Positions 1-64,000 of a stretch of DNA of 64,000 bases are shown one piece after another. The DNA is from Porphyridium purpureum (taxonomy: Eukaryota): assembly GCA_008690995.1 (NCBI GenBank), contig VRMN01000001.1, positions 3,286,001 through 3,350,000 on the forward strand. The letters run 5' to 3'. The position numbers and the translations under genes were made by a program. Positions within the stretch are counted from its first letter, which is position 1, and every line of letters begins with the position of its first letter. The notes under the pieces were generated by a model, which was not told the DNA's origin, did no database searches, and was given only the letters and a program-made list of their open reading frames with translations.

Positions 1-1741
1 GCCGCTAGCGACTGGTGGAATCGACGCAAACGCAAGCCAGCAAATATTTTTCCATGCGAAAAGCAGGGCTTGGCATGAAATGCAAGGCCATGAGGTATTG
101 TGACCAGGTGGCACGGCAGCTCTACTGTTTGTTGAACGAGATTCGCGCGTGCCCTTTGGACGTGAATGAAGATCGTAGATCAAGCTTCAGAACGCGCCTC
201 TGGGCGTTTCACTCACACAGCAGGACGGTGTAGGTGCTTAGAAGCGGAGCTTGTGTGGCCGGGTATCAAGATGTGCAAGAGAGGGAGACCGTGCTAAGCA
301 AAAAGGCATGGGGTGGAGGGGGCTTGAGCGCATGCATCACATGCGGCCACGTGCTTAGTTTGCTTTCTGAGAGGGCTCTGCAAGCAGAACCGAACCGTTC
401 AATGGATCAAGTGAGAAAGAGTCACATTATTCGCTCCTTGACAGAAGAGTCATTTGATTGGAAAAGAGTCACATCAAGGTTGATCGTTTCGCCTCTGGTT
501 TTGTACCACTGGCTGTTGTCCCAACCAGGAAACCCGTCAATACAGAGAAAAGAAGACTTGTCTTTAAATGTGCGACCGTTTACAGAAGGGTATTTCGCTT
601 CCAGGCAGGCAGCAGACATTGAGCATCTGACAATGAGAAGCTCTGCATGAGGAACCTAGATTTGAGTGTCAGGACCTAAACAACAGCACGCCGAGTCCGT
701 CCCAGCTGCAGAACTTCCATTCGGTTCTCGAAACCATCCTTAAAGTCGAAATGGTGAGAGAGCTTGGAGACGAAATGGATACCAAAGATTCTGAGCACGC
801 CACGCCGCATCACGCCATGACACAAACCGGCCGGAGTGATGCAGTGTCTCGAAGATCCCGCCGTCCGATTGATTTCCTCGGCTAGTGTTCCCAATGTTTT
901 GTAGAGAAAGAAGCAGGTGCGCTACATCAGCTTGTTCATCAGCATGTCGGGCATCATCTCCTGTCTCTTGAAAAATGTGCAGGGCAGTCTGTGGTCTCGG
1001 CTACCTTGTGCGGCTTTGGGGCATCATTAGAGATGGCTCAAAGCACGTCCCTGACGCTGGAGTCTCGCGGACAACAAAGCAAAGCTTGCATGACGATCAG
1101 AGACAGTTTGCACTCGGTGCACGAAATCGGAATTTTGGTTGACAGTAAAGATGAGAGACACATGCGTTTAAGTGTTCCCAACGGCTATTGGTAGGATGCT
1201 GGAGGACGCAAATGCGGAACAGTGCCGCTGGCAGCTGCAAGCTCACCCGATGACCATGACAAGTGTCATCCGGCGAGACCGAATCGAATCCATCGGAGGC
1301 GGCTTGAGCAGCTATCGATCGCCGGCTGCTCACGAATGATGCAGCAGTCCTCGCGCGCTTCTTACACTGTCATCCAGGCCAACATGTGTAAGGATGAACC
1401 CCTTTTTCGCAAGAGTTTATGCAAAGCACCTCATTTAAGTAGAGCGCGCATAGGGTTTTGTTTGCCTGTGGCTTTTCTGATAACGCAACAGAACGCTCCG
1501 GGCAGGACTCGGTCTGACACAAACGCGCCATGTCGCGCGATTCACAACGCTTTCGCGACCACGTATTCGCCGCGATCATGATGCCTCCAGCGCAGTGCTC
1601 GGTTCGCTGCGTTGTGCGTGCTCGTCGGCTTGATGCATTGTCGTATAAGGTGCGTGAAGTCGCGTGCGTTGAAGAGTGGTTACCGAACAAATGCCAGACG
1701 ATTGCCAGACGTGCGGAAGGCAAGCGGGCAAGACGCAGAGA

Positions 1742-2209
1742 ATGATGTCCTTTCGGCCACGAGAAGTGACCGCGACATTTGAAATAATGGACTTTGGTTC
1801 TGACGATCTAGGCGCACTGTTGCTGTCGGCTGCGTCAAACAGCAAAGTACTTTCATGCGCAGAAGACACCTCAAGACGACCAGACAGAGCCAGTTCGGAT
1901 TCGAGTTTGCCTCCTTCATATGAAAGCACCGTTGAAATGTCTTTCGGACAGCAGCGCGAACTTGCGCGCACAAGGGTATGCTTTACTTCTCTTGAAGCCA
2001 AGTTTGGATGTTGGGACAGCACAGACGGGCTACGGACTCCGCGGAGACTGCCGAAATTCCAGCCCGTTTTAACCACCATCCTGGAAGTCGACAACGAAGA
2101 CGATGAGGAAGAGCCAGGCGCGGTGACCGAGAACCATGCAGTCTCCGTGTCACAATCCCAACCGCGCTGCGAAGAACCGAGTGGTGCGATCCATCGAACG
2201 ATGTCATGA
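1742..2209 (+). CDS. Hypothetical protein (~155 aa)
   Basis: ATG-initiated ORF (MMSFRPREV...) with an acidic patch (DNEDDEEE) followed by an AT-rich 3' tract; no recognisable domain. Confidence 0.45.
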   Translation: MMSFRPREVTATFEIMDFGSDDLGALLLSAASNSKVLSCAEDTSRRPDRASSDSSLPPSYESTVEMSFGQQRELARTRVCFTSLEAKFGCWDSTDGLRTPRRLPKFQPVLTTILEVDNEDDEEEPGAVTENHAVSVSQSQPRCEEPSGAIHRTMS

Positions 2210-2461
2210 GTCAAGCTGTCGCGTCCGACAGCCCGTCTGTGAACTAGTGGACCAGTCCTATTTACATTAAAAAAACTTTGAACTTGCTGGTACCCGCGAG
2301 TCTGCGCGCGCGGGACCTGTTCTCACGAAGCCCACTCACGGCTACACACACCCGTCCATCTCCCAATCCGAGCCACCGCTCTGCCGCTACCCAACTCTCC
2401 TCACCCGCCGTCCCTTATCCATGACCCAAACCGATATCTCCAGTTTGTCGCTAAATCAACG

Positions 2462-2503
2462 GAACCGAATGAACCGAATGAACCGAATGAACCGAATGAA
2501 CCG
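2462..2503. repeat. 9-bp tandem repeat (GAACCGAAT)x4.7
   Basis: Read directly: gaaccgaat x4 + gaaccg, upstream of the PP6 gene. Confidence 0.9.
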
Positions 2504-2953
2504 TTTGCGTCGCGCACAGTGCGTCCGGTTCAGCGAGCGCGCGACGCAATCGGTTAGCGCGGGCCGCTTGCGCTTCTGATGACGCTGGTGATTCAGCGAG
2601 TCGGGTTCTAGTAAATTGGGTCTGTTTTAGTATGTACAGCGAGAGAGTGTGTGTGTGTGTGTGCGCAAAACGAGAACGGGTGGGCGTTGATGGCGGGGCG
2701 AGTGCCGGTGACGGAGGTGGCGTGCTGGGTGTGTTGCGGGTAAGTTGGTGCGGTGGAGGAGAAATAAGAAGGGGGGGAAAGGAGAGAAAGGAGGAACGGT
2801 GTGGAAGGGGGGAGGGGAGGTGAGAACGGAGGTGGGAGAGGAGGAGTCCGGTGTGCGGGGAACGACAGGAATAAACGGCGGCGGTTGTGGTGGGTGGTGG
2901 AAGTGGTGGGGGGTGAGAGACGCGTGTGGGGAGAGAGGGAGAGACACAATACC

Positions 2954-3868
2954 ATGGGGCTGCAGTTGGACTTGTGGATTGAAAAGGTGAAGCGCGGCGA
3001 GCATTTGGGCGAGTGGGAGTTGAAGCAGCTGTGTGACTTTGTCAAGGAGCTGCTGATCGAGGAGTCGAACGTGCAGCCCGTGAGGACGCCCGTCACGGTT
3101 TGTGGCGATATCCATGGTCAGTTTCATGACTTGCTCAACTTGCTGAAAACGGGCGGCGACGTGCCGGACACGAGTTATATCTTTATGGGCGACTTTGTGG
3201 ACCGCGGGTACCACTCGTTAGAGACATTCACCTTGCTGCTTTGCCTCAAGGCACGGTATCCCGCGCACGTCACCCTGCTGCGAGGCAACCACGAAAGCAG
3301 ACAGATCACGCAAGTGTACGGCTTTTACGACGAGTGCCAGCGAAAATACGGCACGGCGAACGCGTGGAAGTATTGTTGCGAGGTGTTTGACTACTTGACC
3401 ATTGCCGCGCTCGTAGATGGATCGATCTTATGTGTGCACGGCGGGCTCTCGCCGGACATTCGCACGCTCGATCAAGTGCGAACCATTGATCGACGTCAGG
3501 AAATCCCGCCCGAGGGCGCGTTTTGCGACCTGATGTGGTCCGACCCGGAAGATGTAGACACGTGGGCCGTGAGCCCTCGAGGTGCGGGCTGGCTCTTCGG
3601 CGCCAAGGTCACGCAGGAATTCAACACAATCAACAAGCTCGAGCTAATTTGTCGCGCTCACCAGCTCGTACAGGAGGGGTACAAGTTCCTCTTTGATGAC
3701 TCAGTCGTCACGGTTTGGAGCGCGCCAAATTACTGCTATCGCTGTGGCAACGTCGCCGCGATTCTGTCATTTGACGAGAACCGAAAGAGAGAAGCAAAAA
3801 TCTTTAGGGAAGACGAGGAAGAACATCGTGCGCCGCCCCCGCGGTCGACGGTACCGTACTTTTTGTAA
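2954..3868 (+). CDS. PPP6C: Ser/Thr protein phosphatase 6 (PP6/Sit4-type) catalytic subunit
   Basis: PPP motifs GDIHGQ, GDFVDRG, RGNHE, HGGLSP and [13 protein letters not shown]-terminal PYFL. Start set at the first ATG (MGLQLDLW). Confidence 0.9.
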
Positions 3869-4077
3869 TCTGAACAGGATTCGCCACGCTTTCGTGCATG
3901 GCCTTTTAACAATCTGTCAACGTGATCTTTTTCCGCGTTTCTCTTTCTCGTCATCTGACTCTTCGGCGCCCACCCCTGCTCGCCACTCCTTTGTAAGCCT
4001 TTTCACGCACATCCGAAGCGACGATCCATCCGCGAAAGATCACGAAACCTTCTGATACGGGGTACGTAGCGCACACG

Positions 4078-4917
4078 ATGCTTGGCTTTGCTGAGCCTCC
4101 AGCCTGGCCCAGCTCCGCGACGCCCGCATTTCGTGTGCCGAGAATTACGTGTTCGTGCTTGCCACACGATGCGTCACAGAGCACACGCTGGCGGCGAGTT
4201 GCCCATGCGCTTGGCACACTGGCGATCTGTGGCGTGATGTGTGTTTCTCTGGTGGATGCAGCAACAAATTCTGCGCAACCGCCATCGCATTCGCCGAGTA
4301 CATCGACGGCCAGTTGCCCCGAGTGCCTCGGCGTTGATACTCAAGGCATGCTTGCTCCCTGTCCGAGCATGTGGACGTGTGTATCGTCGCAAGACGACAA
4401 CCCGGCCCATTTTGCGCCTCCGTGGGAGTATGATCAGAACCGGACCGCGGCATTTGAGAGGCTGAAGAGCGCTTTGCAGATAGAAAAGGGCGCCTCGATA
4501 GAGTACGTGTCGAACGATGGCTCATACCTTTACGTGACATTTACGTCGCCAATCGGTATTGACGACTGCGAGTTCTTTTTCACGCCCAATGATAACACGA
4601 TCCAGTTCCGTAGTGCACGGCGAGGTACCGCGGCACCATGGGACGCAAATGTAAACTTCTCGCGACTTGAAGCGTTGCGCAAGAAGTGCAAATTCACCAA
4701 TGTGGACATTCTGAGGAACAGGCAGCGAGTCTTCCTGTTTTTCGAGTCGCCGTTCGATCGGTTTGGGCCTCTGACCGAGGACACCAAATATAATCTAGAT
4801 ATATATGACTCGATCAGGACAGGCGGCTCGGACGAAAAGGGCAGGACGCAGAAGTTCGACCTCGATCCATTTGCCCCTGCTGTTTCGCCGCTCGTTGCCC
4901 CGAAACCAAGCCGATAG
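4078..4917 (+). CDS. DUF1499 family protein, probably plastid/thylakoid targeted
   Basis: CP..CVSSQD, DDCEFFF, IQFRSAR and NFSRLEALR pattern typical of DUF1499; N-terminal transit-like and hydrophobic segments. Confidence 0.75.
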   Translation: MLGFAEPPAWPSSATPAFRVPRITCSCLPHDASQSTRWRRVAHALGTLAICGVMCVSLVDAATNSAQPPSHSPSTSTASCPECLGVDTQGMLAPCPSMWTCVSSQDDNPAHFAPPWEYDQNRTAAFERLKSALQIEKGASIEYVSNDGSYLYVTFTSPIGIDDCEFFFTPNDNTIQFRSARRGTAAPWDANVNFSRLEALRKKCKFTNVDILRNRQRVFLFFESPFDRFGPLTEDTKYNLDIYDSIRTGGSDEKGRTQKFDLDPFAPAVSPLVAPKPSR

Positions 4918-4932
4918 CGCATTGTGCTTCTG

Positions 4933-5694
4933 CTATCGCTTTGCTGTCACATCTGTTGCTGACTCGGCTTTGCTGGTGGTAGTCTTAGTTGCCCCGGTTT
5001 GCCCATTTTGCGCCAGGCGAATCGCATGCGCCACAAACTCCTCCGGCTCGTCGCGGAAATTGCGGCTGAGGGCGAGAACGGCTGGATCATGGCGTGCCGC
5101 TCTTTGCACGAGCTCCTCGAATAATGCGTCCTGCAGAAAGCGCTGCGCTCGCGTCCTCTTCAGTAAACTGAGAGTTTCATCCACTTGCCGTTCGATGCGT
5201 GTCTGTGCATGTTCTAGCGCCGACAGGCCCTGTGCACTGCTTTCGTCATTGCTCTTGGCAACCTTGGGTGGCTTGACGTAATCGAGCTTGTATCCTCGGC
5301 GTGGAATGGGCTCTTCCTCTCGCGTGAGGCTGGACCAGACGATCCACGCCCCGTCCGGAAGTCGTCGAAAGCTTGCGTCGTCGCAAACTTCTGTCAGGAA
5401 GAACGGCGCGGTGAAAGCGTAGACCTGCTTGATGTCGGATGCCTTTAGAAACACGGTCGGATATACTTCCGGTTGCGCGTCCGCGAGCAAGTGCTTGAAG
5501 CGCAGCATGCTGTAACCGTACATTTGCACGGTGAGCAGGTTACCATCCGGGTACTCTAGAGTGTTGAATCGGCGACCAGAGATCAGGCTGCGCAGAAAGC
5601 TAGCAACCAGACTCGAGCCGCCAACAGCGCGGAACGCCGCGTCGCCTTTACCCAGCAGCGCACCGATGGTCAAAGACGTTGCCACCGGCGCCAT
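4933..5694 (-). CDS. Hypothetical protein (253 aa)
   Basis: ATG-initiated ORF with globular-looking composition that fills the space between two genes; family not recognised. Confidence 0.65.
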   Translation of the reverse strand: MAPVATSLTIGALLGKGDAAFRAVGGSSLVASFLRSLISGRRFNTLEYPDGNLLTVQMYGYSMLRFKHLLADAQPEVYPTVFLKASDIKQVYAFTAPFFLTEVCDDASFRRLPDGAWIVWSSLTREEEPIPRRGYKLDYVKPPKVAKSNDESSAQGLSALEHAQTRIERQVDETLSLLKRTRAQRFLQDALFEELVQRAARHDPAVLALSRNFRDEPEEFVAHAIRLAQNGQTGATKTTTSKAESATDVTAKR

Positions 5695-5884
5695 CGGATA
5701 GAAGTTTTCCCTCAGTTCTCTCTTTCAGCGATCCTCAAGAAACATCGCGAGCAGGCGACATGCATGGTGGGAGGCGCAAAATACGCAAGTTACAAGGTGG
5801 GCTTTATTGAAGGGTTCTTGGGGATGAGAAACAAAACTCTGCAGAAACTGACCGCGATCCTGCCGACTGACGCCGCCGCCAACG

Positions 5885-6526
5885 CTAGACCATATGCCCA
5901 CGCGCCGCCTGGAGCGGGACGGCGCGTTTAATAAAATAGACCTGCAAGGCCGCGACGAGAACGACAGACAAGCACTCGATCAAGGACCATATACGCACGC
6001 GCTGGTTGGTGCTCACAACTGTGGAGAGATGGCGGTCGTGGAGCTGGCGATAATTTGCCTGGTGGAATTCGACCATGCGAACCAAGTGGGACACACTGAC
6101 CACTGCCTTCTCAACCGCGTCGAGGTTATCGCGCTTTGCCAAAGCTTGCAGGTCTTCGCCCACCGCATCATCTGTATCAATGACCACCTTGACCGTCTTG
6201 TGCGACACGACGCTCATTTGATTCGAGAAGCAGAACGCGTACCGCCCCATTTTCTCCGCGACAAACTGTTTCTTTCCCTGTCCCTGCTTGACATCCTCGA
6301 CCAGCACGCCGCCGTCTGCGTCCGTCACCAGCACGTCTATGTCCATTTGCGAGCCGGACGTCACTGCATACGCCATGGTCACGGTCGTCCCCGGCTGTCT
6401 GACCACCTCATAGATGCACTCCTTCTTGCCTGGCCCCAGATCAAAACTCACAGCGTCTGCCCGCCACCCCACACAGCTGCTCACCACCACCACCACCGTC
6501 AAGAGCACCACCACCAATCCCCTCAT
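5885..6526 (-). CDS. p24/emp24/TMED cargo receptor (GOLD domain)
   Basis: Signal peptide; GOLD cysteines (KECIYE...YAFCFSN); coiled coil; STNQRVRIWS followed by a C-terminal TM helix. Confidence 0.9.
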   Translation of the reverse strand: MRGLVVVLLTVVVVVSSCVGWRADAVSFDLGPGKKECIYEVVRQPGTTVTMAYAVTSGSQMDIDVLVTDADGGVLVEDVKQGQGKKQFVAEKMGRYAFCFSNQMSVVSHKTVKVVIDTDDAVGEDLQALAKRDNLDAVEKAVVSVSHLVRMVEFHQANYRQLHDRHLSTVVSTNQRVRIWSLIECLSVVLVAALQVYFIKRAVPLQAARGHMV

Positions 6527-6568
6527 CCTCAAACATCCATCACTACACAGCCCATCACAACACAATTG

Positions 6569-6596
<28 letters not shown>
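6569..6596. repeat. (CT)n microsatellite in the TMED 5' leader
   Basis: Direct read of the ctctct run. Confidence 0.85.
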
Positions 6597-6600
<4 letters not shown>

Positions 6601-6914
6601 CGCCCTCTCCCCCCTTCTCCCTGCCCCGTCTCCTTGTCCCGCAAAACTCTTTTCACTCTTTCGCCCCACAGAACCCTACAGAACCCTAGAATCGCGTCAT
6701 TACCCTAATCGGTTCCAATTTCACTGTACACGCTTGCAGGTGTTCAGTTCCATTGAGAATTGGAACTGTACTTTGATTTCTCTGGCCTTTAATCTGGCGG
6801 CTGCGTGACTGGCTGAGTGGGAGCTGCTGCTGCGACACATAGAGGTGGCAGTGCGGGGTGTATTCATGTGTATGTGAGAGGGGATTGCGAGGGTTGAATG
6901 CGATCGGCAACGGT

Positions 6915-7928
6915 ATGGGAACCGTGGAGAAGACGCGCCATGAGAAGGCGGACGGACCGCAGGTGGACGCCGCCGATGTCGCGCGGCGGTCCGCGCTGGC
7001 GGGCGCACTCGCAGGCATGAACACAAGCATCCTCTTGCACCCGCTCGACACCATCAAGACAATGCGCCAGACTGATCCCAGGGCGAACCGCGGGATCTTC
7101 CTCACGGGAAAACGAATCGTCGAGTCGCGCGGCTGGCGCGCGCTGTACGCAGGCATGTGGCCTTCCATGCTGGGCTCCGCGCCGTCCTCCGCCGTTTACT
7201 TCGGCACGTACGAGTATGTCAGAAATAGGCTCGCCGCTTCAGGAAGCGTCGATTTGCACATCTCCACCTTGAGGCTGCCGATCAATCTCGTCGCAGCAGC
7301 CAGCGGTAACATAGCATCGTCCTTCATTTTCGTGCCCAAGGAAGTGATCAAGCAGAGGTTGCAGAGCAACTACGCGCCAAACGTGTTTGCGGTCGTGCGC
7401 AAACTGTATGCCGAACTGGGCTTCGTCGGCTTTTACGCGGGCTATTTGGCAACGCTCTTCCGTAATGTTCCCAGTAATGCCCTTAAATTTGTACTCTACG
7501 AGGAGGCAAAACGACTCCTTTTCATAAGACACGGAAAGCGACAGGACGCTACCACGCAGCTGTCTCCCGTGGAGCATGTGGTCGCGGGCGCATTCGCCGG
7601 TATGATATCATCTTCTATTACGACACCTATGGACGTGTGCAAAACGAAATTCGCGACAGGCACGAACGGCTTGTCCCGAAGCGTGCCGGCATTGCTGGTG
7701 CGAATTTTCCGGGAGGAGGGTATCGCGGGCTTGTACGTCGGGTCGACGTCGCGAATTCTTTGGGCGGCATTTTTCTCTGCCATTGGCTTCAGCTCATACG
7801 AATTTTTCAAACGCATTCTAATACCATCAAACAAGCGCGTGCGTTGGACCAGCTTTGCGCAAAGGCCCAACCGCCGCCGGGTCTGCTCGACCGCACGGTA
7901 TTCGCAGTCTTCGGCAATCACATGCTGA
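6915..7928 (+). CDS. Mitochondrial carrier family (SLC25) protein, SAM-carrier-like
   Basis: Three PX[DE]XX[KR] signatures: PLDTIKT, PKEVIKQ and PMDVCKT. Confidence 0.85.
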   Translation: MGTVEKTRHEKADGPQVDAADVARRSALAGALAGMNTSILLHPLDTIKTMRQTDPRANRGIFLTGKRIVESRGWRALYAGMWPSMLGSAPSSAVYFGTYEYVRNRLAASGSVDLHISTLRLPINLVAAASGNIASSFIFVPKEVIKQRLQSNYAPNVFAVVRKLYAELGFVGFYAGYLATLFRNVPSNALKFVLYEEAKRLLFIRHGKRQDATTQLSPVEHVVAGAFAGMISSSITTPMDVCKTKFATGTNGLSRSVPALLVRIFREEGIAGLYVGSTSRILWAAFFSAIGFSSYEFFKRILIPSNKRVRWTSFAQRPNRRRVCSTARYSQSSAITC

Positions 7929-8053
7929 CTGCCTTCTTGGCGTAATCTTCCTCGCTCTCTAAAGCAGGGTATGCCTCTGCTTGCTTCTTACTACTTTCTG
8001 ATAAAAGCTCCAGCGCTTTGCATAGAGACGAGCCGGGCACGAGCTCTTGACAT

Positions 8054-8773
8054 TCAGCAAGCACTACGCGAGAAGAACGGCTCTCTGCAGAACACCTCAG
8101 CGAAATCCTGTTCAAGAAACTCCCGCGCAACGTCCACGTCGTTTGAAATGTTCGCGACAAGGTCTTGGAACTCGGGGAACTTCATCTCATCACGCAGCCA
8201 GCCGATAATACACAGTCTTAGCTCGCCGCCATAGAAATCATCCTCAAAAGCGTGCATCAGATGTGCCTCCACGAGCCTTTCCCTCACATCGCCGAATGTA
8301 GGACTCACACCTACGTTCACCACCGCTTTGTACACAGGCGGAGGTTGCGAGTGGCCGTCTTCATATGCGCCGGCGCCCGCTTGCGGGTACACCTGAGCCC
8401 AGCCGCAGTAGACTCCGTTGGATAAAACGTCCAAGTCTGGCGAGTCTGTGCGGGCCAAGTTCGCTGTCGGGAAGCCGAGCTTTTTGGCACCACGGCCAAA
8501 TCCTTTCTCGACAACTGCTTGCAGCACAACGGCTTTCGGAAGCTGTTGCGTTCTCTGGAGCGAGCTAACCAAATGCGTAGCGTGCGAAGATGCATCACTC
8601 GCCGAGCAGGAAATGAATCTGTGGATTCGTCTCGTGGGGGAGTATTTCCGTGGGGCTCCCGCGCGAGCCGGTGCCTTGCAGACGGCGTTCGACCGAGACA
8701 CCGGCCAGCGCTTGCAGAATCCAACATTACTCACAAAGCACGGCAATCGACCGCAGTCCGTCGGATTCCTCAT
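8054..8773 (-). CDS. RFK: Riboflavin kinase with an N-terminal organelle-targeting-like extension
   Basis: GFGRGAKKLGFPTANL, GVYCGWA, NVGVSPTF, EAHL, DFYG and LRDEMKF motifs; the only in-frame ATG before the domain is at 8773. Confidence 0.88.
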   Translation of the reverse strand: MRNPTDCGRLPCFVSNVGFCKRWPVSRSNAVCKAPARAGAPRKYSPTRRIHRFISCSASDASSHATHLVSSLQRTQQLPKAVVLQAVVEKGFGRGAKKLGFPTANLARTDSPDLDVLSNGVYCGWAQVYPQAGAGAYEDGHSQPPPVYKAVVNVGVSPTFGDVRERLVEAHLMHAFEDDFYGGELRLCIIGWLRDEMKFPEFQDLVANISNDVDVAREFLEQDFAEVFCREPFFSRSAC

Positions 8774-9042
8774 GATTTCCCTGTGTCTGCGCTGCCCGAA
8801 CTCTGCTGCGTATTCTGCACGTGTGGATTTGCAAGACCAAGCAGCTCTCGCTGTGTCTTCACACACAAATTCCACGCGTCCACCGCGTGCTTGCACTTTG
8901 ACTCGTCAAAGTTGTTCTTCTCCAAGCAAGCCTGAATCGCACACGCGCGTTTGTGGCAGCGAATCTCCGCTTCGTCCTGCGCGTCCGGATCTCCACCTAG
9001 GCCCGCGTTCCTCTCCGTCTTCTTGCTTCCAAACCAGCCCAT
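8770..9042 (-). CDS. CMC4: Twin CX9C mitochondrial intermembrane-space protein, CMC4-like (90 aa)
   Basis: CHKRACAIQAC-LEKNNFDESK-CKHAVDAWNLC (CX9C-X10-CX9C), closely resembling Cmc4. Confidence 0.8.
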   Translation of the reverse strand: MGWFGSKKTERNAGLGGDPDAQDEAEIRCHKRACAIQACLEKNNFDESKCKHAVDAWNLCVKTQRELLGLANPHVQNTQQSSGSADTGKS

Positions 9043-9161
9043 CAGAGACGCACGCGTTCTGCTTGCTTGTCCAACGTTGGTCGCTCTTGTACACGCCGCA
9101 ACTACTGCGACGCGGCGGTCTGTGAGAACGATCGCGCCTCTGCGCACGCACGGTTGGATGG

Positions 9162-10259
9162 ATGGCGGAGGACGCGCGAGGACTGCGACGAGATGAACAA
9201 GATGGGTACAAAGCCGAGCGTATCGACGAGCGGCTCGCACAAGCGGGACGAACTGGGGACGCTGTCGAGCACGTGATGCAAAAATGTTCACACGTGGAAC
9301 AACGACTTGATGCAATCGAGCGCAAGCGAGTTGAGAAAAGCTGTGGAGCAGCAGAGCTAGGCGAAGAGCTGGATGAGTGCGTGATAGAAATTGATACGCT
9401 CAGGGAGCACGTAAATGCTTCCACCGCCAGACTAGTACCATACGACCAGAGGCGATGTGAAAAGGCCATGCAGCAGCTCGAGGCACGCTACGAGGCCGTC
9501 CGGGCTGGCTTGTTTCCGCGCGCCAAGTTTCATTTCAAGCGCAAGAATCAGTTTCTGGAACGACTAAGAAGGCAACAAGATGATCCAGAACAGCGCCCTG
9601 AAAATGTCGAAGAAGACGCGAAGACGCTTGGGGCCGGAGATGTCGACCAGAGCGGCGCGCTTGAGGATCGCCATGTACAGGAGAATGGCGGCTCAGTATC
9701 TACAACGTCAGCTGACTTTTGCGTGTACGAGGGAGAAACGGGCGCGACCTTGTACCACACCAAGCCAAACTGTACAATCACGCTCCAACATCTTGAGCGC
9801 TGCACCGTATACATCTGCACGTCGGTGAGCGCGCTGAAAGTGTCCAACTTGACTGAATGTAAGGTCTTTTGTGGCCCTGTGTCTGGGTCCGCGCACATTT
9901 CGTACATAGCAGGGGGCGAATTTCACTTCATGGCCCATCAGATACGCATCCACACATCACGCGCTTGTCATTTCTTCGCGAGCTCGCCGAATGCACCGAT
10001 TCTGGAAGAATGCACAAAGTTAGTGATGAGCCGAGCCGTGCTCCATTACTCGGGTAGTGCTCAGGACTGCATTGCAGCAAAGTTAGGCGCTGACCTGCCT
10101 TGGAAGGATCCGATTGATTTCAGTTGGCTGGCCGACAGCGAGAAGTCGCCTCACTGGGATTTTCGCGAGACGGGTTCGGCGCAGTGCTGGGTTTATTTGT
10201 CTGAAGAACAGGATACCCCGTCAGTAAGTATACATGCGCGAGTAGAATGGAAAGAGTAA
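9162..10259 (+). CDS. TBCC: Tubulin-binding cofactor C
   Basis: N-terminal helical domain ending in PRAKFHFK; beta-helix with GPVSGS, HQIRIH, PILEEC, DFSWL and SPHW. Confidence 0.88.
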   Translation: MAEDARGLRRDEQDGYKAERIDERLAQAGRTGDAVEHVMQKCSHVEQRLDAIERKRVEKSCGAAELGEELDECVIEIDTLREHVNASTARLVPYDQRRCEKAMQQLEARYEAVRAGLFPRAKFHFKRKNQFLERLRRQQDDPEQRPENVEEDAKTLGAGDVDQSGALEDRHVQENGGSVSTTSADFCVYEGETGATLYHTKPNCTITLQHLERCTVYICTSVSALKVSNLTECKVFCGPVSGSAHISYIAGGEFHFMAHQIRIHTSRACHFFASSPNAPILEECTKLVMSRAVLHYSGSAQDCIAAKLGADLPWKDPIDFSWLADSEKSPHWDFRETGSAQCWVYLSEEQDTPSVSIHARVEWKE

Positions 10260-10301
10260 CTCGACGAAAAGAATGACATCTTCTCCAATGTCCATGGCTT
10301 G

Positions 10302-11657
10302 TTATATGTCTCCCAAATATGTGAAATCAAGTTCGCCTGAGACACTTCGCGGGTATTTCATGCGCTCGGGTAGCGGCGTGTCGCGGCTTGGACCGACCAG
10401 GATGCCTCGCGTGACGAGCTTGTACCGCGAGTTGCAGTCTGGCATTTTGCGCAGGACCCACGTCTCGCAGTTTTCGGGATTGTAAACCTGCAAAAATTCG
10501 TCCAGCGTCCATCGAAAGTACCGATGACAAAAGAGACGCATCGACAGACCGTGGCAAATGATCACAACATTGTCATACGTGAAAGAATCTGGCCTGGGAA
10601 CGACGTGTCTGACGGAGTCAATTTCGCGGAAAAGCGAGTCGAGAAACAGGCTCATGCGGTCGAACAAATCGCAACATGCCTCGCCGCCAGACGGCCTGTA
10701 CCAAAACCGCCCGACCTTTAACCGCTGCTCGATGTGAAAATCCATGCTGGTCGGGTCCTGGAGCTGTCCAAAGTCAAGCTCGCGCAGCCGGATATCTTCT
10801 CGGATTTGAAAGTCGCCTGGGGCAAACTCTCCACCAAGAATCACTTCCTTGAGCGTCTGCTGCGTGCGTAGGTATGGAGAAGTGAAGAATAATACGCGGG
10901 CGTTGGGACCGAGCTCCTGGCGCAATTTTCTACCCGCTTCGCGCGCCTGCGCGAATCCAAGCTCAGTGAGCGACAGCGCGTTGTCTGGCGTTCGCTCCAA
11001 AATGCCCCGATCGGCTTGGAACTGTGACTGGCCGTGTCGAATGAGCACGATTCGCTCCGGTCTCCGCGCGCGTAGCTCTGCTACGCCATCCACGTACGTT
11101 TTGGCCACCATTCTCAGCACCTGCTCGTTCAGAGCAGGAAACACGCGTCGCAGTGTCGCCAACGACATGAGCAGCCACCCAAACGATAGCAGTACCCGAA
11201 AGCACAAAGCGAGCGAGTAGGCATATAGACGAGCAAAAATTTCGATACCATGTTGAAGGCTTCTCAATTCGAACAGCTTCGTTGCCCACGCCATGACACG
11301 CGCCGGTCGCACACAGATTGCGAGCAGAGCCGGAGCAAGGAGCAAATAAGCCGCCCCACCCAGTGTCAACCATCGCCGTGACGATGACGAGAAGGCATGA
11401 CTCCTGCTCGTGACACTTTCTCCTTGACCATGTTCTCGTACCGTATCGGACGATTCCGCGGCGCCAGAGCCTACCCCACCCATGCGCAGATGCCGCAAGA
11501 ACCGACTTTTGTTTGTCGCCGCTGTCGTTCGTCTCCATGGATAACGATTGGAAATGGCGTAAAGCCCACAACGTGGAGGCGGTGGACGGAGGTCTGCGCA
11601 GGCATGTTGCGCGTGCGCGCCGATGGAGCAAACGCAGAAGCACAGCATTGCACTCAT
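10302..11657 (-). CDS. Histidine phosphatase / phosphoglycerate mutase-like protein with TM segments and a transit-like N-terminus
   Basis: IVLIRHGQS, LTELGFAQA, SPYLRTQQT, RLRELDFG and ICHG motifs; start codon uncertain. Confidence 0.82.
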   Translation of the reverse strand: MSAMLCFCVCSIGAHAQHACADLRPPPPRCGLYAISNRYPWRRTTAATNKSRFLRHLRMGGVGSGAAESSDTVREHGQGESVTSRSHAFSSSSRRWLTLGGAAYLLLAPALLAICVRPARVMAWATKLFELRSLQHGIEIFARLYAYSLALCFRVLLSFGWLLMSLATLRRVFPALNEQVLRMVAKTYVDGVAELRARRPERIVLIRHGQSQFQADRGILERTPDNALSLTELGFAQAREAGRKLRQELGPNARVLFFTSPYLRTQQTLKEVILGGEFAPGDFQIREDIRLRELDFGQLQDPTSMDFHIEQRLKVGRFWYRPSGGEACCDLFDRMSLFLDSLFREIDSVRHVVPRPDSFTYDNVVIICHGLSMRLFCHRYFRWTLDEFLQVYNPENCETWVLRKMPDCNSRYKLVTRGILVGPSRDTPLPERMKYPRSVSGELDFTYLGDI

Positions 11658-11971
11658 CGGCGCATCTTGCTCGATCACGACCTGCCCACTTCTTCGGTCG
11701 AGCAGGTACAGTGTCAAACGCGATGAGATGCAAGAACACAAGGCGCGGGAGCTGGCGGAATCGCCGAGGTCGGTGACAACGACAATGCTTCCCTGGACAT
11801 CGCATATTCAGCCGATAATCGTAGGTTGCGACAGTCCTGCGACGAAACGGGTTGTGAGTTGGTGAGGCCCGAAGGGGGTATTTGTGGGCTGCATAGCGTT
11901 TTGACAGAGACTGCTGGAAATGCTGCGACAGAGATTTCCTTATTGTTCTGATCTTATCCTGAAGACTTCCA

Positions 11972-13570
11972 TCATGATTTACTGCACGTCCTAGGACGAT
12001 CCAAGCGCCAAGGAAGAGGACCGAGCTGCAAAAGCTGCTCAAGTTCCGCATCAAATGCAGAATAGAACGCACAAAGCTCATCCTCAACTTCGCGTCGCTC
12101 ACGCGCAAAGGCTGTAAAACGATTGTCTTTGGGATCACGTGCCGTCTTGTTCCTCACATCATACGTTTCGCTGTCCAGCTGCCATCCACTAATGGGTCCA
12201 AACTCAGGCAAGACCGCATGGAGGCGACGCTGTAAACTCTGTTGCGACAGAGCCGCGGGGTCCACGTAAGCGTGCCCCGGGTGCATCCCTGCATGAGCGT
12301 AAATTCGCGACATGCTCTCATTTGGATTACTCCGAAGCTCCGAATCAAACAAGACAAGTACTTGCTCTCGCGCGAACAACTCGAACAGGTTCTGTACCTG
12401 TGGTAAATACATTCCACGCAAAACATAGCCCCCGCGCGTAAGTTGAGCCGGATTGCGCCGCTGGAAAAGAAAGCATCGACGTAAAAGAGTATCTCCCGCA
12501 CGGATGCAACCCGTGATCATTTGCATCTCTTCGCGCATGCTCGCAAGGCCGGATCCAAGATCCAGTACAACACCAGACGAAGAGTCGCTGCCGGCGTACA
12601 GCCATTCGGTCTGAAGTTCCTGTTGATCAGAGAGAATCTCTGAGAGGGACCCATTCATAATCCACGGAAGCACCTTTTTCCTCAAAAAGTTTTGCCATCG
12701 CGGGTTCGAGCGCACCTCACTGGGCACGCATGCCCCAATTTGCACTGGGTCGGAAGTGTCAAGGCACATCGCGAGGGCAGCGGCGTGCTGACTGAGAAGC
12801 CCGCGCCATTCAAGCTGAGACTCCAGCTGGCGTAAACGCATGTTCAACTCAGACCATGCTCGTTGAACCGGGTCTCTCAACAAAAGCACTACGCGGGCGT
12901 GCGGCAGCACGTCGCGGAGTCGTTTCAGCGCATCGTAAGAAGATGAGTATGACGGCGAACAGTCAGCTGACACAAATGGGACTGGGCGGCGACCATCCCG
13001 ACTTTGTGGAGCCCCTCCAATGTCCGGAAAATACTCAAGATACGCCGACTTGTTCGGCTGGTGCCCTGCTGTGAGGTCGAAAAAGTGCACTTCCTTGAGC
13101 ACCTTGACGCTCTTTCCTCCGACACTCGGCGGGCGAAACTCCGGATGCGCAAGCAAATGACCAAACACCGCTGTGGTGCCGGCCTTTTGCACTCCGACCA
13201 ACAGCAGTGTCGGGAAGCAGCGAAATTGGGATCCTCTCTGGCGCGTACCCCGAATCAGGTCCACGCAACATAGCACGCGCACGCGCGGCGCTTCATTCGG
13301 TGCGTCAAAGTAGTTGCATACTGGTGAAGCAGTCAACGCCGCACGCGGCTCTCGGGCGACACATACACTATCGTCTCGGTTTGACTTTGCCTGCACTTCA
13401 CGCAGCGCTGGCGAAACTGGGCAGGTCCTGATCACCTCCCCGTCCGCAGCTGCGTGTCGTGCGAGAAGCACGAGGGTCAGGCAAGATACAACAAGCACGA
13501 GAGCGCGCAAAATTGGTTGGAAATTGCTTGCCCAGTCGAGGAGCGCCGTCTTCCATTGCCGCGCCTGCAT
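11972..13570 (-). CDS. Golgi-type (type II membrane) carbohydrate sulfotransferase, heparan-sulfate 3-O/N-sulfotransferase-like fold
   Basis: 5'-PSB motif GVQKAGTT, KEVHFFD, 3'-PB motif LLRDPVQRAWS and RGMY; N-terminal TM anchor. Confidence 0.85.
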   Translation of the reverse strand: MQARQWKTALLDWASNFQPILRALVLVVSCLTLVLLARHAAADGEVIRTCPVSPALREVQAKSNRDDSVCVAREPRAALTASPVCNYFDAPNEAPRVRVLCCVDLIRGTRQRGSQFRCFPTLLLVGVQKAGTTAVFGHLLAHPEFRPPSVGGKSVKVLKEVHFFDLTAGHQPNKSAYLEYFPDIGGAPQSRDGRRPVPFVSADCSPSYSSSYDALKRLRDVLPHARVVLLLRDPVQRAWSELNMRLRQLESQLEWRGLLSQHAAALAMCLDTSDPVQIGACVPSEVRSNPRWQNFLRKKVLPWIMNGSLSEILSDQQELQTEWLYAGSDSSSGVVLDLGSGLASMREEMQMITGCIRAGDTLLRRCFLFQRRNPAQLTRGGYVLRGMYLPQVQNLFELFAREQVLVLFDSELRSNPNESMSRIYAHAGMHPGHAYVDPAALSQQSLQRRLHAVLPEFGPISGWQLDSETYDVRNKTARDPKDNRFTAFARERREVEDELCAFYSAFDAELEQLLQLGPLPWRLDRPRTCSKS

Positions 13571-13572
13571 CG

Positions 13573-14730
13573 ATGAGTCGCTCACTGTTCGTGCTCACGC
13601 CGAGTCCGCCGCTCGCGTTTCGAGGCGTCGGGGCGCACAGTGTGAGACGGGTTGCAGCGCAGACGCTGAATGTTGCGTATCGAAGAGCAAGAGCGCTTAT
13701 CGTCGCGCACGGCAAGGAGAATGACGAGGACAAAGACCAATCTACCGTTCCAAAGGCGCCAGAAGCCCCGGCGGTGGACGGTTCTTCGCCGCCGCCCGGC
13801 TTCGTGGCAGTACCGGCAGGCGAACTAGGGATCGAACGCGCGCGAGATTTGTGCGCAGGTCTCTACTCTGCGAGCATGATCTGGCAAGGCCTGGCATCCT
13901 TGGGTGAGATCCTACTGCTTTTCAGGCAAGAGATTGACACAATAACGCTGCTTCTGGCTGGGTTTCGACTAACGCTGAAGGCGCTGGTTGGTGTGCTGCT
14001 CTACGTATCGCGAGAGGCCGTCTTGCACAATCGAACGACCTCGGAAACGTACCGGCGCATCAACATGGCGCTGATTGCGTACAGCGTGGTCAACATCTAT
14101 GGCATGCAGAGCGACGAGGGAGTCTTGCAGCTGTGGAGCACCGTGCCATGGGTCAAGGGCAATCCTTCGCTCGGCGGCTCGTACATAATGTACTTTGCAT
14201 CGATCCTGACATGGTGGACAGCCGTCGGCGGTGGTCTCAAAGCGGTCGAGGTGCTTTTACAGCGCGTACCTATTCGGATTTTAAAATCGGTGGCAGATAT
14301 CTCTGTCACAAGGTGGAAGAATGTATCCGCTTTGCCTATCTGGTACGCTGTGGCAATCGGCGCGTGTGCGCTGGCTGGTGCTGCGGGCTCCTTTGCGACC
14401 ATCCCGGTGAGTCTGGGTGCCTCTTCCGATCTGGCTCAGTTTGCCTACAGAATGATAAGTCGAGAGGCGCTCGTTCTCCTTATCCCCGTGTACTTTACGC
14501 TCTGGGACGCAGCGCAGCGAGACCGACTAGCAGCGTCAACGTTCCGCTACCTACGAGCAGCTTTGGCTGTTGTCGATCTTGCACGCAGCGCGCTGTTGTT
14601 TGTCTTCCTGCGTTCAAAGTTGGCGCTGCAGCTGCCAACCCCAGCCTCTTTGGTGGTTGGGGCATTGTTGCTGCTCTTCCACGTGGTCTCAGGCGCTGTG
14701 TCCGTATCCGGTCTGGTCCGAAAGAAATAA
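13573..14730 (+). CDS. Multi-pass membrane protein, probably plastid targeted, uncharacterised
   Basis: Transit-like N-terminus; about 8 hydrophobic helices; internally repeated motif NRTTSETYRRIN / DRLAASTFRYL. Confidence 0.7.
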   Translation: MSRSLFVLTPSPPLAFRGVGAHSVRRVAAQTLNVAYRRARALIVAHGKENDEDKDQSTVPKAPEAPAVDGSSPPPGFVAVPAGELGIERARDLCAGLYSASMIWQGLASLGEILLLFRQEIDTITLLLAGFRLTLKALVGVLLYVSREAVLHNRTTSETYRRINMALIAYSVVNIYGMQSDEGVLQLWSTVPWVKGNPSLGGSYIMYFASILTWWTAVGGGLKAVEVLLQRVPIRILKSVADISVTRWKNVSALPIWYAVAIGACALAGAAGSFATIPVSLGASSDLAQFAYRMISREALVLLIPVYFTLWDAAQRDRLAASTFRYLRAALAVVDLARSALLFVFLRSKLALQLPTPASLVVGALLLLFHVVSGAVSVSGLVRKK

Positions 14731-14846
14731 GAAGGCGATGGATTTCCAGCATTTACTCTGAGAGATGAGTGAAGCTCATCCCCGCTGCTCACTTTTTTCT
14801 AAGTCACACGGGACGAAAGTGCCGAGCTCCTTTCCGCACGACGGCA

Positions 14847-15158
14847 CTAGTTTGCGTCCTTCAGCAACCGTCTTTGGATGAAAACGGATGTCTCCAAGAA
14901 GCGCTCGGCACAGTTCGAAAAGCATGACTCCTCTGAGCTGGACAGCTTTGTGCCGGGCTTTCCCATGCACTTGTCCCAGCACTTGTCTGTGATCTCCGCG
15001 AGCGCCTCCTGCACACGCACCTGCGACTCGGCCTGTGCTTGGAGCTGCTGCAACTCCTGCAGCATCCTCGCCTGGTCCGCCTCAGTCATGCTCCCCACTC
15101 CACCACTACCTGGCGAGCCCGATCCGGACCCATAGGACGAGCTTCCCCAAGACGACAT
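14847..15158 (-). CDS. TIM8: Small Tim chaperone (Tim8-like)
   Basis: Twin CX3C motif: CWDKC...CFSNC, followed by ERFLE. Confidence 0.85.
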   Translation of the reverse strand: MSSWGSSSYGSGSGSPGSGGVGSMTEADQARMLQELQQLQAQAESQVRVQEALAEITDKCWDKCMGKPGTKLSSSEESCFSNCAERFLETSVFIQRRLLKDAN

Positions 15159-15330
15159 CCCTCCGCGATCCTCCACACACAAACAGCTCACAACACGAAC
15201 GATCCACGCCGTCGTCCTTCCGCTCCGTCCTCACGGCCCACGCGTGTGACTTTGTCGACGCGACCAGTCTTGTGGAAAAAGGGCATGCTGATGGGCGGAG
15301 GGCGAGGACAGGAGGGAGAGAAAGAGACAG

Positions 15331-15795
15331 ATGGCCATGAATAGGTCCGGGGGTCCGATATTTCGGAACCCGGAACTGCGGGATACGTACTTGTTGATCA
15401 CGATGACGCGCGGGACCGCCAGGAAGACGCCGATCGTGCGAGACTTGTGCGCGCGCTTGCTGCTGAGACGACCCAACACGTCGCGCATCCACCCAGACGG
15501 GCCTGTGGTGTGGGGAATGGTTCGAAAGATGATGCATATGGTGGAGCTGCACCGCATTCCGAAAGAGGATCTGCATTTGTATTCAGATAAGGAGAGGCTA
15601 CCGCTCACATTGCGCAAGAAGAAGCGGTTCAGGATTGCGGAGAAACAGGAAAAGAAAGAAAGCAAGGAAGCCGCAGAGGCAAAGGCACTGGCTCTCTACA
15701 ACGAGCGCATGCGCTCGCTTGGACTTGTCGACGCGGTAAGGGACTCGGCGCGCCTGCCCTTCTGGAGTCCTTATCCCAAGCCGTCAGCGTGTTAA
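15331..15795 (+). CDS. Mitochondrial ribosomal protein uL30m-like
   Basis: LLITMTRG...LLLRRPNTSRIHPDGPVVWGMVRKMMHMVEL matches the L30 consensus (ITL.RS...LGL.+....V.GM+.KV.H+V). Confidence 0.65.
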   Translation: MAMNRSGGPIFRNPELRDTYLLITMTRGTARKTPIVRDLCARLLLRRPNTSRIHPDGPVVWGMVRKMMHMVELHRIPKEDLHLYSDKERLPLTLRKKKRFRIAEKQEKKESKEAAEAKALALYNERMRSLGLVDAVRDSARLPFWSPYPKPSAC

Positions 15796-15896
15796 GCGCT
15801 CGGGGCTCTTGATTCTTTTCCTAAAAATTTTACACTGCAAACTAGCGGCTTCCCTCGCCCATCTCTTCAACCTTTAATGTCACAGCAAGCGGAGCG

Positions 15897-18800
15897 CTAC
15901 TTGATGTTGAACATTTGCTTCAGCTTAATGACAGTCTGCCAGTCCTCGCGCGACAGCTCGTCGCGGAAATGCTCTTTCAGTACATCGATTGACTTTCTCG
16001 TAAGCCGGCTGTAGATCTCGTTCTCCATATCCAGGTGGCGGCCGAACAAAATGTGATCATAGTTACCGCCACCAATCTTGACGGCCACGTTTTGTCCAGC
16101 CTTGGCTTCTGAGACCGCTTTCTTGTCCACCTCGATACCGAGCACGCGCCCAATCTCGAGTACACCATCCACAGCGCCTCCGTAGTCGGTCTTGACTGCC
16201 ATCGGTGCGTTCAGCTTGAGCATTCCCTCCAAGATTTCGCACCCCAGAACAAGCGGGCTCTTCTTGTTGAATACACATTCCGGCAAGATGCGCATGACCA
16301 CAGGAAACACAGCGTCGGACATGGCCTCTTGTTGTTGCCGCTTCTTGACACCTAGCATGTACTCTGTAAACTGGTCGAATAAATGGTAGATGATGTCCGC
16401 CGTGAAGATGGGAATGCCAAGCTCCTCTGCATGGGCTCGAGCGTCGCGCTCAACCTTGACGTCAAACGCTAGAATAAGTGCGTATTCCTTCTTCTTCTCC
16501 AGCATGGTCGAACACTTCATCACATCACGCTTGTTGACGGGACCAATGTTGATGCCAGACACCGGGATTTTGCTTGAGCGAAGGAAATCAAGCAAGGCTT
16601 CAAGCGAGCCAAGCGTGGATGCTTGAACGTACACACCTTCACCTGTCTTGTTCACACTTTGGAGAATGGTTTCCATGTCCTTCACGACTTCTTCCTTGAG
16701 ATAATCAATCTCGTCATGGTCATCCGCGCGCATAGGTACAAGCAGCTGAGTACCCGCCACGGCCTTCTCCAGACCCTCCGCCATGATCTTGATACCTACA
16801 GCGGCCTCTAGCTTCTTGTGGTGTAGGTACTGTCCCTTTACGCGCATCTCCTTCATCGGGTGCGGCGTTAGCAGACCGCGCACACGGGTCACAATGGGCC
16901 CGTCTAGCCCGCAAACCACAATTGTCGCGCCTTCCTCCAGGTGTCCTGCCGTCAGCACAACATCAATTGTGGTACCAAGCCCTTCGATCATCTTCACCTC
17001 GATAACCGTACACTGCAGCGAGTCAATAAACATGAGCCGCTGCTCCAGCATTCTCTGTGACAAGGTCACCAGCATCATGAGCAGGTCGGGAATGCCCTCC
17101 CCTGTGTGCGCCGATGTCGGAATCAACGAGATCGTGCGCCTCGGATCCTTATTCTCCCAATACAACTCCACATTCAGCCCAATCTCGGCAAACGCAAGCT
17201 TTGTCTGCGCCACGCGATCCTTAAACTCGCCAAGCACATGCTTTTTCTGCTGCTTCAGGCTATCCTGCACCCCACAATCCTTGCCTGCCTTCCAGTCAAA
17301 CAACCGGTCAACCTTGTTGAGTGCCACCACAAACGGATTTTTGCGATTCCGCAGCAAGTTGATACTCTCAATAGTTTGTGGCTCTAGCCCATGCATGATG
17401 TCGACCACCAAAATCGCAATATCGCACAGAGACGAGCCGCGCGTGCGCAAGTTTGTGAAGCTTTCGTGTCCGGGCGTATCGATCACCAGCAGTGAAGGGA
17501 GGCGGTACACCATGTCGCGCAGTCCTAGCTTGTCCACTTCTTTACGTACCGCGTCCATTGGCATGTACGTCGCACCAATCTGCTGCGTAATTCCACCCGC
17601 TTCACCATTCTGTACGTTCGTACGGCGGATTCGGTCCAAAATCTTTGTCTTACCGGTATCGACATGCCCAAGAATGCAAACCACGGGGGAACGCAACCGC
17701 TCCTTACTCGCGCACAACAGAGCCTCCTTGCGTAGTTCCTGTCGCTTCAGTCGAATCGCGAGGACACGCTTGCGACGCTCTATTTCTTGTTTCGTGAGGA
17801 CGACATCGTCTTCAGAGCTAGAATACTCAGAGTCGCTTTCCTCTTCCTCCTCATCATCATCGCTAGCCTCGGACGCATCCTCAGAATCTGCTTCTTCCTC
17901 GCCCGAGCTCGAGGCACCATCAGCGCTACTTTCTTCCTCCCCGGATGACTTTGCCGCTCTCTTTTCATCTTGGCCAGAGATGCGAACTACATCATTCTCC
18001 CCAGCGCTCTCCATGGGGGCGTCATCTCCGCTGAGCAGCTTGCTGAGCTGCTCTTCTCGCTGCCGCGCCAAAATTGCGTCCAAATCTTCGTCGTCGTTTT
18101 CGCTTTTTGCTTGGGCGACAAGCGCTGTAGCCCGTGAGTCCCAGTCTTCGTCATCCCACGAAGCTGCTGCCGCTGCGTCGTGAGATTCAACACGCTCCTT
18201 GTTGGCAGTGGACACGCCAGCCGCAGATGGCAGCGGCGCTGCACTGCCAGCGATAGCACGGCTCGTTTCAGCACGGGTTTCGCCTTGCTCTTGCTGCGGC
18301 GTCGGCGACTGCTTGGAGGGGCCGGGCTTCTTCTTTCTTGTTTCATACACGACCCGCTTGGGTTTTGCTGCATCTGCGGACGAGCCTCCAGTTGCAGCCA
18401 TAGCAGGGATGAGCCCTTGATCGATCAGTTGCTGCTTGTATTGCTCAGCCTTACGCTGCTTCTCCTGCTGTGCCTTGGTGAGAAGCTTGCCCTCCTTGCG
18501 CAACTGTTCTTTTCGCAACCGCTCAGACTCTCTCTTCCTCTCACGGGCGGCCGCCGCCTCTTGTTGAGCAAGCTCCTCTGCGCGCGCCGCGGCTTCTGCT
18601 GCACGCGCTGCTTCGAGTCGCGCATGCTCAGCTTTTTCTTGCTCTAAGCGTCTCTTCTCAACCTCTTCACGCATCTTGCGCACTGCCGCACTTTCCTTAC
18701 CCTTCTTCGAAGGTTCAGCGGCCTGCGCTGGCGCCGCACCTTGTGCGTCTGTCCGTGCATCATCTTGACTACCCAAGACAGCCCCTTCCTTCTCCGCTTT

Positions 18801-18965
18801 CTCCTTTTGTTTTTTTCTCAATCTCTTTTTTTGTGCCGCCGTCAGTTTCGATTCATCGAGTTCTTCTGGAGCGGCATCAATATCCCCAATAGCCGCAGAC
18901 GCAGCGGCTGCAGCCTGTTCATGCGCGGCAGACTCGGGGCTTGGTGTCTGCGTATCGTCAATTGG

Positions 18966-18999
<34 letters not shown>

Positions 19000-20339
19000 G
19001 AACTTGCTTCTTTAGGTCCCGCTGCTACACCAAAGTCCGCCAAAAGAGCGTCCAGATCCTCATCCTCGGCCCCAGGACTCTTTTTCTGCTTTTTCTTCAT
19101 TTTTTTCTTCTGTGCTGCGGTCAAGGGTGCAGCCACTTCACCATTTGCCCTTTCTTTCTCCTCTTCGCCAAAAAGAGCCGCACCTGAATCTACTTTGTTG
19201 GCGGCTGTGCCGCCATCGATTGCTGCCAAAAGAGAGTCCAAATCTTCCTCGTGTTTTTCAACAGATTTTCCTTTGCCCTTTTTCTTTTTCTTTCCTCCGG
19301 ATGTCGCCGCGGCCTTGTCTTCTGTGGCGCCTTCTCCTTCAAGCTCCAGAAGCAAAGCATCCAGCTCCTCCTTTTCCTTCCCAGATTTTTCTTTCGCCCG
19401 CGCCGTCTCCATAGCCGCAGATCCCCTCGATCTTTCTGCCTCGTAAGCGGACATATCCTTTCCCTTCTTACCTGCTCCGTGGTCGGGGGCGGCCTTCCCC
19501 TTGTTCTTTGATTTTAATGACGATGACTTTGCTGCAACATCATCGCCCGGTTCCTCATCGGAGCCGAATCCAAACTCAATCATATCGCCGCCTTGACTTT
19601 CGGACAGGGAAGCTTTGTCCTTACCGCCCCGCGGCTGTAGCGCACTTTTCGCCTTTCCTTTGGCCTTCTTGCCCGCTCCGAGCACGTCCAGATCTAAGGC
19701 ATCGCCATTTTCATCGCTACTGTCATCACCTACAATAATGGTGTCCAAGCCCGCAGCCCTCCCAGCATTGCTCTTGGTCTTTTGCCCTTTCCGCTTGGGC
19801 TTTAAGTTCAAATCAATCTTGAGGCTGGCTTCGTCATCCTCCTGCGAGTCATCGTCACTGCCAACGAGCACGGTCTCGACTCCCTTGAGATCTTTCGTTC
19901 CTGACTTTGATTTGCCCTTTCCAGCGGAAGGAGCGACGACAGTCTGCTGCTCCTCGTCGTCGTCATCGTCCCCTTCATCGCCTTCCAGAGCCAACGCAGC
20001 GAATGCCGAGGTCGGTGCTTTCCGGCTGCTCGATTCTCTCAAACTCACATCCGCGTCTTCCTCGTCATCGTCTTCCTCACCTCCAGAACCCAGAGCTGCA
20101 AAGCCCGAGGACGCGCCACCTTTTGCCTTCCTGCGCTCACTGACGATCGGTTCCTGCTGCGCGTCGTCGACATCCTCGTCGTCATCGCCCAGCAACGCAA
20201 ACGCAGCCGCGCCCTTCACGCCCGCTTTCGCGCCGCCCTCCTCACGCCCGCTGCTGCCGCCTCCCTCCTCCTCACTGCCATCGCCCAGCGCCGCCGCCAT
20301 TCTGGCAGCCGCCGCGCGCTTCTTCTCCTTCTTCCCCAT
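15897..20339 (-). CDS. EIF5B: Translation initiation factor eIF5B
   Basis: Charged low-complexity N-terminus; GTPase motifs LRSPVVCILGHVDTGKT, GGITQQIGA, DTPGHESF and NKVD; QASTLGSLEAL. Confidence 0.96.
18968..18997. repeat. (CAG)10 trinucleotide repeat encoding poly-Ala in eIF5B
   Basis: Direct read. Confidence 0.9.
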
Positions 20340-20460
20340 GACCTCCCGTCACGAAATCCCGCCCCCTCCTCGTGCTCTGTCCTCGCGCCGCAGATACCCC
20401 TCACTATATCATGCACTCCCTCGCACACATGCACTGCGAGCTGCCGATTCCAAACACACC

Positions 20461-20534
20461 TCACTGCCCGTCACAGACCGTCACAGACCGTCGCTGCCCG
20501 TCGCTGCACGTCGCTGCACGTCGCTGCACGTCGC
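20461..20534. repeat. Degenerate 10-bp tandem repeat (TCRCWGMMCG)x7 upstream of eIF5B
   Basis: tcactgcccg, tcacagaccg x2, tcgctgcccg, tcgctgcacg x3. Confidence 0.85.
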
Positions 20535-20637
20535 GTCCGTCGCAATCGCTCTCGTCCGCCACCCCTTCCCAAAGCCTCGCAGCATCAGCGACGCCCACAC
20601 GTGCCGCGGCGTCGCCCCGCAGCCACCTCCACCACAA

Positions 20638-20646
20638 TTAGGGTTT
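20638..20646 (-). promoter_or_regulatory. Telo-box-like element AAACCCTAA
   Basis: ttagggttt on the + strand, ~300 bp upstream of the eIF5B ATG. Confidence 0.4.
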
Positions 20647-21642
20647 CTCCCCCCAACCCTTCTTCGCACCCAAAAAAGTACACTTCGTACAGTCGAATCC
20701 CTACTCCGCTTGCGTCTACGAGCAGGTGTGTGCGTTTTCCTAGCAAAAACACCCGACTTTTATAGAGCGCCGGACTTCCGGCAGATGTTTAACGGAGGTG
20801 TTTAAATAAAGATTAAGATTAATGTGGTGCGTGAGCGGGCATTTCTTCGATAAAATGTGATGGCCAAGCAGCGGAGTCAGTGATGGGAGTGTGTTTGTGT
20901 GCACGCCATGTGTGCCTCATCCTGGTGGAGCTTCGCGTCACACTCGCGTTGGCCACACGGTTCGCCGCGTGGCAGATGCGAGCTGATGTCGCTCACATTC
21001 TACACGCAAGATCGACGCCCGGCATGAGGTCGCGTTTCCTTTTTTTCTTTTTTGACGCCATGGACAGAACCGCCCAGTGGTAGCTTCGCAGCGGTCATCT
21101 TCGCGACCCTCGCCGGGCTCCCGTGGTTTCGTCGCTTGTCCATGTACAGCGTGCCAATCGATCTGCGCCTTTTTGCGATGCTGCCGGAGCAGCTGAATCC
21201 ACAGCTGATGACTGGAACGCTGCGTGGTAGTCTCGCTGCCTGCAGCTGGATTTTACACATCTGTCTGGCTGTGTGTGCGTGATTTGCGGTATCGCACAGC
21301 ACAAAGAAGGCTGCACTATTTGCTGCGGCGTAGCGCACTCCAATGTGCAGAATTGGGCTACAACCAACACGGCGCACTGCGCGCGATGCGCAAAATGTCT
21401 CATCACGACAGTTCGAACAAACCAGCAGCAAACACCTTTGCATCGCATTGCGATGGGTTCGACGGCGTGTTTTCCATATTGCCAGAGCATGCGGCAAATC
21501 CATGGGTGCCCTGGAGTACTAATGTTCACATCCGCCTGGCAGTCCCGATAAGGAAAAAACTATGATTGTGCATCTCATACCCTCCGTGAAATTTAATCGC
21601 GACGGAACGCATGTATTTACTGGGAGCCCCATCCGGCTCTCT

Positions 21643-24600
21643 TCACTTTCGTGCTCGGCTGGCTCGGCGCTTCTCCTTCTTTCGATCTGAAGCGGAGATG
21701 CGCGTGTCTGCGGTAGTGGCACCGTCATGGCCGCCATGGATAAGGGCGTTGCCATCTGCGGGCCAGCCGCCTGGTCCACCAGTCGCGAGCGCGGGCAAAG
21801 TAGTGCTGCCGACGGGCACCGGCACGCTGCTTTGAACCAGAGCTGGGCCATTGGGATACTGTCGCAAGTAGATATGTGGGTTGAGAGGGTGGTCCGAGTC
21901 CACAAAGAATAGGTCTGAGTGCTTCAGAAGGAATCGCTTCAGACCGCCGAAACGCTCCTTGAGAACGGCCCCCCAATCCTGACGCCCAAATGTGGATCGC
22001 AAGTATTGCCCAATCTCACCGATCAGTAGGCAACCGTTCTCGGCCAGAATTTGGGTGAGAAACGCAAGTAGACCCAGCTCGCTCACTTGACTGTGCACAT
22101 ACAGTCGCACGTACTCGAGATTATTCCGCAGCGCCGTCGAATCGGCGAGGAACGGATTCTGGTTTGGGAAATACGCCAGCGCGCCTGTGCATACAAGATA
22201 TTCTCGCGGGTACAACGCGGCTTCGCTCGGCGAAGCGCGCTGATAATGGCGACCCGCCAGCGCATTGGGCAGATTCAATGCCAGCGTGTCTGGCACCGGA
22301 CTATTGAACGATTTCTCGAGCAAAAGGCCCAGATTGGACACCTCAGTTTGCCACACCGACAAATGGCGCTCTACAGCCGAGCCAAATAGCTCTCGCAAGC
22401 TGGCTTGGGAAGGGCTTGCGCAAAATTTTTCACCTGCCTTGACTCCTTTCTGGAAGCCGCGTGCAATGACAGGAATGCTCTTCTTGTTCATCCAGCGGTT
22501 CACGTTGCTCGCACCATCGAGAGGGTCGAAAACGTTCATCGATCCAGAAACGATCGCGCGGCTGGCTGGAAACGACGCACTGACAAATGCAAGTTGCGGC
22601 GATGATCCCGAGGGTGCTTGTGCTTGCGTTTCGAACGCCGCGTGATGCGCGTCACTACTGCCGCCCGCATCCGACGTGCGCGTCACGTAGAACGCGTTCA
22701 GAAAAGAAGGAGTGATCAGCAAATCGTCAGCCAAGCTTGCCACGGATGTATTTGAGCCCAACCCAGACACCGATGCGATCGACCCGTCTTTCAATTTGAG
22801 AGGGCCATGAATGCTGATGCCCCACACTAACCAGTCGATGCGGGAGTAAAACGCAAGAAAACGAAGCAGCGCATCGCACGGTGTATGCATCACTGCATGG
22901 TATGCGTTGAACAGGTAAATGACCATGATTTCAACGGCCTTCACAGAGAGTCCATCATGCAGCTGAGCAGGAGACTGCGGTGCGCACTCTTCGCTCGCAG
23001 CTGCCCATCCTGAGCTCGAACCCAATACTTCTTGGGACGAGATATAAGACTGAATGCTGGCCGGGGCGTCATCAAAAAAGTTCTCTTCGAGAATGCGAGC
23101 ACCGTACATGCACCAAGCGAGGATCACTGTCAGCGAGCGCTTGACCAGATTCCGCTTTCCGACCAGCTGGTCAAATTCATCCATAAAAAACGCAAAGTTC
23201 ATGCTGTTCACTTGGTTTAAGCTCACACGTACTCGCAGCTTTTCTGGCCCACGAAACGTCACACACGGAGAACTCCCGGCCTCACGATGTCGAAAGGTTA
23301 CACCAGATACACTCAAAGCGTCCCTTTCCTTTATCCGCAACTGGTGCTGCTGCTGCTGCTTTCCGTCTCGTAATTTTCCATCCTCGGTCATAGGCCCCCC
23401 TCCATGCGCACAAGTCGATGAAGATCCGGCACAACTACACGCAGACGACGAGTCGTGCGGTGACCGCACCTTACCAAGCACCACACTCTCACAAAGACAT
23501 GACATGAGGCGCACGCACCAACTCAGATTTTGCGCGTCCATGGCTTCGCTTGCTTCGCTATGGTGATTCGGTCCCTCGGACCCCGGCCCGGCCCCGGCCC
23601 CGGCCCCGGCCCCGGGCCCCGGCCCCGGCCCCGGCCCCGGACCCGGACCCGGACCCCGCAACAAGAAACACGCCTACATCTAACGTGCTATCCGCAAGGT
23701 AGCACTTGTATGCAAAGCCGCCAAAACAAAATGTCTGTCCGTTCAGCGCTGCTTTGACAACTGCGGCCGTATACTCAAACACAGCAACACGTAGAACCTC
23801 TAGAAATTGATTCGGCATGATCAAATCAACCAGTCGGTCAACCAAGTGGACCGCTGCTGGACTAGAACGCAACCTCTCCTTTTGGCTACTCCTGTTGGCT
23901 TGACTGAAGTTGTTGCTCATTCCAGAGCTGTTATCGCGCATGCGCCGTGACGCGATCGATTCATCAATGTCTTCCGCGTCGCTAAGTTGCATTCTTTCAA
24001 TGCCTGCCGCGTCAGCCGAAAACGATCGTGGTGAAAATGGGGGCTGATGAAGTCCCAAGCGACTGAGGTAACCCATCCTAATAGAGGAGGAAGACAACTT
24101 GTCGGGAAAACCCGCGGCACCCTGTATCACACCATTTGCACTTGCACCCACGCTGCTCATCGCGCCCATCTCAGAGCCTGCACGTCCCACTCCAACACCC
24201 AAACCTGGCTGCAAATGGGAAGATGAAAAGAGAGACGCCGAGTTGGGGTTTGCAGCCTTTTCCATTCCCGCATCGCTCACAAAAGCACCCTCCAAATGTT
24301 GCTGCGGCTGTCGCGACAGCGGCGCCGCAAGTTCATTGCTAGCTGAACGCCCTCGGCACGTACGAAGGGACAGAGGTGGTTCTGACACGCCTCGGAACAG
24401 GAAGCCTTCAAACAATTCAAGAACATTTTTCCAGCCCACACGTTCAGCGAAACTGGCAAACAACGCACCGAGCTCGAAAGCATCCTGTCCAGAGCCTGTG
24501 TACACAGCATTGGCTTCGGCACGAGCAGTCCCTGCACACGCCGAACCACTGTGCTCAACACGCCCTGTCTCGCCCTGTACGTCTGATGGCACCTGTGGCT

Positions 24601-27001
24601 GAGGGAACTCCTGGAAATTAAAGGAGACAGAGTGCTGCGGGCGACTCAGATACCTGGAGCGGAAGTAATCGCTTCCATGTTGACTCCCTCGCCGTTCTGC
24701 CAGATCCAGCATTGAGGTACCCTTGGAAATCGTGACCGAGAGCACCTTGCCCAATTCATTCTCCGGATTGATCATGTCGCTCGGCCATTCCATCCCGTCA
24801 TCGTCGTCGCTATTTTCTGTAGAGGTATTCGGGTAAGCATCCATAGAAATAACTTGTCCAGCAAGTAGGCCCTTTCCGGATGCAGGATTTGCCTCTTCTT
24901 CTCTGTGCTCAATCTCAGCGAGCAAGCGCGTAAGCTGATCTTGCGCCGATGAAGAAATGCGCACACGTCCCGTGAAGGCTGGACGGGTGCTCTTCTCCAC
25001 AACTGCCTTGAGCTGCATTTTCAGTGCATCCATGCTTGGGCTCGGCTTGAAGCCGGAAGTCGGCCGCACGATCGAAGCACCCGGACCAAACGCAGAAACG
25101 TGCGGCGGTTGCGGAAAGCTTTCTTCTACGGTTGAGTAGAGGCCTTGGCCCGGCAAAAAGTACGTGCCCTGATGTACCGAAGTCATGGGTGAATCAAACG
25201 AGTCTTGTAAGATTTCCTCTACTCGGTTCTCAAAAACCTTGATCATATCTTCCTCGCTCATACTTTCTATCGCGTGAACTGCTGCTGTTCCTGCATTGCC
25301 GGCGCCGGTCGAGGGCATCACGGACGGAGGCAAGCCTCCTTCATTCTTGGAAACCGTGTCCAAAGGTGGCGACGATGGTGAGACAGACGGATACACACGT
25401 GCTGAAGACGGCGGTGGCTCGGATTCGGGGCCTCGTGAGTTCTGGCGTTGTTGCGCAGCATGCGGGCCCATACCTTTCTCCTTCCGTATCGGGGGCGGTG
25501 CATGGAGATCTGTTACGCTCATTCCCGAGTACTTACTGAAAAGTGCGTCGAGCGTACTGCTCTGCTCCTCCCTAAAATGCGACTCAGCCACGTATCGTGC
25601 ATCAATGACGCGAGGGAATGTTCGTGCAATGGCTTGTGTGATGCAAGCTTCGACGTACTGCGTAGTATGATGATTTTGTGGATACAGCACTAGCTGTGAG
25701 ATCCATTCATCAGGCTGTGGAGCATAAAAGGCATGTCTCAACAACGCAAGCTCCTCCAAACCATCAAACACGACGACAGGCACGCGACTTTTCCTGATCA
25801 TCTTAATCACACGAGCACCAACGCCTTGAACCTCGGGAAATGGATCCAGAACATCGGAATTCCAATTCCACACCCCGCTTGCGCTCTTCGCCATGCTCTG
25901 CTCTACTGTTGACGACATGCGCTCTCTCACTTCGGAGTATACTGACGATGATGCATGCTGGTACCTGGCGCTATCCCTGCTGTGCGAGGCCCTGCCATTA
26001 GACGTGGACGAAACGATCATGTCTGTGCTTGGCGAGGGCCACAAGAACGAGTTGTCCGTGTCTGGCGTCATTCGTGAGCTGTCTTTCACCGTTCCTGCGG
26101 GTGTAGAAGCCGATGGCATGCTCGGAACTAGGTACGGAATGCCACGCGTTAACGCGTGCTCAACCGAAACCCCGCGTCGCAGCAAGTGCTTGAGCGAGTT
26201 CATGTAAGCATACTGGTTGAGAGGACAAAACAGAATTGTAAAGGTCTTCATCGCATAGCGCACAGTTGTCGACGCCCGTGATGACGCAGATCCATGCCTG
26301 AGTGGGGCGGCACTGCTGCCGTTGGTGCCTTCGCCTGAGAATTCCCGAGTATGTTCGCGCTGTTGCTTCGGATGCATTCGCCGAAAGACTGAAATTGAGA
26401 GCTCGAGAATGCCAGCCTCGGCGCGGAGGTCACGAGCAAACTGCTGAAGGCGCTTGTGCGTTGTTGAACTCTCCACCAAAGACATGGAAGACGAATGTGT
26501 CACCTCGCTGTCGAATACAGACGAGGAAAAACTGGTCGACGGTGTTAAACCAGAATGATGGGCGCCTGTGTTGACAGTGTCGTCGTCAACATCATCACTG
26601 CCACTGCCGCCATCACCATCATCAATTACGTCAGCATCGAGATCATTGCACGTGACTTTGGGCGACGCATCTGCAGAGGCGCGTTGTGCGTCTGCAGTTC
26701 CATGCCGAGCACGAGCAGCTGGCTTTCCACTGGCCGGGTAGGCGGTACTGTTCTCTACAGAGGCTTGTCCATGGACGCTGCTACTTGGCGCCGGCTCCGC
26801 TGCTGGTACCCCGGGTGCGCGACTTTTCGACTTTCGCAGGGCTGAGCGGGCCGCAATCGCCGCGGAGATGGACACGAACGTAGCCTGCTGTATTTGCTTG
26901 TCCAGAAGCGGGAGCACTTGGTCGGCATTGTATCTATCAATGCGCACTACCGCCTTATCCTTGAGTAATTCCGCATGCTCTTGCTCATGCTGCCGCGGCA
27001 T
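21643..27001 (-). CDS. Fusion of a degenerate CAF1/PARN-like ribonuclease, a degenerate PAP/OAS1-type nucleotidyltransferase and a C-terminal winged-helix-like domain; frame broken near 23615
   Basis: ORF 27001-23558 carries PARN-like blocks and the NTase N-lobe (IMPNQFLEVLR...FCFGGFAYKCYLADSTLDV). ORF 23664-21643 continues the same NTase (FDQLVGKRNLVKRSL..ILAWCMYGARIL, LLRFLAFYSRIDW, NVFDPL). Removing one base joins the two ORFs. Confidence 0.75.
23578..23657 (-). repeat. GGGGCC/GGGTCC hexanucleotide repeat (~13 units) inside the coding sequence
   Basis: Direct read; encodes GSGSGS-GAGAGA and contains an extra C at the frame break. Confidence 0.92.
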
Positions 27002-28121
27002 GTCCGTGCGGAACTCTATTTCCCGGCCGTGTTTGTCTGTGCGACGCGCGCAACACCTGTGTGTTTCTATCCCGCTGTGGCGCGACGTCCGCCTTCACAT
27101 GCTCTGTAAGTTCCACGCAGCAGCTCACGTCTATGCATGCAACCCCTTTCCCTCCCCGCCCCCCTTCTTCCCCGCCGCACGTAATCTCACGGGTTCCCCC
27201 TCCCTGCCCCCTCTTATCCCTCGCTCGTCCTTTCTTGCGCCGGATTTCTGCCCTGTCCTTAGTGCCCGCGCGAGGCACGAATCGGTTCAGCTCACACAAA
27301 CCACGATTTAAAACGGTTAAACGATCCGGCTGCAACCGTTTCAGCAGTCTGCAGCAAAGAACAGGAAAAACGAGAGGAACGGTCCACGGTTTAACGGTCT
27401 GCGGTTTACGGGCCTAACCGATAGCGCCGGGGTGCGTGTGTAGCGCGATACCACGACGGTGGGCGTGGCGAGAAGGCGCCTGGAGAGCATGGCGCGTTGA
27501 AGTCCAATAGTGCCGCGCAGGCGGCTCGACGCAGAGCGTGTGGCCACTGCCGAGCCCGTTGGCTGCAAAACCCGGAATGTGCATCGCGCGTGTGAGTTGT
27601 TGCGTGCGGACGGCAGCTGGTTCACGATCGCGCGGCGCGAGATTTCCAGGCACTGTCGCCCCGAGCGATGCCGACTCGACATGGACGGCACGCGGTTCGA
27701 GTGTACTTTGTGTACAGTGCGTCCAGCGTGCGAAATGACACGCGAAAAACGGAGTACTGCGGTTGGCGATCTCGTCCCGCTTGTCTTTGTCTATGTAAAT
27801 GGGTGTTTTGGGAAGGTAAGAGCGGCACAGGCTGTGCGCTACAGCTTAGGGATTGTGTAGGAGAGAGAGAGCGGTGTTGCTCTTAGTGACTGATTCTAAA
27901 ACGCGGTGGTTTTCATACAAGCGCGTGCGCCCGCCGCGTCGAACCGTCTGGATGACGGTCGCGTAGTTTGGAGCAAGAGATAGTAGCAGAGATGACTATG
28001 GAAGGTATGACAAGGTTTTTGGCTTTCTAGGTAGGAATGCGGGGAAGGTAGGGTGGGTGCGGGTTGGGGGTGCGGAGTGGGGATGCGGAGTGGGGGTGCG
28101 GGGAGTGGGGTGTGAGTGCCA

Positions 28122-28172
28122 GAGACAGAGAGAGAGAGAGAGAGACAGACAGACACACACACACACACACAG
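28122..28172. repeat. Compound (GA)n(GACA)n(CA)n microsatellite in the ClpS 5' leader
   Basis: Direct read. Confidence 0.85.
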
Positions 28173-28197
28173 AGAAGGCGAGGTGGTCGTGGTCAGG

Positions 28198-28803
28198 ATG
28201 GCGTACGTGGTGGTGGTGCCGGGTAGTGGTAGGAACAGTAGGAGCAGCGGCGGCAGCGGCAGCAGTAGGCGCGCACGTGCGGCGCCGGCCACGACCACAT
28301 GTGACGCCGCTAGGGTCGCGGCGGTCAGCCCGGGGAGAGATGCGCGGTGCAGGAGCGTGGCCGCTGTCAGCGAGGGCTCCGGGCAGTTTGTGCGGGCGCC
28401 GCGGGTGGGCGCGGCTCGCATGATGGCGGATATTGGAAAGGGGAGCCCGAATATTGGCGGCGGCAAGTTCGAGCAGGACACCAGCCGAGGCAATGTGATC
28501 ACGATTCAGAAGCCCGAGGTCAAGAAGAAGTCGGAGCGCAAGTCCGAAACCGAGAAGGAGAAGAATTGGCGCGTGCTGTTGCACAACGACGACGTGCACA
28601 CCTTTGACTATGTAACGGGCATTATAGTGCAGGTCGTTCGCACCGTTTCCAGGAGGAAGGCGCACCGCATAACCATGACCGCGCACTCGCACGGCATTGC
28701 CACCGTCACGACCACGTGGAAGGCAATGGCCGAGGAATACTGTAAAGGCTTGCAACGGCAGGGGCTAACGTCTTCGATCGCCCCAGACTCCTCGTTCTCG
28801 TGA
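28198..28803 (+). CDS. clpS: Plastid ClpS N-degron adaptor
   Basis: WRVLLHNDDVHTFDYV, AHRITMTAHSHG and AEEYC..L..QGLTSSIAP; Ser/Arg/Ala-rich transit peptide beginning MAYV. Confidence 0.92.
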   Translation: MAYVVVVPGSGRNSRSSGGSGSSRRARAAPATTTCDAARVAAVSPGRDARCRSVAAVSEGSGQFVRAPRVGAARMMADIGKGSPNIGGGKFEQDTSRGNVITIQKPEVKKKSERKSETEKEKNWRVLLHNDDVHTFDYVTGIIVQVVRTVSRRKAHRITMTAHSHGIATVTTTWKAMAEEYCKGLQRQGLTSSIAPDSSFS

Positions 28804-28971
28804 GCAGCGCATGCAGCTACATGTTTTTGCGCTGGCCAAGTCTTTGGGGCACCGGTCGCACATTTCTATAAAGCCGCCTTCACGTTCTTGGAAATGCGCT
28901 AATCCTCCACCGTCAAATCCAACTCGCTCACTTTTCACTTCCACCCAAACCAGAAACCAAGTTAAGCGAAG

Positions 28972-29844
28972 ATGGCGGCGCGGTGTACATTCTGTCCGGT
29001 ACCTTTGCCGCGACTGCCATGCAAATATGCCGGAGCTAGGCCCATGCTATCATCGCGCCAACCCAGTCCGGTCTGCGCTTCTCAAACGGTACGCCTGTGC
29101 TCCAAGGCGGTGTCCGCAGAATGGTATGCTTCGCAGCTTGGCGCGATTGCCGCTGGCGAGCAGGCGAGGGCGGTCTCGGAGAACTGTGCGAGAGGGCTAG
29201 AAGAGGTGATTACACAGTGTTTCCCACTATACGATGGCCATCGCGGGCTCGTCTCCTCCAATGCCTTCATGGGTTGCTTGTTTTTGTGTGGCCCCGGGTG
29301 GACGGGCAAAGTTGGGCTGGCCGCCGCTCGACGATTAGCGGCGCGCGGAGTCGCGGTCGCGGTCGTCGCGATGGGAGCAGAGACCAGTGAAGAATGTGGC
29401 GTTGATGTGCTTGACTTTTTCCCTCGTACATTTGCTCAGTACTACGACGTTGTCGTGGATTGCGTTTTAGGCGCAGAGGCGGGTTGCTCGTCGCAAGCAA
29501 CTTCCGGTGTAGAAATGCAAATAGAGCGATGTCTGGCTGAAACGCGACGCTCCTTTTCACTGGTCACAGTCGACTACGCGCACTGGTGGCAGTCGAATCA
29601 AGGAAGAGAGCGCCAGGGGACTGTCGAAGACGAACAAGGATCCTTGCAGCCCGATGTGCTCATTTCACAGGGGCTCCCTGTTCGAGAGGCTAGCGAAAAG
29701 TTTCGCGGATCATTTCATTTTATCACCGCTCCACACCTTCAAGAGCTGTTGCGTAAAAGCGGTGCCGGTATCGATCACACAGAGCTTCCCAGTTTTCCGC
29801 GCGATCAAAATGCAGTCGTGCTTTCCAGTCGACTGGCGTTGTAA
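28972..29844 (+). CDS. YjeF_N (NAD(P)HX epimerase-like) domain protein, divergent
   Basis: LFLCGPG..G..GLAAARRL, YDVVVDCVLG, LVTVD...W and LQPDVLIS match the NAXE layout. Confidence 0.65.
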   Translation: MAARCTFCPVPLPRLPCKYAGARPMLSSRQPSPVCASQTVRLCSKAVSAEWYASQLGAIAAGEQARAVSENCARGLEEVITQCFPLYDGHRGLVSSNAFMGCLFLCGPGWTGKVGLAAARRLAARGVAVAVVAMGAETSEECGVDVLDFFPRTFAQYYDVVVDCVLGAEAGCSSQATSGVEMQIERCLAETRRSFSLVTVDYAHWWQSNQGRERQGTVEDEQGSLQPDVLISQGLPVREASEKFRGSFHFITAPHLQELLRKSGAGIDHTELPSFPRDQNAVVLSSRLAL

Positions 29845-30066
29845 CGGAGGGCCAGGCCTTCTGCAGGAATGCGGCAGGACGGGTTCAGCAAATTGTGGCT
29901 GCGGTCATACTGTGACCTTGATGGACGCTGCACCTCTTCCAAAGCAGCAAACTCGGAACCTTTTGCCGCACGCCGCTGCTCGGCACACGATATGCGCAGA
30001 ACAGAGCAATGTATAGAAGTGAAAAAAAAAACAAAAACAAAATTGAACCCACAGCGCTCGGCCAAA

Positions 30067-31116
30067 TCATATTCTTTGCGAAGCGCCGACCTTCTCTTGG
30101 AGCAAGTAGTCGACGAGAGAGCACTCTGGCGCGCTACTCCAAGACTGAGGGGTTGAGGACAAGAATGTGACACGTCCGCTGCCCTTCTTTCCTTGCGGGC
30201 GTGTGAATGAGTGCACAAAGTAGTACTGCGCGAGACCATGCAACAGCATCCGCTCATAAGAGCTTTCCATTTCCACTGGTGTGCGTAAGTTTGGAATGAG
30301 AGCGACTTCGCTCACGAGACCTTCCAGTTTGCGCAGGCTCGATTCACACGACTCGACTTTGGACAGCATCACGCCTTGCGCCTTGCGACTGACCTTGGCG
30401 AAACGATACGGAGCCGTTTCCGCGCAGCCCGTTGAGTGCTCCGAGTTCGTGTTCTGCTTCCCTCGTGCGTTCTGGGTGCACCTGGTCGTTCTCGGCTGGA
30501 GCTCGGAAAGGAATTGCTCTTGTTCCTCCTCAGTGACGTTTAGAAATGGCGCAAAGGAAGTGCTCGCTGTTTGCGAATCGTGCAAGTCGTTGAACACAGA
30601 CGTGTACGAAACGGCGAAAATCTGCCGCAGTTCGGCCGGGTCGTAGAGGTCAAGCGAGTCGCCACGTTCATGGCGCACTCGAAGGGCGCATTTCTGAAGG
30701 TACATATCGTTCAGGGCACGTCGCATGCGGCGGCTAACTGCCGGGCGGCGTTTCTCGGTCTTTTTCGACGCCGAGCTTGGCGGGGTCGAGCTGCCGACCG
30801 CCGCCGAGTTTCCGCCCGAAACTGCCACTGCTGAGCCTGACACGGCTGGTGGACCGAAGAAGCCGGCCTTCAAGCCATGACTCTGGTTTCCAACGCCCAA
30901 GCTCTGCGTGGACGACGGGAGCCCTCGGTACTGTTCCTCGCTTTTCCGGCGCCTTGGTGCGGCGCCATCGACGGAGCATCTGCGTCTGCGCTCCCGCTCG
31001 GCCGCCACTTTCATCAACGCCGGCGAGAGCGCATGGTCCTGGTCGACGTGCTCGCCCGAGCCCAGATGCGCGCGGCTGTAGCCCATGGCCACATGGTACT
31101 CGTGAGCAAACGACAT
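30067..31116 (-). CDS. R3H-domain protein (R3HDM4-like, with an R3H-associated N-terminal region)
   Basis: SSYERMLLHGLAQYY (RxxxH), preceded by RRMRRALND and TEEEQEQFL blocks. Confidence 0.75.
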   Translation of the reverse strand: MSFAHEYHVAMGYSRAHLGSGEHVDQDHALSPALMKVAAERERRRRCSVDGAAPRRRKSEEQYRGLPSSTQSLGVGNQSHGLKAGFFGPPAVSGSAVAVSGGNSAAVGSSTPPSSASKKTEKRRPAVSRRMRRALNDMYLQKCALRVRHERGDSLDLYDPAELRQIFAVSYTSVFNDLHDSQTASTSFAPFLNVTEEEQEQFLSELQPRTTRCTQNARGKQNTNSEHSTGCAETAPYRFAKVSRKAQGVMLSKVESCESSLRKLEGLVSEVALIPNLRTPVEMESSYERMLLHGLAQYYFVHSFTRPQGKKGSGRVTFLSSTPQSWSSAPECSLVDYLLQEKVGASQRI

Positions 31117-32954
31117 GAGCGCGGAGCACACCCAGCCCGCCTTTGGCCGGGCGCAATCTTCGTGGAAGTGGCTTAGAACGACGTCTCTACACTGAGATGG
31201 CGAAGAGCGCTTTCAAGCTTGACCGGTCCTTCACCCTTTGCCCGTGAGGAGTCGTGGGAGTATCCGAGGCTGCAGCGCACACATGGCTACTTCAACATCT
31301 TGAGCTCCTTGCGCACGGCTCAGGAAGGCGGTACAGTTCCACCCACGCGGGCATGAGCGTTACTTGGGCTCTATGCAAACGCGTTGATTTTGTGGAGCGC
31401 GTTTTGTGTGTTACGGTTCCGTGTCCTGCTCATGTACAGCTAGGCAGCAGCCAGAGCGGGGCGCGCGCGCATCGAATCTCAGATCTTTTGTTCTGAAACG
31501 AACGAGAAAAATGAGCATCGCAGCGTCACTCCTATGAAAACACAGCTGCGGTGTGATAAACGCGACGCATGCGGCAAGTTGATACTAAAACGAACGCGTT
31601 TGCATATGGGATTGAAAGGGAGTAGTGTACAGTGAACCGGTAACATGTAACCGGTTTAAACGGTTGAATCCACACGCAGTCGCAACAGTTGCCGGCTGCT
31701 GTGGCGAAGGAAAGGTTTGCAGGGGTGAAGAATGGCAGGGGTTGCTGAAGCCACCGTTCGTCAAAAACATCCGGTTCGACAAGTGGTGACAGAGTTGAAG
31801 CTGTCTCATCACCGCCGGGAAAAATGTAGGTAGGTTGTGAAGTATGATGTCATACCACTGCACCAGACCGTGCTCCTGTGTCGAAAGCGTCTACTCTCTC
31901 GCTCCTTCCTCTCCATGCCCAACGGCATCACCTGCTTGACGGCGATCTGTGCGGGATCAAATGCGTCCACGAGTGGCAAGACCGACGCAAGGCACGCCCA
32001 ACTGACTCCATCTGACGCAGACCTCACGCATCCCGAACTACACGAGACGCACAGTCCAAGCCATCTCCATCGACCACCACGATAAGCAGCACTATCCAAA
32101 CCGCTCCGCGAAAGGACTGAGAATGAAATTACTGCTTCGCACACCACCATCCCGAGACGGAGCACGTGAGCCGCAATTCGTGGATCCCGTAACTCAACGC
32201 CTTGCCGATGACAGTTCGCTCGTTCGAGCCGCAGAGACGCCTCTCATGAAGACAGACATTGCAGAAGGTGCTGATCTGAATTGCGTGATGCTCGCATTCA
32301 GGTTCCAGACTGATGTCGGCTCCGAAGCCTGTTCTGTGCCATATTGCGGTTCGACATGATTCCCATGACCGGAATATCTACTTGACGTGACGGAAAACAG
32401 GCAAGCCCGGAATGGTCGGCGTCCGGGACGGCGTCCCATCCTGGAGGTCTTTTTATGACAAGGGCCATGCCGCGTTCTCTGGTCCCCTCAGCACCTGCTC
32501 TTGGATGATAAAGAAGAAGAATCTGCCGCACGAATTTCTATACAAGACCTTGAAAGAGAACCTGCAAAGATTCGTCACACAGATTTTCGCCCCTCGCATC
32601 TGAAGCAATGAGAAGCGTCCGACGCGTTACTCGCAGCTCTCTGTATCAGGCACGAATGTCCTTTTCCCGGTCCACAACCTAGTCAACGGAATAGACCGTA
32701 CATGGTTCCAGGCTTGCAACCGCTGGTCTCTCACCCGGCAGGACAAAGTTAAAAGAGCCTGTACTAGACCACGATGTGATACATGTGCCCAGACGTTAGC
32801 TCGTAGCCAGAAGGAACGTTCACGGTATCGCAGTCGCGGAAGAGCCGGGTTTTTCGAGGGCACGTGTAGCTGGTTTCATCGTCCTTTTCGACGTCTTCAA
32901 CGTGTGCCACGCGTCGATGCTGTCACGACGGCGCGAGATCTTTTTTGAGTGTGA

Positions 32955-33725
32955 ATGCTGAGCTTTGTCGCAAGGATACGTAGACAGTTGCGGAGAATGG
33001 AATCTACGGGAAAGCGCACCGCGCGCTCCGCACGGGAAAGTGTAAAGAGCCCGCTGAAACGAGGCTCGGCGTCCAGAGTGAATGAGACATCCCGTGCGAA
33101 ACGGCCAAGACAAGCATTCGCAAACCCAAGTACGGAAGGAGTGCCTGGACATACACTACGTGATGCCAATGGCGGCATTGTCTTTGATGATGTTCCTGAA
33201 TTTCGGCCGCGACTGACACCTGAGCAAATGATCCGAAGGGGTGTGTTCGGTGGCTGTTATTTCCACCCTCGAGGTGGCAAGCCAGGTATTCTGTACCGTG
33301 GAGCACAAGGAATTCCAGGAGTCACTCATGAAGAGTTCCCGGCGGAATGGTTTCAAGGACTCAATCCCAACATGTACCGCAATCGCAGGTATGACAGCGC
33401 GCTAAATAAGTACGGCGTGAGCTCCGGACAGGACCAGGCTGAATGGGAGCGTAAAGGCTGGATTAGACCGCAAGATCCTCGCGGATGGTTTCAGTGGTAC
33501 TGCCGCTTTTTCCTTGGTCGGCGCTCGGAGGACGACGACCGACAAATAAGCCGCTGGAAGGGCGTGGCAGGGCCCAAGGGTAGGTGGAAGCGCGCACTTT
33601 TGAACAAGATCACGAGAGCCGGAGTACAGCACGATAATGAATCCGTGAGTCCGGTGATCAGACAGACTCTGCTGCACTGGGCGTTCGAGGTTTCAGAAAA
33701 GGACCTTCAGAGACATAAACTCTGA
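32955..33725 (+). CDS. Conserved uncharacterised protein (family with the motif G.FGG.Y...NKYGV...DP.GWFQWYCRF..GRR..DD.RQI.RW)
   Basis: Recognisable conserved block FRPRLTPEQM, GVFGGCYF, DPRGWFQWYCRFFLGRRSEDDDRQISRW, RQTLLHWA; function unknown to me. Confidence 0.8.
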   Translation: MLSFVARIRRQLRRMESTGKRTARSARESVKSPLKRGSASRVNETSRAKRPRQAFANPSTEGVPGHTLRDANGGIVFDDVPEFRPRLTPEQMIRRGVFGGCYFHPRGGKPGILYRGAQGIPGVTHEEFPAEWFQGLNPNMYRNRRYDSALNKYGVSSGQDQAEWERKGWIRPQDPRGWFQWYCRFFLGRRSEDDDRQISRWKGVAGPKGRWKRALLNKITRAGVQHDNESVSPVIRQTLLHWAFEVSEKDLQRHKL

Positions 33726-34245
33726 CGGCTGTCGCCACTATACACCGTTTTGCGACATCCGCACGAAGGCCACTCAACGCACCCTACCAGCGCTACACGA
33801 AACCGGGTTTAATCCGTACCGTCTGCAGATACGCATTAAACCTGTCGAAGGGAAAGCTGCGCGCGTGGCTTCAACTTTCGCGCTGGGTCACGTTTTAGAC
33901 TGCTCGTAAACAATGACAATGGCGCAGTCCATCGTGCAAACAAGATTGCCACTTTTCGGGTTGGCGAACTCTCACAGTGTCGTACGCACGAGAGGGTGAT
34001 TCTTCCGAGAGCCGCCAAGCACGTTCCTGCTCGAGATACAAGCTGCATGACTGACAGTCGAATGTTTTGTTTCGCAGTACCATGGTAAAAGAACGGGAGA
34101 CGCTCTCGGGCGCCAATACATTTCCATTTGTTTGCGGAGCGTGAGGGGAAGAGTATTGGCACGTGTGTTTGAAGTAGGCGGCGGCGCGGGAGAACTCAAA
34201 CACACTTTCGCGAAAGGGGCTATCGTTGCCCTGGCGGTGGATGCA

Positions 34246-35830
34246 ATGCAGCGATTTACCATCTACGAGGATGTTTTCATTCGGGTGTGCTGGACCGATT
34301 ACAGTGGGCTGCAGCGTGCGCGCGTCGTGTCGGCGCGCCAACTGCTTCAGTCGATGCCCGCACGAGCGACGATCATGAATAATGGCATTCGCTTGTACGA
34401 GCAGAAAGACTATGACGCTGTCGATGGACTTTCCTCGGTCGGAAAATACGGAATCGGTATCACAGAAGCCTGCCTGGTGCTCATGCCGACCGCCGATTGC
34501 TTCCCCAAGAATTGTGCGCTGGGATCGACGCGAGAGGTGCGCATTTTCCCGGACTGGAAAAAGCTCAAGGCTTTCGAACTCAACGTGCCGCTTCCCTTCC
34601 TGGGCCAGTCGAAGGAGCAGAGCTTCTGCTATGTCCCCTCGTTTCTCAGGCAGAATGATGGCTCGGACTGGCCTTTTTGCCCCCGCACGATCCTGCACAA
34701 AACATTGAACAAGTTCCGCGAACAGACCGGTGGCCTCGAGGTCATGATAGGCATGGAGTATGAGTTCGTGCTGGTCGACGCGCAAACCAAGGCGCCCATT
34801 GCGGGCGATCAGACATACAGCAGCCTACTCAAGTATGATCGCATAGCGCCTTTTCTGGAACGCCTCGAGCGCGTGCTGCACAGTGTGGGCGTGCACACCG
34901 AGCAAATCCATGGCGAGTCGGCGCCCGGCCAGTTTGAACTTCCCGTAAGATTTAAGGCAGCTTCAGACACGGCCGATGATGTTGGGCTCGTGCGGCAGAT
35001 CATTCATGTCCTTGCACAGTTGTACGGCATGGAAGCAAGTTTCTGTCCAAAGCTGAAATCGTCCGCGCCTGGCTCGGGCTTTCATTGCCACTTTAGTCTT
35101 TGGAGAGAGGAAGGCGCGCCGGTGCAGGCAGAATCGGCAGATTCGGGCACCGCCTGCGACAGACACTACCCTGGCGAGTTCCAAAGCAAACGTGTTTATG
35201 ACGGCTGCTGAAGGCGAGCACCTGGCTCGATCCGAGCTGACTGAAATTGGGGCCGCATTTTTAGCTGGCATTTTCCACCGACTGCCTGAAATTATGCTGA
35301 TCACATCCGCATCTCCGCTCAGTTTCCAGCGTGTGCAGCCAGGCACCTGGACTGGTGCGTACATGGTTTGGGGGTATGAGAACCGCGAGTGCCCACTGAG
35401 AGTTCTGCGGCTCGGTCAGAATTTTGAACTGAAGGTCATGGATTCAAGTGCAAATACACACCTTGCCTTCGCGGCGATCGTTGCGGCCGGCCTCCAGGGC
35501 ATTCTGAATCGTGAAGTTCTGCCTGAAGCCACGGACGGAGACCCGCATCAGATTTACATCAGTCAAGTCAAGGCCCAGAAGGCATCGAAAGGAGCCAGTG
35601 GCGAGCCTTCAGAACCTCCACCAGTCCTGGTCAAGCGACTGCCCCAAACGCTCGACGAGCTGCTCGCCGGGGCCGGTGGCTTTCCGTGTTTGTCCCAGGC
35701 ATTTGGACAAGAAGTTGTGGATACAATTGTGGCCACGCGCACAATGGAGAACCAAATGGCCAGAGAGTCTGTCATGAAGCACAGCTCGGACTGGGAATCG
35801 CTTTTCGACGCCTATCGTTTCCGCTACTGA
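34246..35830 (+). CDS. Glutamine synthetase type I-like (FluG/NodGS-type gamma-glutamyl ligase), frameshifted between ~35105 and 35190
   Basis: Frame 1: RVCWTDYSG, CPRTIL, GMEYEF, HGESAPGQFE, GSGFHCHFSLW. Frame 2: ANVF, FLAGI, SFQRVQPGTW, WGYENRECPLR, FELKVMDSSAN. Confidence 0.8.
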
Positions 35831-36765
35831 AAAGAATCTACCGTCCGAGAATCGGAGCGAAACACAATCGTGGAAAAAAAAAACACCTGTATAGCTACGC
35901 TGTCGGCGAATCTTTGAAACATAAATGCAATGTTCGTTGAACCTGGAGCCGAAGAAACAGGCGAGCGACGACCTCCAGCACTTCTGAAAGCCATGGCGTC
36001 CGCACACCATATTCCGGCTCGGTCATCTCCATGCATACCGCCACTTCGGAGCTCATCAGAGGACGCATGTCCATGTCAATCGCGTCGAACGAACCGGGAG
36101 ATGATTCGGCTGGCGCGCCTCAGAAACCGTTCCTGGCTCGCTTTTTCGCTGGCCCAACGATTTGGACGTTTCCGAGACAAGCCGCTTCACCCTTTTGGAA
36201 ACAGCGGAAGGTCAGTTCCTGATCTCTCAGTACCGATCGTCAGGAACATTGTCTCCACTAGCAGATCGCACTGGTTCCCAAGATGCTCGCTCCGTTCTTC
36301 ACGTCGTAATGGATCCTCGACTTCAAGGAAAAGGGAGATTCCACCATTGACGTATGGGACGAAGATAACTTGGTCTCTCATTTCCCAGCTGGCTTGCACG
36401 CTCCCGTCACAAAAATCCGGGGCTCACACTTCGTGTGCCTCGTCGAGTTCGAATTTGGTGCGCGTCAGTCTGGCACTTGATCAGCCAAACTGATCGTGTG
36501 ACTCGACCGCCGGCGGTCGCGACCTCACCTGACCCGTTTCGGCCGGCTTCGCTTTGTACAGTTTCGCGCTGGGAGCCGCAGCATTTCAGTTTGACCTTGT
36601 CTCTCGCCGTCGAGACTGCGCCAACGCTTGGGCGGCCGATCAGACGCTCCTTTTCGTTGAAGATTGAGGCCAGGACAGAGAGCCTCATGTGTGCGTCGGG
36701 GACGTTGAGGCGGTGTCGAGTAGACTCAGGTAGCCAACCGGCTCCTGGTGGTGGAGGCCAAGGCA

Positions 36766-39700
36766 ATGAATAAGCGGAGGCGTAGTCCGGGTCCCACAGT
36801 TTGGACAGTGGAAACTGGCGGTGTTCGAGTGTACCGGACGTGGCGGTATCGCGTCAGACGCAGCGCGTCTACCCAGAGGAGTTGCGTTGATCTCAGTTCG
36901 CAAGCATGCGCGGGAGTCAACGCTGCCCCAAAGCTGCGAGACGCTGTGTGCCAAACAGAGCCACATCGTGAAACAGAATTCAAGTCGCGCCCGGTGTGTG
37001 CGACCTGTGAGACACTCTGTGTGATGTGTCTTGCGAATGAGCGCTCGGTCGCGGCAGCATCGAGCGTAGCGGCATCTCGTGGACCTGTGAACGGTTCGGC
37101 CACGGGAGTTGCACGTGCTGGAGCCGGGGCTGCAGGAAAGAAAGTGAAGCAACCGACCTTGAGGAAGCCCGCCTCAGACGAGAATCATGACGAAGTCGTT
37201 TCTGCAACCCAGACGTCGACCGAAATAGAGGCCAAAGCACAGAGCGAGAGCTTCATGTTCAACTTTCCAGACACGCAACCTCCGTCTTCCTTGTCTTTGC
37301 GAGAGGGGACTCAGACAAAGAAGCCCAAAAACTCTGTTACACCAGGTGAAGCAGGCGAGCCATTGACACGCATCGAGTTCTCAGGCAAAGGGAAGACGAG
37401 TAAGAGGAAGACAGCGAAGATGCAAGAAAAGAAGAACACGCCTTCATCACCCGTGAGGTCGGATGCAGAAGTTCTGGAACGCACGGCCTCTGATGGTGAC
37501 ATTATGGGTTCAGAAATAGCAAGCATCACAGCAAATGTGGAATCGCTTGCGCTGGAGGAAGTAGAACTAGTGCAGGCAGAGCCTGCTTTATCGAAACGAT
37601 CCGGGAAGGGTCGCAAGAAGCGCGAGCCTGTGCAACTTGAGAGCAGGAAGGTCCAGGCGCCGGTGAAGCAGTCCGACGAACAACGAAAGGTCCAAAATGA
37701 AATCACAAATACCGCAGCCTCGAAAATCGAAACAACGCTTGCGAAAGTCATGAAAAGCAGGTATCGTGCTTACTGGAGCATTACCGAGGTGGACGACCAC
37801 GTAGCACAGAAGAAACTTGTCACCGGCCCCATTCGAATTTTTGGGAGGGTCGGATTTGTCACCGATGCAGAGTCTGGTCGTGATATACGCTTGAACGGAT
37901 GGCAAGCGATGAATCGAGCATTTGATGGCGATGTTGTGGCGGTATTAATTTGCTCCTCAGCAGACGCACCACAGTCGGGTCCTGAGGTCGACGAAGACGA
38001 TTTGGATGAGGATTTAGCGGAATCTTTAGAACAGGTGCACACAGAATCCAACGGGTCTTTTGATGCAGGTGATACTTTGCAGGTGCGCTCGTTGGACAAA
38101 GTTCCTCGCGCACGGCTTTCCGGTAAAGTGGTACGTATCTTACGCGCTGTTGGCCGGCGGCTAGCTATCGGCTCGCTTCGTTCGCGTCAAAACGATGACA
38201 AGAAGCTGCAGGAGGATGACTCCATACTATTCTATCCTATTGAAGCAAGTATGCCGATTGGAGTTGTGCCGATACGATCACTTCCTAAGCAACTTCGACA
38301 GGCACTGCAGAAAAGTGGGCTCGCTGTGCTTTCAAGTCGTTTATTTGCTTGCGTGTACACGAATTGGCGCGAGACGTCGCTACACCCTATCGCAAGATTC
38401 ATGGATGATATGGGACAGGCGGGTGATATACGGACGGAGACACGTGCCATTCTGTTGCGCAATCAGATCGTTGCCCAGCCGTATGATGAGTCCAAGTACG
38501 CGGCAGACCTACCTACTAGTGAAGCTGAGTGGCACATTCCGGAAGATGAAATAAGCCGGCGGCGCGATCTTCGGGGAATCCGAATTTTCTCAATCGACCC
38601 AAAAACTGCGCGTGATTTGGACGACGCCCTCTCAATTGCTCGCTTGCCCAGCGGCCTTTTTGAAGTTGGTATTCATATTGCGGACGTGTCGTACTTTGTG
38701 AAGCCAAATTCACAATTGGACAAGGACGCGGCATTGCGCTCCACCTCGGTCTACCTCGTGCACACAGTTATTCCAATGTTGCCGCGCGTGCTTTGCCAGG
38801 AGCTTTGTAGCCTGAACCCTGCCAAGGACCGCCTGTGTTTCTCTGTCCTTTTGCAAATGGATGCAGAGGGGCGCATTCAGAGTTCATGGTTTGGCCGCAC
38901 TGTGATCCGGTCTTGCGTAAAGCTTGCGTATGAGGAAGCGCAGGACCTGATCGATGGAAAGGTTGACCTGGAATGGGCAGCCGGCGTTTCGATTGACGCT
39001 CCGCACACTCTCAGCGCCATTTCTGAAGACGTGCGTGCACTGAATGAGATTGCAAGGCACATGCGACGCCGCCGCTTTGAGGATGGAAGCGTGTCGTTGC
39101 ATAGTACGGAGCTCAACTTTGCTGTCGATCGGCAAACAGGTCTGCCAACAGGCTTTAAAACATACGTTCGTCGTGAGAGCAACGAGCTCGTCGAAGAGTT
39201 CATGTTGTGCGCGAATCGTGCTGTCGCTACGTTCATCAGCAAGGCGCTGTCAAAGTACGCAATACTTCGACGTCATGAACCACCAAAGCTCGATCTTTTG
39301 GACGAGTTTCACGAGTGGTGTAGGGAGTATCTACAGATTGGCGTTGATCTAGATTCCAGCCTGCACGTACAGCAGTCGCTTGCTATGCTCGAGTGTACTC
39401 TTGCTGAGCGAGACATGGCGCACGTCTTCCAGATCGCTCAGCTTCTGCTCACGAAGCCGATGCAGAATGCACGTTACTTCTGCACGGGTGATCTGAACAA
39501 TCCGGCCTTGTGGGGTCACTATGCTCTTGCCTTTGATCGTTATACACATTTCACGTCGCCGATTCGCAGGTACCCTGACTTAATCGTTCATCGCTTGCTA
39601 CAAATCGCGATCGAGATGCACGGGCCGACTGGTCATGTGGATCCGGCCAAAGCTGCTGGATTCAATCTCGACCTGAAAAAGGTCAAAGGTATCGTTGCGA

Positions 39701-40347
39701 ATGGAAATGTTTCCGCAACAGCAGCAGAATGTACGATGAAAAGCCTATCAGCCAAGAAAGCGGAGGAAGAGTGCAAGGAAGTCTTTCTTGGGATCTTGTT
39801 GGACATCACACCACGAATCATGGTTGGGATCGTCATGGGAATTCAGAAACAGGCGTTCACGCTGTTCGTTCCCGCGCTTGGTCGCCAGAAGACATTGCGC
39901 GAGGAAGACCTGAAAAAGTTCGGGGTCTCATGCACAACCTCACTGAACAAAAGCAGCTCTCAAAAGTCCGTGGAACTGGCATTGCGGGAACGGAATGCTG
40001 CCGTCTGCACATGGGACATTCGCTCAACAGATGCGAAACGGATGCGGGAAGAGTTGCAACAGAGAGTAGAAACGGTTGAGATCGGACGAGGCCGTGAAAG
40101 CGATGACGGCATATCGGCGTCGATTCCATCCGGCACATCGAATGCGGCTCGGCTTTATGTGGTCTGCTGCAAGGAGGAGGAAATTCAAGATGTCAGTGCC
40201 TGTGACCCGCCGGTCGTCGATGCACGGTCGACTTTTGTCCTCCAGATGTTCCAAAAGGTGCTGGTTCTTGGAAGCGGTCAAAGAACTCCGCATGTGGCCG
40301 TGAATATCGCGCTGCTACTCAACACGGGGGTACTTGGATTTCCTTGA
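36766..40347 (+). CDS. DIS3L2: DIS3-like exonuclease 2 (RNase II/RNB family)
   Basis: NRAFDGDVVAV, RRDLR, SIDPKTARDLDDALS, HIADVS, LVEEFMLCAN and YTHFTSPIRRYPD; no PIN domain; start codon uncertain. Confidence 0.88.
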   Translation: MNKRRRSPGPTVWTVETGGVRVYRTWRYRVRRSASTQRSCVDLSSQACAGVNAAPKLRDAVCQTEPHRETEFKSRPVCATCETLCVMCLANERSVAAASSVAASRGPVNGSATGVARAGAGAAGKKVKQPTLRKPASDENHDEVVSATQTSTEIEAKAQSESFMFNFPDTQPPSSLSLREGTQTKKPKNSVTPGEAGEPLTRIEFSGKGKTSKRKTAKMQEKKNTPSSPVRSDAEVLERTASDGDIMGSEIASITANVESLALEEVELVQAEPALSKRSGKGRKKREPVQLESRKVQAPVKQSDEQRKVQNEITNTAASKIETTLAKVMKSRYRAYWSITEVDDHVAQKKLVTGPIRIFGRVGFVTDAESGRDIRLNGWQAMNRAFDGDVVAVLICSSADAPQSGPEVDEDDLDEDLAESLEQVHTESNGSFDAGDTLQVRSLDKVPRARLSGKVVRILRAVGRRLAIGSLRSRQNDDKKLQEDDSILFYPIEASMPIGVVPIRSLPKQLRQALQKSGLAVLSSRLFACVYTNWRETSLHPIARFMDDMGQAGDIRTETRAILLRNQIVAQPYDESKYAADLPTSEAEWHIPEDEISRRRDLRGIRIFSIDPKTARDLDDALSIARLPSGLFEVGIHIADVSYFVKPNSQLDKDAALRSTSVYLVHTVIPMLPRVLCQELCSLNPAKDRLCFSVLLQMDAEGRIQSSWFGRTVIRSCVKLAYEEAQDLIDGKVDLEWAAGVSIDAPHTLSAISEDVRALNEIARHMRRRRFEDGSVSLHSTELNFAVDRQTGLPTGFKTYVRRESNELVEEFMLCANRAVATFISKALSKYAILRRHEPPKLDLLDEFHEWCREYLQIGVDLDSSLHVQQSLAMLECTLAERDMAHVFQIAQLLLTKPMQNARYFCTGDLNNPALWGHYALAFDRYTHFTSPIRRYPDLIVHRLLQIAIEMHGPTGHVDPAKAAGFNLDLKKVKGIVANGNVSATAAECTMKSLSAKKAEEECKEVFLGILLDITPRIMVGIVMGIQKQAFTLFVPALGRQKTLREEDLKKFGVSCTTSLNKSSSQKSVELALRERNAAVCTWDIRSTDAKRMREELQQRVETVEIGRGRESDDGISASIPSGTSNAARLYVVCCKEEEIQDVSACDPPVVDARSTFVLQMFQKVLVLGSGQRTPHVAVNIALLLNTGVLGFP

Positions 40348-40509
40348 TGCAAGAGCACGGGTGACCAGCAATTCCTCGCGAGTCGTGCATGTGGCGTGAA
40401 CTTGTATTTGGGAATTTGTACGCGTATCAGCGGTCACAAAACTATCCGGTTTTTCTCAGCAAACGTCTTCCCAAGACACTTTACCCGATCAAACTGATGC
40501 TCCGTAAAG

Positions 40510-42033
40510 CTAGGTAAAATCGTCGCGAGCAACCTTGAGCTCCTGCATACGTCGCCATGTGCACTCGTACATACTCTGCGACTCCTGTATGGATATATCC
40601 TGAACAATTTCCGGGCAGAACACTTGCGGCTGGTCGTTGTTGCAGGCAGACAGCGCGATGAACTCGTGTGGAAATTCGCGCTGCAGCATGCTTATCTGAA
40701 TGTCCATGGGCGCACGATAATCATCAAAATGGTCCACGAGCCACTTGATACCCTGGCTGCTCAGCGCATAAATGCCAGCTCCGTAGCTTGGCTTTGCGCG
40801 AACGACGGGGTGAAGATGGTTAGGACTCCAAGCCTCCTCAGAGCCCTCCCAAAAGGTTTCATTTTTTGCGGCCCAGTCTTCTTGCAAAATCTTCCTCCGG
40901 AAAAAAATAAAGTGCCAGGGCTGTGAACCGGCTATACTTTCTTGGTCCACCCAATTGAAGAGATTCGCCATGCCGTTCAAAAAGCGCTCCTTGGGGAACA
41001 AGGTATCGTCCAGCACCAAAATGCGCTGCCGATTCCTGAGTTTCGCCCGTTTCCAGATTTCCTTGTGGCTCAGCGTGTAGCCAATTTGGCGCTTCAAAAG
41101 CGATACTTGCACTTTGGATAGCCCCGCAATGCCACCGACATTCTCAGGCAAGTTGAGCTTGATCGGCGGATTATTGAGGTCAATGTCCCGTGCCGGAGTG
41201 GCGAGCACCTTTGTATACCTAAGCTTGTATGCCTTTGCCCTTGTCTCGAATTCCTGTAGCTGTCTCTGACACCGATCGTTGGTGATGACAAAGATCTCAT
41301 CGAACGTGTCTGCCGCGGTTTCCGTCGGGTACCTGTCGCGAAATGTTGCAGACTTTACATATGCATAGCCAGGAGGGTAGAACTTGGCGGTACCTGCGGG
41401 ACCTGAGCTTGTGCTCCACTGCAAGTCGCCGCGAGCAACTTGCAGCACAATATCAAGCGGATACTGCACCGAATGCACTTGGTCCAACCAGCGCAGCTGC
41501 GCGTCATCACTGCCGCGAGCCCCACTCGACGATGGCAAAGACAGTTCATGCCGTGTCCAGACATAGTCGCGCAGGGTCCACACCAGGAGCAGTGTCATCA
41601 AGAGCGCATAATTAAGCTGCCGCCACCGATTTTCAGAGTGCAGTGCCGCAACTCGCGAGCGGCGCGTGGACGCCTTTCCTGGTTGGTTATTTGCGCCTCT
41701 CGGCGAAAGACCTCGTGATGCCCTGCTTGGTAGGGTGTGTGCGTCTCGGGAGTGACCCAAACCGCTATTAGTACCACCAGTGCCATGACTCACAGAAGGC
41801 AATGGTAGCATGCCACTGCTTGCCCACTCTCGCCCGCCTCGCTTCGACGAAGCGCCGCCCATTCTTGCTACCGATCCGACAGAAATAAATACCTCGTCGC
41901 CGGACGTTCCAGCTGCGCTGCTGAGGGGCAGCGCAGATGCATCCTCATCAGCCGAACCGAGCGGCGTGTCGCCTACCTTCCCGTTCCCCGGAGCTTTACT
42001 CCTCCGCAGCAGTTTGACCATCGCTCGTCGCAT
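40510..42033 (-). CDS. Type II membrane glycosyltransferase, GT25-like
   Basis: TM anchor; FDEIFVI, IGYTLSHKEIW, ILVLDD, YALSSQGIKWL and PMD blocks resemble GT25. Confidence 0.65.
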   Translation of the reverse strand: MRRAMVKLLRRSKAPGNGKVGDTPLGSADEDASALPLSSAAGTSGDEVFISVGSVARMGGASSKRGGREWASSGMLPLPSVSHGTGGTNSGLGHSRDAHTLPSRASRGLSPRGANNQPGKASTRRSRVAALHSENRWRQLNYALLMTLLLVWTLRDYVWTRHELSLPSSSGARGSDDAQLRWLDQVHSVQYPLDIVLQVARGDLQWSTSSGPAGTAKFYPPGYAYVKSATFRDRYPTETAADTFDEIFVITNDRCQRQLQEFETRAKAYKLRYTKVLATPARDIDLNNPPIKLNLPENVGGIAGLSKVQVSLLKRQIGYTLSHKEIWKRAKLRNRQRILVLDDTLFPKERFLNGMANLFNWVDQESIAGSQPWHFIFFRRKILQEDWAAKNETFWEGSEEAWSPNHLHPVVRAKPSYGAGIYALSSQGIKWLVDHFDDYRAPMDIQISMLQREFPHEFIALSACNNDQPQVFCPEIVQDISIQESQSMYECTWRRMQELKVARDDFT

Positions 42034-42096
42034 CGCTTGTGACCGTCAAGCACTTCCAAAACGCTCGCCAATGAACAAGTGCCGCGAGTCTGGAGG

Positions 42097-43449
42097 ATGC
42101 GGCTTGGTCTTGTGTGTGTCTTGCTGCGTTCGAGGAAGTGTAGGCCAGCGAGACCGACATCACCGCGGATTTCCCGAAAGACGCGTTTTCTCTGGACGCG
42201 GTCGGCTCAGATGGAGGGCAGAATGAGTGGCGTCCCGACAGGACATGAAAGAGACGGGCATGTGAATCAAGTGAACGTCATATTCCGTGACGATGATTTG
42301 CAGCGCAGCATTCTTGGGCAGGAGTCGGTAAACCAAGAGAATGAATCTACGGCTCCCATCGCCGAAAGAGTGAGCGACCTATTCATGGCTTTGACAGAGG
42401 CGCTAGATCCCGCGCACGTGCGTGTGTGGCAGAACCAGGAGCTCGTGCCAACCGCAGAAGCTGTGGCAACCTTTGCTTCTCCAGTCATGACTTTCGATCG
42501 TGAGATATACTTCGATGCGTACCAACTCGAGGCAGATCGGCACAGCGCTGCGATGAACGCGGGCCCTAGAGTAATCGGGGGGTCGGTAGTCCACATGAAA
42601 GTATGCGGATCGACACAGGATTTGCTCAAGACGCTGGCTGCCAAGCAGTGCGTGCCTTACGGATGTGCTTTTTTGTGCGACTCACAGACAAGCGGTCGCG
42701 GTCGAGGCGCCAACTTGTGGCAGTCGCCGCATGGATGTTTGACCGTGAGTGTTTTGGCGCATGTTCCGCGTGTCCGGGCACAAAGCTTACCCATGGTGCA
42801 GTACGTGGCGGGGATCGCTGTCGTCAACGCGTTGCGCCAAGTGTGCCGCGACAGATTTCCCAGCACTAGCGCGCTGCCCCGCTTTTCGTTGAAATGGCCA
42901 AATGATGTGCTGTGCGGGAATATCAAGATTGGTGGAATTCTAACCGAGGCGACAAGCAGCCCTGCTGGTGGCTTTGACGTGTTTCTGGGACTCGGCTTGA
43001 ATTTGTCAAATCATGAACCTACGACTTGCGTCTACGACGAACTACGGAGAATCACACAGGAGGAAAAGTTAGCAGAGGCGAGTCTCGCATTGCCGCCGCG
43101 CGAAGAGGTTCTTGGCGTCATTTTGGCGCAGCTTGACACGCTGCATGCCCGGATGGTGCGCGACGGCTTTGGCAGCCTGGTCGACGATTACATGTCCCTC
43201 GCGCGCCTGAGAGACCTCCGAGTCACCGTGATGGGCGAGGCTAACGTCAGTGCGCTCACCACCTCATCAGATTCGGTCGTGTGCGGCACTATTACTGGCG
43301 TTGACTTGGATTCTGGATGTCTCCTCGTGAGCATCGAACGGCAGAACGGCGACGGCTGCGAGTCTGATTATGTAATCAAGCTGCCACCGGACATTAACTC
43401 TTTCAACCAAGAGACGGCGACGGTGCACATAAAAGGGACCGGATGTTAA
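42097..43449 (+). CDS. Biotin-protein ligase (holocarboxylase synthetase)
   Basis: GSTQD, QTSGRGRGANLWQSP, KWPND, KIGGILTE and GLGLN; alternative ATGs at 42211 and 42223. Confidence 0.9.
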   Translation: MRLGLVCVLLRSRKCRPARPTSPRISRKTRFLWTRSAQMEGRMSGVPTGHERDGHVNQVNVIFRDDDLQRSILGQESVNQENESTAPIAERVSDLFMALTEALDPAHVRVWQNQELVPTAEAVATFASPVMTFDREIYFDAYQLEADRHSAAMNAGPRVIGGSVVHMKVCGSTQDLLKTLAAKQCVPYGCAFLCDSQTSGRGRGANLWQSPHGCLTVSVLAHVPRVRAQSLPMVQYVAGIAVVNALRQVCRDRFPSTSALPRFSLKWPNDVLCGNIKIGGILTEATSSPAGGFDVFLGLGLNLSNHEPTTCVYDELRRITQEEKLAEASLALPPREEVLGVILAQLDTLHARMVRDGFGSLVDDYMSLARLRDLRVTVMGEANVSALTTSSDSVVCGTITGVDLDSGCLLVSIERQNGDGCESDYVIKLPPDINSFNQETATVHIKGTGC

Positions 43450-43726
43450 GGTGATATCTACGGACTCGGGGACAACAACAGAAACCACTACCACGTATAT
43501 TATTTATGCTCACATGATCGAAAACAATTTTACTTTATATCTGCCCAAGAGAGAAAAATGCTCTGCACCAAACTAGCGCGCCGTCTGTCGGCTGGATTAC
43601 TTTCTGTCCTTCTTTCCTTTTCCCTCCTTCCCTCCCTTGCCTTTAAAAAGTGACCGTGTGAATCGCAAACTGATACAGAGGAGGCCCGGGCAGCACGATT
43701 TCATGTTCAACCTGTTTAGGAACCTC

Positions 43727-46690
43727 TCAATCGGTGCCAAAGTCAACACCGGCGAGCCGGGCGTTCTTGTGCCCGAGTCGCAATGCCATTTCAGTAAAAC
43801 TGGACCAGTTGGAACCGAGAAGTGCACGCGTGCGTGCCAAGCACAAAACGTCAGCCAGCGCATACTTGACGCATTCGGCATCGCGGAATTCACAGGAGCG
43901 ATTGGGTCTTGGCAGCGTTATGACGCGATCTGGCAACGCGTTTTTCAGGTAAGTCACCGTGTCTGCCCCGTCGGCGGCTAAGAAGAAGCAAGTTGACGGA
44001 CTCTCTGCCAAAATTGCTTTCATCTCCTTTTCGAAGATTTGTGGACGTGCTTTTGACCTCCAATAGTCCATCGTTTCCTGCGCGCTTTGCGAATACTCAT
44101 CCTTCTGTACACCCTTAATGTCAGAGTCAAGCGACAAGTGCCTGATGTGCACGCCGACACAATTCTTCAACCCGCCCATGATCTGCCGGTTCACTTCTTC
44201 CACAATTGTCTGAACCTCTGGCACCGGGCGTAGTAAACGCAGCATTTGGTTTTCCGAGTCCCATGACGAGTACTGGCCCTTTGTTTGCATGATATACGCT
44301 GATTTGAAATAAATATGTCGCGTGAGGGAGTTGTCGATGAAAGCGTCCTTCACTGCACCATAACCCTCGGTGTCCATGTAGTTGTAAATCTGAAATGCGC
44401 CCCACGCCTTGTCAGCACCCGGTCCGCCTTTCATCGTCTCCGACAGCTCTGACCATTTCGAGCCTGCAAAGTCTGGAATCACGATCATCTTCTGCATAGC
44501 GGGTTCATATTGGAAAAGGCTTTGGAACGGCGCTTGCAGATGTGAGTCAGTCGGCCAGATGACAAGGAGGAAGCGATTGGTTCTGCGCGCAAACGACATG
44601 GCCGAGCCCAGTGCGCGCGCACGATTTCCCATTCCATGCATGACGTGTGCCACCAACACGCGCGCATGCGTCTCTGTCCGCTCCTCGGCAATTTCCTCCA
44701 AGTGATCGCGCAGTACAATCATCTCGAGTGGGTCAATGGCGTTCAGCAGCACAAGGGGAATACTGAAGCCATCGTGAAGTCGATTGATTAGCTCTGCCTT
44801 ACTCGTGAGGTTCGCGGGCCCAACCACACTCTTTCCGGCCGCCGTGACAGTCTTGGTGCCGCCACCCAACACAAGTGACTTTGAAAGCTCGCCGCCACTC
44901 TGTTCCCCGCGCGGGCGATGAAACTGCGCCTCGTACACAAATTTGCCGCGCTTGGCGATCGTGTACGTGGCCCTTAAATCAGCTGCAACCGTTTGCCACC
45001 GCCGCCGGGACTCGTGCTCGATGCGGTCTGTGCATTTTCGCTCAATGTCCATAAAAAAGGCTGCCGACTGCTCATCTGACGGAAGACTTTCGTCCGGCAA
45101 GGCGATGCGGAAAGCACTTTCTGGCGAAATGTCGTGAATTACCATAGGAGCGGCAGGGCTGGACATCAGTGGATGGGCTTGCGACATGCGACTGCTCTCC
45201 TGGGCCGTAAAGGCTTCAAGACGCAGCTCAAAATCGCGCTGACTCTCAGCGCGGAGAAATATGCGCTCATCGTAGCCACCAACAGACCAGAACAAATCTT
45301 GCGAAATATACATAATGGCACTCGTATCAAGTCGCACGCCGAATTCCACCGCATTGACAGTATTGGGCAGCGCATGGAGCCACCATCCGGCATGAATGGG
45401 AGACGAAGCGGTAAAACTTGATTGCGACTTATCCGACACCAAAGATGCTGCCGCTCTCGTGAGCTCCTGCTGATGCATCACGAAATCAGGGGACACCGCA
45501 ATATCACAGTCCATTAACAGCACATGACTGCCGGCAGCCAAACTCACACCGAGATTGAAGGCGCGCGAGATCGTGTATCGGTCGCTTGTAACGCCCTGGA
45601 CGCCCACATACTTGATACGCTTGTTCACGCCATGCACCATTTGCAGCATTTCCTCGCTACTTGAGCTGTCCACCACAATGACTTCTCCTAAACCATTCAG
45701 CTCCAGTACAGGTCCGAGAACTACGCCGAGCTTCTCAGAGTGCTCGTTGCAAGCAAGCACAACGCTGACGCCTGAAGACGACATTGACCCGAGGAAATTA
45801 CCGCCCAAGAATACAAACAGTAGTCGTAGTACAAGTAACATAACGGCTACCAACATCACGCTGCGCATTGTGGGTGACCGGATCACAGAAGCATACGATT
45901 TCCCCGCACCGGCTGCCATTGACGGAAACGTGTTCGGTATTGAAATGGGAATTCCATTCGCCAGCACAGCAGTTGCGGCGGTCGGCACGCCGCCGCCGCC
46001 GCCGCCCATCATCGCGGGGCTTGTTTCCCCGCGCACGCCGCCACTGGCGACGTGATTCTTGCTGCGATCATAAACACGGTTGGGAAAGTAAGCACTGCCA
46101 ACGCTGCGCATCGAACTACCCGTAGCCGAGACGCGCGCCGATTGATGTTCCCGATAAAGCGAATCCGACGTCGCCGCATGCTGCATCGGCATGGCGCCAC
46201 CGCCGACGCCCGCGACGCCGGCAGGGAATGCCGCATTCGCAGAAGGGATACCTGCGGCGGTGAGCGTGTTCATGGAGCCGCGCGAGGAAAGCAACGGGTC
46301 ATATGCTCCAGCGCCTTGAGGTGCAGTTGTCTTGCGGGATAAGTTACCGCCACCTCCACGCGTTTGGCCAGGTCGATACGGAGACGGTGATGTTGTTACA
46401 AGCTCTTCGCCACGTAGATACGCGGGCGAGCCTTCACCAGGGCCCTGAAGGCCAGCGGAGTATCCCTGTCCATGTGCACGGTTGTACATGTCGGGCAGCT
46501 GGGGACCATAGGCGTTCCAATCGGACGCCAGCTGCAGCCACACACCAGATTCCCTCGGCTGCGGATCTGATGCAGGTGGTGCCCCGACCAGGTACGGCTG
46601 TTGCGGATATGCGCTCTCCCACGAACTGAGCGAAAGGCTCCTGTCAAACTTTCCCTCTGGAAACCCGAGCTCTGCGGGTGCCTTCTGCAT
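43727..46690 (-). CDS. Two-domain type II membrane glycosyltransferase: GT-A (GT2-like) plus fucosyltransferase-like GT-B
   Basis: TM at ~aa 277-297; EVIVVDSSS, AFNLG, DCD and GGYDER; then HGMGNR, VGVHIR, FFLAAD and D..CL......GSNWSSFT. Confidence 0.75.
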   Translation of the reverse strand: MQKAPAELGFPEGKFDRSLSLSSWESAYPQQPYLVGAPPASDPQPRESGVWLQLASDWNAYGPQLPDMYNRAHGQGYSAGLQGPGEGSPAYLRGEELVTTSPSPYRPGQTRGGGGNLSRKTTAPQGAGAYDPLLSSRGSMNTLTAAGIPSANAAFPAGVAGVGGGAMPMQHAATSDSLYREHQSARVSATGSSMRSVGSAYFPNRVYDRSKNHVASGGVRGETSPAMMGGGGGGVPTAATAVLANGIPISIPNTFPSMAAGAGKSYASVIRSPTMRSVMLVAVMLLVLRLLFVFLGGNFLGSMSSSGVSVVLACNEHSEKLGVVLGPVLELNGLGEVIVVDSSSSEEMLQMVHGVNKRIKYVGVQGVTSDRYTISRAFNLGVSLAAGSHVLLMDCDIAVSPDFVMHQQELTRAAASLVSDKSQSSFTASSPIHAGWWLHALPNTVNAVEFGVRLDTSAIMYISQDLFWSVGGYDERIFLRAESQRDFELRLEAFTAQESSRMSQAHPLMSSPAAPMVIHDISPESAFRIALPDESLPSDEQSAAFFMDIERKCTDRIEHESRRRWQTVAADLRATYTIAKRGKFVYEAQFHRPRGEQSGGELSKSLVLGGGTKTVTAAGKSVVGPANLTSKAELINRLHDGFSIPLVLLNAIDPLEMIVLRDHLEEIAEERTETHARVLVAHVMHGMGNRARALGSAMSFARRTNRFLLVIWPTDSHLQAPFQSLFQYEPAMQKMIVIPDFAGSKWSELSETMKGGPGADKAWGAFQIYNYMDTEGYGAVKDAFIDNSLTRHIYFKSAYIMQTKGQYSSWDSENQMLRLLRPVPEVQTIVEEVNRQIMGGLKNCVGVHIRHLSLDSDIKGVQKDEYSQSAQETMDYWRSKARPQIFEKEMKAILAESPSTCFFLAADGADTVTYLKNALPDRVITLPRPNRSCEFRDAECVKYALADVLCLARTRALLGSNWSSFTEMALRLGHKNARLAGVDFGTD

Positions 46691-46840
46691 GATATCAGAG
46701 CGTTTCCGCCCCCCGGTGCAATGCTACGACGCTGAAAAATGCTACGCTCACAGCGAGCCTGTGCCTTGCTCGAGCATCACTTTCCCGAGTCCACCCCTTG
46801 CAGCTCTCCCCTTCACCCCCTACCCTTCAACACCCACCCT

Positions 46841-46864
46841 CACACACACACACACACACACACT
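46841..46864. repeat. (CA)n microsatellite in the glycosyltransferase 5' leader
   Basis: Direct read. Confidence 0.85.
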
Positions 46865-48362
46865 CTTATACCGAGAAGCTCTGTCTCTCACCTCGCCACG
46901 TGTTCGCCTCGCAGAGGGTCCTTTCCGCTTCCACTGGGCGTGCAGCGGTTGCAGCGCGACGTCACTCGCGCGAGCGTGGGTCTGCTTTCGCGCAGTCGTC
47001 TGTCACTGCAGGGGGGCCAGGTCATCTGCCGCCCCGCCAACCTGCGCAACAGAAGTGTGGTTGTCCCCGCGCGTCGCTTGTCACTCCTCGCCTCCCGCGC
47101 AGCGTGCGATTCCGATTCCAAGTCGGCCCTCACGCTCACACGCGCGCACTGTACCTCCCCCCAACCGCGATCGATCAACCGCCGCGTGCTTCCTCCCGTC
47201 CGTTTGCGTGGCCGCCTGCGTATGCGCGCACCACCAGACCCACCACGCCACACCCTGCGCGCGCGCAGACGATCTTCTCTGTGCTCCAGCCAAACTCCCA
47301 GCCACGCGCCACCGTGGATCTCCTCTCGCTCTTCCTCTCCGACCGTCCTCCTCCTCTTCCTTTTATCAACCTCCAATGCGCGCATCCCCAGCGAGCCAAC
47401 AATTTACCATCATCGTATGCATCAATCCTTTCCATCTCTTTCTCACTCACTCACCAACCATCACCCGTTGGTCGGTCACGTGTCTCACTTACCATCATCA
47501 TAGTAAATCACCATCACTTTCATATAAAGTAGTACACTTCCTCATAAACCTTGTACTGGATCCTCATACGAAAACATACACAAGGGTTAGCAGCTCGCTA
47601 AAAGCTGGTTCGTCGCGTTTTCTCTGCGTTTGTTGGGGGTAATCATCCGGGAACGCGGGCGACTAAAAAAAGAAGTCGACGCGGAAGAATCGTGACGAGA
47701 ACATGCTGGATTGATGTGAGGCCGCGCAAGAAGCGACGCCAAAAGAAGAAACAACGACGACACGCACATGCGCTGCTGAATTTTTATCAGCCGGAATCAT
47801 TGGATGGGGTCTTTTTGATATGAATAACAGAACACCTAAGCTCAGGGGTACAGTAGTCACGCGGGGTGCCATTTTGGTTTGATATGTAGACTGGGCGTGT
47901 TTACCAGAAAGCTGCGGCGCGAGCTCAAATGGCACAAACACAAGCTTGAATCCAAGTGTACGTTTTACTGTACTTTCTCCATGACATTATTTTTTAATCC
48001 TTTTTTTAAAAAAAGGGACCGGAACGAAAATCTGACTGTAGGGGAGGATGGAAGACGCAAGGCGGCTGGGATGGAGATGGGAACGGCGCAGGGACGTGGA
48101 ATGGTGGTGGGTTGAGGGCGGAGAGCGTGCGGAATTGGACGGTCCGGGGGCCGTGCTTCGGGTCGTGTGGGTGTGGGAGCGCAACTGGGTCATGTGGTGG
48201 ACTCCACGCTGCGTCGCGTGGTAGAAGAGAGACCGGTTCGTTCGACTGGTCGAGTGGCCTTTAGACAAGGTCTGGACAGAAGTGCGGTCCTGACCTGGGC
48301 TCGACAGTCGCACAAGCGCGTGCTGCGCGGGGTCGGTATCGGCCCTGAAGAACCGTAGGAAA

Positions 48363-48854
48363 ATGGTACCTTTGCAGAACAAGGTTTTGCAAAACGGTAT
48401 GCTGCGCGTGCTCCAAGGGTGCGCGCGTGTAGGGCTGGCGGAGACATCCGCCGGAAAACTTCCGACCGCGTCCATGTTCGACAGCTCGAATGGCTTCGAG
48501 GCCTGTGGCCGGCTGGCATGGTCGACGCGCGCTTTGAGCGGCGGCAAGGAACCCGGCAGTGGGTGTAAGAGCGACTTGACCAGCAAGCAGCGCCAGGCTG
48601 CGCAAGCGCTGCGTAGGACTGCTGAAGAGCGCGCAGCGCACGAGCAGATGAGGCGCATGGCCGAGCTGGCGAGCCAGAGCATGATGCCCTGGGAGCGAAG
48701 GCAAATGGACGGTGCCGGTGGGCCGCTCAGTGGGTATGAGAAAATGTACTGGGTGCTCTTTTCGTTTGTGGGCGTGCCCGCGCTGGTGTGGGAGCTGTTC
48801 CTCTCACCACACGGACGAACCCGTCTACGCCGGCTGTTTGCGGCCAGTGAATAA
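48363..48854 (+). CDS. Small single-TM protein, probably mitochondrial, uncharacterised
   Basis: Arg-rich presequence-like N-terminus, helical charged segment, MMPWE motif and a C-terminal TM (YWVLFSFVGVPALVW). Confidence 0.6.
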   Translation: MVPLQNKVLQNGMLRVLQGCARVGLAETSAGKLPTASMFDSSNGFEACGRLAWSTRALSGGKEPGSGCKSDLTSKQRQAAQALRRTAEERAAHEQMRRMAELASQSMMPWERRQMDGAGGPLSGYEKMYWVLFSFVGVPALVWELFLSPHGRTRLRRLFAASE

Positions 48855-48878
48855 TTCGCATGGACGCTAAGGACCTTA

Positions 48879-49772
48879 ATGTACAGATTGTGTGTAAACG
48901 CCAGTTGGCGCCTGTATTTGTTTCGGACTGCCTTATTCGCCGCCATGAAGCGCGCGCTAGAGACGATTCCGCGACTTCGACGGCTGCCAAGGCAGCCGCA
49001 AGCGTCGGCAAATCTATCCCTGAAGGCGCGATCGCTCACGACGCAGCCACCCAGGCAGCCAGAACCAGAACCGCGGGGAAGGCAGTGGACGGGCAAGTGG
49101 GACCAGCGCTTAAACGCGGCAAATGCGATCACCACTGCCCGCATGTGCAGCGCTCCTGTGTTGGGCAACTGGATCATGACAGGAAACCTGGACGCTGCGC
49201 TTCTGGGCTTGGTCGTTGCCGGTGCATCGGACGTATTGGACGGCTACCTGGCGCGGCACCACGGCATGAGCACCGTCCTTGGCAGCTACCTGGACCCGCT
49301 CAGTGATAAGATCATGCTGCTGTGTGTGTATGGCGCCCTGGGAGCGACTGGGCTAGCACCGCTTCATGTTGCTGGCATTGTCATCGGCAGAGATGTGATT
49401 CAAATCGGTGCGTCCTTTGCTCTGCGCGGTTCGGACATCGGTGCAATTGTTTCAGCGCAGCCAGAACGAGATGCGCTCGCCAAGCCGCTCACAGTGACAG
49501 CCATCTCCAAGCTGAACACCGCGCTTCAGATCGCGTTCGCGCTGCTTGTGCTGGTCGACGGCTCTACTCGGACGCGCGCTTGGCTCTCAACTACGTGGGG
49601 CGGCGCGCAGGACGACCCAGCGAACAAAGTAAGTGCAGGCAGGGAAGAGACAAAAAAGGATAACAAAGAACTTTTAGATTGGCTGGGAAACGCAGTGGCA
49701 GTGTCGACCATCGCGGCGGGCGCCTCGTACGTGGTACCAGCGCTCCTCCGGCGGAGACGCGTGCGAGTGTGA
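48879..49772 (+). CDS. CRLS1: Cardiolipin synthase (CDP-alcohol phosphatidyltransferase)
   Basis: NAITTAR, SDVLDGYLAR...GSYLDPLSDK, IGRD and SKLNTALQ; mitochondrial presequence-like N-terminus. Confidence 0.82.
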   Translation: MYRLCVNASWRLYLFRTALFAAMKRALETIPRLRRLPRQPQASANLSLKARSLTTQPPRQPEPEPRGRQWTGKWDQRLNAANAITTARMCSAPVLGNWIMTGNLDAALLGLVVAGASDVLDGYLARHHGMSTVLGSYLDPLSDKIMLLCVYGALGATGLAPLHVAGIVIGRDVIQIGASFALRGSDIGAIVSAQPERDALAKPLTVTAISKLNTALQIAFALLVLVDGSTRTRAWLSTTWGGAQDDPANKVSAGREETKKDNKELLDWLGNAVAVSTIAAGASYVVPALLRRRRVRV

Positions 49773-49821
49773 AACGCTGAGCCAGTAGTTCAGGTTGGCT
49801 GCGACAAGTCAACGCTGTGCG

Positions 49822-50109
49822 ATGAACTTTGAAAGCCGCTCGGACATGGAGCACACAAATAGCCCTGCAGGACAGCGTGCCGCATCCGCCGAGGACAAGG
49901 ACGCAAAGGCCCGGCAGGTCGCGCTGGAACTTTGTGAGGTTTTGAATCTGGAAGTGAGTGACGAAATCCTGCAGTCTATTCAGGGACTCTGTCACGCCGG
50001 CGTCGATCCCAGCGCGATTGCGTCCGCAGTGCGTGAGGCGCAGAGCGCTGCTGCAGAAGCTACGCGCGCTGCCGCTGATGCTGAATCTGTCGCGGTCAAG
50101 AAGCAGTAG
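49822..50109 (+). CDS. MZT1: MOZART1/GIP-like gamma-tubulin complex microprotein
   Basis: ELCEVLNLEVSDEIL....LCHAGVDPSAIASAVRE matches the MZT1 consensus (LL..GLD...L......GVNPEALA.VV+E). Confidence 0.65.
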   Translation: MNFESRSDMEHTNSPAGQRAASAEDKDAKARQVALELCEVLNLEVSDEILQSIQGLCHAGVDPSAIASAVREAQSAAAEATRAAADAESVAVKKQ

Positions 50110-50170
50110 CGTGTGTGTATGTGTAGACCGTTTTCTTTTCATCTTCTTTTATTTGCATGTGGAAAATGGG

Positions 50171-50941
50171 TCAACTGCGCCCGGTAGTATCGCGACAATC
50201 ATTCACAAACTGCACAACATGGTCGGCTGCCAAGTCAGCGCATTGGACCCAAAAGTGATCGGCGTCAGGCTCCCATATGTGCCGAACGCGCCCATTCGTC
50301 GTACAACTCGAATTCGTCTCGAGCCAATTGACCAAGGCCTGCGTGTCTTCCTCAGAAGCAAAGGAGTCTTGGTGACCCGCTACCACACACAATGACGTGT
50401 CCTGCAAGTCCACGTGCAGGAGCTCCGGGACCCGCAGCCACCCCAGCAACAGCCTGGCGGCCCACCCCGCTGGGTATGAAACAGCGACCAGCCCACGGAT
50501 CCGTGAGCGCGCTGTGGCGTCATTCGCAAGAACGCGACCCCCGCCAGCAAGTGCCAGCGCGGCTCCGAAACTGTACCCGACAACAAAGAGTTGCGCGGGC
50601 TGCGCCATCGCCGCGAGCTGATCGCGGATGAGCGCCTCGACAACCGCCAACTCGTTGGTTCCTCGCCACGACCAGCCCATCCCGCCGAGTTCCGGCAGCA
50701 CGCACAGCACGCCGCCCCGAGCCAGCGCGCTCCCTAGTGCCATCGTGACGTGATCAAATCGCGACCCGCCCAGCTTTGGGTGTGGATGCAGCACAATAGC
50801 GCGATCACATGTCGCTAGCGCCGCACCCGTTCCCGTGTTGCCACGTGCCGTACACGGATACAGCTCAGTTGTTGTCACGCGCACTTCCTGAGTGCCCACA
50901 TAGACGGTGCGCAACACATCGTGACTTGACACTGGAGGCAT
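50171..50941 (-). CDS. Alpha/beta hydrolase (HPHP..GG family)
   Basis: HPHPKLGG, nucleophile elbow GYSFG, G..D and DHFW. Confidence 0.82.
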   Translation of the reverse strand: MPPVSSHDVLRTVYVGTQEVRVTTTELYPCTARGNTGTGAALATCDRAIVLHPHPKLGGSRFDHVTMALGSALARGGVLCVLPELGGMGWSWRGTNELAVVEALIRDQLAAMAQPAQLFVVGYSFGAALALAGGGRVLANDATARSRIRGLVAVSYPAGWAARLLLGWLRVPELLHVDLQDTSLCVVAGHQDSFASEEDTQALVNWLETNSSCTTNGRVRHIWEPDADHFWVQCADLAADHVVQFVNDCRDTTGRS

Positions 50942-51063
50942 GTCGCGCAACGAAGCAATCAAGACGAACAAGTACCCTTTTCCGGGCCAGCTTTACTTTC
51001 GAGAGCCGTTCGTGCAAGCGCGTGTAAATAGACGGGCAAGAATGGGTACGTGAGCCCAGCTTC

Positions 51064-51833
51064 TCAGGAAGCCTCCTGATTCGGCACCGGCATGTCAGAC
51101 GATACATGCGTATCCGCTGCTGCCTTCTCATTCTGCTGACGCCAATACTCCTCCTTCTTGCGCTTGGTAGCAACGCGCACTCGGCGCTCATACTCGGTGT
51201 CCTGGCACGTCATGTATGCCTTGCGTTCTGGCATGCACTTGTTCGGATTCCACCACGTATCCCAGCGACATTCGTTCAGCGGGATCAAGAGGTGTGCGCA
51301 GTTGTCGCGCCATGCTAGGGGAACATGTGCGCGGCGCATTTCCTCCTTGGTGGCGATCATTGGCGCTGCATTCGAAAAGAAGAGCAAAAGAGAACGAAAT
51401 ACCACGGCGTTGGGAGATAGTAAGCATTGAAGGGATTACGAATTGCGAGATCACGACCGACGGTTCAAGCAACGCATTTCATGCGGAAGAAAAATTGAAA
51501 GAAAAAAAAAAAAAAAGAGAACGACACCAACACGGCAATATCCAAACAAGAAACAAAGCCCATCGTCACGCGCCGTAAAGAAGAAAAATTTAAGAGACGG
51601 TCAGCAAGCGACTCCATAATCAAGGCAGCGCGTCACACACGGGAGCCGGTCTCTTGCGCGCCACTTCTCAAGCGGATGCACGACCACGTCCGTGTTGTGT
51701 GTTGGCTACAATCGCGCGCGTGCTGCGCTAGTGTGCATGAAACCGTGGGCGGCTGCGCGCCACCGCGAAACGTACGTTTCTCATCTGGATCTTTCTCATG
51801 TGCCGCACCGTGTCCATGATCATGCCCTCCCAT
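51064..51833 (-). CDS. NDUFB7: NADH:ubiquinone oxidoreductase subunit B7 (B18); two exons, join(51833..51776,51365..51064)
   Basis: MIATKEEM...VPLAWRDNCAHLLIPLNECR...C..ER..Y..C; the spliced N-terminus MGGHDHGHGAAHEKDPDEKPPMIAT is in frame. Confidence 0.9.
51366..51775 (-). other. Spliceosomal intron (410 nt) in NDUFB7
   Basis: Donor GTACGT; branch-like GCTTAC near 51420; pyrimidine tract; acceptor TGCAG; splicing restores the frame. Confidence 0.8.
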
Positions 51834-52181
51834 GATGACCGCACCACCCAGACCACAACCCTTCAAGCCGTCTCTTCCTCTCTCTCTCACACAAACACAA
51901 TCCCTTCTCTCCCTTCTTCCCCACACTCATCACGACTATTACTGGCAGCGTATATCAATGCGCCGCAACCTGGTATGCTCGTGGCGTTCACACACCATTT
52001 ACTAGTCAGTCTGGCTGTTTTCATAGAAAAACCGAAAGGGCTTCAGCGCCACAATGAGTGTACCCAACTGTACATTTGTGTACAGTGAGTGAGAACGCGC
52101 GGTTCGGTTCGAGTGGTGTGGGACTTGCGGCGGGGAATTGGATGGGGGAGCGAGGGGGGAAGAGGTTGGGATGAAGCGGGG

Positions 52182-53081
52182 ATGGTCGGAGCGCGATATG
52201 ACAAGGAATGGTACCGCGGCAACCACCTGTTTCCCTGCGGGGGACGGGTGATTGTGGGGCCCAAGTGGCCCGGGTTGTTCCTGACGCTGGGGCTGTTGCT
52301 GCTGGGCCTGGGCGTTGGCGTCGCGACATGCGCGTGGATGATGCTCGAGCAAGGACCGCCCAGCGCGCCCCGTCCGTACAGAGAGCTTGGCATCGGGCTC
52401 GTCGTGCCGTTTGTGCTCATGTGGATGCTCGCGCTCGCGTTTCTAGTGCGCGTGAGCTTGACAGACCCGGGCGTCGTCAGGAGTTCCGAGACTGAGCCGC
52501 CAGGCATGCGCGCAGACGGCGAGCAGCAGGGCAACCGCATGCGAAGGCTACCCGTCACAATTGATGGAGTTCTGTACAAACACCGATTTTGCGAAACCTG
52601 CCGAATCTGGCGCCCGCTGCGATGCAGTCATTGCGCTGTGTGCAACGCGTGCATTGACCGCTTCGACCATCACTGCCCGTGGCTCGCGGGCTGCGTGGGA
52701 CGCCGCAACTATCGCCATTATGTCTTCTTCTGCTTCTTTACCTGCATGAGCTGCATCATACAGATGGCGATTGGTATTGTGCAACTGACTCGTCCCAAAT
52801 GCGACGAGAGCGGCGACGAGTGTCTGTGGCTGAGCTGGGGAGTCGTCACCGCAATTTTGTGTGTCGTTGAGGGCGGCTTCTTCTCGATGATGACGCTGTC
52901 CCTTGTGAGCTACCACACCTTCCTTATGTGGCAGAACATGACGACCAAGGAGCACAAGCAGCAGGGACGCGAGCACCCCGAGCCCGAGCGCGGCTGGCCA
53001 AGTGTGAAATCGATTCTTTTTGGAAGGTTGCCTCCTAGCGCTTTTGAACCATTACAATCTCAAAAGCAGAATAATTTATAG
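52182..53081 (+). CDS. DHHC protein S-acyltransferase
   Basis: TDPG, CETCRIWRPLRCSHCAVCNACIDRFDHHCPW, GRRNYR and NMTTKE. Confidence 0.93.
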   Translation: MVGARYDKEWYRGNHLFPCGGRVIVGPKWPGLFLTLGLLLLGLGVGVATCAWMMLEQGPPSAPRPYRELGIGLVVPFVLMWMLALAFLVRVSLTDPGVVRSSETEPPGMRADGEQQGNRMRRLPVTIDGVLYKHRFCETCRIWRPLRCSHCAVCNACIDRFDHHCPWLAGCVGRRNYRHYVFFCFFTCMSCIIQMAIGIVQLTRPKCDESGDECLWLSWGVVTAILCVVEGGFFSMMTLSLVSYHTFLMWQNMTTKEHKQQGREHPEPERGWPSVKSILFGRLPPSAFEPLQSQKQNNL

Positions 53082-53199
53082 ATCACATTATTGTCAAGTT
53101 GTTCTTGTTGTCCGCACAGTGAGGTTGAGCAAGGAAACTGCCTCTGCCTCTACCTTTGCCTGTACTTCTGCCTCTGCGCATGTACATGTGGAATCGACC

Positions 53200-53901
53200 T
53201 CACGGGGATTTTGTACCATCGGCCCCTGCCATAAAGTTAAACGTGACAGCTTTCTCATCATTTCCGCGACCGTGATTCTGCACTGAAGTTGCGAGTGAGT
53301 TCGGAGTGAAGGTCGATGGCATCTCATGTGCGTCGCGCGGCAAAATCATTTGTGATCCTTCTCGTACACCCTCGGCTTCGACAAGGTGGTTCTCCTGAGG
53401 CACTACGTCATTCCGTGAGCCTCTGGGACTGACGGAACTTTGATGTGCTTCCCGCAAATTTCCTGCACCAAGTGAGCTATCGCGATCACTTGCATTCGGC
53501 TGCTGTGCCTCCTTCTTAGCCCTAAAGTAACCCACAACCGCAAAGACTAGCACCTGCAACATTGCAAAACCAGCCAGCACTGACAGCGCCACCCACCCGC
53601 TGGAAGTGGGAACGCCTGCGCACCAGCAGTCAATCACAGTTGTATTTATGGCCGGATCATCCCGCGGTACGAGTGGCGCTGTGACACAACACTTCCACTC
53701 GAACATCCAGTTGTTCTCTGGGCAAAAGCAGAACGTGTTGCCCTGCAGGAAAGGATAAGAGATGCAGTCGTCATCCGACACGGTCAACTCGCACTGGGGA
53801 AACGTCGACGAAAAAGTCACGCCGTCTTGCCCAAGTGCGCAGCGGCGCAGCGCGAAGAGCACGAACAGCGCGAACAAAGCGCTCCGGCCTCGCGGCAGCA
53901 T
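53200..53901 (-). CDS. Type I membrane protein with a small Cys-rich ectodomain
   Basis: Signal peptide; 8 Cys in an ~65-aa ectodomain; TM helix followed by RAKK; disordered tail. Confidence 0.7.
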   Translation of the reverse strand: MLPRGRSALFALFVLFALRRCALGQDGVTFSSTFPQCELTVSDDDCISYPFLQGNTFCFCPENNWMFEWKCCVTAPLVPRDDPAINTTVIDCWCAGVPTSSGWVALSVLAGFAMLQVLVFAVVGYFRAKKEAQQPNASDRDSSLGAGNLREAHQSSVSPRGSRNDVVPQENHLVEAEGVREGSQMILPRDAHEMPSTFTPNSLATSVQNHGRGNDEKAVTFNFMAGADGTKSP

Positions 53902-53963
53902 CGTACCCCTTTTCTCGCTCTTCCGCTTCGCCTGTTGAGTCGCGCAGAAAAGCAGAAGGGACT

Positions 53964-55625
53964 ATGGAAGGTGGGGTGGACGAGTGGATGCACGTGTATG
54001 GTGAGTTGGAGAAACAAAGCGCTGGAATTGATGAGCACCATGTCGCGTTGCGATACGGAACGGGCGGCTTCCGAGCGCCCGCGCATTTGCTGCCGCGCGT
54101 GGTCATGCGGTGTGCGGTACTTATGGCGCTACGGTCCATGCAGGACGGAGCGCGAGTCACTGGTCTTATGATCACGGCGTCTCACAACCCAGAGTGCGAC
54201 AATGGAGTAAAGATGGTGGAGAGCAGTGGACATATGTTGGACGGACGCTGGGAAGTGTCTGCCGAGGCATTTGTGGCGTGTCGTGAGGAGCACGCGTGCG
54301 CCAAGTGGGTGCAGAGTCTCATTGAAGGCGAACGCATTCAAGTTTACCGCGCACGTGACGCAGCAGTGTTGTTGGGCTTTGACACGAGAAGAAGCTCGCC
54401 CGATTTAGCATTTCTCGCGGAACGCGCCATCGAGAGTGTCGGTGCAAAGGTTGTGCGGCTCGGTTTGGTGACGACACCTCAGCTGCACTTCTGTGTGCGC
54501 CGTACTAACACATCGACGAAGCCTTGGATGGCTGCCCCAGTAATTTGTCGCTCGGATGATTATGTTGGAGAGCTTGCTTCATCGTTCACACAATTAACGC
54601 GCCTTTCTGCACCGGCTCGAGGACCGCGCGTGCAAGTTCATGTGGATTGTGCTCATGGTGTTGGTGCTGTCGCCATGCGAGCACTTTGCGCCAAACTCCC
54701 AGATGAGCTAGCGGGTGCTTTTGTCGTATTCAACCACGAGTCTGATCCGCACGGAGTTCTGAATGAGAGATGTGGCGCGGATTATGTACAGAAGCAGCGG
54801 TGCTTTCCAGACGGCGCACCCCAGAATTGTTCGCATCTTGCCAGTCTGGACGGCGACGCGGATCGGCTCGTACTGGCTTTCAAGGACCCACAGAACATGG
54901 ATTTGTGCTTGCTGGACGGTGACTTTTTTGTCGTGCTGCTGGCGCATTATTTTTCCGGTCTCATGAAGGAGATTGACCTCTACTGGAGCGCAACCGGTCA
55001 ACGGCGCTCAATCGGAATTGGTGTGGTGCAAACTGCCTACTCGAATGGCGCAGCAAAGGAGATACTGATGAAACTGGATTTTGTGCAAGTGGCCATGGCG
55101 CATACTGGCGTGAAGTACCTTGAAAAGGAAGCACTGAAATTTGACATTGGCATGTACTGGGAACCAAACGGCCACGGAACGGTCTTGTTTTCCGAGTCGC
55201 TTCTGGCGTCGATGAGCGATGCTCATCCTGCAATGGAACGGCTGCGGCTGTATTCTCGATTGGTCAACCAGGCCGTGGGGGATGGCATTGCTGATCTACT
55301 TTTGATTCAGGTTGTGCTGCAGGACACACAGATTGGCCTGCATGATTGGTATGCCATGTATACGCCTCGTCCGAGCAAGAATCTTGTGGTCAAGGTCAAA
55401 GACAAGAATGCAATCGAGACATGCGACTTTGACCGGCGCGTGACGCGCCCAGAGCGATTGCAGCCCTGCGTGGACCAGGCGATCGCAAAGTATCCTAATG
55501 GGCGCGCCTTTGTAAGGCCGAGCGGGACAGAGGACGTGGTGCGCGTGTACGCCGAGGCGCATTCGTGGGAGTCAGCGAATTCACTAGCTGAAGAAATTGC
55601 TGCCCATGTGGGAGCGTGGTGCTAA
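53964..55625 (+). CDS. PGM3: Phosphoacetylglucosamine mutase
   Basis: YGTGGFR, MITASHNP..DNGVK, DGDADR, VQTAYSNG, TGVK, EPNGHGT and RPSGTEDVVRVYAEA. Confidence 0.93.
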   Translation: MEGGVDEWMHVYGELEKQSAGIDEHHVALRYGTGGFRAPAHLLPRVVMRCAVLMALRSMQDGARVTGLMITASHNPECDNGVKMVESSGHMLDGRWEVSAEAFVACREEHACAKWVQSLIEGERIQVYRARDAAVLLGFDTRRSSPDLAFLAERAIESVGAKVVRLGLVTTPQLHFCVRRTNTSTKPWMAAPVICRSDDYVGELASSFTQLTRLSAPARGPRVQVHVDCAHGVGAVAMRALCAKLPDELAGAFVVFNHESDPHGVLNERCGADYVQKQRCFPDGAPQNCSHLASLDGDADRLVLAFKDPQNMDLCLLDGDFFVVLLAHYFSGLMKEIDLYWSATGQRRSIGIGVVQTAYSNGAAKEILMKLDFVQVAMAHTGVKYLEKEALKFDIGMYWEPNGHGTVLFSESLLASMSDAHPAMERLRLYSRLVNQAVGDGIADLLLIQVVLQDTQIGLHDWYAMYTPRPSKNLVVKVKDKNAIETCDFDRRVTRPERLQPCVDQAIAKYPNGRAFVRPSGTEDVVRVYAEAHSWESANSLAEEIAAHVGAWC

Positions 55626-55706
55626 ACGCGACAATGCACGTTTTAATAACTATTATGGAGCTTTCAAACCGAGAGAGCTCAAGGATTTGACATAAAATCC
55701 GATCTA

Positions 55707-57305
55707 TCACACGCGGATGGCTCGCGCAAGTCCGAGCCTCAGTCGAACCCACAGAAACAGCGCTGCAAGCCTTCGACGGAACCAGCGTAGCCAGGTGAGG
55801 CTGCGTGGCCGGCCGAGCCCCCAGAACATGCGGAACCTAAAGTTGCTCATGGCGCGACGATAGTGGAGGTTGCGAGTCACAGCGGTCGCCGCCTGCCAAT
55901 TCCAGCGCTCGGCTTCCTTGCGCGCTTCGAGCGCCATGACGTCGCGCTTTTCCTTGTTTTCCAGCAGAGAACGCACACACGCGATCGCGTCTTGTGCATT
56001 GCCTGGCTCAAACAGAAGCCCATTCTGACCATGCGAAATTAAGTCTGGAACGCCGCCCGCGCGCGCCCCCACGACGGGAACACCGCTGGCCATGGACTCC
56101 ATCACCACGAAACCAAGCGTTTCCGATTCACTTGGCATCACAAACAGATCTGCCGACGCAAATGCCTGCGACAACTCAACGCCGGACATCTGACCCATGA
56201 AAACGACCGAGCCGCGGTGCTCGGCGAACGTCGCCTTTTCGAGCTCGTCGCGCACGGGACCGTTGCCGACCAGCGCCAGCCGAGTGTTGGGTATGGCGTT
56301 CAGCACATGCTTGATAAAAGGAAGGTTCTTTTCTGCGCCAAGCCGGCCCACATAAACGAGAAGCGGTGCGTCCGGGTGCCCACCGGACATGCGCATGCGC
56401 ATATCCGAGCTGCGGTACTGTGGGTTGAACACGTCTGTGTCGACGCCCTTGCGCCATAATCCCACACGTTCGACCCCATTGGCCAATAGTTCGTTGCACA
56501 GCTGCGGCGATGTGGCGAGCGTGGCGTCCGCGCGGTTATGCACAAAGCGAATGAACCACCATGCGAGCTTCTCGAAGAACGCGAGACCGTACGCTCGCGC
56601 GTACACGGGCAAATGCGTGTGGTACGAGAAAAGCATGGGTACACGCAGAAGGCGCGCGTAGAGCATGGTGGTGAAGACCATGAAGCCCGGAGTGCTGACG
56701 TGCAGCACGTCCGGTTGGAATGCCTTGAGCGCTGCGTAGACGCCGCGAAACCCAAAAGACAGCGTAATGTGCTTGTACAGAGGGAAGCGGAAGCCGCGCA
56801 CGTTGATGATCTTGGCGCCTTCGAACTCGCTGGGTGCGTCTGGCGAGTTGTCTGGGGTGATCACCAGCACTTCGTCGCCTGCCTGGTTCAACCACTTGAG
56901 CAGCGTCTTGAAGCGATTGCTGTACCCGCTCACGTGGGTAAACGGTGTTGGCTCCACCACGATCGCAATCTTCCTGCGAGGCTGGAAGTTGAGCTCGAGC
57001 TCTGGCTCACTGCCCATGTATTTTGTATAATTTCGCCCACTCGAAGACGATTGACCCGGAGTGCCATGCGCGCTCCTTTGCTCCTGCTCCTGCTGTTCTG
57101 GCGATGACAAGTCGGGCATTGGCGCACTCGCGACGACCACTTTCGTCGGCCTTCTGACCGCACGCAGACGCCGACACGGCGGAGAATAGCACACGGCGCG
57201 GTGCGCACGTTCTGTGCGCGCGTCCAAACGCCGCACGCCAGGCGCATGGTTCACAGCAAACATGGCCGGCGCCACGCCACACGCTCTTGCTCCGTGGGAA
57301 TCCAT
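55707..57305 (-). CDS. SQD2: Sulfoquinovosyltransferase (SQDG synthase, GT4), plastid
   Basis: VEPTPFTHVSGYSNRF, SYHTH.P.Y, WRKGVD, VGRLGAEK, PSESETLGFVVMESMASG and ATAVTRNLHY; transit peptide. Confidence 0.92.
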   Translation of the reverse strand: MDSHGARACGVAPAMFAVNHAPGVRRLDARTERAHRAVCYSPPCRRLRAVRRPTKVVVASAPMPDLSSPEQQEQEQRSAHGTPGQSSSSGRNYTKYMGSEPELELNFQPRRKIAIVVEPTPFTHVSGYSNRFKTLLKWLNQAGDEVLVITPDNSPDAPSEFEGAKIINVRGFRFPLYKHITLSFGFRGVYAALKAFQPDVLHVSTPGFMVFTTMLYARLLRVPMLFSYHTHLPVYARAYGLAFFEKLAWWFIRFVHNRADATLATSPQLCNELLANGVERVGLWRKGVDTDVFNPQYRSSDMRMRMSGGHPDAPLLVYVGRLGAEKNLPFIKHVLNAIPNTRLALVGNGPVRDELEKATFAEHRGSVVFMGQMSGVELSQAFASADLFVMPSESETLGFVVMESMASGVPVVGARAGGVPDLISHGQNGLLFEPGNAQDAIACVRSLLENKEKRDVMALEARKEAERWNWQAATAVTRNLHYRRAMSNFRFRMFWGLGRPRSLTWLRWFRRRLAALFLWVRLRLGLARAIRV

Positions 57306-57458
57306 ATCTCACATCCACTGCGCAAGCCAGACGATCTCCAGACCCCAAACCCAACCCAACCACGCGCACCACCTCACCCCACTCAGCCACCGCACGCTCT
57401 AACCACCCACCGCCGTCCACCCGCGCTCACCAGCGCCGAAGAGTGCCGAGCTATTAGG

Positions 57459-57517
57459 CCACCCACCCACCCACCCACCCACCCACCCACCTACCCGCCC
57501 ACACACACACTCTCTCT
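57459..57517. repeat. (CCAC)n/(CA)n/(CT)n compound microsatellite upstream of SQD2
   Basis: Direct read. Confidence 0.8.
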
Positions 57518-58211
57518 TTCTCCCCCTCTGTTCCTGTCGGTCCAGCATCTGCCACCAGACTCCGCATCGCCCCGCTCAACAGCCACACGCGCGCGCGCCA
57601 GATTCCCGCCCAGAATCGACCCCCCACGCGAATCGCATAATTTTATTCGAAATTCGCGTCCGGTACAGTGGAGTATGGTACAGCTGCGTGTTCAGCCATT
57701 GTTCAGCGGGTGTTCAGTAAAATTCATCGGGGACTCGCTCGGAGATGACATATCGTGGACAGTGTCATGCTAGATGACAGTGTGTCATTTACGAGGCGCG
57801 CGGCCGTCATCCGGTCATTGCGGAAGTCTCCATGATGTCAAAGCAATGCGTGCATGGCGGTCGCGAGGCGCGGCCGCACGAACGCACGCGCGCGTGTGTC
57901 TGGTGCTCCGCCACGTGAGATGTGCGACTCGGCGGCGCCGCCGTGTTGCGTGAGGAATCGCGCTCGCGATGCGTTGAGGTTGGTGAAGCCGCTCAACCGT
58001 CGCACAATCGCGGGCACTTGGCGCGCGTCTCGCCGATGCATATCTGACCCGCGCATCGTGCTTCACGCGTGGGTGTGTTCGGTTCGGCGGATCGGCGGTT
58101 CCTCCGGCACGCGCTCCGAGGCAGGCGGCTTGCCAACGCTTTACGGTCGGATGCTTGGGCGCTGACAAGGCGAATTCACTCAGGTAGTCGCAACGTATCG
58201 CGGACTTTGAA

Positions 58212-60716
58212 ATGGGGAATTGCTTGTCGGCCTCGGAACCGAGTGCGGCGGCCTCGGGCAAGCAGGCAGACAAGCCATCGTCTCCGACGCCCGTCAAGAA
58301 AAATACGGATGCTGTTCCCAAGGCGTCAGGACCAGAGCGGCCCGCGGCAAAGAAGGTACAGGCCGCGCCCGTCGTGGACTCGACATCGTCGGCATCGTAC
58401 TCGGCAAACGGTGGGTCGGAGCTTTTCGGACTGTTTGCCAAGAAGGACGAGGAAGACAAAACCTTTTCTCTGCTTGGGGCCAAAAAGTCCAAGGTGCGCC
58501 TTGCCCAGCATGGCTTTGACGACTCAGCGGCAGCGGCGGATGCGCAGGCACCGCACATTTCCGTGCTCGAGGGTGAAGCCATGACCATGTGGTACCGCGT
58601 GATTGTGGCGTCCGCGTCAACGCCAATCGACGAAAAGAGCGTTCAACAATGCATAGACAGCGTCTTTGCCTTGGTGGACTCCAAGTTCAACAACTGGAAC
58701 CCGAATAGCGAGATCAATCAGCTGAACGCGCTCAAGGCCAAGAAAAAGATGGACGCATCGCCGGAAATGCACCAGCTCTTTGCGTTGATTGATAACGTGC
58801 ACACACTCTCTGACGGCCGTTTTGACCCCACGGTGGATCCACTGATCAAGATCTGGACAAAGAGTCTGGTCGAGTACGGGCATCCATGCTCCTCACAGGA
58901 CACTTCGCACCTCAAGTTTGCTCTAGGCTGGAAGACGAAAGTGACGCGCAAGAACTTGTCGGTTATGCTGGAGAATTCAAACACAAGTATCGACTTGTGC
59001 GGCATTGTGAAAGGTTATGCGGTGGACGAGATTCTAACACGAATCCAGAATGCGCGCTGGGTGGGGAACAACAAGATTAGCATTTACGTGGACTGGGCAG
59101 GGGATATTCGCAGCATCGGTATGCACCCGACTGGAAGGCCATGGCGCTCGGCTGTGATGCAGCCGCCAGAGCTCAAACGCCTCTTTGATCTCTGGGCCTC
59201 TGACCGCATGGATCTCGCAGTTTCCGAAAAGGACGTGCAGTTTTTCGTAGACTTCCCGGACTCACATGGGGGTGCCGCGCTAGCCACGAGCGGCGACTAT
59301 TTTCGCATTCAGAAATTCGGTTACCATCATATTTATGATATTACGAACCATACACCTTTGAAGGCCGGCGTGGGCTCGCTTGCCTCTGTGTCTGTACTTG
59401 CAAGCGATTGCACTATAGCGGATTCGCTCGCGACGGCTGGCATGACATGTGGCACCGTAAAAGCGGCCTCTGCATTTTTCGACGGTCTCATGAAATCGCA
59501 GCCTGATACATTGCTTGGTTACTGCCTAATTGGCCGGTCCAATGGCGATGTCAAGTATACGAGTGTCTTTAAGAGACACAATGATTACCTTGAATCACAC
59601 GGCGTCAAGACAAAAGCTTCTGACGTTTCGCCCGCACCGGGAAGCCTGATTGGTGTAGAACCTGCCGCCCTCAAGAAGCGAAACACGGACTCCAACAAGG
59701 CGCTCTTTCCAGCCGTTCTCAATCAGCTTCCGCGTACGTTGTGTGTGGTCGGTGTTAACCAGTCAGGTGGGAAGCCATTCGTGACTGGGGTCTGCGGCTC
59801 AGTCGCGTCGTGCTCTCTATCCCCGCCATCCTTTTCCCTGCTGGTGGACCCAAGTGTGCTACCAGTTGCGGTGGGCACCGAGCTGCACGTTGCCTACTTG
59901 AACGAGAACACACGAGAACTTGTCGAAGTCTCGACAAATAATAGCAGCTCGTTCGTGGACTGGGCTCTGAAGCCTGGTGTACAATGCAAGGACGCGAAGG
60001 ACTGGCAGAAAATGTTCGGCAAGGTATGCGCTGGGATGCTTGGGACAGTGGTGAAAGTGGAGAGTGTGGATGCCCATTGTGCGGTTGCTATTGTGAATCC
60101 GAGCTCCTTCACACTGATGCCCAAGAGCGGGGCGCGGCTACACGCAATTGGGTCGCGTTTGGTGTCTGGTCCGATTGTTGCGGAGAAGTACATTTGCGAC
60201 TCGGTCGCGATTGAGGAGGACGAGCGTCTCAAGCGATTAATGCGCTCGAATCGGTCACCGGTCTGTGTAGTATCCGTAAGCTCAGCAGACGGCCGCGCTC
60301 ATGCGCTTACGGCGAGCTCGGTGCGAACCGAGCCGCGCACGGGTGCTAGCTTTGCGTTCAATATCCAGAAGGGGTCCGTTTTTCGCTCATCTCTTGGCTT
60401 TGAGGGCTCACGCGTAGCGCTCCACTGGCTTCACCCCGTGCAAGAGTCTTTGGCGGAATACCACACCAAGTCAGTCACACTTGACACATCGCGCGCCGAC
60501 TCGCTGTCAAATGTGGTCTCTCGTGACGAGATGGGCAGCGGCTGGCCGCCAGTGATTGCGGGCTGCGCGGCGGTTCTAATTTGCACCGTGGTGTGTGTGA
60601 CTGACGCAGGTGATCATTTGGTATACGTGTGCCGCGCAACACACGTTCCAGAAGACTTGGGCACCGGCGTGTTCCTGACGTATGGCAACGGCAACTACTC
60701 CGTCCTGGAAGGTTAG
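58212..60716 (+). CDS. ApbE-family FAD:protein FMN transferase fused to two flavin-reductase-like (split-barrel) domains, with an MGNC acylation motif
   Basis: ApbE blocks: GEAMTM, NSEINQLN, SDGRFDPTV, IDLCGIVKGYAVD, AGDI, PWR, ATSGDY, HIYD, SVSV and ADSLATA. C-terminus: PVCVVS...HALTASSV...PVIAGC..L.C......AGDH. Confidence 0.82.
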   Translation: MGNCLSASEPSAAASGKQADKPSSPTPVKKNTDAVPKASGPERPAAKKVQAAPVVDSTSSASYSANGGSELFGLFAKKDEEDKTFSLLGAKKSKVRLAQHGFDDSAAAADAQAPHISVLEGEAMTMWYRVIVASASTPIDEKSVQQCIDSVFALVDSKFNNWNPNSEINQLNALKAKKKMDASPEMHQLFALIDNVHTLSDGRFDPTVDPLIKIWTKSLVEYGHPCSSQDTSHLKFALGWKTKVTRKNLSVMLENSNTSIDLCGIVKGYAVDEILTRIQNARWVGNNKISIYVDWAGDIRSIGMHPTGRPWRSAVMQPPELKRLFDLWASDRMDLAVSEKDVQFFVDFPDSHGGAALATSGDYFRIQKFGYHHIYDITNHTPLKAGVGSLASVSVLASDCTIADSLATAGMTCGTVKAASAFFDGLMKSQPDTLLGYCLIGRSNGDVKYTSVFKRHNDYLESHGVKTKASDVSPAPGSLIGVEPAALKKRNTDSNKALFPAVLNQLPRTLCVVGVNQSGGKPFVTGVCGSVASCSLSPPSFSLLVDPSVLPVAVGTELHVAYLNENTRELVEVSTNNSSSFVDWALKPGVQCKDAKDWQKMFGKVCAGMLGTVVKVESVDAHCAVAIVNPSSFTLMPKSGARLHAIGSRLVSGPIVAEKYICDSVAIEEDERLKRLMRSNRSPVCVVSVSSADGRAHALTASSVRTEPRTGASFAFNIQKGSVFRSSLGFEGSRVALHWLHPVQESLAEYHTKSVTLDTSRADSLSNVVSRDEMGSGWPPVIAGCAAVLICTVVCVTDAGDHLVYVCRATHVPEDLGTGVFLTYGNGNYSVLEG

Positions 60717-60868
60717 CATGCGCGCACGCTTGTGTGGGTTGAAATATGGAGATGAACAAGTCGATGTCACGTGTCTGCCTGCGTCGTCCGACATTATAAA
60801 TTTGATAGATTTCCCGGGGGCGGCTGGAACCATGTAAAGACGCATTGTAGGTAGTGGTCAGAATTCTG

Positions 60869-63800
60869 TTAACTTTCAAGCCGCTTGAGCACTTCGGCAC
60901 GGTCCGCGTCTGGTAAACCGCCTAGCAGCTCCGAGATTGATGCACGCACGGCGTCCAGTCGCACCGGCGCAAGCAGCGCATCCAGGTTGGCACTGTTTTC
61001 GTCAAACCACTTCAGGAACGCGCGGTCATCGAGCCACACGGCATCGCCGCCCACGAGTGCGCGCATGACTTCTGTGGCGGCGAGCCAGTCGAGTGCTGCG
61101 TTGACTTTCGCGACGTGCTTGCGCAGCTCTAGTTCACGCAGACGGCGCTTTGTGCGCCAGAAAAAGTACTCGCGGGAGCGCTTCCACTCGACAACGTCAC
61201 GAATGACGCCCTTGGCCAGCATGCGACCCGAACGGTCGTGCAGATCGGCAAACTCGTGAGCAATCTGGAGATAGATTGGCAGCAACAGATTTTCGCGCTT
61301 GCTGATAGCAGCCTTGATTTCTGCGCGATCCTTTTCTTCCGTAGCATTCTCAAGCCGCGCGTCAAGCGAAAGCAGCTCAGTGTCCAGGCGATGCATCGCC
61401 TTCAGCTGATCGGGCGCGCGAAACTTGACCTCGCAGATGCCCGGCGGCTCCAAAATACCGCCCCGGCTCTGCGTGTCCGCGTACATCTCCATCATCTTTT
61501 CATTAATGGTCGGGTCAACGACCACCCATGCACCGCCGCGAAGCTCCGCATTGGGTGGCAGATAGATCGAGACAGGCATATCATACTTGCGCAGCGCGTC
61601 CACAATCATGGCACCAAACTTGAGCACTTCACCAAACATGTCGCGCGTGCCGCCCGAGAAACCACGCCAGTTCGCAAAAATCATCAGCGGCAAATTCTCA
61701 CCGCTGAAGTCTTCGATCGCCTGTGCCGTCTTGAAAGCAGAGTCTGGGTACCATACTTGCCCGGCTTGAGGTTCAAGCGTCTCACGCGACGCCGCATTTG
61801 CTGGATCGGCCGGGATCACGCGATCAAAGGTGCGCGTTTCGACAGCAATCACTCCGTACGGAATCCCGCCAAGCCTGGCGCGGCCTACTACTACACTCCT
61901 ACCCCAGCCAGCTAGGTATTCTTTGAAGCTGCCGGCGTCAAAGAAGCCACGCAACACCTTGCCATCCGGCTGCACACTTCCACGCAACATATCACGCACA
62001 TCGTACGTGGCCCCACCGCCTTTGGGCGGTACAAACTCGACATCGCGGCCGATTGGATCTGCAGGCGGTCCCGCAAGTATAGGCGGACTGCCGCGTGCTG
62101 TCGCCGGCACGTACGCGAGCCAGTCCAAGATCGCAATGACACCTTCCTGGTCGTTCTCGACGAGTTCGTGCGTCACGCCATTAGGCACCATGATTTGGGG
62201 CCCTCCAAGCTGATCCAGTGAAGAGTATACGTCACGCCCTAGAAGCTTGTTCAGCGCCTGGAAGCCAGTGAGAATGATCGGTCCATTCGTTTGCTGGATG
62301 GTGCGCTGGCCCAGTCTCACCAAATAAGCGCCGATGCCAACCGAACGCCCCGTCACGTAGCTCAGCGTGAAACTTTCGTCGTACGCACGACTAGTCTCTC
62401 CAGCGATGAGACCGGAACCCCTCAGGTTCTCGACGCCGATGCCATGTGCAGTGCCAATGATATCTTTGAGAACGTAACGCACTTCCTCCCCCTTTTCCCC
62501 AGAACCCGCGCACATGCGCCTTTCCGCGATGACTGTACCTTCAGGCAACTCATTGTAGTCCTTCTCTGACAAATACAAGTACTCGAAGCCAAGTGTTGGG
62601 TTCGACTCGTCGCGAAACTGCACTTTGAACATCGGTTTCAGCGACTCGACGAGGCCAATACGTGCACCGCTGTTGCTCGACAGATAAATGCGCGGAATGC
62701 TACGCACACGGGCATACTCGGACGCTTTGAAAAAGAACTCGTCCTCAGCGACGCCAAACGATCCGGCCTGGAAGGTTACATCATTGGCAATAACCACGAT
62801 CTCGCGACCAGATGGATATTCTGGTGTCTTGAGCGTGATGAGCCATGCGACCATACCAATCTCATTCTGGCCCGGTGCGCGCTCCACAGGAGACAGCTCC
62901 TGCGTTTCTTTATCAAGCACAAGTTCGCGCGTCCTCATGAGCGATCCAAATTGTGGTGTGACGGGCGGGTTAGTCGAGCGCGTGCGAGCTCGCGACCACT
63001 GCTTCACGAGTGCAATTTCAAACAAGGCCATGAAATCGTAAGCGTACGTCGATCCGACGCGACGTGCCGCGCGGCGCTTGAGCTGCTCCGGTCCACTCTT
63101 CGTGTAGTACGGCCGCGACGCTGAAGCATTTAGCTGCTGTCCTTGCGCTATTTGCTGCTCCTCGTACGGCACATACTGCTCTGTTACGCCAGTGATCGGG
63201 TTCTGAATCTCTGCAAAAGCATCGGTCTTAAAGAACGTCCGCTGTGATTGCGCACCCGCGTAACCGCCTGTCGGCGACGCCCAAAGACGCACTGCCTGCT
63301 GAACTTCATTTCCAGTGCTGTCCGCTTCGAATGGCACGCGTATCTTGAGCTCGATGTTTTCCACACGCAGTCGGATCAGCCGTTCTGCGTACTTGACCAT
63401 TAACGCTTCCATATCTGCTCGAAGGTGTCGAACCGTGTGCGCCGGAGGCAACTTTTTCGTGGGTCCGCCGGTCTGTTCAATGTACGCCGCCCCTTGGACA
63501 GGCTGCAATACGTTCAAAAACATGTTACAGGTCGCGGTGGGGTCTACACGCGGGTTCACGATGCCAGCGTCGAGTTGGTCCATGAGGATGAGCAGCACTT
63601 TTTCCATCACGCCAGGTACAGACATATCTGAGTGCGAAATACCTCGCAGAAAGAGGGACTGCGTGCGAGGCCGTGTGAGTGCCACTTCTTGGTCGCGCTT
63701 CTCGGTGCCCAGCCAAAGTTGAGCGTTTCGCAAGTAAATGGGTAGTCGTTGCAGTTCAAAGTTCTCACTCAGCCGGCTGAGCTCAAGCAAATAGGGGAAG

Positions 63801-64000
63801 GACGTGCGCATGTCACGTCGCAAGGCGTCTTCTGCATAGTTTTCGCAGAAGTTGAATGAGAACATGCGCGGTGCTTTTGGCGCCTGGTTCACCAGCAAAT
63901 TGACCGTGCGAACGCCGGCCTCGTTGCGAAGCTGGAGGTTACGCGCCTGCAACAAACCCTCCCAACGCGAAATGAAGCCGCGCTCCTCTTCTGAGCCCTG
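60869..64000 (-). CDS. ACC1: Multidomain eukaryotic acetyl-CoA carboxylase, 3' part (carboxyltransferase domain); 5' end lies outside the window
   Basis: TYAYDF, NEIGMVAW, ANDVTFQAGSFG, NSGARIG, GVENLRGSG, QAGQVWYPDSAFKTAQAI, ANWRGFSGG and ELRGGAWVV; the frame stays open to the window edge. Confidence 0.96.
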   Translation of the reverse strand, partial: QGSEEERGFISRWEGLLQARNLQLRNEAGVRTVNLLVNQAPKAPRMFSFNFCENYAEDALRRDMRTSFPYLLELSRLSENFELQRLPIYLRNAQLWLGTEKRDQEVALTRPRTQSLFLRGISHSDMSVPGVMEKVLLILMDQLDAGIVNPRVDPTATCNMFLNVLQPVQGAAYIEQTGGPTKKLPPAHTVRHLRADMEALMVKYAERLIRLRVENIELKIRVPFEADSTGNEVQQAVRLWASPTGGYAGAQSQRTFFKTDAFAEIQNPITGVTEQYVPYEEQQIAQGQQLNASASRPYYTKSGPEQLKRRAARRVGSTYAYDFMALFEIALVKQWSRARTRSTNPPVTPQFGSLMRTRELVLDKETQELSPVERAPGQNEIGMVAWLITLKTPEYPSGREIVVIANDVTFQAGSFGVAEDEFFFKASEYARVRSIPRIYLSSNSGARIGLVESLKPMFKVQFRDESNPTLGFEYLYLSEKDYNELPEGTVIAERRMCAGSGEKGEEVRYVLKDIIGTAHGIGVENLRGSGLIAGETSRAYDESFTLSYVTGRSVGIGAYLVRLGQRTIQQTNGPIILTGFQALNKLLGRDVYSSLDQLGGPQIMVPNGVTHELVENDQEGVIAILDWLAYVPATARGSPPILAGPPADPIGRDVEFVPPKGGGATYDVRDMLRGSVQPDGKVLRGFFDAGSFKEYLAGWGRSVVVGRARLGGIPYGVIAVETRTFDRVIPADPANAASRETLEPQAGQVWYPDSAFKTAQAIEDFSGENLPLMIFANWRGFSGGTRDMFGEVLKFGAMIVDALRKYDMPVSIYLPPNAELRGGAWVVVDPTINEKMMEMYADTQSRGGILEPPGICEVKFRAPDQLKAMHRLDTELLSLDARLENATEEKDRAEIKAAISKRENLLLPIYLQIAHEFADLHDRSGRMLAKGVIRDVVEWKRSREYFFWRTKRRLRELELRKHVAKVNAALDWLAATEVMRALVGGDAVWLDDRAFLKWFDENSANLDALLAPVRLDAVRASISELLGGLPDADRAEVLKRLES

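Follow-up and report, generated by a model that had tools for sequence, protein, structure and literature searches.

Would a gene be kept for a protein that joins the fold of an RNA-tail trimmer to that of a tail adder once both have lost catalytic residues, and what could such a protein do? The question arises on the minus strand of the window analysed here, 64,000 nucleotides of Porphyridium purpureum (contig VRMN01000001.1, positions 3,286,001 to 3,350,000; coordinates below count from its first letter). A preliminary description, made from the sequence alone, had read deadenylase-like and poly(A)-polymerase-like pseudoenzyme domains fused in one protein, followed by a LOTUS-like winged helix; all the motifs that it quoted are present.

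Two enzyme folds and a winged helix in one gene

In the window the gene takes the form of two overlapping minus-strand frames (27001-23558 and 23673-21643):

23558..27001, minus strand: ORF1 (P0001), 1147 aa, with the PARN-like domain, a linker and the first strands of the nucleotidyltransferase (NTase)
21643..23673, minus strand: ORF2 (P0002), 676 aa stop to stop, with the remaining NTase, the PAP/OAS1 substrate-binding domain and the winged helix
23581..23658, minus strand: Gly-Ser/Gly-Ala hexamer repeat, (CCCCGG)n, the site of a one-base frame change

Public annotation lists ORF1 as a protein of its own and starts ORF2 at Met 23541 (632 aa, P0043). Both halves lie in one protein in Porphyridium aerugineum and Timspurckia (transcriptome records) and in Galdieria partita, G. 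sulphuraria, G. phlegrea and G. yellowstonensis, and every complete orthologue is a single frame. We therefore read one gene, which corrects the split annotation and bears out the proposed fusion, including its occurrence in other red algae, where the preliminary description had advised looking. The orthologue P0070 was placed in the fusion group by eye, from the family block and the motif III helix, and had no HMM match. By arithmetic from the coordinates, the joined frame would span about 1,785 codons. Between strains there are 16 synonymous and 12 non-synonymous differences (pN/pS 0.24, p 2e-4) and no stop; the purifying selection that dN/dS had been suggested to look for thus acts, and it acts on both halves.

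The PARN-like part of ORF1 contains the following features:

24392..26950, minus strand: PARN-like pseudo-nuclease (CAF1 family, DEDDh fold), aa ~18-870, with long low-complexity insertions
26858..26866, minus strand: motif I positions, S46 and A48 in place of PARN D28 and E30
25751..25765, minus strand: motif II, D413 (PARN N288) and E417 (PARN D292)
24482..24499, minus strand: motif III, T835 (PARN H377) to D840 (PARN D382)
25166..25222, minus strand: family-specific conserved block in an insertion, I-x-x-L-L-x-D ... S-x-H-x-G

Pfam CAF1 matches ORF1 above its cut-off (E 9.9e-12), and PARN was found in a PDB profile search (E 6e-7). On an orthologue model (P0009, residues 21-1220), PARN superposes with Z 24.2 and an rmsd of 3.4 over 257 residues, the model range 1..533 aligning to PARN 1..430; the whole-chain model, built from 13 sequences (mean pLDDT 47.5, pTM 0.36), is weak and is of the orthologue's chain, not the window protein. 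The Pfam match and the model together identify a DEDD nuclease fold that is RNase H-like and belongs to the CAF1/PARN type. The preliminary description had named PARN and CAF1 together; because PARN scores Z 22.6-24.2 vs 20.9-22.0 for CAF1/Pop2 and is the only significant sequence match, the domain stands closer to PARN than to CAF1.

Motif II was placed by residue-level alignment to PARN 2a1r, motif I by the model-to-PARN range and a Pfam match from position 1 in the orthologue P0068, and motif III by the C-terminal helix of the model, with motifs I and III as we take them to read in PARN; PDB searches with the short motif I and III segments gave no relevant match. The set of four acids (D28, E30, D292 and D382) plus His377 that marks PARN/CAF1 enzymes is incomplete. 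None of 11 orthologues retains the catalytic residue at D28, E30 or H377, and D28 is replaced by S or K depending on the lineage. The D292 position is acidic in 10 of 11 and the D382 position in 3 of 11, Porphyridium-type proteins keeping an acid there. Since E417 and D840 of the window protein remain acidic at these two positions, the loss earlier ascribed to the DEDDh set as a whole narrows to D28, E30 and H377. In PARN, any single mutant of the four acids is reported to be inactive (PMC3116163).

The second enzyme fold is interrupted by the repeat:

23678..23722, minus strand: NTase signature, with GG for GS and T-L-D for D-x-D in a gap-free comparison with plant NTP2/6/7/8-type enzymes
22417..23529, minus strand: remaining NTase plus the PAP/OAS1 substrate-binding domain
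23227-23229, minus strand: R149 at the position of the third Asp

Structure comparison and a precomputed PF26180 assignment identify a Pol-beta NTase with a PAP/OAS1 substrate-binding domain; URT1 matches the orthologue model with Z 16.0 (rmsd 4.8, 261 residues) and GLD-2 with Z 14.8. The plant affinity that had been proposed also holds, the closest named relatives being plant enzymes that we take, from database names and what is known of the family rather than from a tree with Arabidopsis NTPs, to be the NTP2/6/7/8 clade. D-x-D is present in 25/25 of these plant-type enzymes and the third Asp in 24/25. The combination of G-S, D-x-D and third Asp that marks non-canonical terminal nucleotidyltransferases is absent from the algal proteins: at most one of the three acids is found in each of 11/11 orthologues, in agreement with the reported loss of two, and the first Asp has become T, I, V or G depending on the lineage. 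Such lineage-dependent replacements at the lost catalytic positions look as they would under relaxed constraint. The change of GS to GG, correctly described for the window, is not the family's defect, since Galdieria retains GS. A double Asp mutation is reported to kill CutA (PMC5689010).

The C-terminus carries two further features:

21856..22146, minus strand: LOTUS-like winged-helix domain
21664..21684, minus strand: basic patch after the winged helix, matched in 8/9 orthologues examined

No other part of the protein is nearly as conserved as the winged helix, with 54 of its 82 columns invariant; between the window and a Galdieria-type orthologue its identity is 82%, against 24% for the PARN-like domain and 31% for the NTase. 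In the linker between the two enzyme folds 0/115 columns are invariant, so nothing shows the two folds working as one unit. The domain is modelled at pLDDT 85-94, and all its top structural matches are winged helices. The best is the LOTUS domain of Tejas (Z 8.0, rmsd 2.5, 73 residues), with TDRD5 at Z 7.5; as Tejas is tied with forkhead domains (7.1) and with a subunit of RNA polymerase (7.8), the preference for LOTUS over other winged helices is not significant, and of the earlier assignment it is the winged-helix fold that stands. Pfam WH_Egal matched below its cut-off (E 0.003), Pfam OST-HTH did not match, and Foldseek returned no match at E <= 0.001. The basic patch is a possible nuclear-localisation signal and would suggest a nuclear site.

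A wider family with the same module

Beyond the preliminary description, we observed not only this conservation of the winged helix but also a wider family that shares the NTase and winged-helix module, and within it a second clade fused to an exonuclease. The family comprises at least 100 clusters (100 of the 150 best matches). The module is mostly degenerate: when a strict pattern was applied, 11 of 100 had all three Asp. Its commonest partner domain is PX, in 29 of the 92 proteins scanned with Pfam (out of 114 winged-helix-bearing matches); six carry a U-box. A separate clade of eight proteins combines a degenerate module with a C-terminal DEDDh exonuclease, in which all three DEDDh motifs are intact in 6/8. 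No member outside the red-algal-type clade has a PARN-like domain; this clade comprises 11 rows and has a local support of 100. The trees are unrooted and were built without other NTase families, so that they display separate clades and not the order of events. With its active, dead and exonuclease-fused members, the family forms an unstudied branch adjoining the poorly understood plant NTP2/6/7/8 enzymes.

Public databases already contain the Galdieria architecture with both Pfam labels, while NCBIfam assigned 0 families to four proteins. We found no description of the fusion in the literature covered, to which subscription journals were largely external, and the text and one supplement of the OST-HTH paper mention neither nucleotidyltransferases nor these algae. 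A first metagenome scan found nothing; two hits of a second (L001 and L002) lay opposite bacterial genes for the RuBisCO small subunit and were rejected as chance matches.

Possible roles of the protein

These algae are known for compact genomes. That the gene was kept intact from Galdieria to Porphyridium while both catalytic sites were lost indicates a role that needs the folds and not the chemistry. With the fusion, the three folds, the catalytic-residue loss, the purifying selection and the extreme winged-helix conservation established, we lean, by a modest margin over doubt, towards an adaptor that would act at RNA 3' ends without catalysis. Docking would fall mainly to the winged helix, which would receive either a conserved partner, such as a decay factor or an RNA helicase, or a structured RNA; the two dead folds would keep RNA-binding clefts and hold a tailed 3' end, which would be shielded or passed to active tailing or trimming enzymes. 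That exonucleases were joined in two separate fusions points to the 3'-exonucleolytic side of RNA metabolism.

A rather less probable alternative is that the protein has no grip on RNA ends and serves as a protein scaffold or an allosteric regulator: its winged helix would bind a protein, and its dead folds would either sense a nucleotide or pair with active enzymes (a PARN-type dimer, an NTase partner). In favour of this reading, constraint on the winged helix is far stronger than on either cleft, and the PX and U-box domains on the same module elsewhere point to membranes or ubiquitin as much as to RNA ends. The nucleotide-recognition loop also retains N-x-F-D and an Asn downstream of it, and 7/8 orthologues shown keep the Lys in the K-R-S helix. 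Against nucleotide binding, however, 8/8 orthologues shown have lost the NTP-binding helix's Tyr (the window protein has K where the plant S-T-Y-A-L-E helix has Tyr) and the metal ligands are gone; moreover, RNA 3'-end metabolism is the source of the two folds that were retained and of the two fusions to an exonuclease.

It is improbable that either domain has stayed an enzyme by rebuilding its active site. The 'active site switch' proposed for Maelstrom offers a precedent in a DEDDh-derived fold (PMC2628886), D413 is invariant in 9/9 aligned orthologues, and acids are kept at D292 and, in Porphyridium-type proteins, at D382; but neither His nor Cys occurs among the 35 columns that are invariant in the PARN-like domain, the D382 acid is missing in 8/11, and the residues at the lost positions change freely from lineage to lineage.

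Equally doubtful is a gene truly broken or split in the window organism by a frameshift, pseudogenization or a repeat-removing intron: the annotation has two proteins, no full-length version from the species was found, contigs from 8/8 sequencing runs end at the repeat, so that a continuous frame is not directly readable in the window, and there are GT-AG pairs able to restore an open frame, yet the break falls inside one domain, between the D-x-D and third-Asp strands, only 16 bases separate the ORF1 stop from the ORF2 Met, the sole strain indel is in frame, and RNA contigs from two recorded and three presumed RNA runs, which reach or enter the repeat, contain no splice joint removing it, so that none of the candidate introns is backed by RNA. 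The repeat is GC-rich, and the assembly probably slipped there, giving the frame break.

Returning to the adaptor, a broader version of it is tentative and on balance unlikely: the NTase and LOTUS-like module might be an undescribed, eukaryote-wide RNA 3'-end hub that gave up tailing again and again and acquired a 3' exonuclease, which in red algae is a PARN that has since died and in another lineage a DEDDh enzyme that is still live. The red-algal protein would then be a non-catalytic 'tail reader' whose two dead sites recognise tailed ends, the choice between trimming and tailing being made via the winged-helix partner. In this protein it can be tested directly whether tail-adding and tail-trimming domains, once dead, are able to read RNA 3' ends, and the nearly invariant winged helix can serve as bait for partner discovery.

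Comparison with known systems

The likeness to PARN covers the whole nuclease fold (PARN residues 1-430). The algal protein differs in lacking the D28, E30 and H377 residues and in being joined to a winged helix and an NTase; Pfam detected no R3H or RRM domain, and the segment at the R3H location is only 60-64 aa in Galdieria. The plant NTP2/6/7/8 clade, closest among named NTases (28-31% identity, E to 1e-24, same motif spacing), retains the aspartates, has a winged helix in 0/25 and lacks a PARN domain; NTP6/7 are reported to cytidylate pre-miRNA (PMC13030794). PX-, U-box- or exonuclease-bearing members of the wider family share the module and lack the PARN-like domain.

Dead folds that bind RNA have precedents in NRAP (PMC2794190), TUT4/7 NTD1 (PMC6240794) and Egalitarian (PMC13186709), as far as these reports describe them. 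NRAP/Utp22 and TUT4/7 NTD1 likewise pair an NTase with a PAP/OAS1 domain, lack catalytic carboxylates and have a binding role, but they belong to other NTase branches and carry no exonuclease fold. Egalitarian, with LOTUS-like domains and a non-catalytic exonuclease domain, resembles the algal protein by analogy only (weak Pfam WH_Egal, Z 6.5): it belongs to another exonuclease branch, has another domain order and no NTase, and is reported to bind double-stranded stems with its active site ~15 A from the RNA (PMC13186709), so that binding to 3' ends is not required of an exonuclease that is dead. The PARN-Gld2 pair of the CPEB complex also brings trimming and adding to one RNA, although by the same account both are active and are separate proteins (PMC2323027).

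Gene layout and conservation of the fusion

The window is eukaryotic, dense in genes and poor in introns, and the gene under study lies on its minus strand in two overlapping open frames, which the public annotation treats as two distinct proteins, one 1147 aa long and the other 632 aa.

27001-23558, minus strand: ORF1 (protein P0001, 1147 aa), open frame overlapping ORF2
23673-21643, minus strand: ORF2 (protein P0002), open frame overlapping ORF1
23581-23658, minus strand: hexamer repeat with a one-base frame change, Gly-Ser/Gly-Ala in ORF1 before the change and Gly-Ala in ORF2 after it

The preliminary description held that deadenylase-like and poly(A)-polymerase-like parts are fused in one protein, and single-protein orthologues bear this out. 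One protein came out of a search for ORF2 relatives of greater length: P0003 (1978 aa), which aligns with both halves in their proper order and shares a cluster with a transcriptome protein from P. aerugineum. That species is the nearest named relative (48% identity over ORF2), which points to a Porphyridium-like red alga as the source. Named red algae with both halves in one protein are P. aerugineum, Timspurckia and Galdieria. In the second search, full fusions made up 8 of the 12 matches (P0003, Timspurckia, Galdieria partita, G. sulphuraria, G. phlegrea, two Logan records, one of which clusters with G. yellowstonensis, and one ENA record), while the match of a Pyropia fragment was limited to the winged helix. 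An exhaustive search added P0068, P0077 and P0081, in which the PARN-like part is present; P0070 was put in the PARN-like fusion group by eye. The fusion is real and conserved.

In the nucleotidyltransferase (NTase) domain, the frame break falls in a loop that follows the D-x-D strand and precedes the strand of the third Asp; this loop is also variable among orthologues. Contigs from eight sequencing runs cover both halves and reveal no splice joint; every contig ends at the repeat, so a continuous frame across it is deduced rather than read. The runs contain 28 coding differences (16 synonymous and 12 non-synonymous; pN/pS 0.24, p 2e-4), and the sole indel is an in-frame 6-base length difference in a poly-Gln tract (window 23344-23359) in four of the eight. 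Both halves are therefore under purifying selection. From the sequence, we infer that ORF1 and ORF2 are one gene, whose frame break is probably an assembly slip.

Other genes in the window include the following.

15897-20348, minus strand: IF2/eIF5B-type GTPase, nearby RNA-related gene
30067-31212, minus strand: R3H-associated-domain protein, nearby RNA-related gene
34051-35830, plus strand: glutamine-synthetase catalytic domain over two overlapping frames, changing near 35120-35200 (either an intron or a second assembly slip)
36724-40347, plus strand: RNB/Dis3-like exonuclease, nearby RNA-related gene
43727-46723, minus strand: glycosyltransferase 2, with a weak NodZ match
58188-60716, plus strand: ApbE and flavin-reductase-like fusion

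Folds, invariant columns and catalytic residues

The CAF1/PARN and NTase folds proposed in the preliminary description were recovered by several routes. ORF1 has a Pfam hit to CAF1 with E 1e-11, a ten-sequence profile run against the PDB picks out PARN (E 6e-7), and Atlas clusters assign the N-terminal part to CAF1/PARN (0.90) and the C-terminal part to poly(A)-polymerase (0.94). The compact orthologue P0009 was modelled with AlphaFold2 over residues 21-1220; the mean pLDDT is 47.5 because about half of the chain is disordered. This model matches PARN at Z 24.2 (spanning PARN residues 1-430), CAF1/Pop2 at Z 20.9-22.0, and URT1, GLD-2, TUT7, Trf4 and Cid1 at Z 14-16. The last domain of the window protein is modelled as a winged helix (pLDDT 85-94 across the domain). 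Its top match is the Tejas LOTUS domain at Z 8.0, with non-LOTUS winged helices scoring alike, followed by TDRD5, TDRD7, Egalitarian, MARF1 and Oskar (Z 6.0-7.5); Foldseek with this model gave no significant match.

In an alignment of nine orthologues, invariant columns number 54/82 in the winged helix, 44/367 in the NTase, 35/525 in the PARN-like region and 0/115 in the linker. Because they concentrate in the winged helix, this domain is likely the main interface. In 8/9 orthologues a basic patch comes after it. Disordered regions also hold two conserved family-specific blocks, I-x-x-L-L-x-D...S-x-H-x-G (window 25166-25222, minus strand) and Y-L-x-R-L-G-L (about 24040-24080, minus strand), both possible partner-binding motifs.

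PARN is reported to require D28, E30, D292 and D382, every single mutant being inactive (PMC3116163), and NTase catalysis to require D-x-D and a third Asp (PMC5689010). Among 11 orthologues (the window protein, P0003, P0005-P0011, P0068 and P0077), S or K stands at the D28 position in all, the E30 position is acidic in none and no orthologue has His at the H377 position, as the preliminary claim of lost DEDDh positions would have it; that claim does not hold for D292, where 10/11 are acidic, nor fully for D382 (acidic in 3/11). The register of motif II comes from a residue-by-residue alignment to PARN, and those of motifs I and III from the structural range, Pfam position 1 and the PARN motifs. 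The predicted loss of two of the three NTase Asp holds, since none of the 11 orthologues keeps more than one of the three acids, and the survivor varies by lineage. The plant-type enzymes compared have D-x-D in 25/25 and the third Asp in 24/25. All eight orthologues compared at the NTP-binding helix have lost its Tyr.

The wider NTase and winged-helix family

The best 150 of 760 matches (E <= 0.001, among 1.84 billion representatives) comprise 100 proteins with NTase and winged helix, 36 plant-type proteins with NTase only and 14 with winged helix only. Within these 150, all three Asp (strict pattern) occur in 11/100 NTase and winged-helix proteins versus 31/36 NTase-only proteins, and the third Asp in 28/100 versus 36/36. 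Pfam was applied to 92 of the 114 proteins that bear a winged helix, and matched PX (29 proteins), U-box (6), an RNase T-type exonuclease (5) and CAF1 (2). PX is fused N-terminally to the module in 30 proteins, and a C-terminal U-box marks one clade (P0086, P0088, P0090, P0100, P0113 and P0126).

Local search raises the exonuclease group to eight (P0087, P0179, P0129, P0162, P0166, P0124, P0143 and P0079), each with a degenerate NTase and winged helix, then a C-terminal DEDDh exonuclease; its three motifs are intact in 6/8, and the 11 proteins whose NTase is intact include none of the eight. The PARN-like fusions (11 rows) and the C-terminal exonuclease fusions (8 rows) fall into separate clades, with support of 100 and 99 respectively, in an unrooted FastTree tree of 106 modules. 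On this phylogenetic evidence, degenerate copies of the module gained an exonuclease on two occasions, the two nucleases coming from different DEDDh branches and sitting at opposite ends. The C-terminal exonuclease clade merits its own study.

Possible function and relation to known systems

At RNA 3' ends the protein may well act as an adaptor without catalysis, the reading we favour because of the folds, the repeated exonuclease fusion and precedents for binding by dead folds. It would dock through the winged helix, and the two dead clefts would hold tailed RNA. Dead NTase domains are reported to serve binding in NRAP (PMC2794190) and in NTD1 of TUT4/7 (PMC6240794), as are a LOTUS-like domain and an unused exonuclease in Egalitarian. 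Two points count against the adaptor: fusion to PX and U-box domains hints at other settings for the module, and Egalitarian is described as contacting RNA away from its exonuclease site (PMC13186709). A role as a protein scaffold or allosteric partner is conceivable, if doubtful. A rebuilt active site, of the type proposed for Maelstrom (PMC2628886), is improbable, as the orthologue alignment revealed no invariant His/Cys cluster in the PARN-like domain. Equally improbable is a gene truly split in the window organism, given a break inside the NTase domain and only 16 bases from the ORF1 stop to the ORF2 Met.

The preliminary description did not recognise the fusion of PARN-like, NTase and winged-helix parts as described, and we likewise found no description in the literature searched, including the portions consulted of PMC3985635, PMC2848206 and PMC12026948; database entries for the Galdieria proteins already bear both Pfam domain labels. 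Among named enzymes, the plant NTP2/6/7/8 group comes closest; cytidylation of pre-miRNA is reported for NTP6/7, and the remaining members are unexplained (PMC13030794). On its catalytic residues, the red-algal fusion belongs neither with the PARN/CAF1 deadenylases nor with the active terminal NTases; by analogy, we propose that it works in a way similar to known pseudo-enzyme RNA-binding modules.
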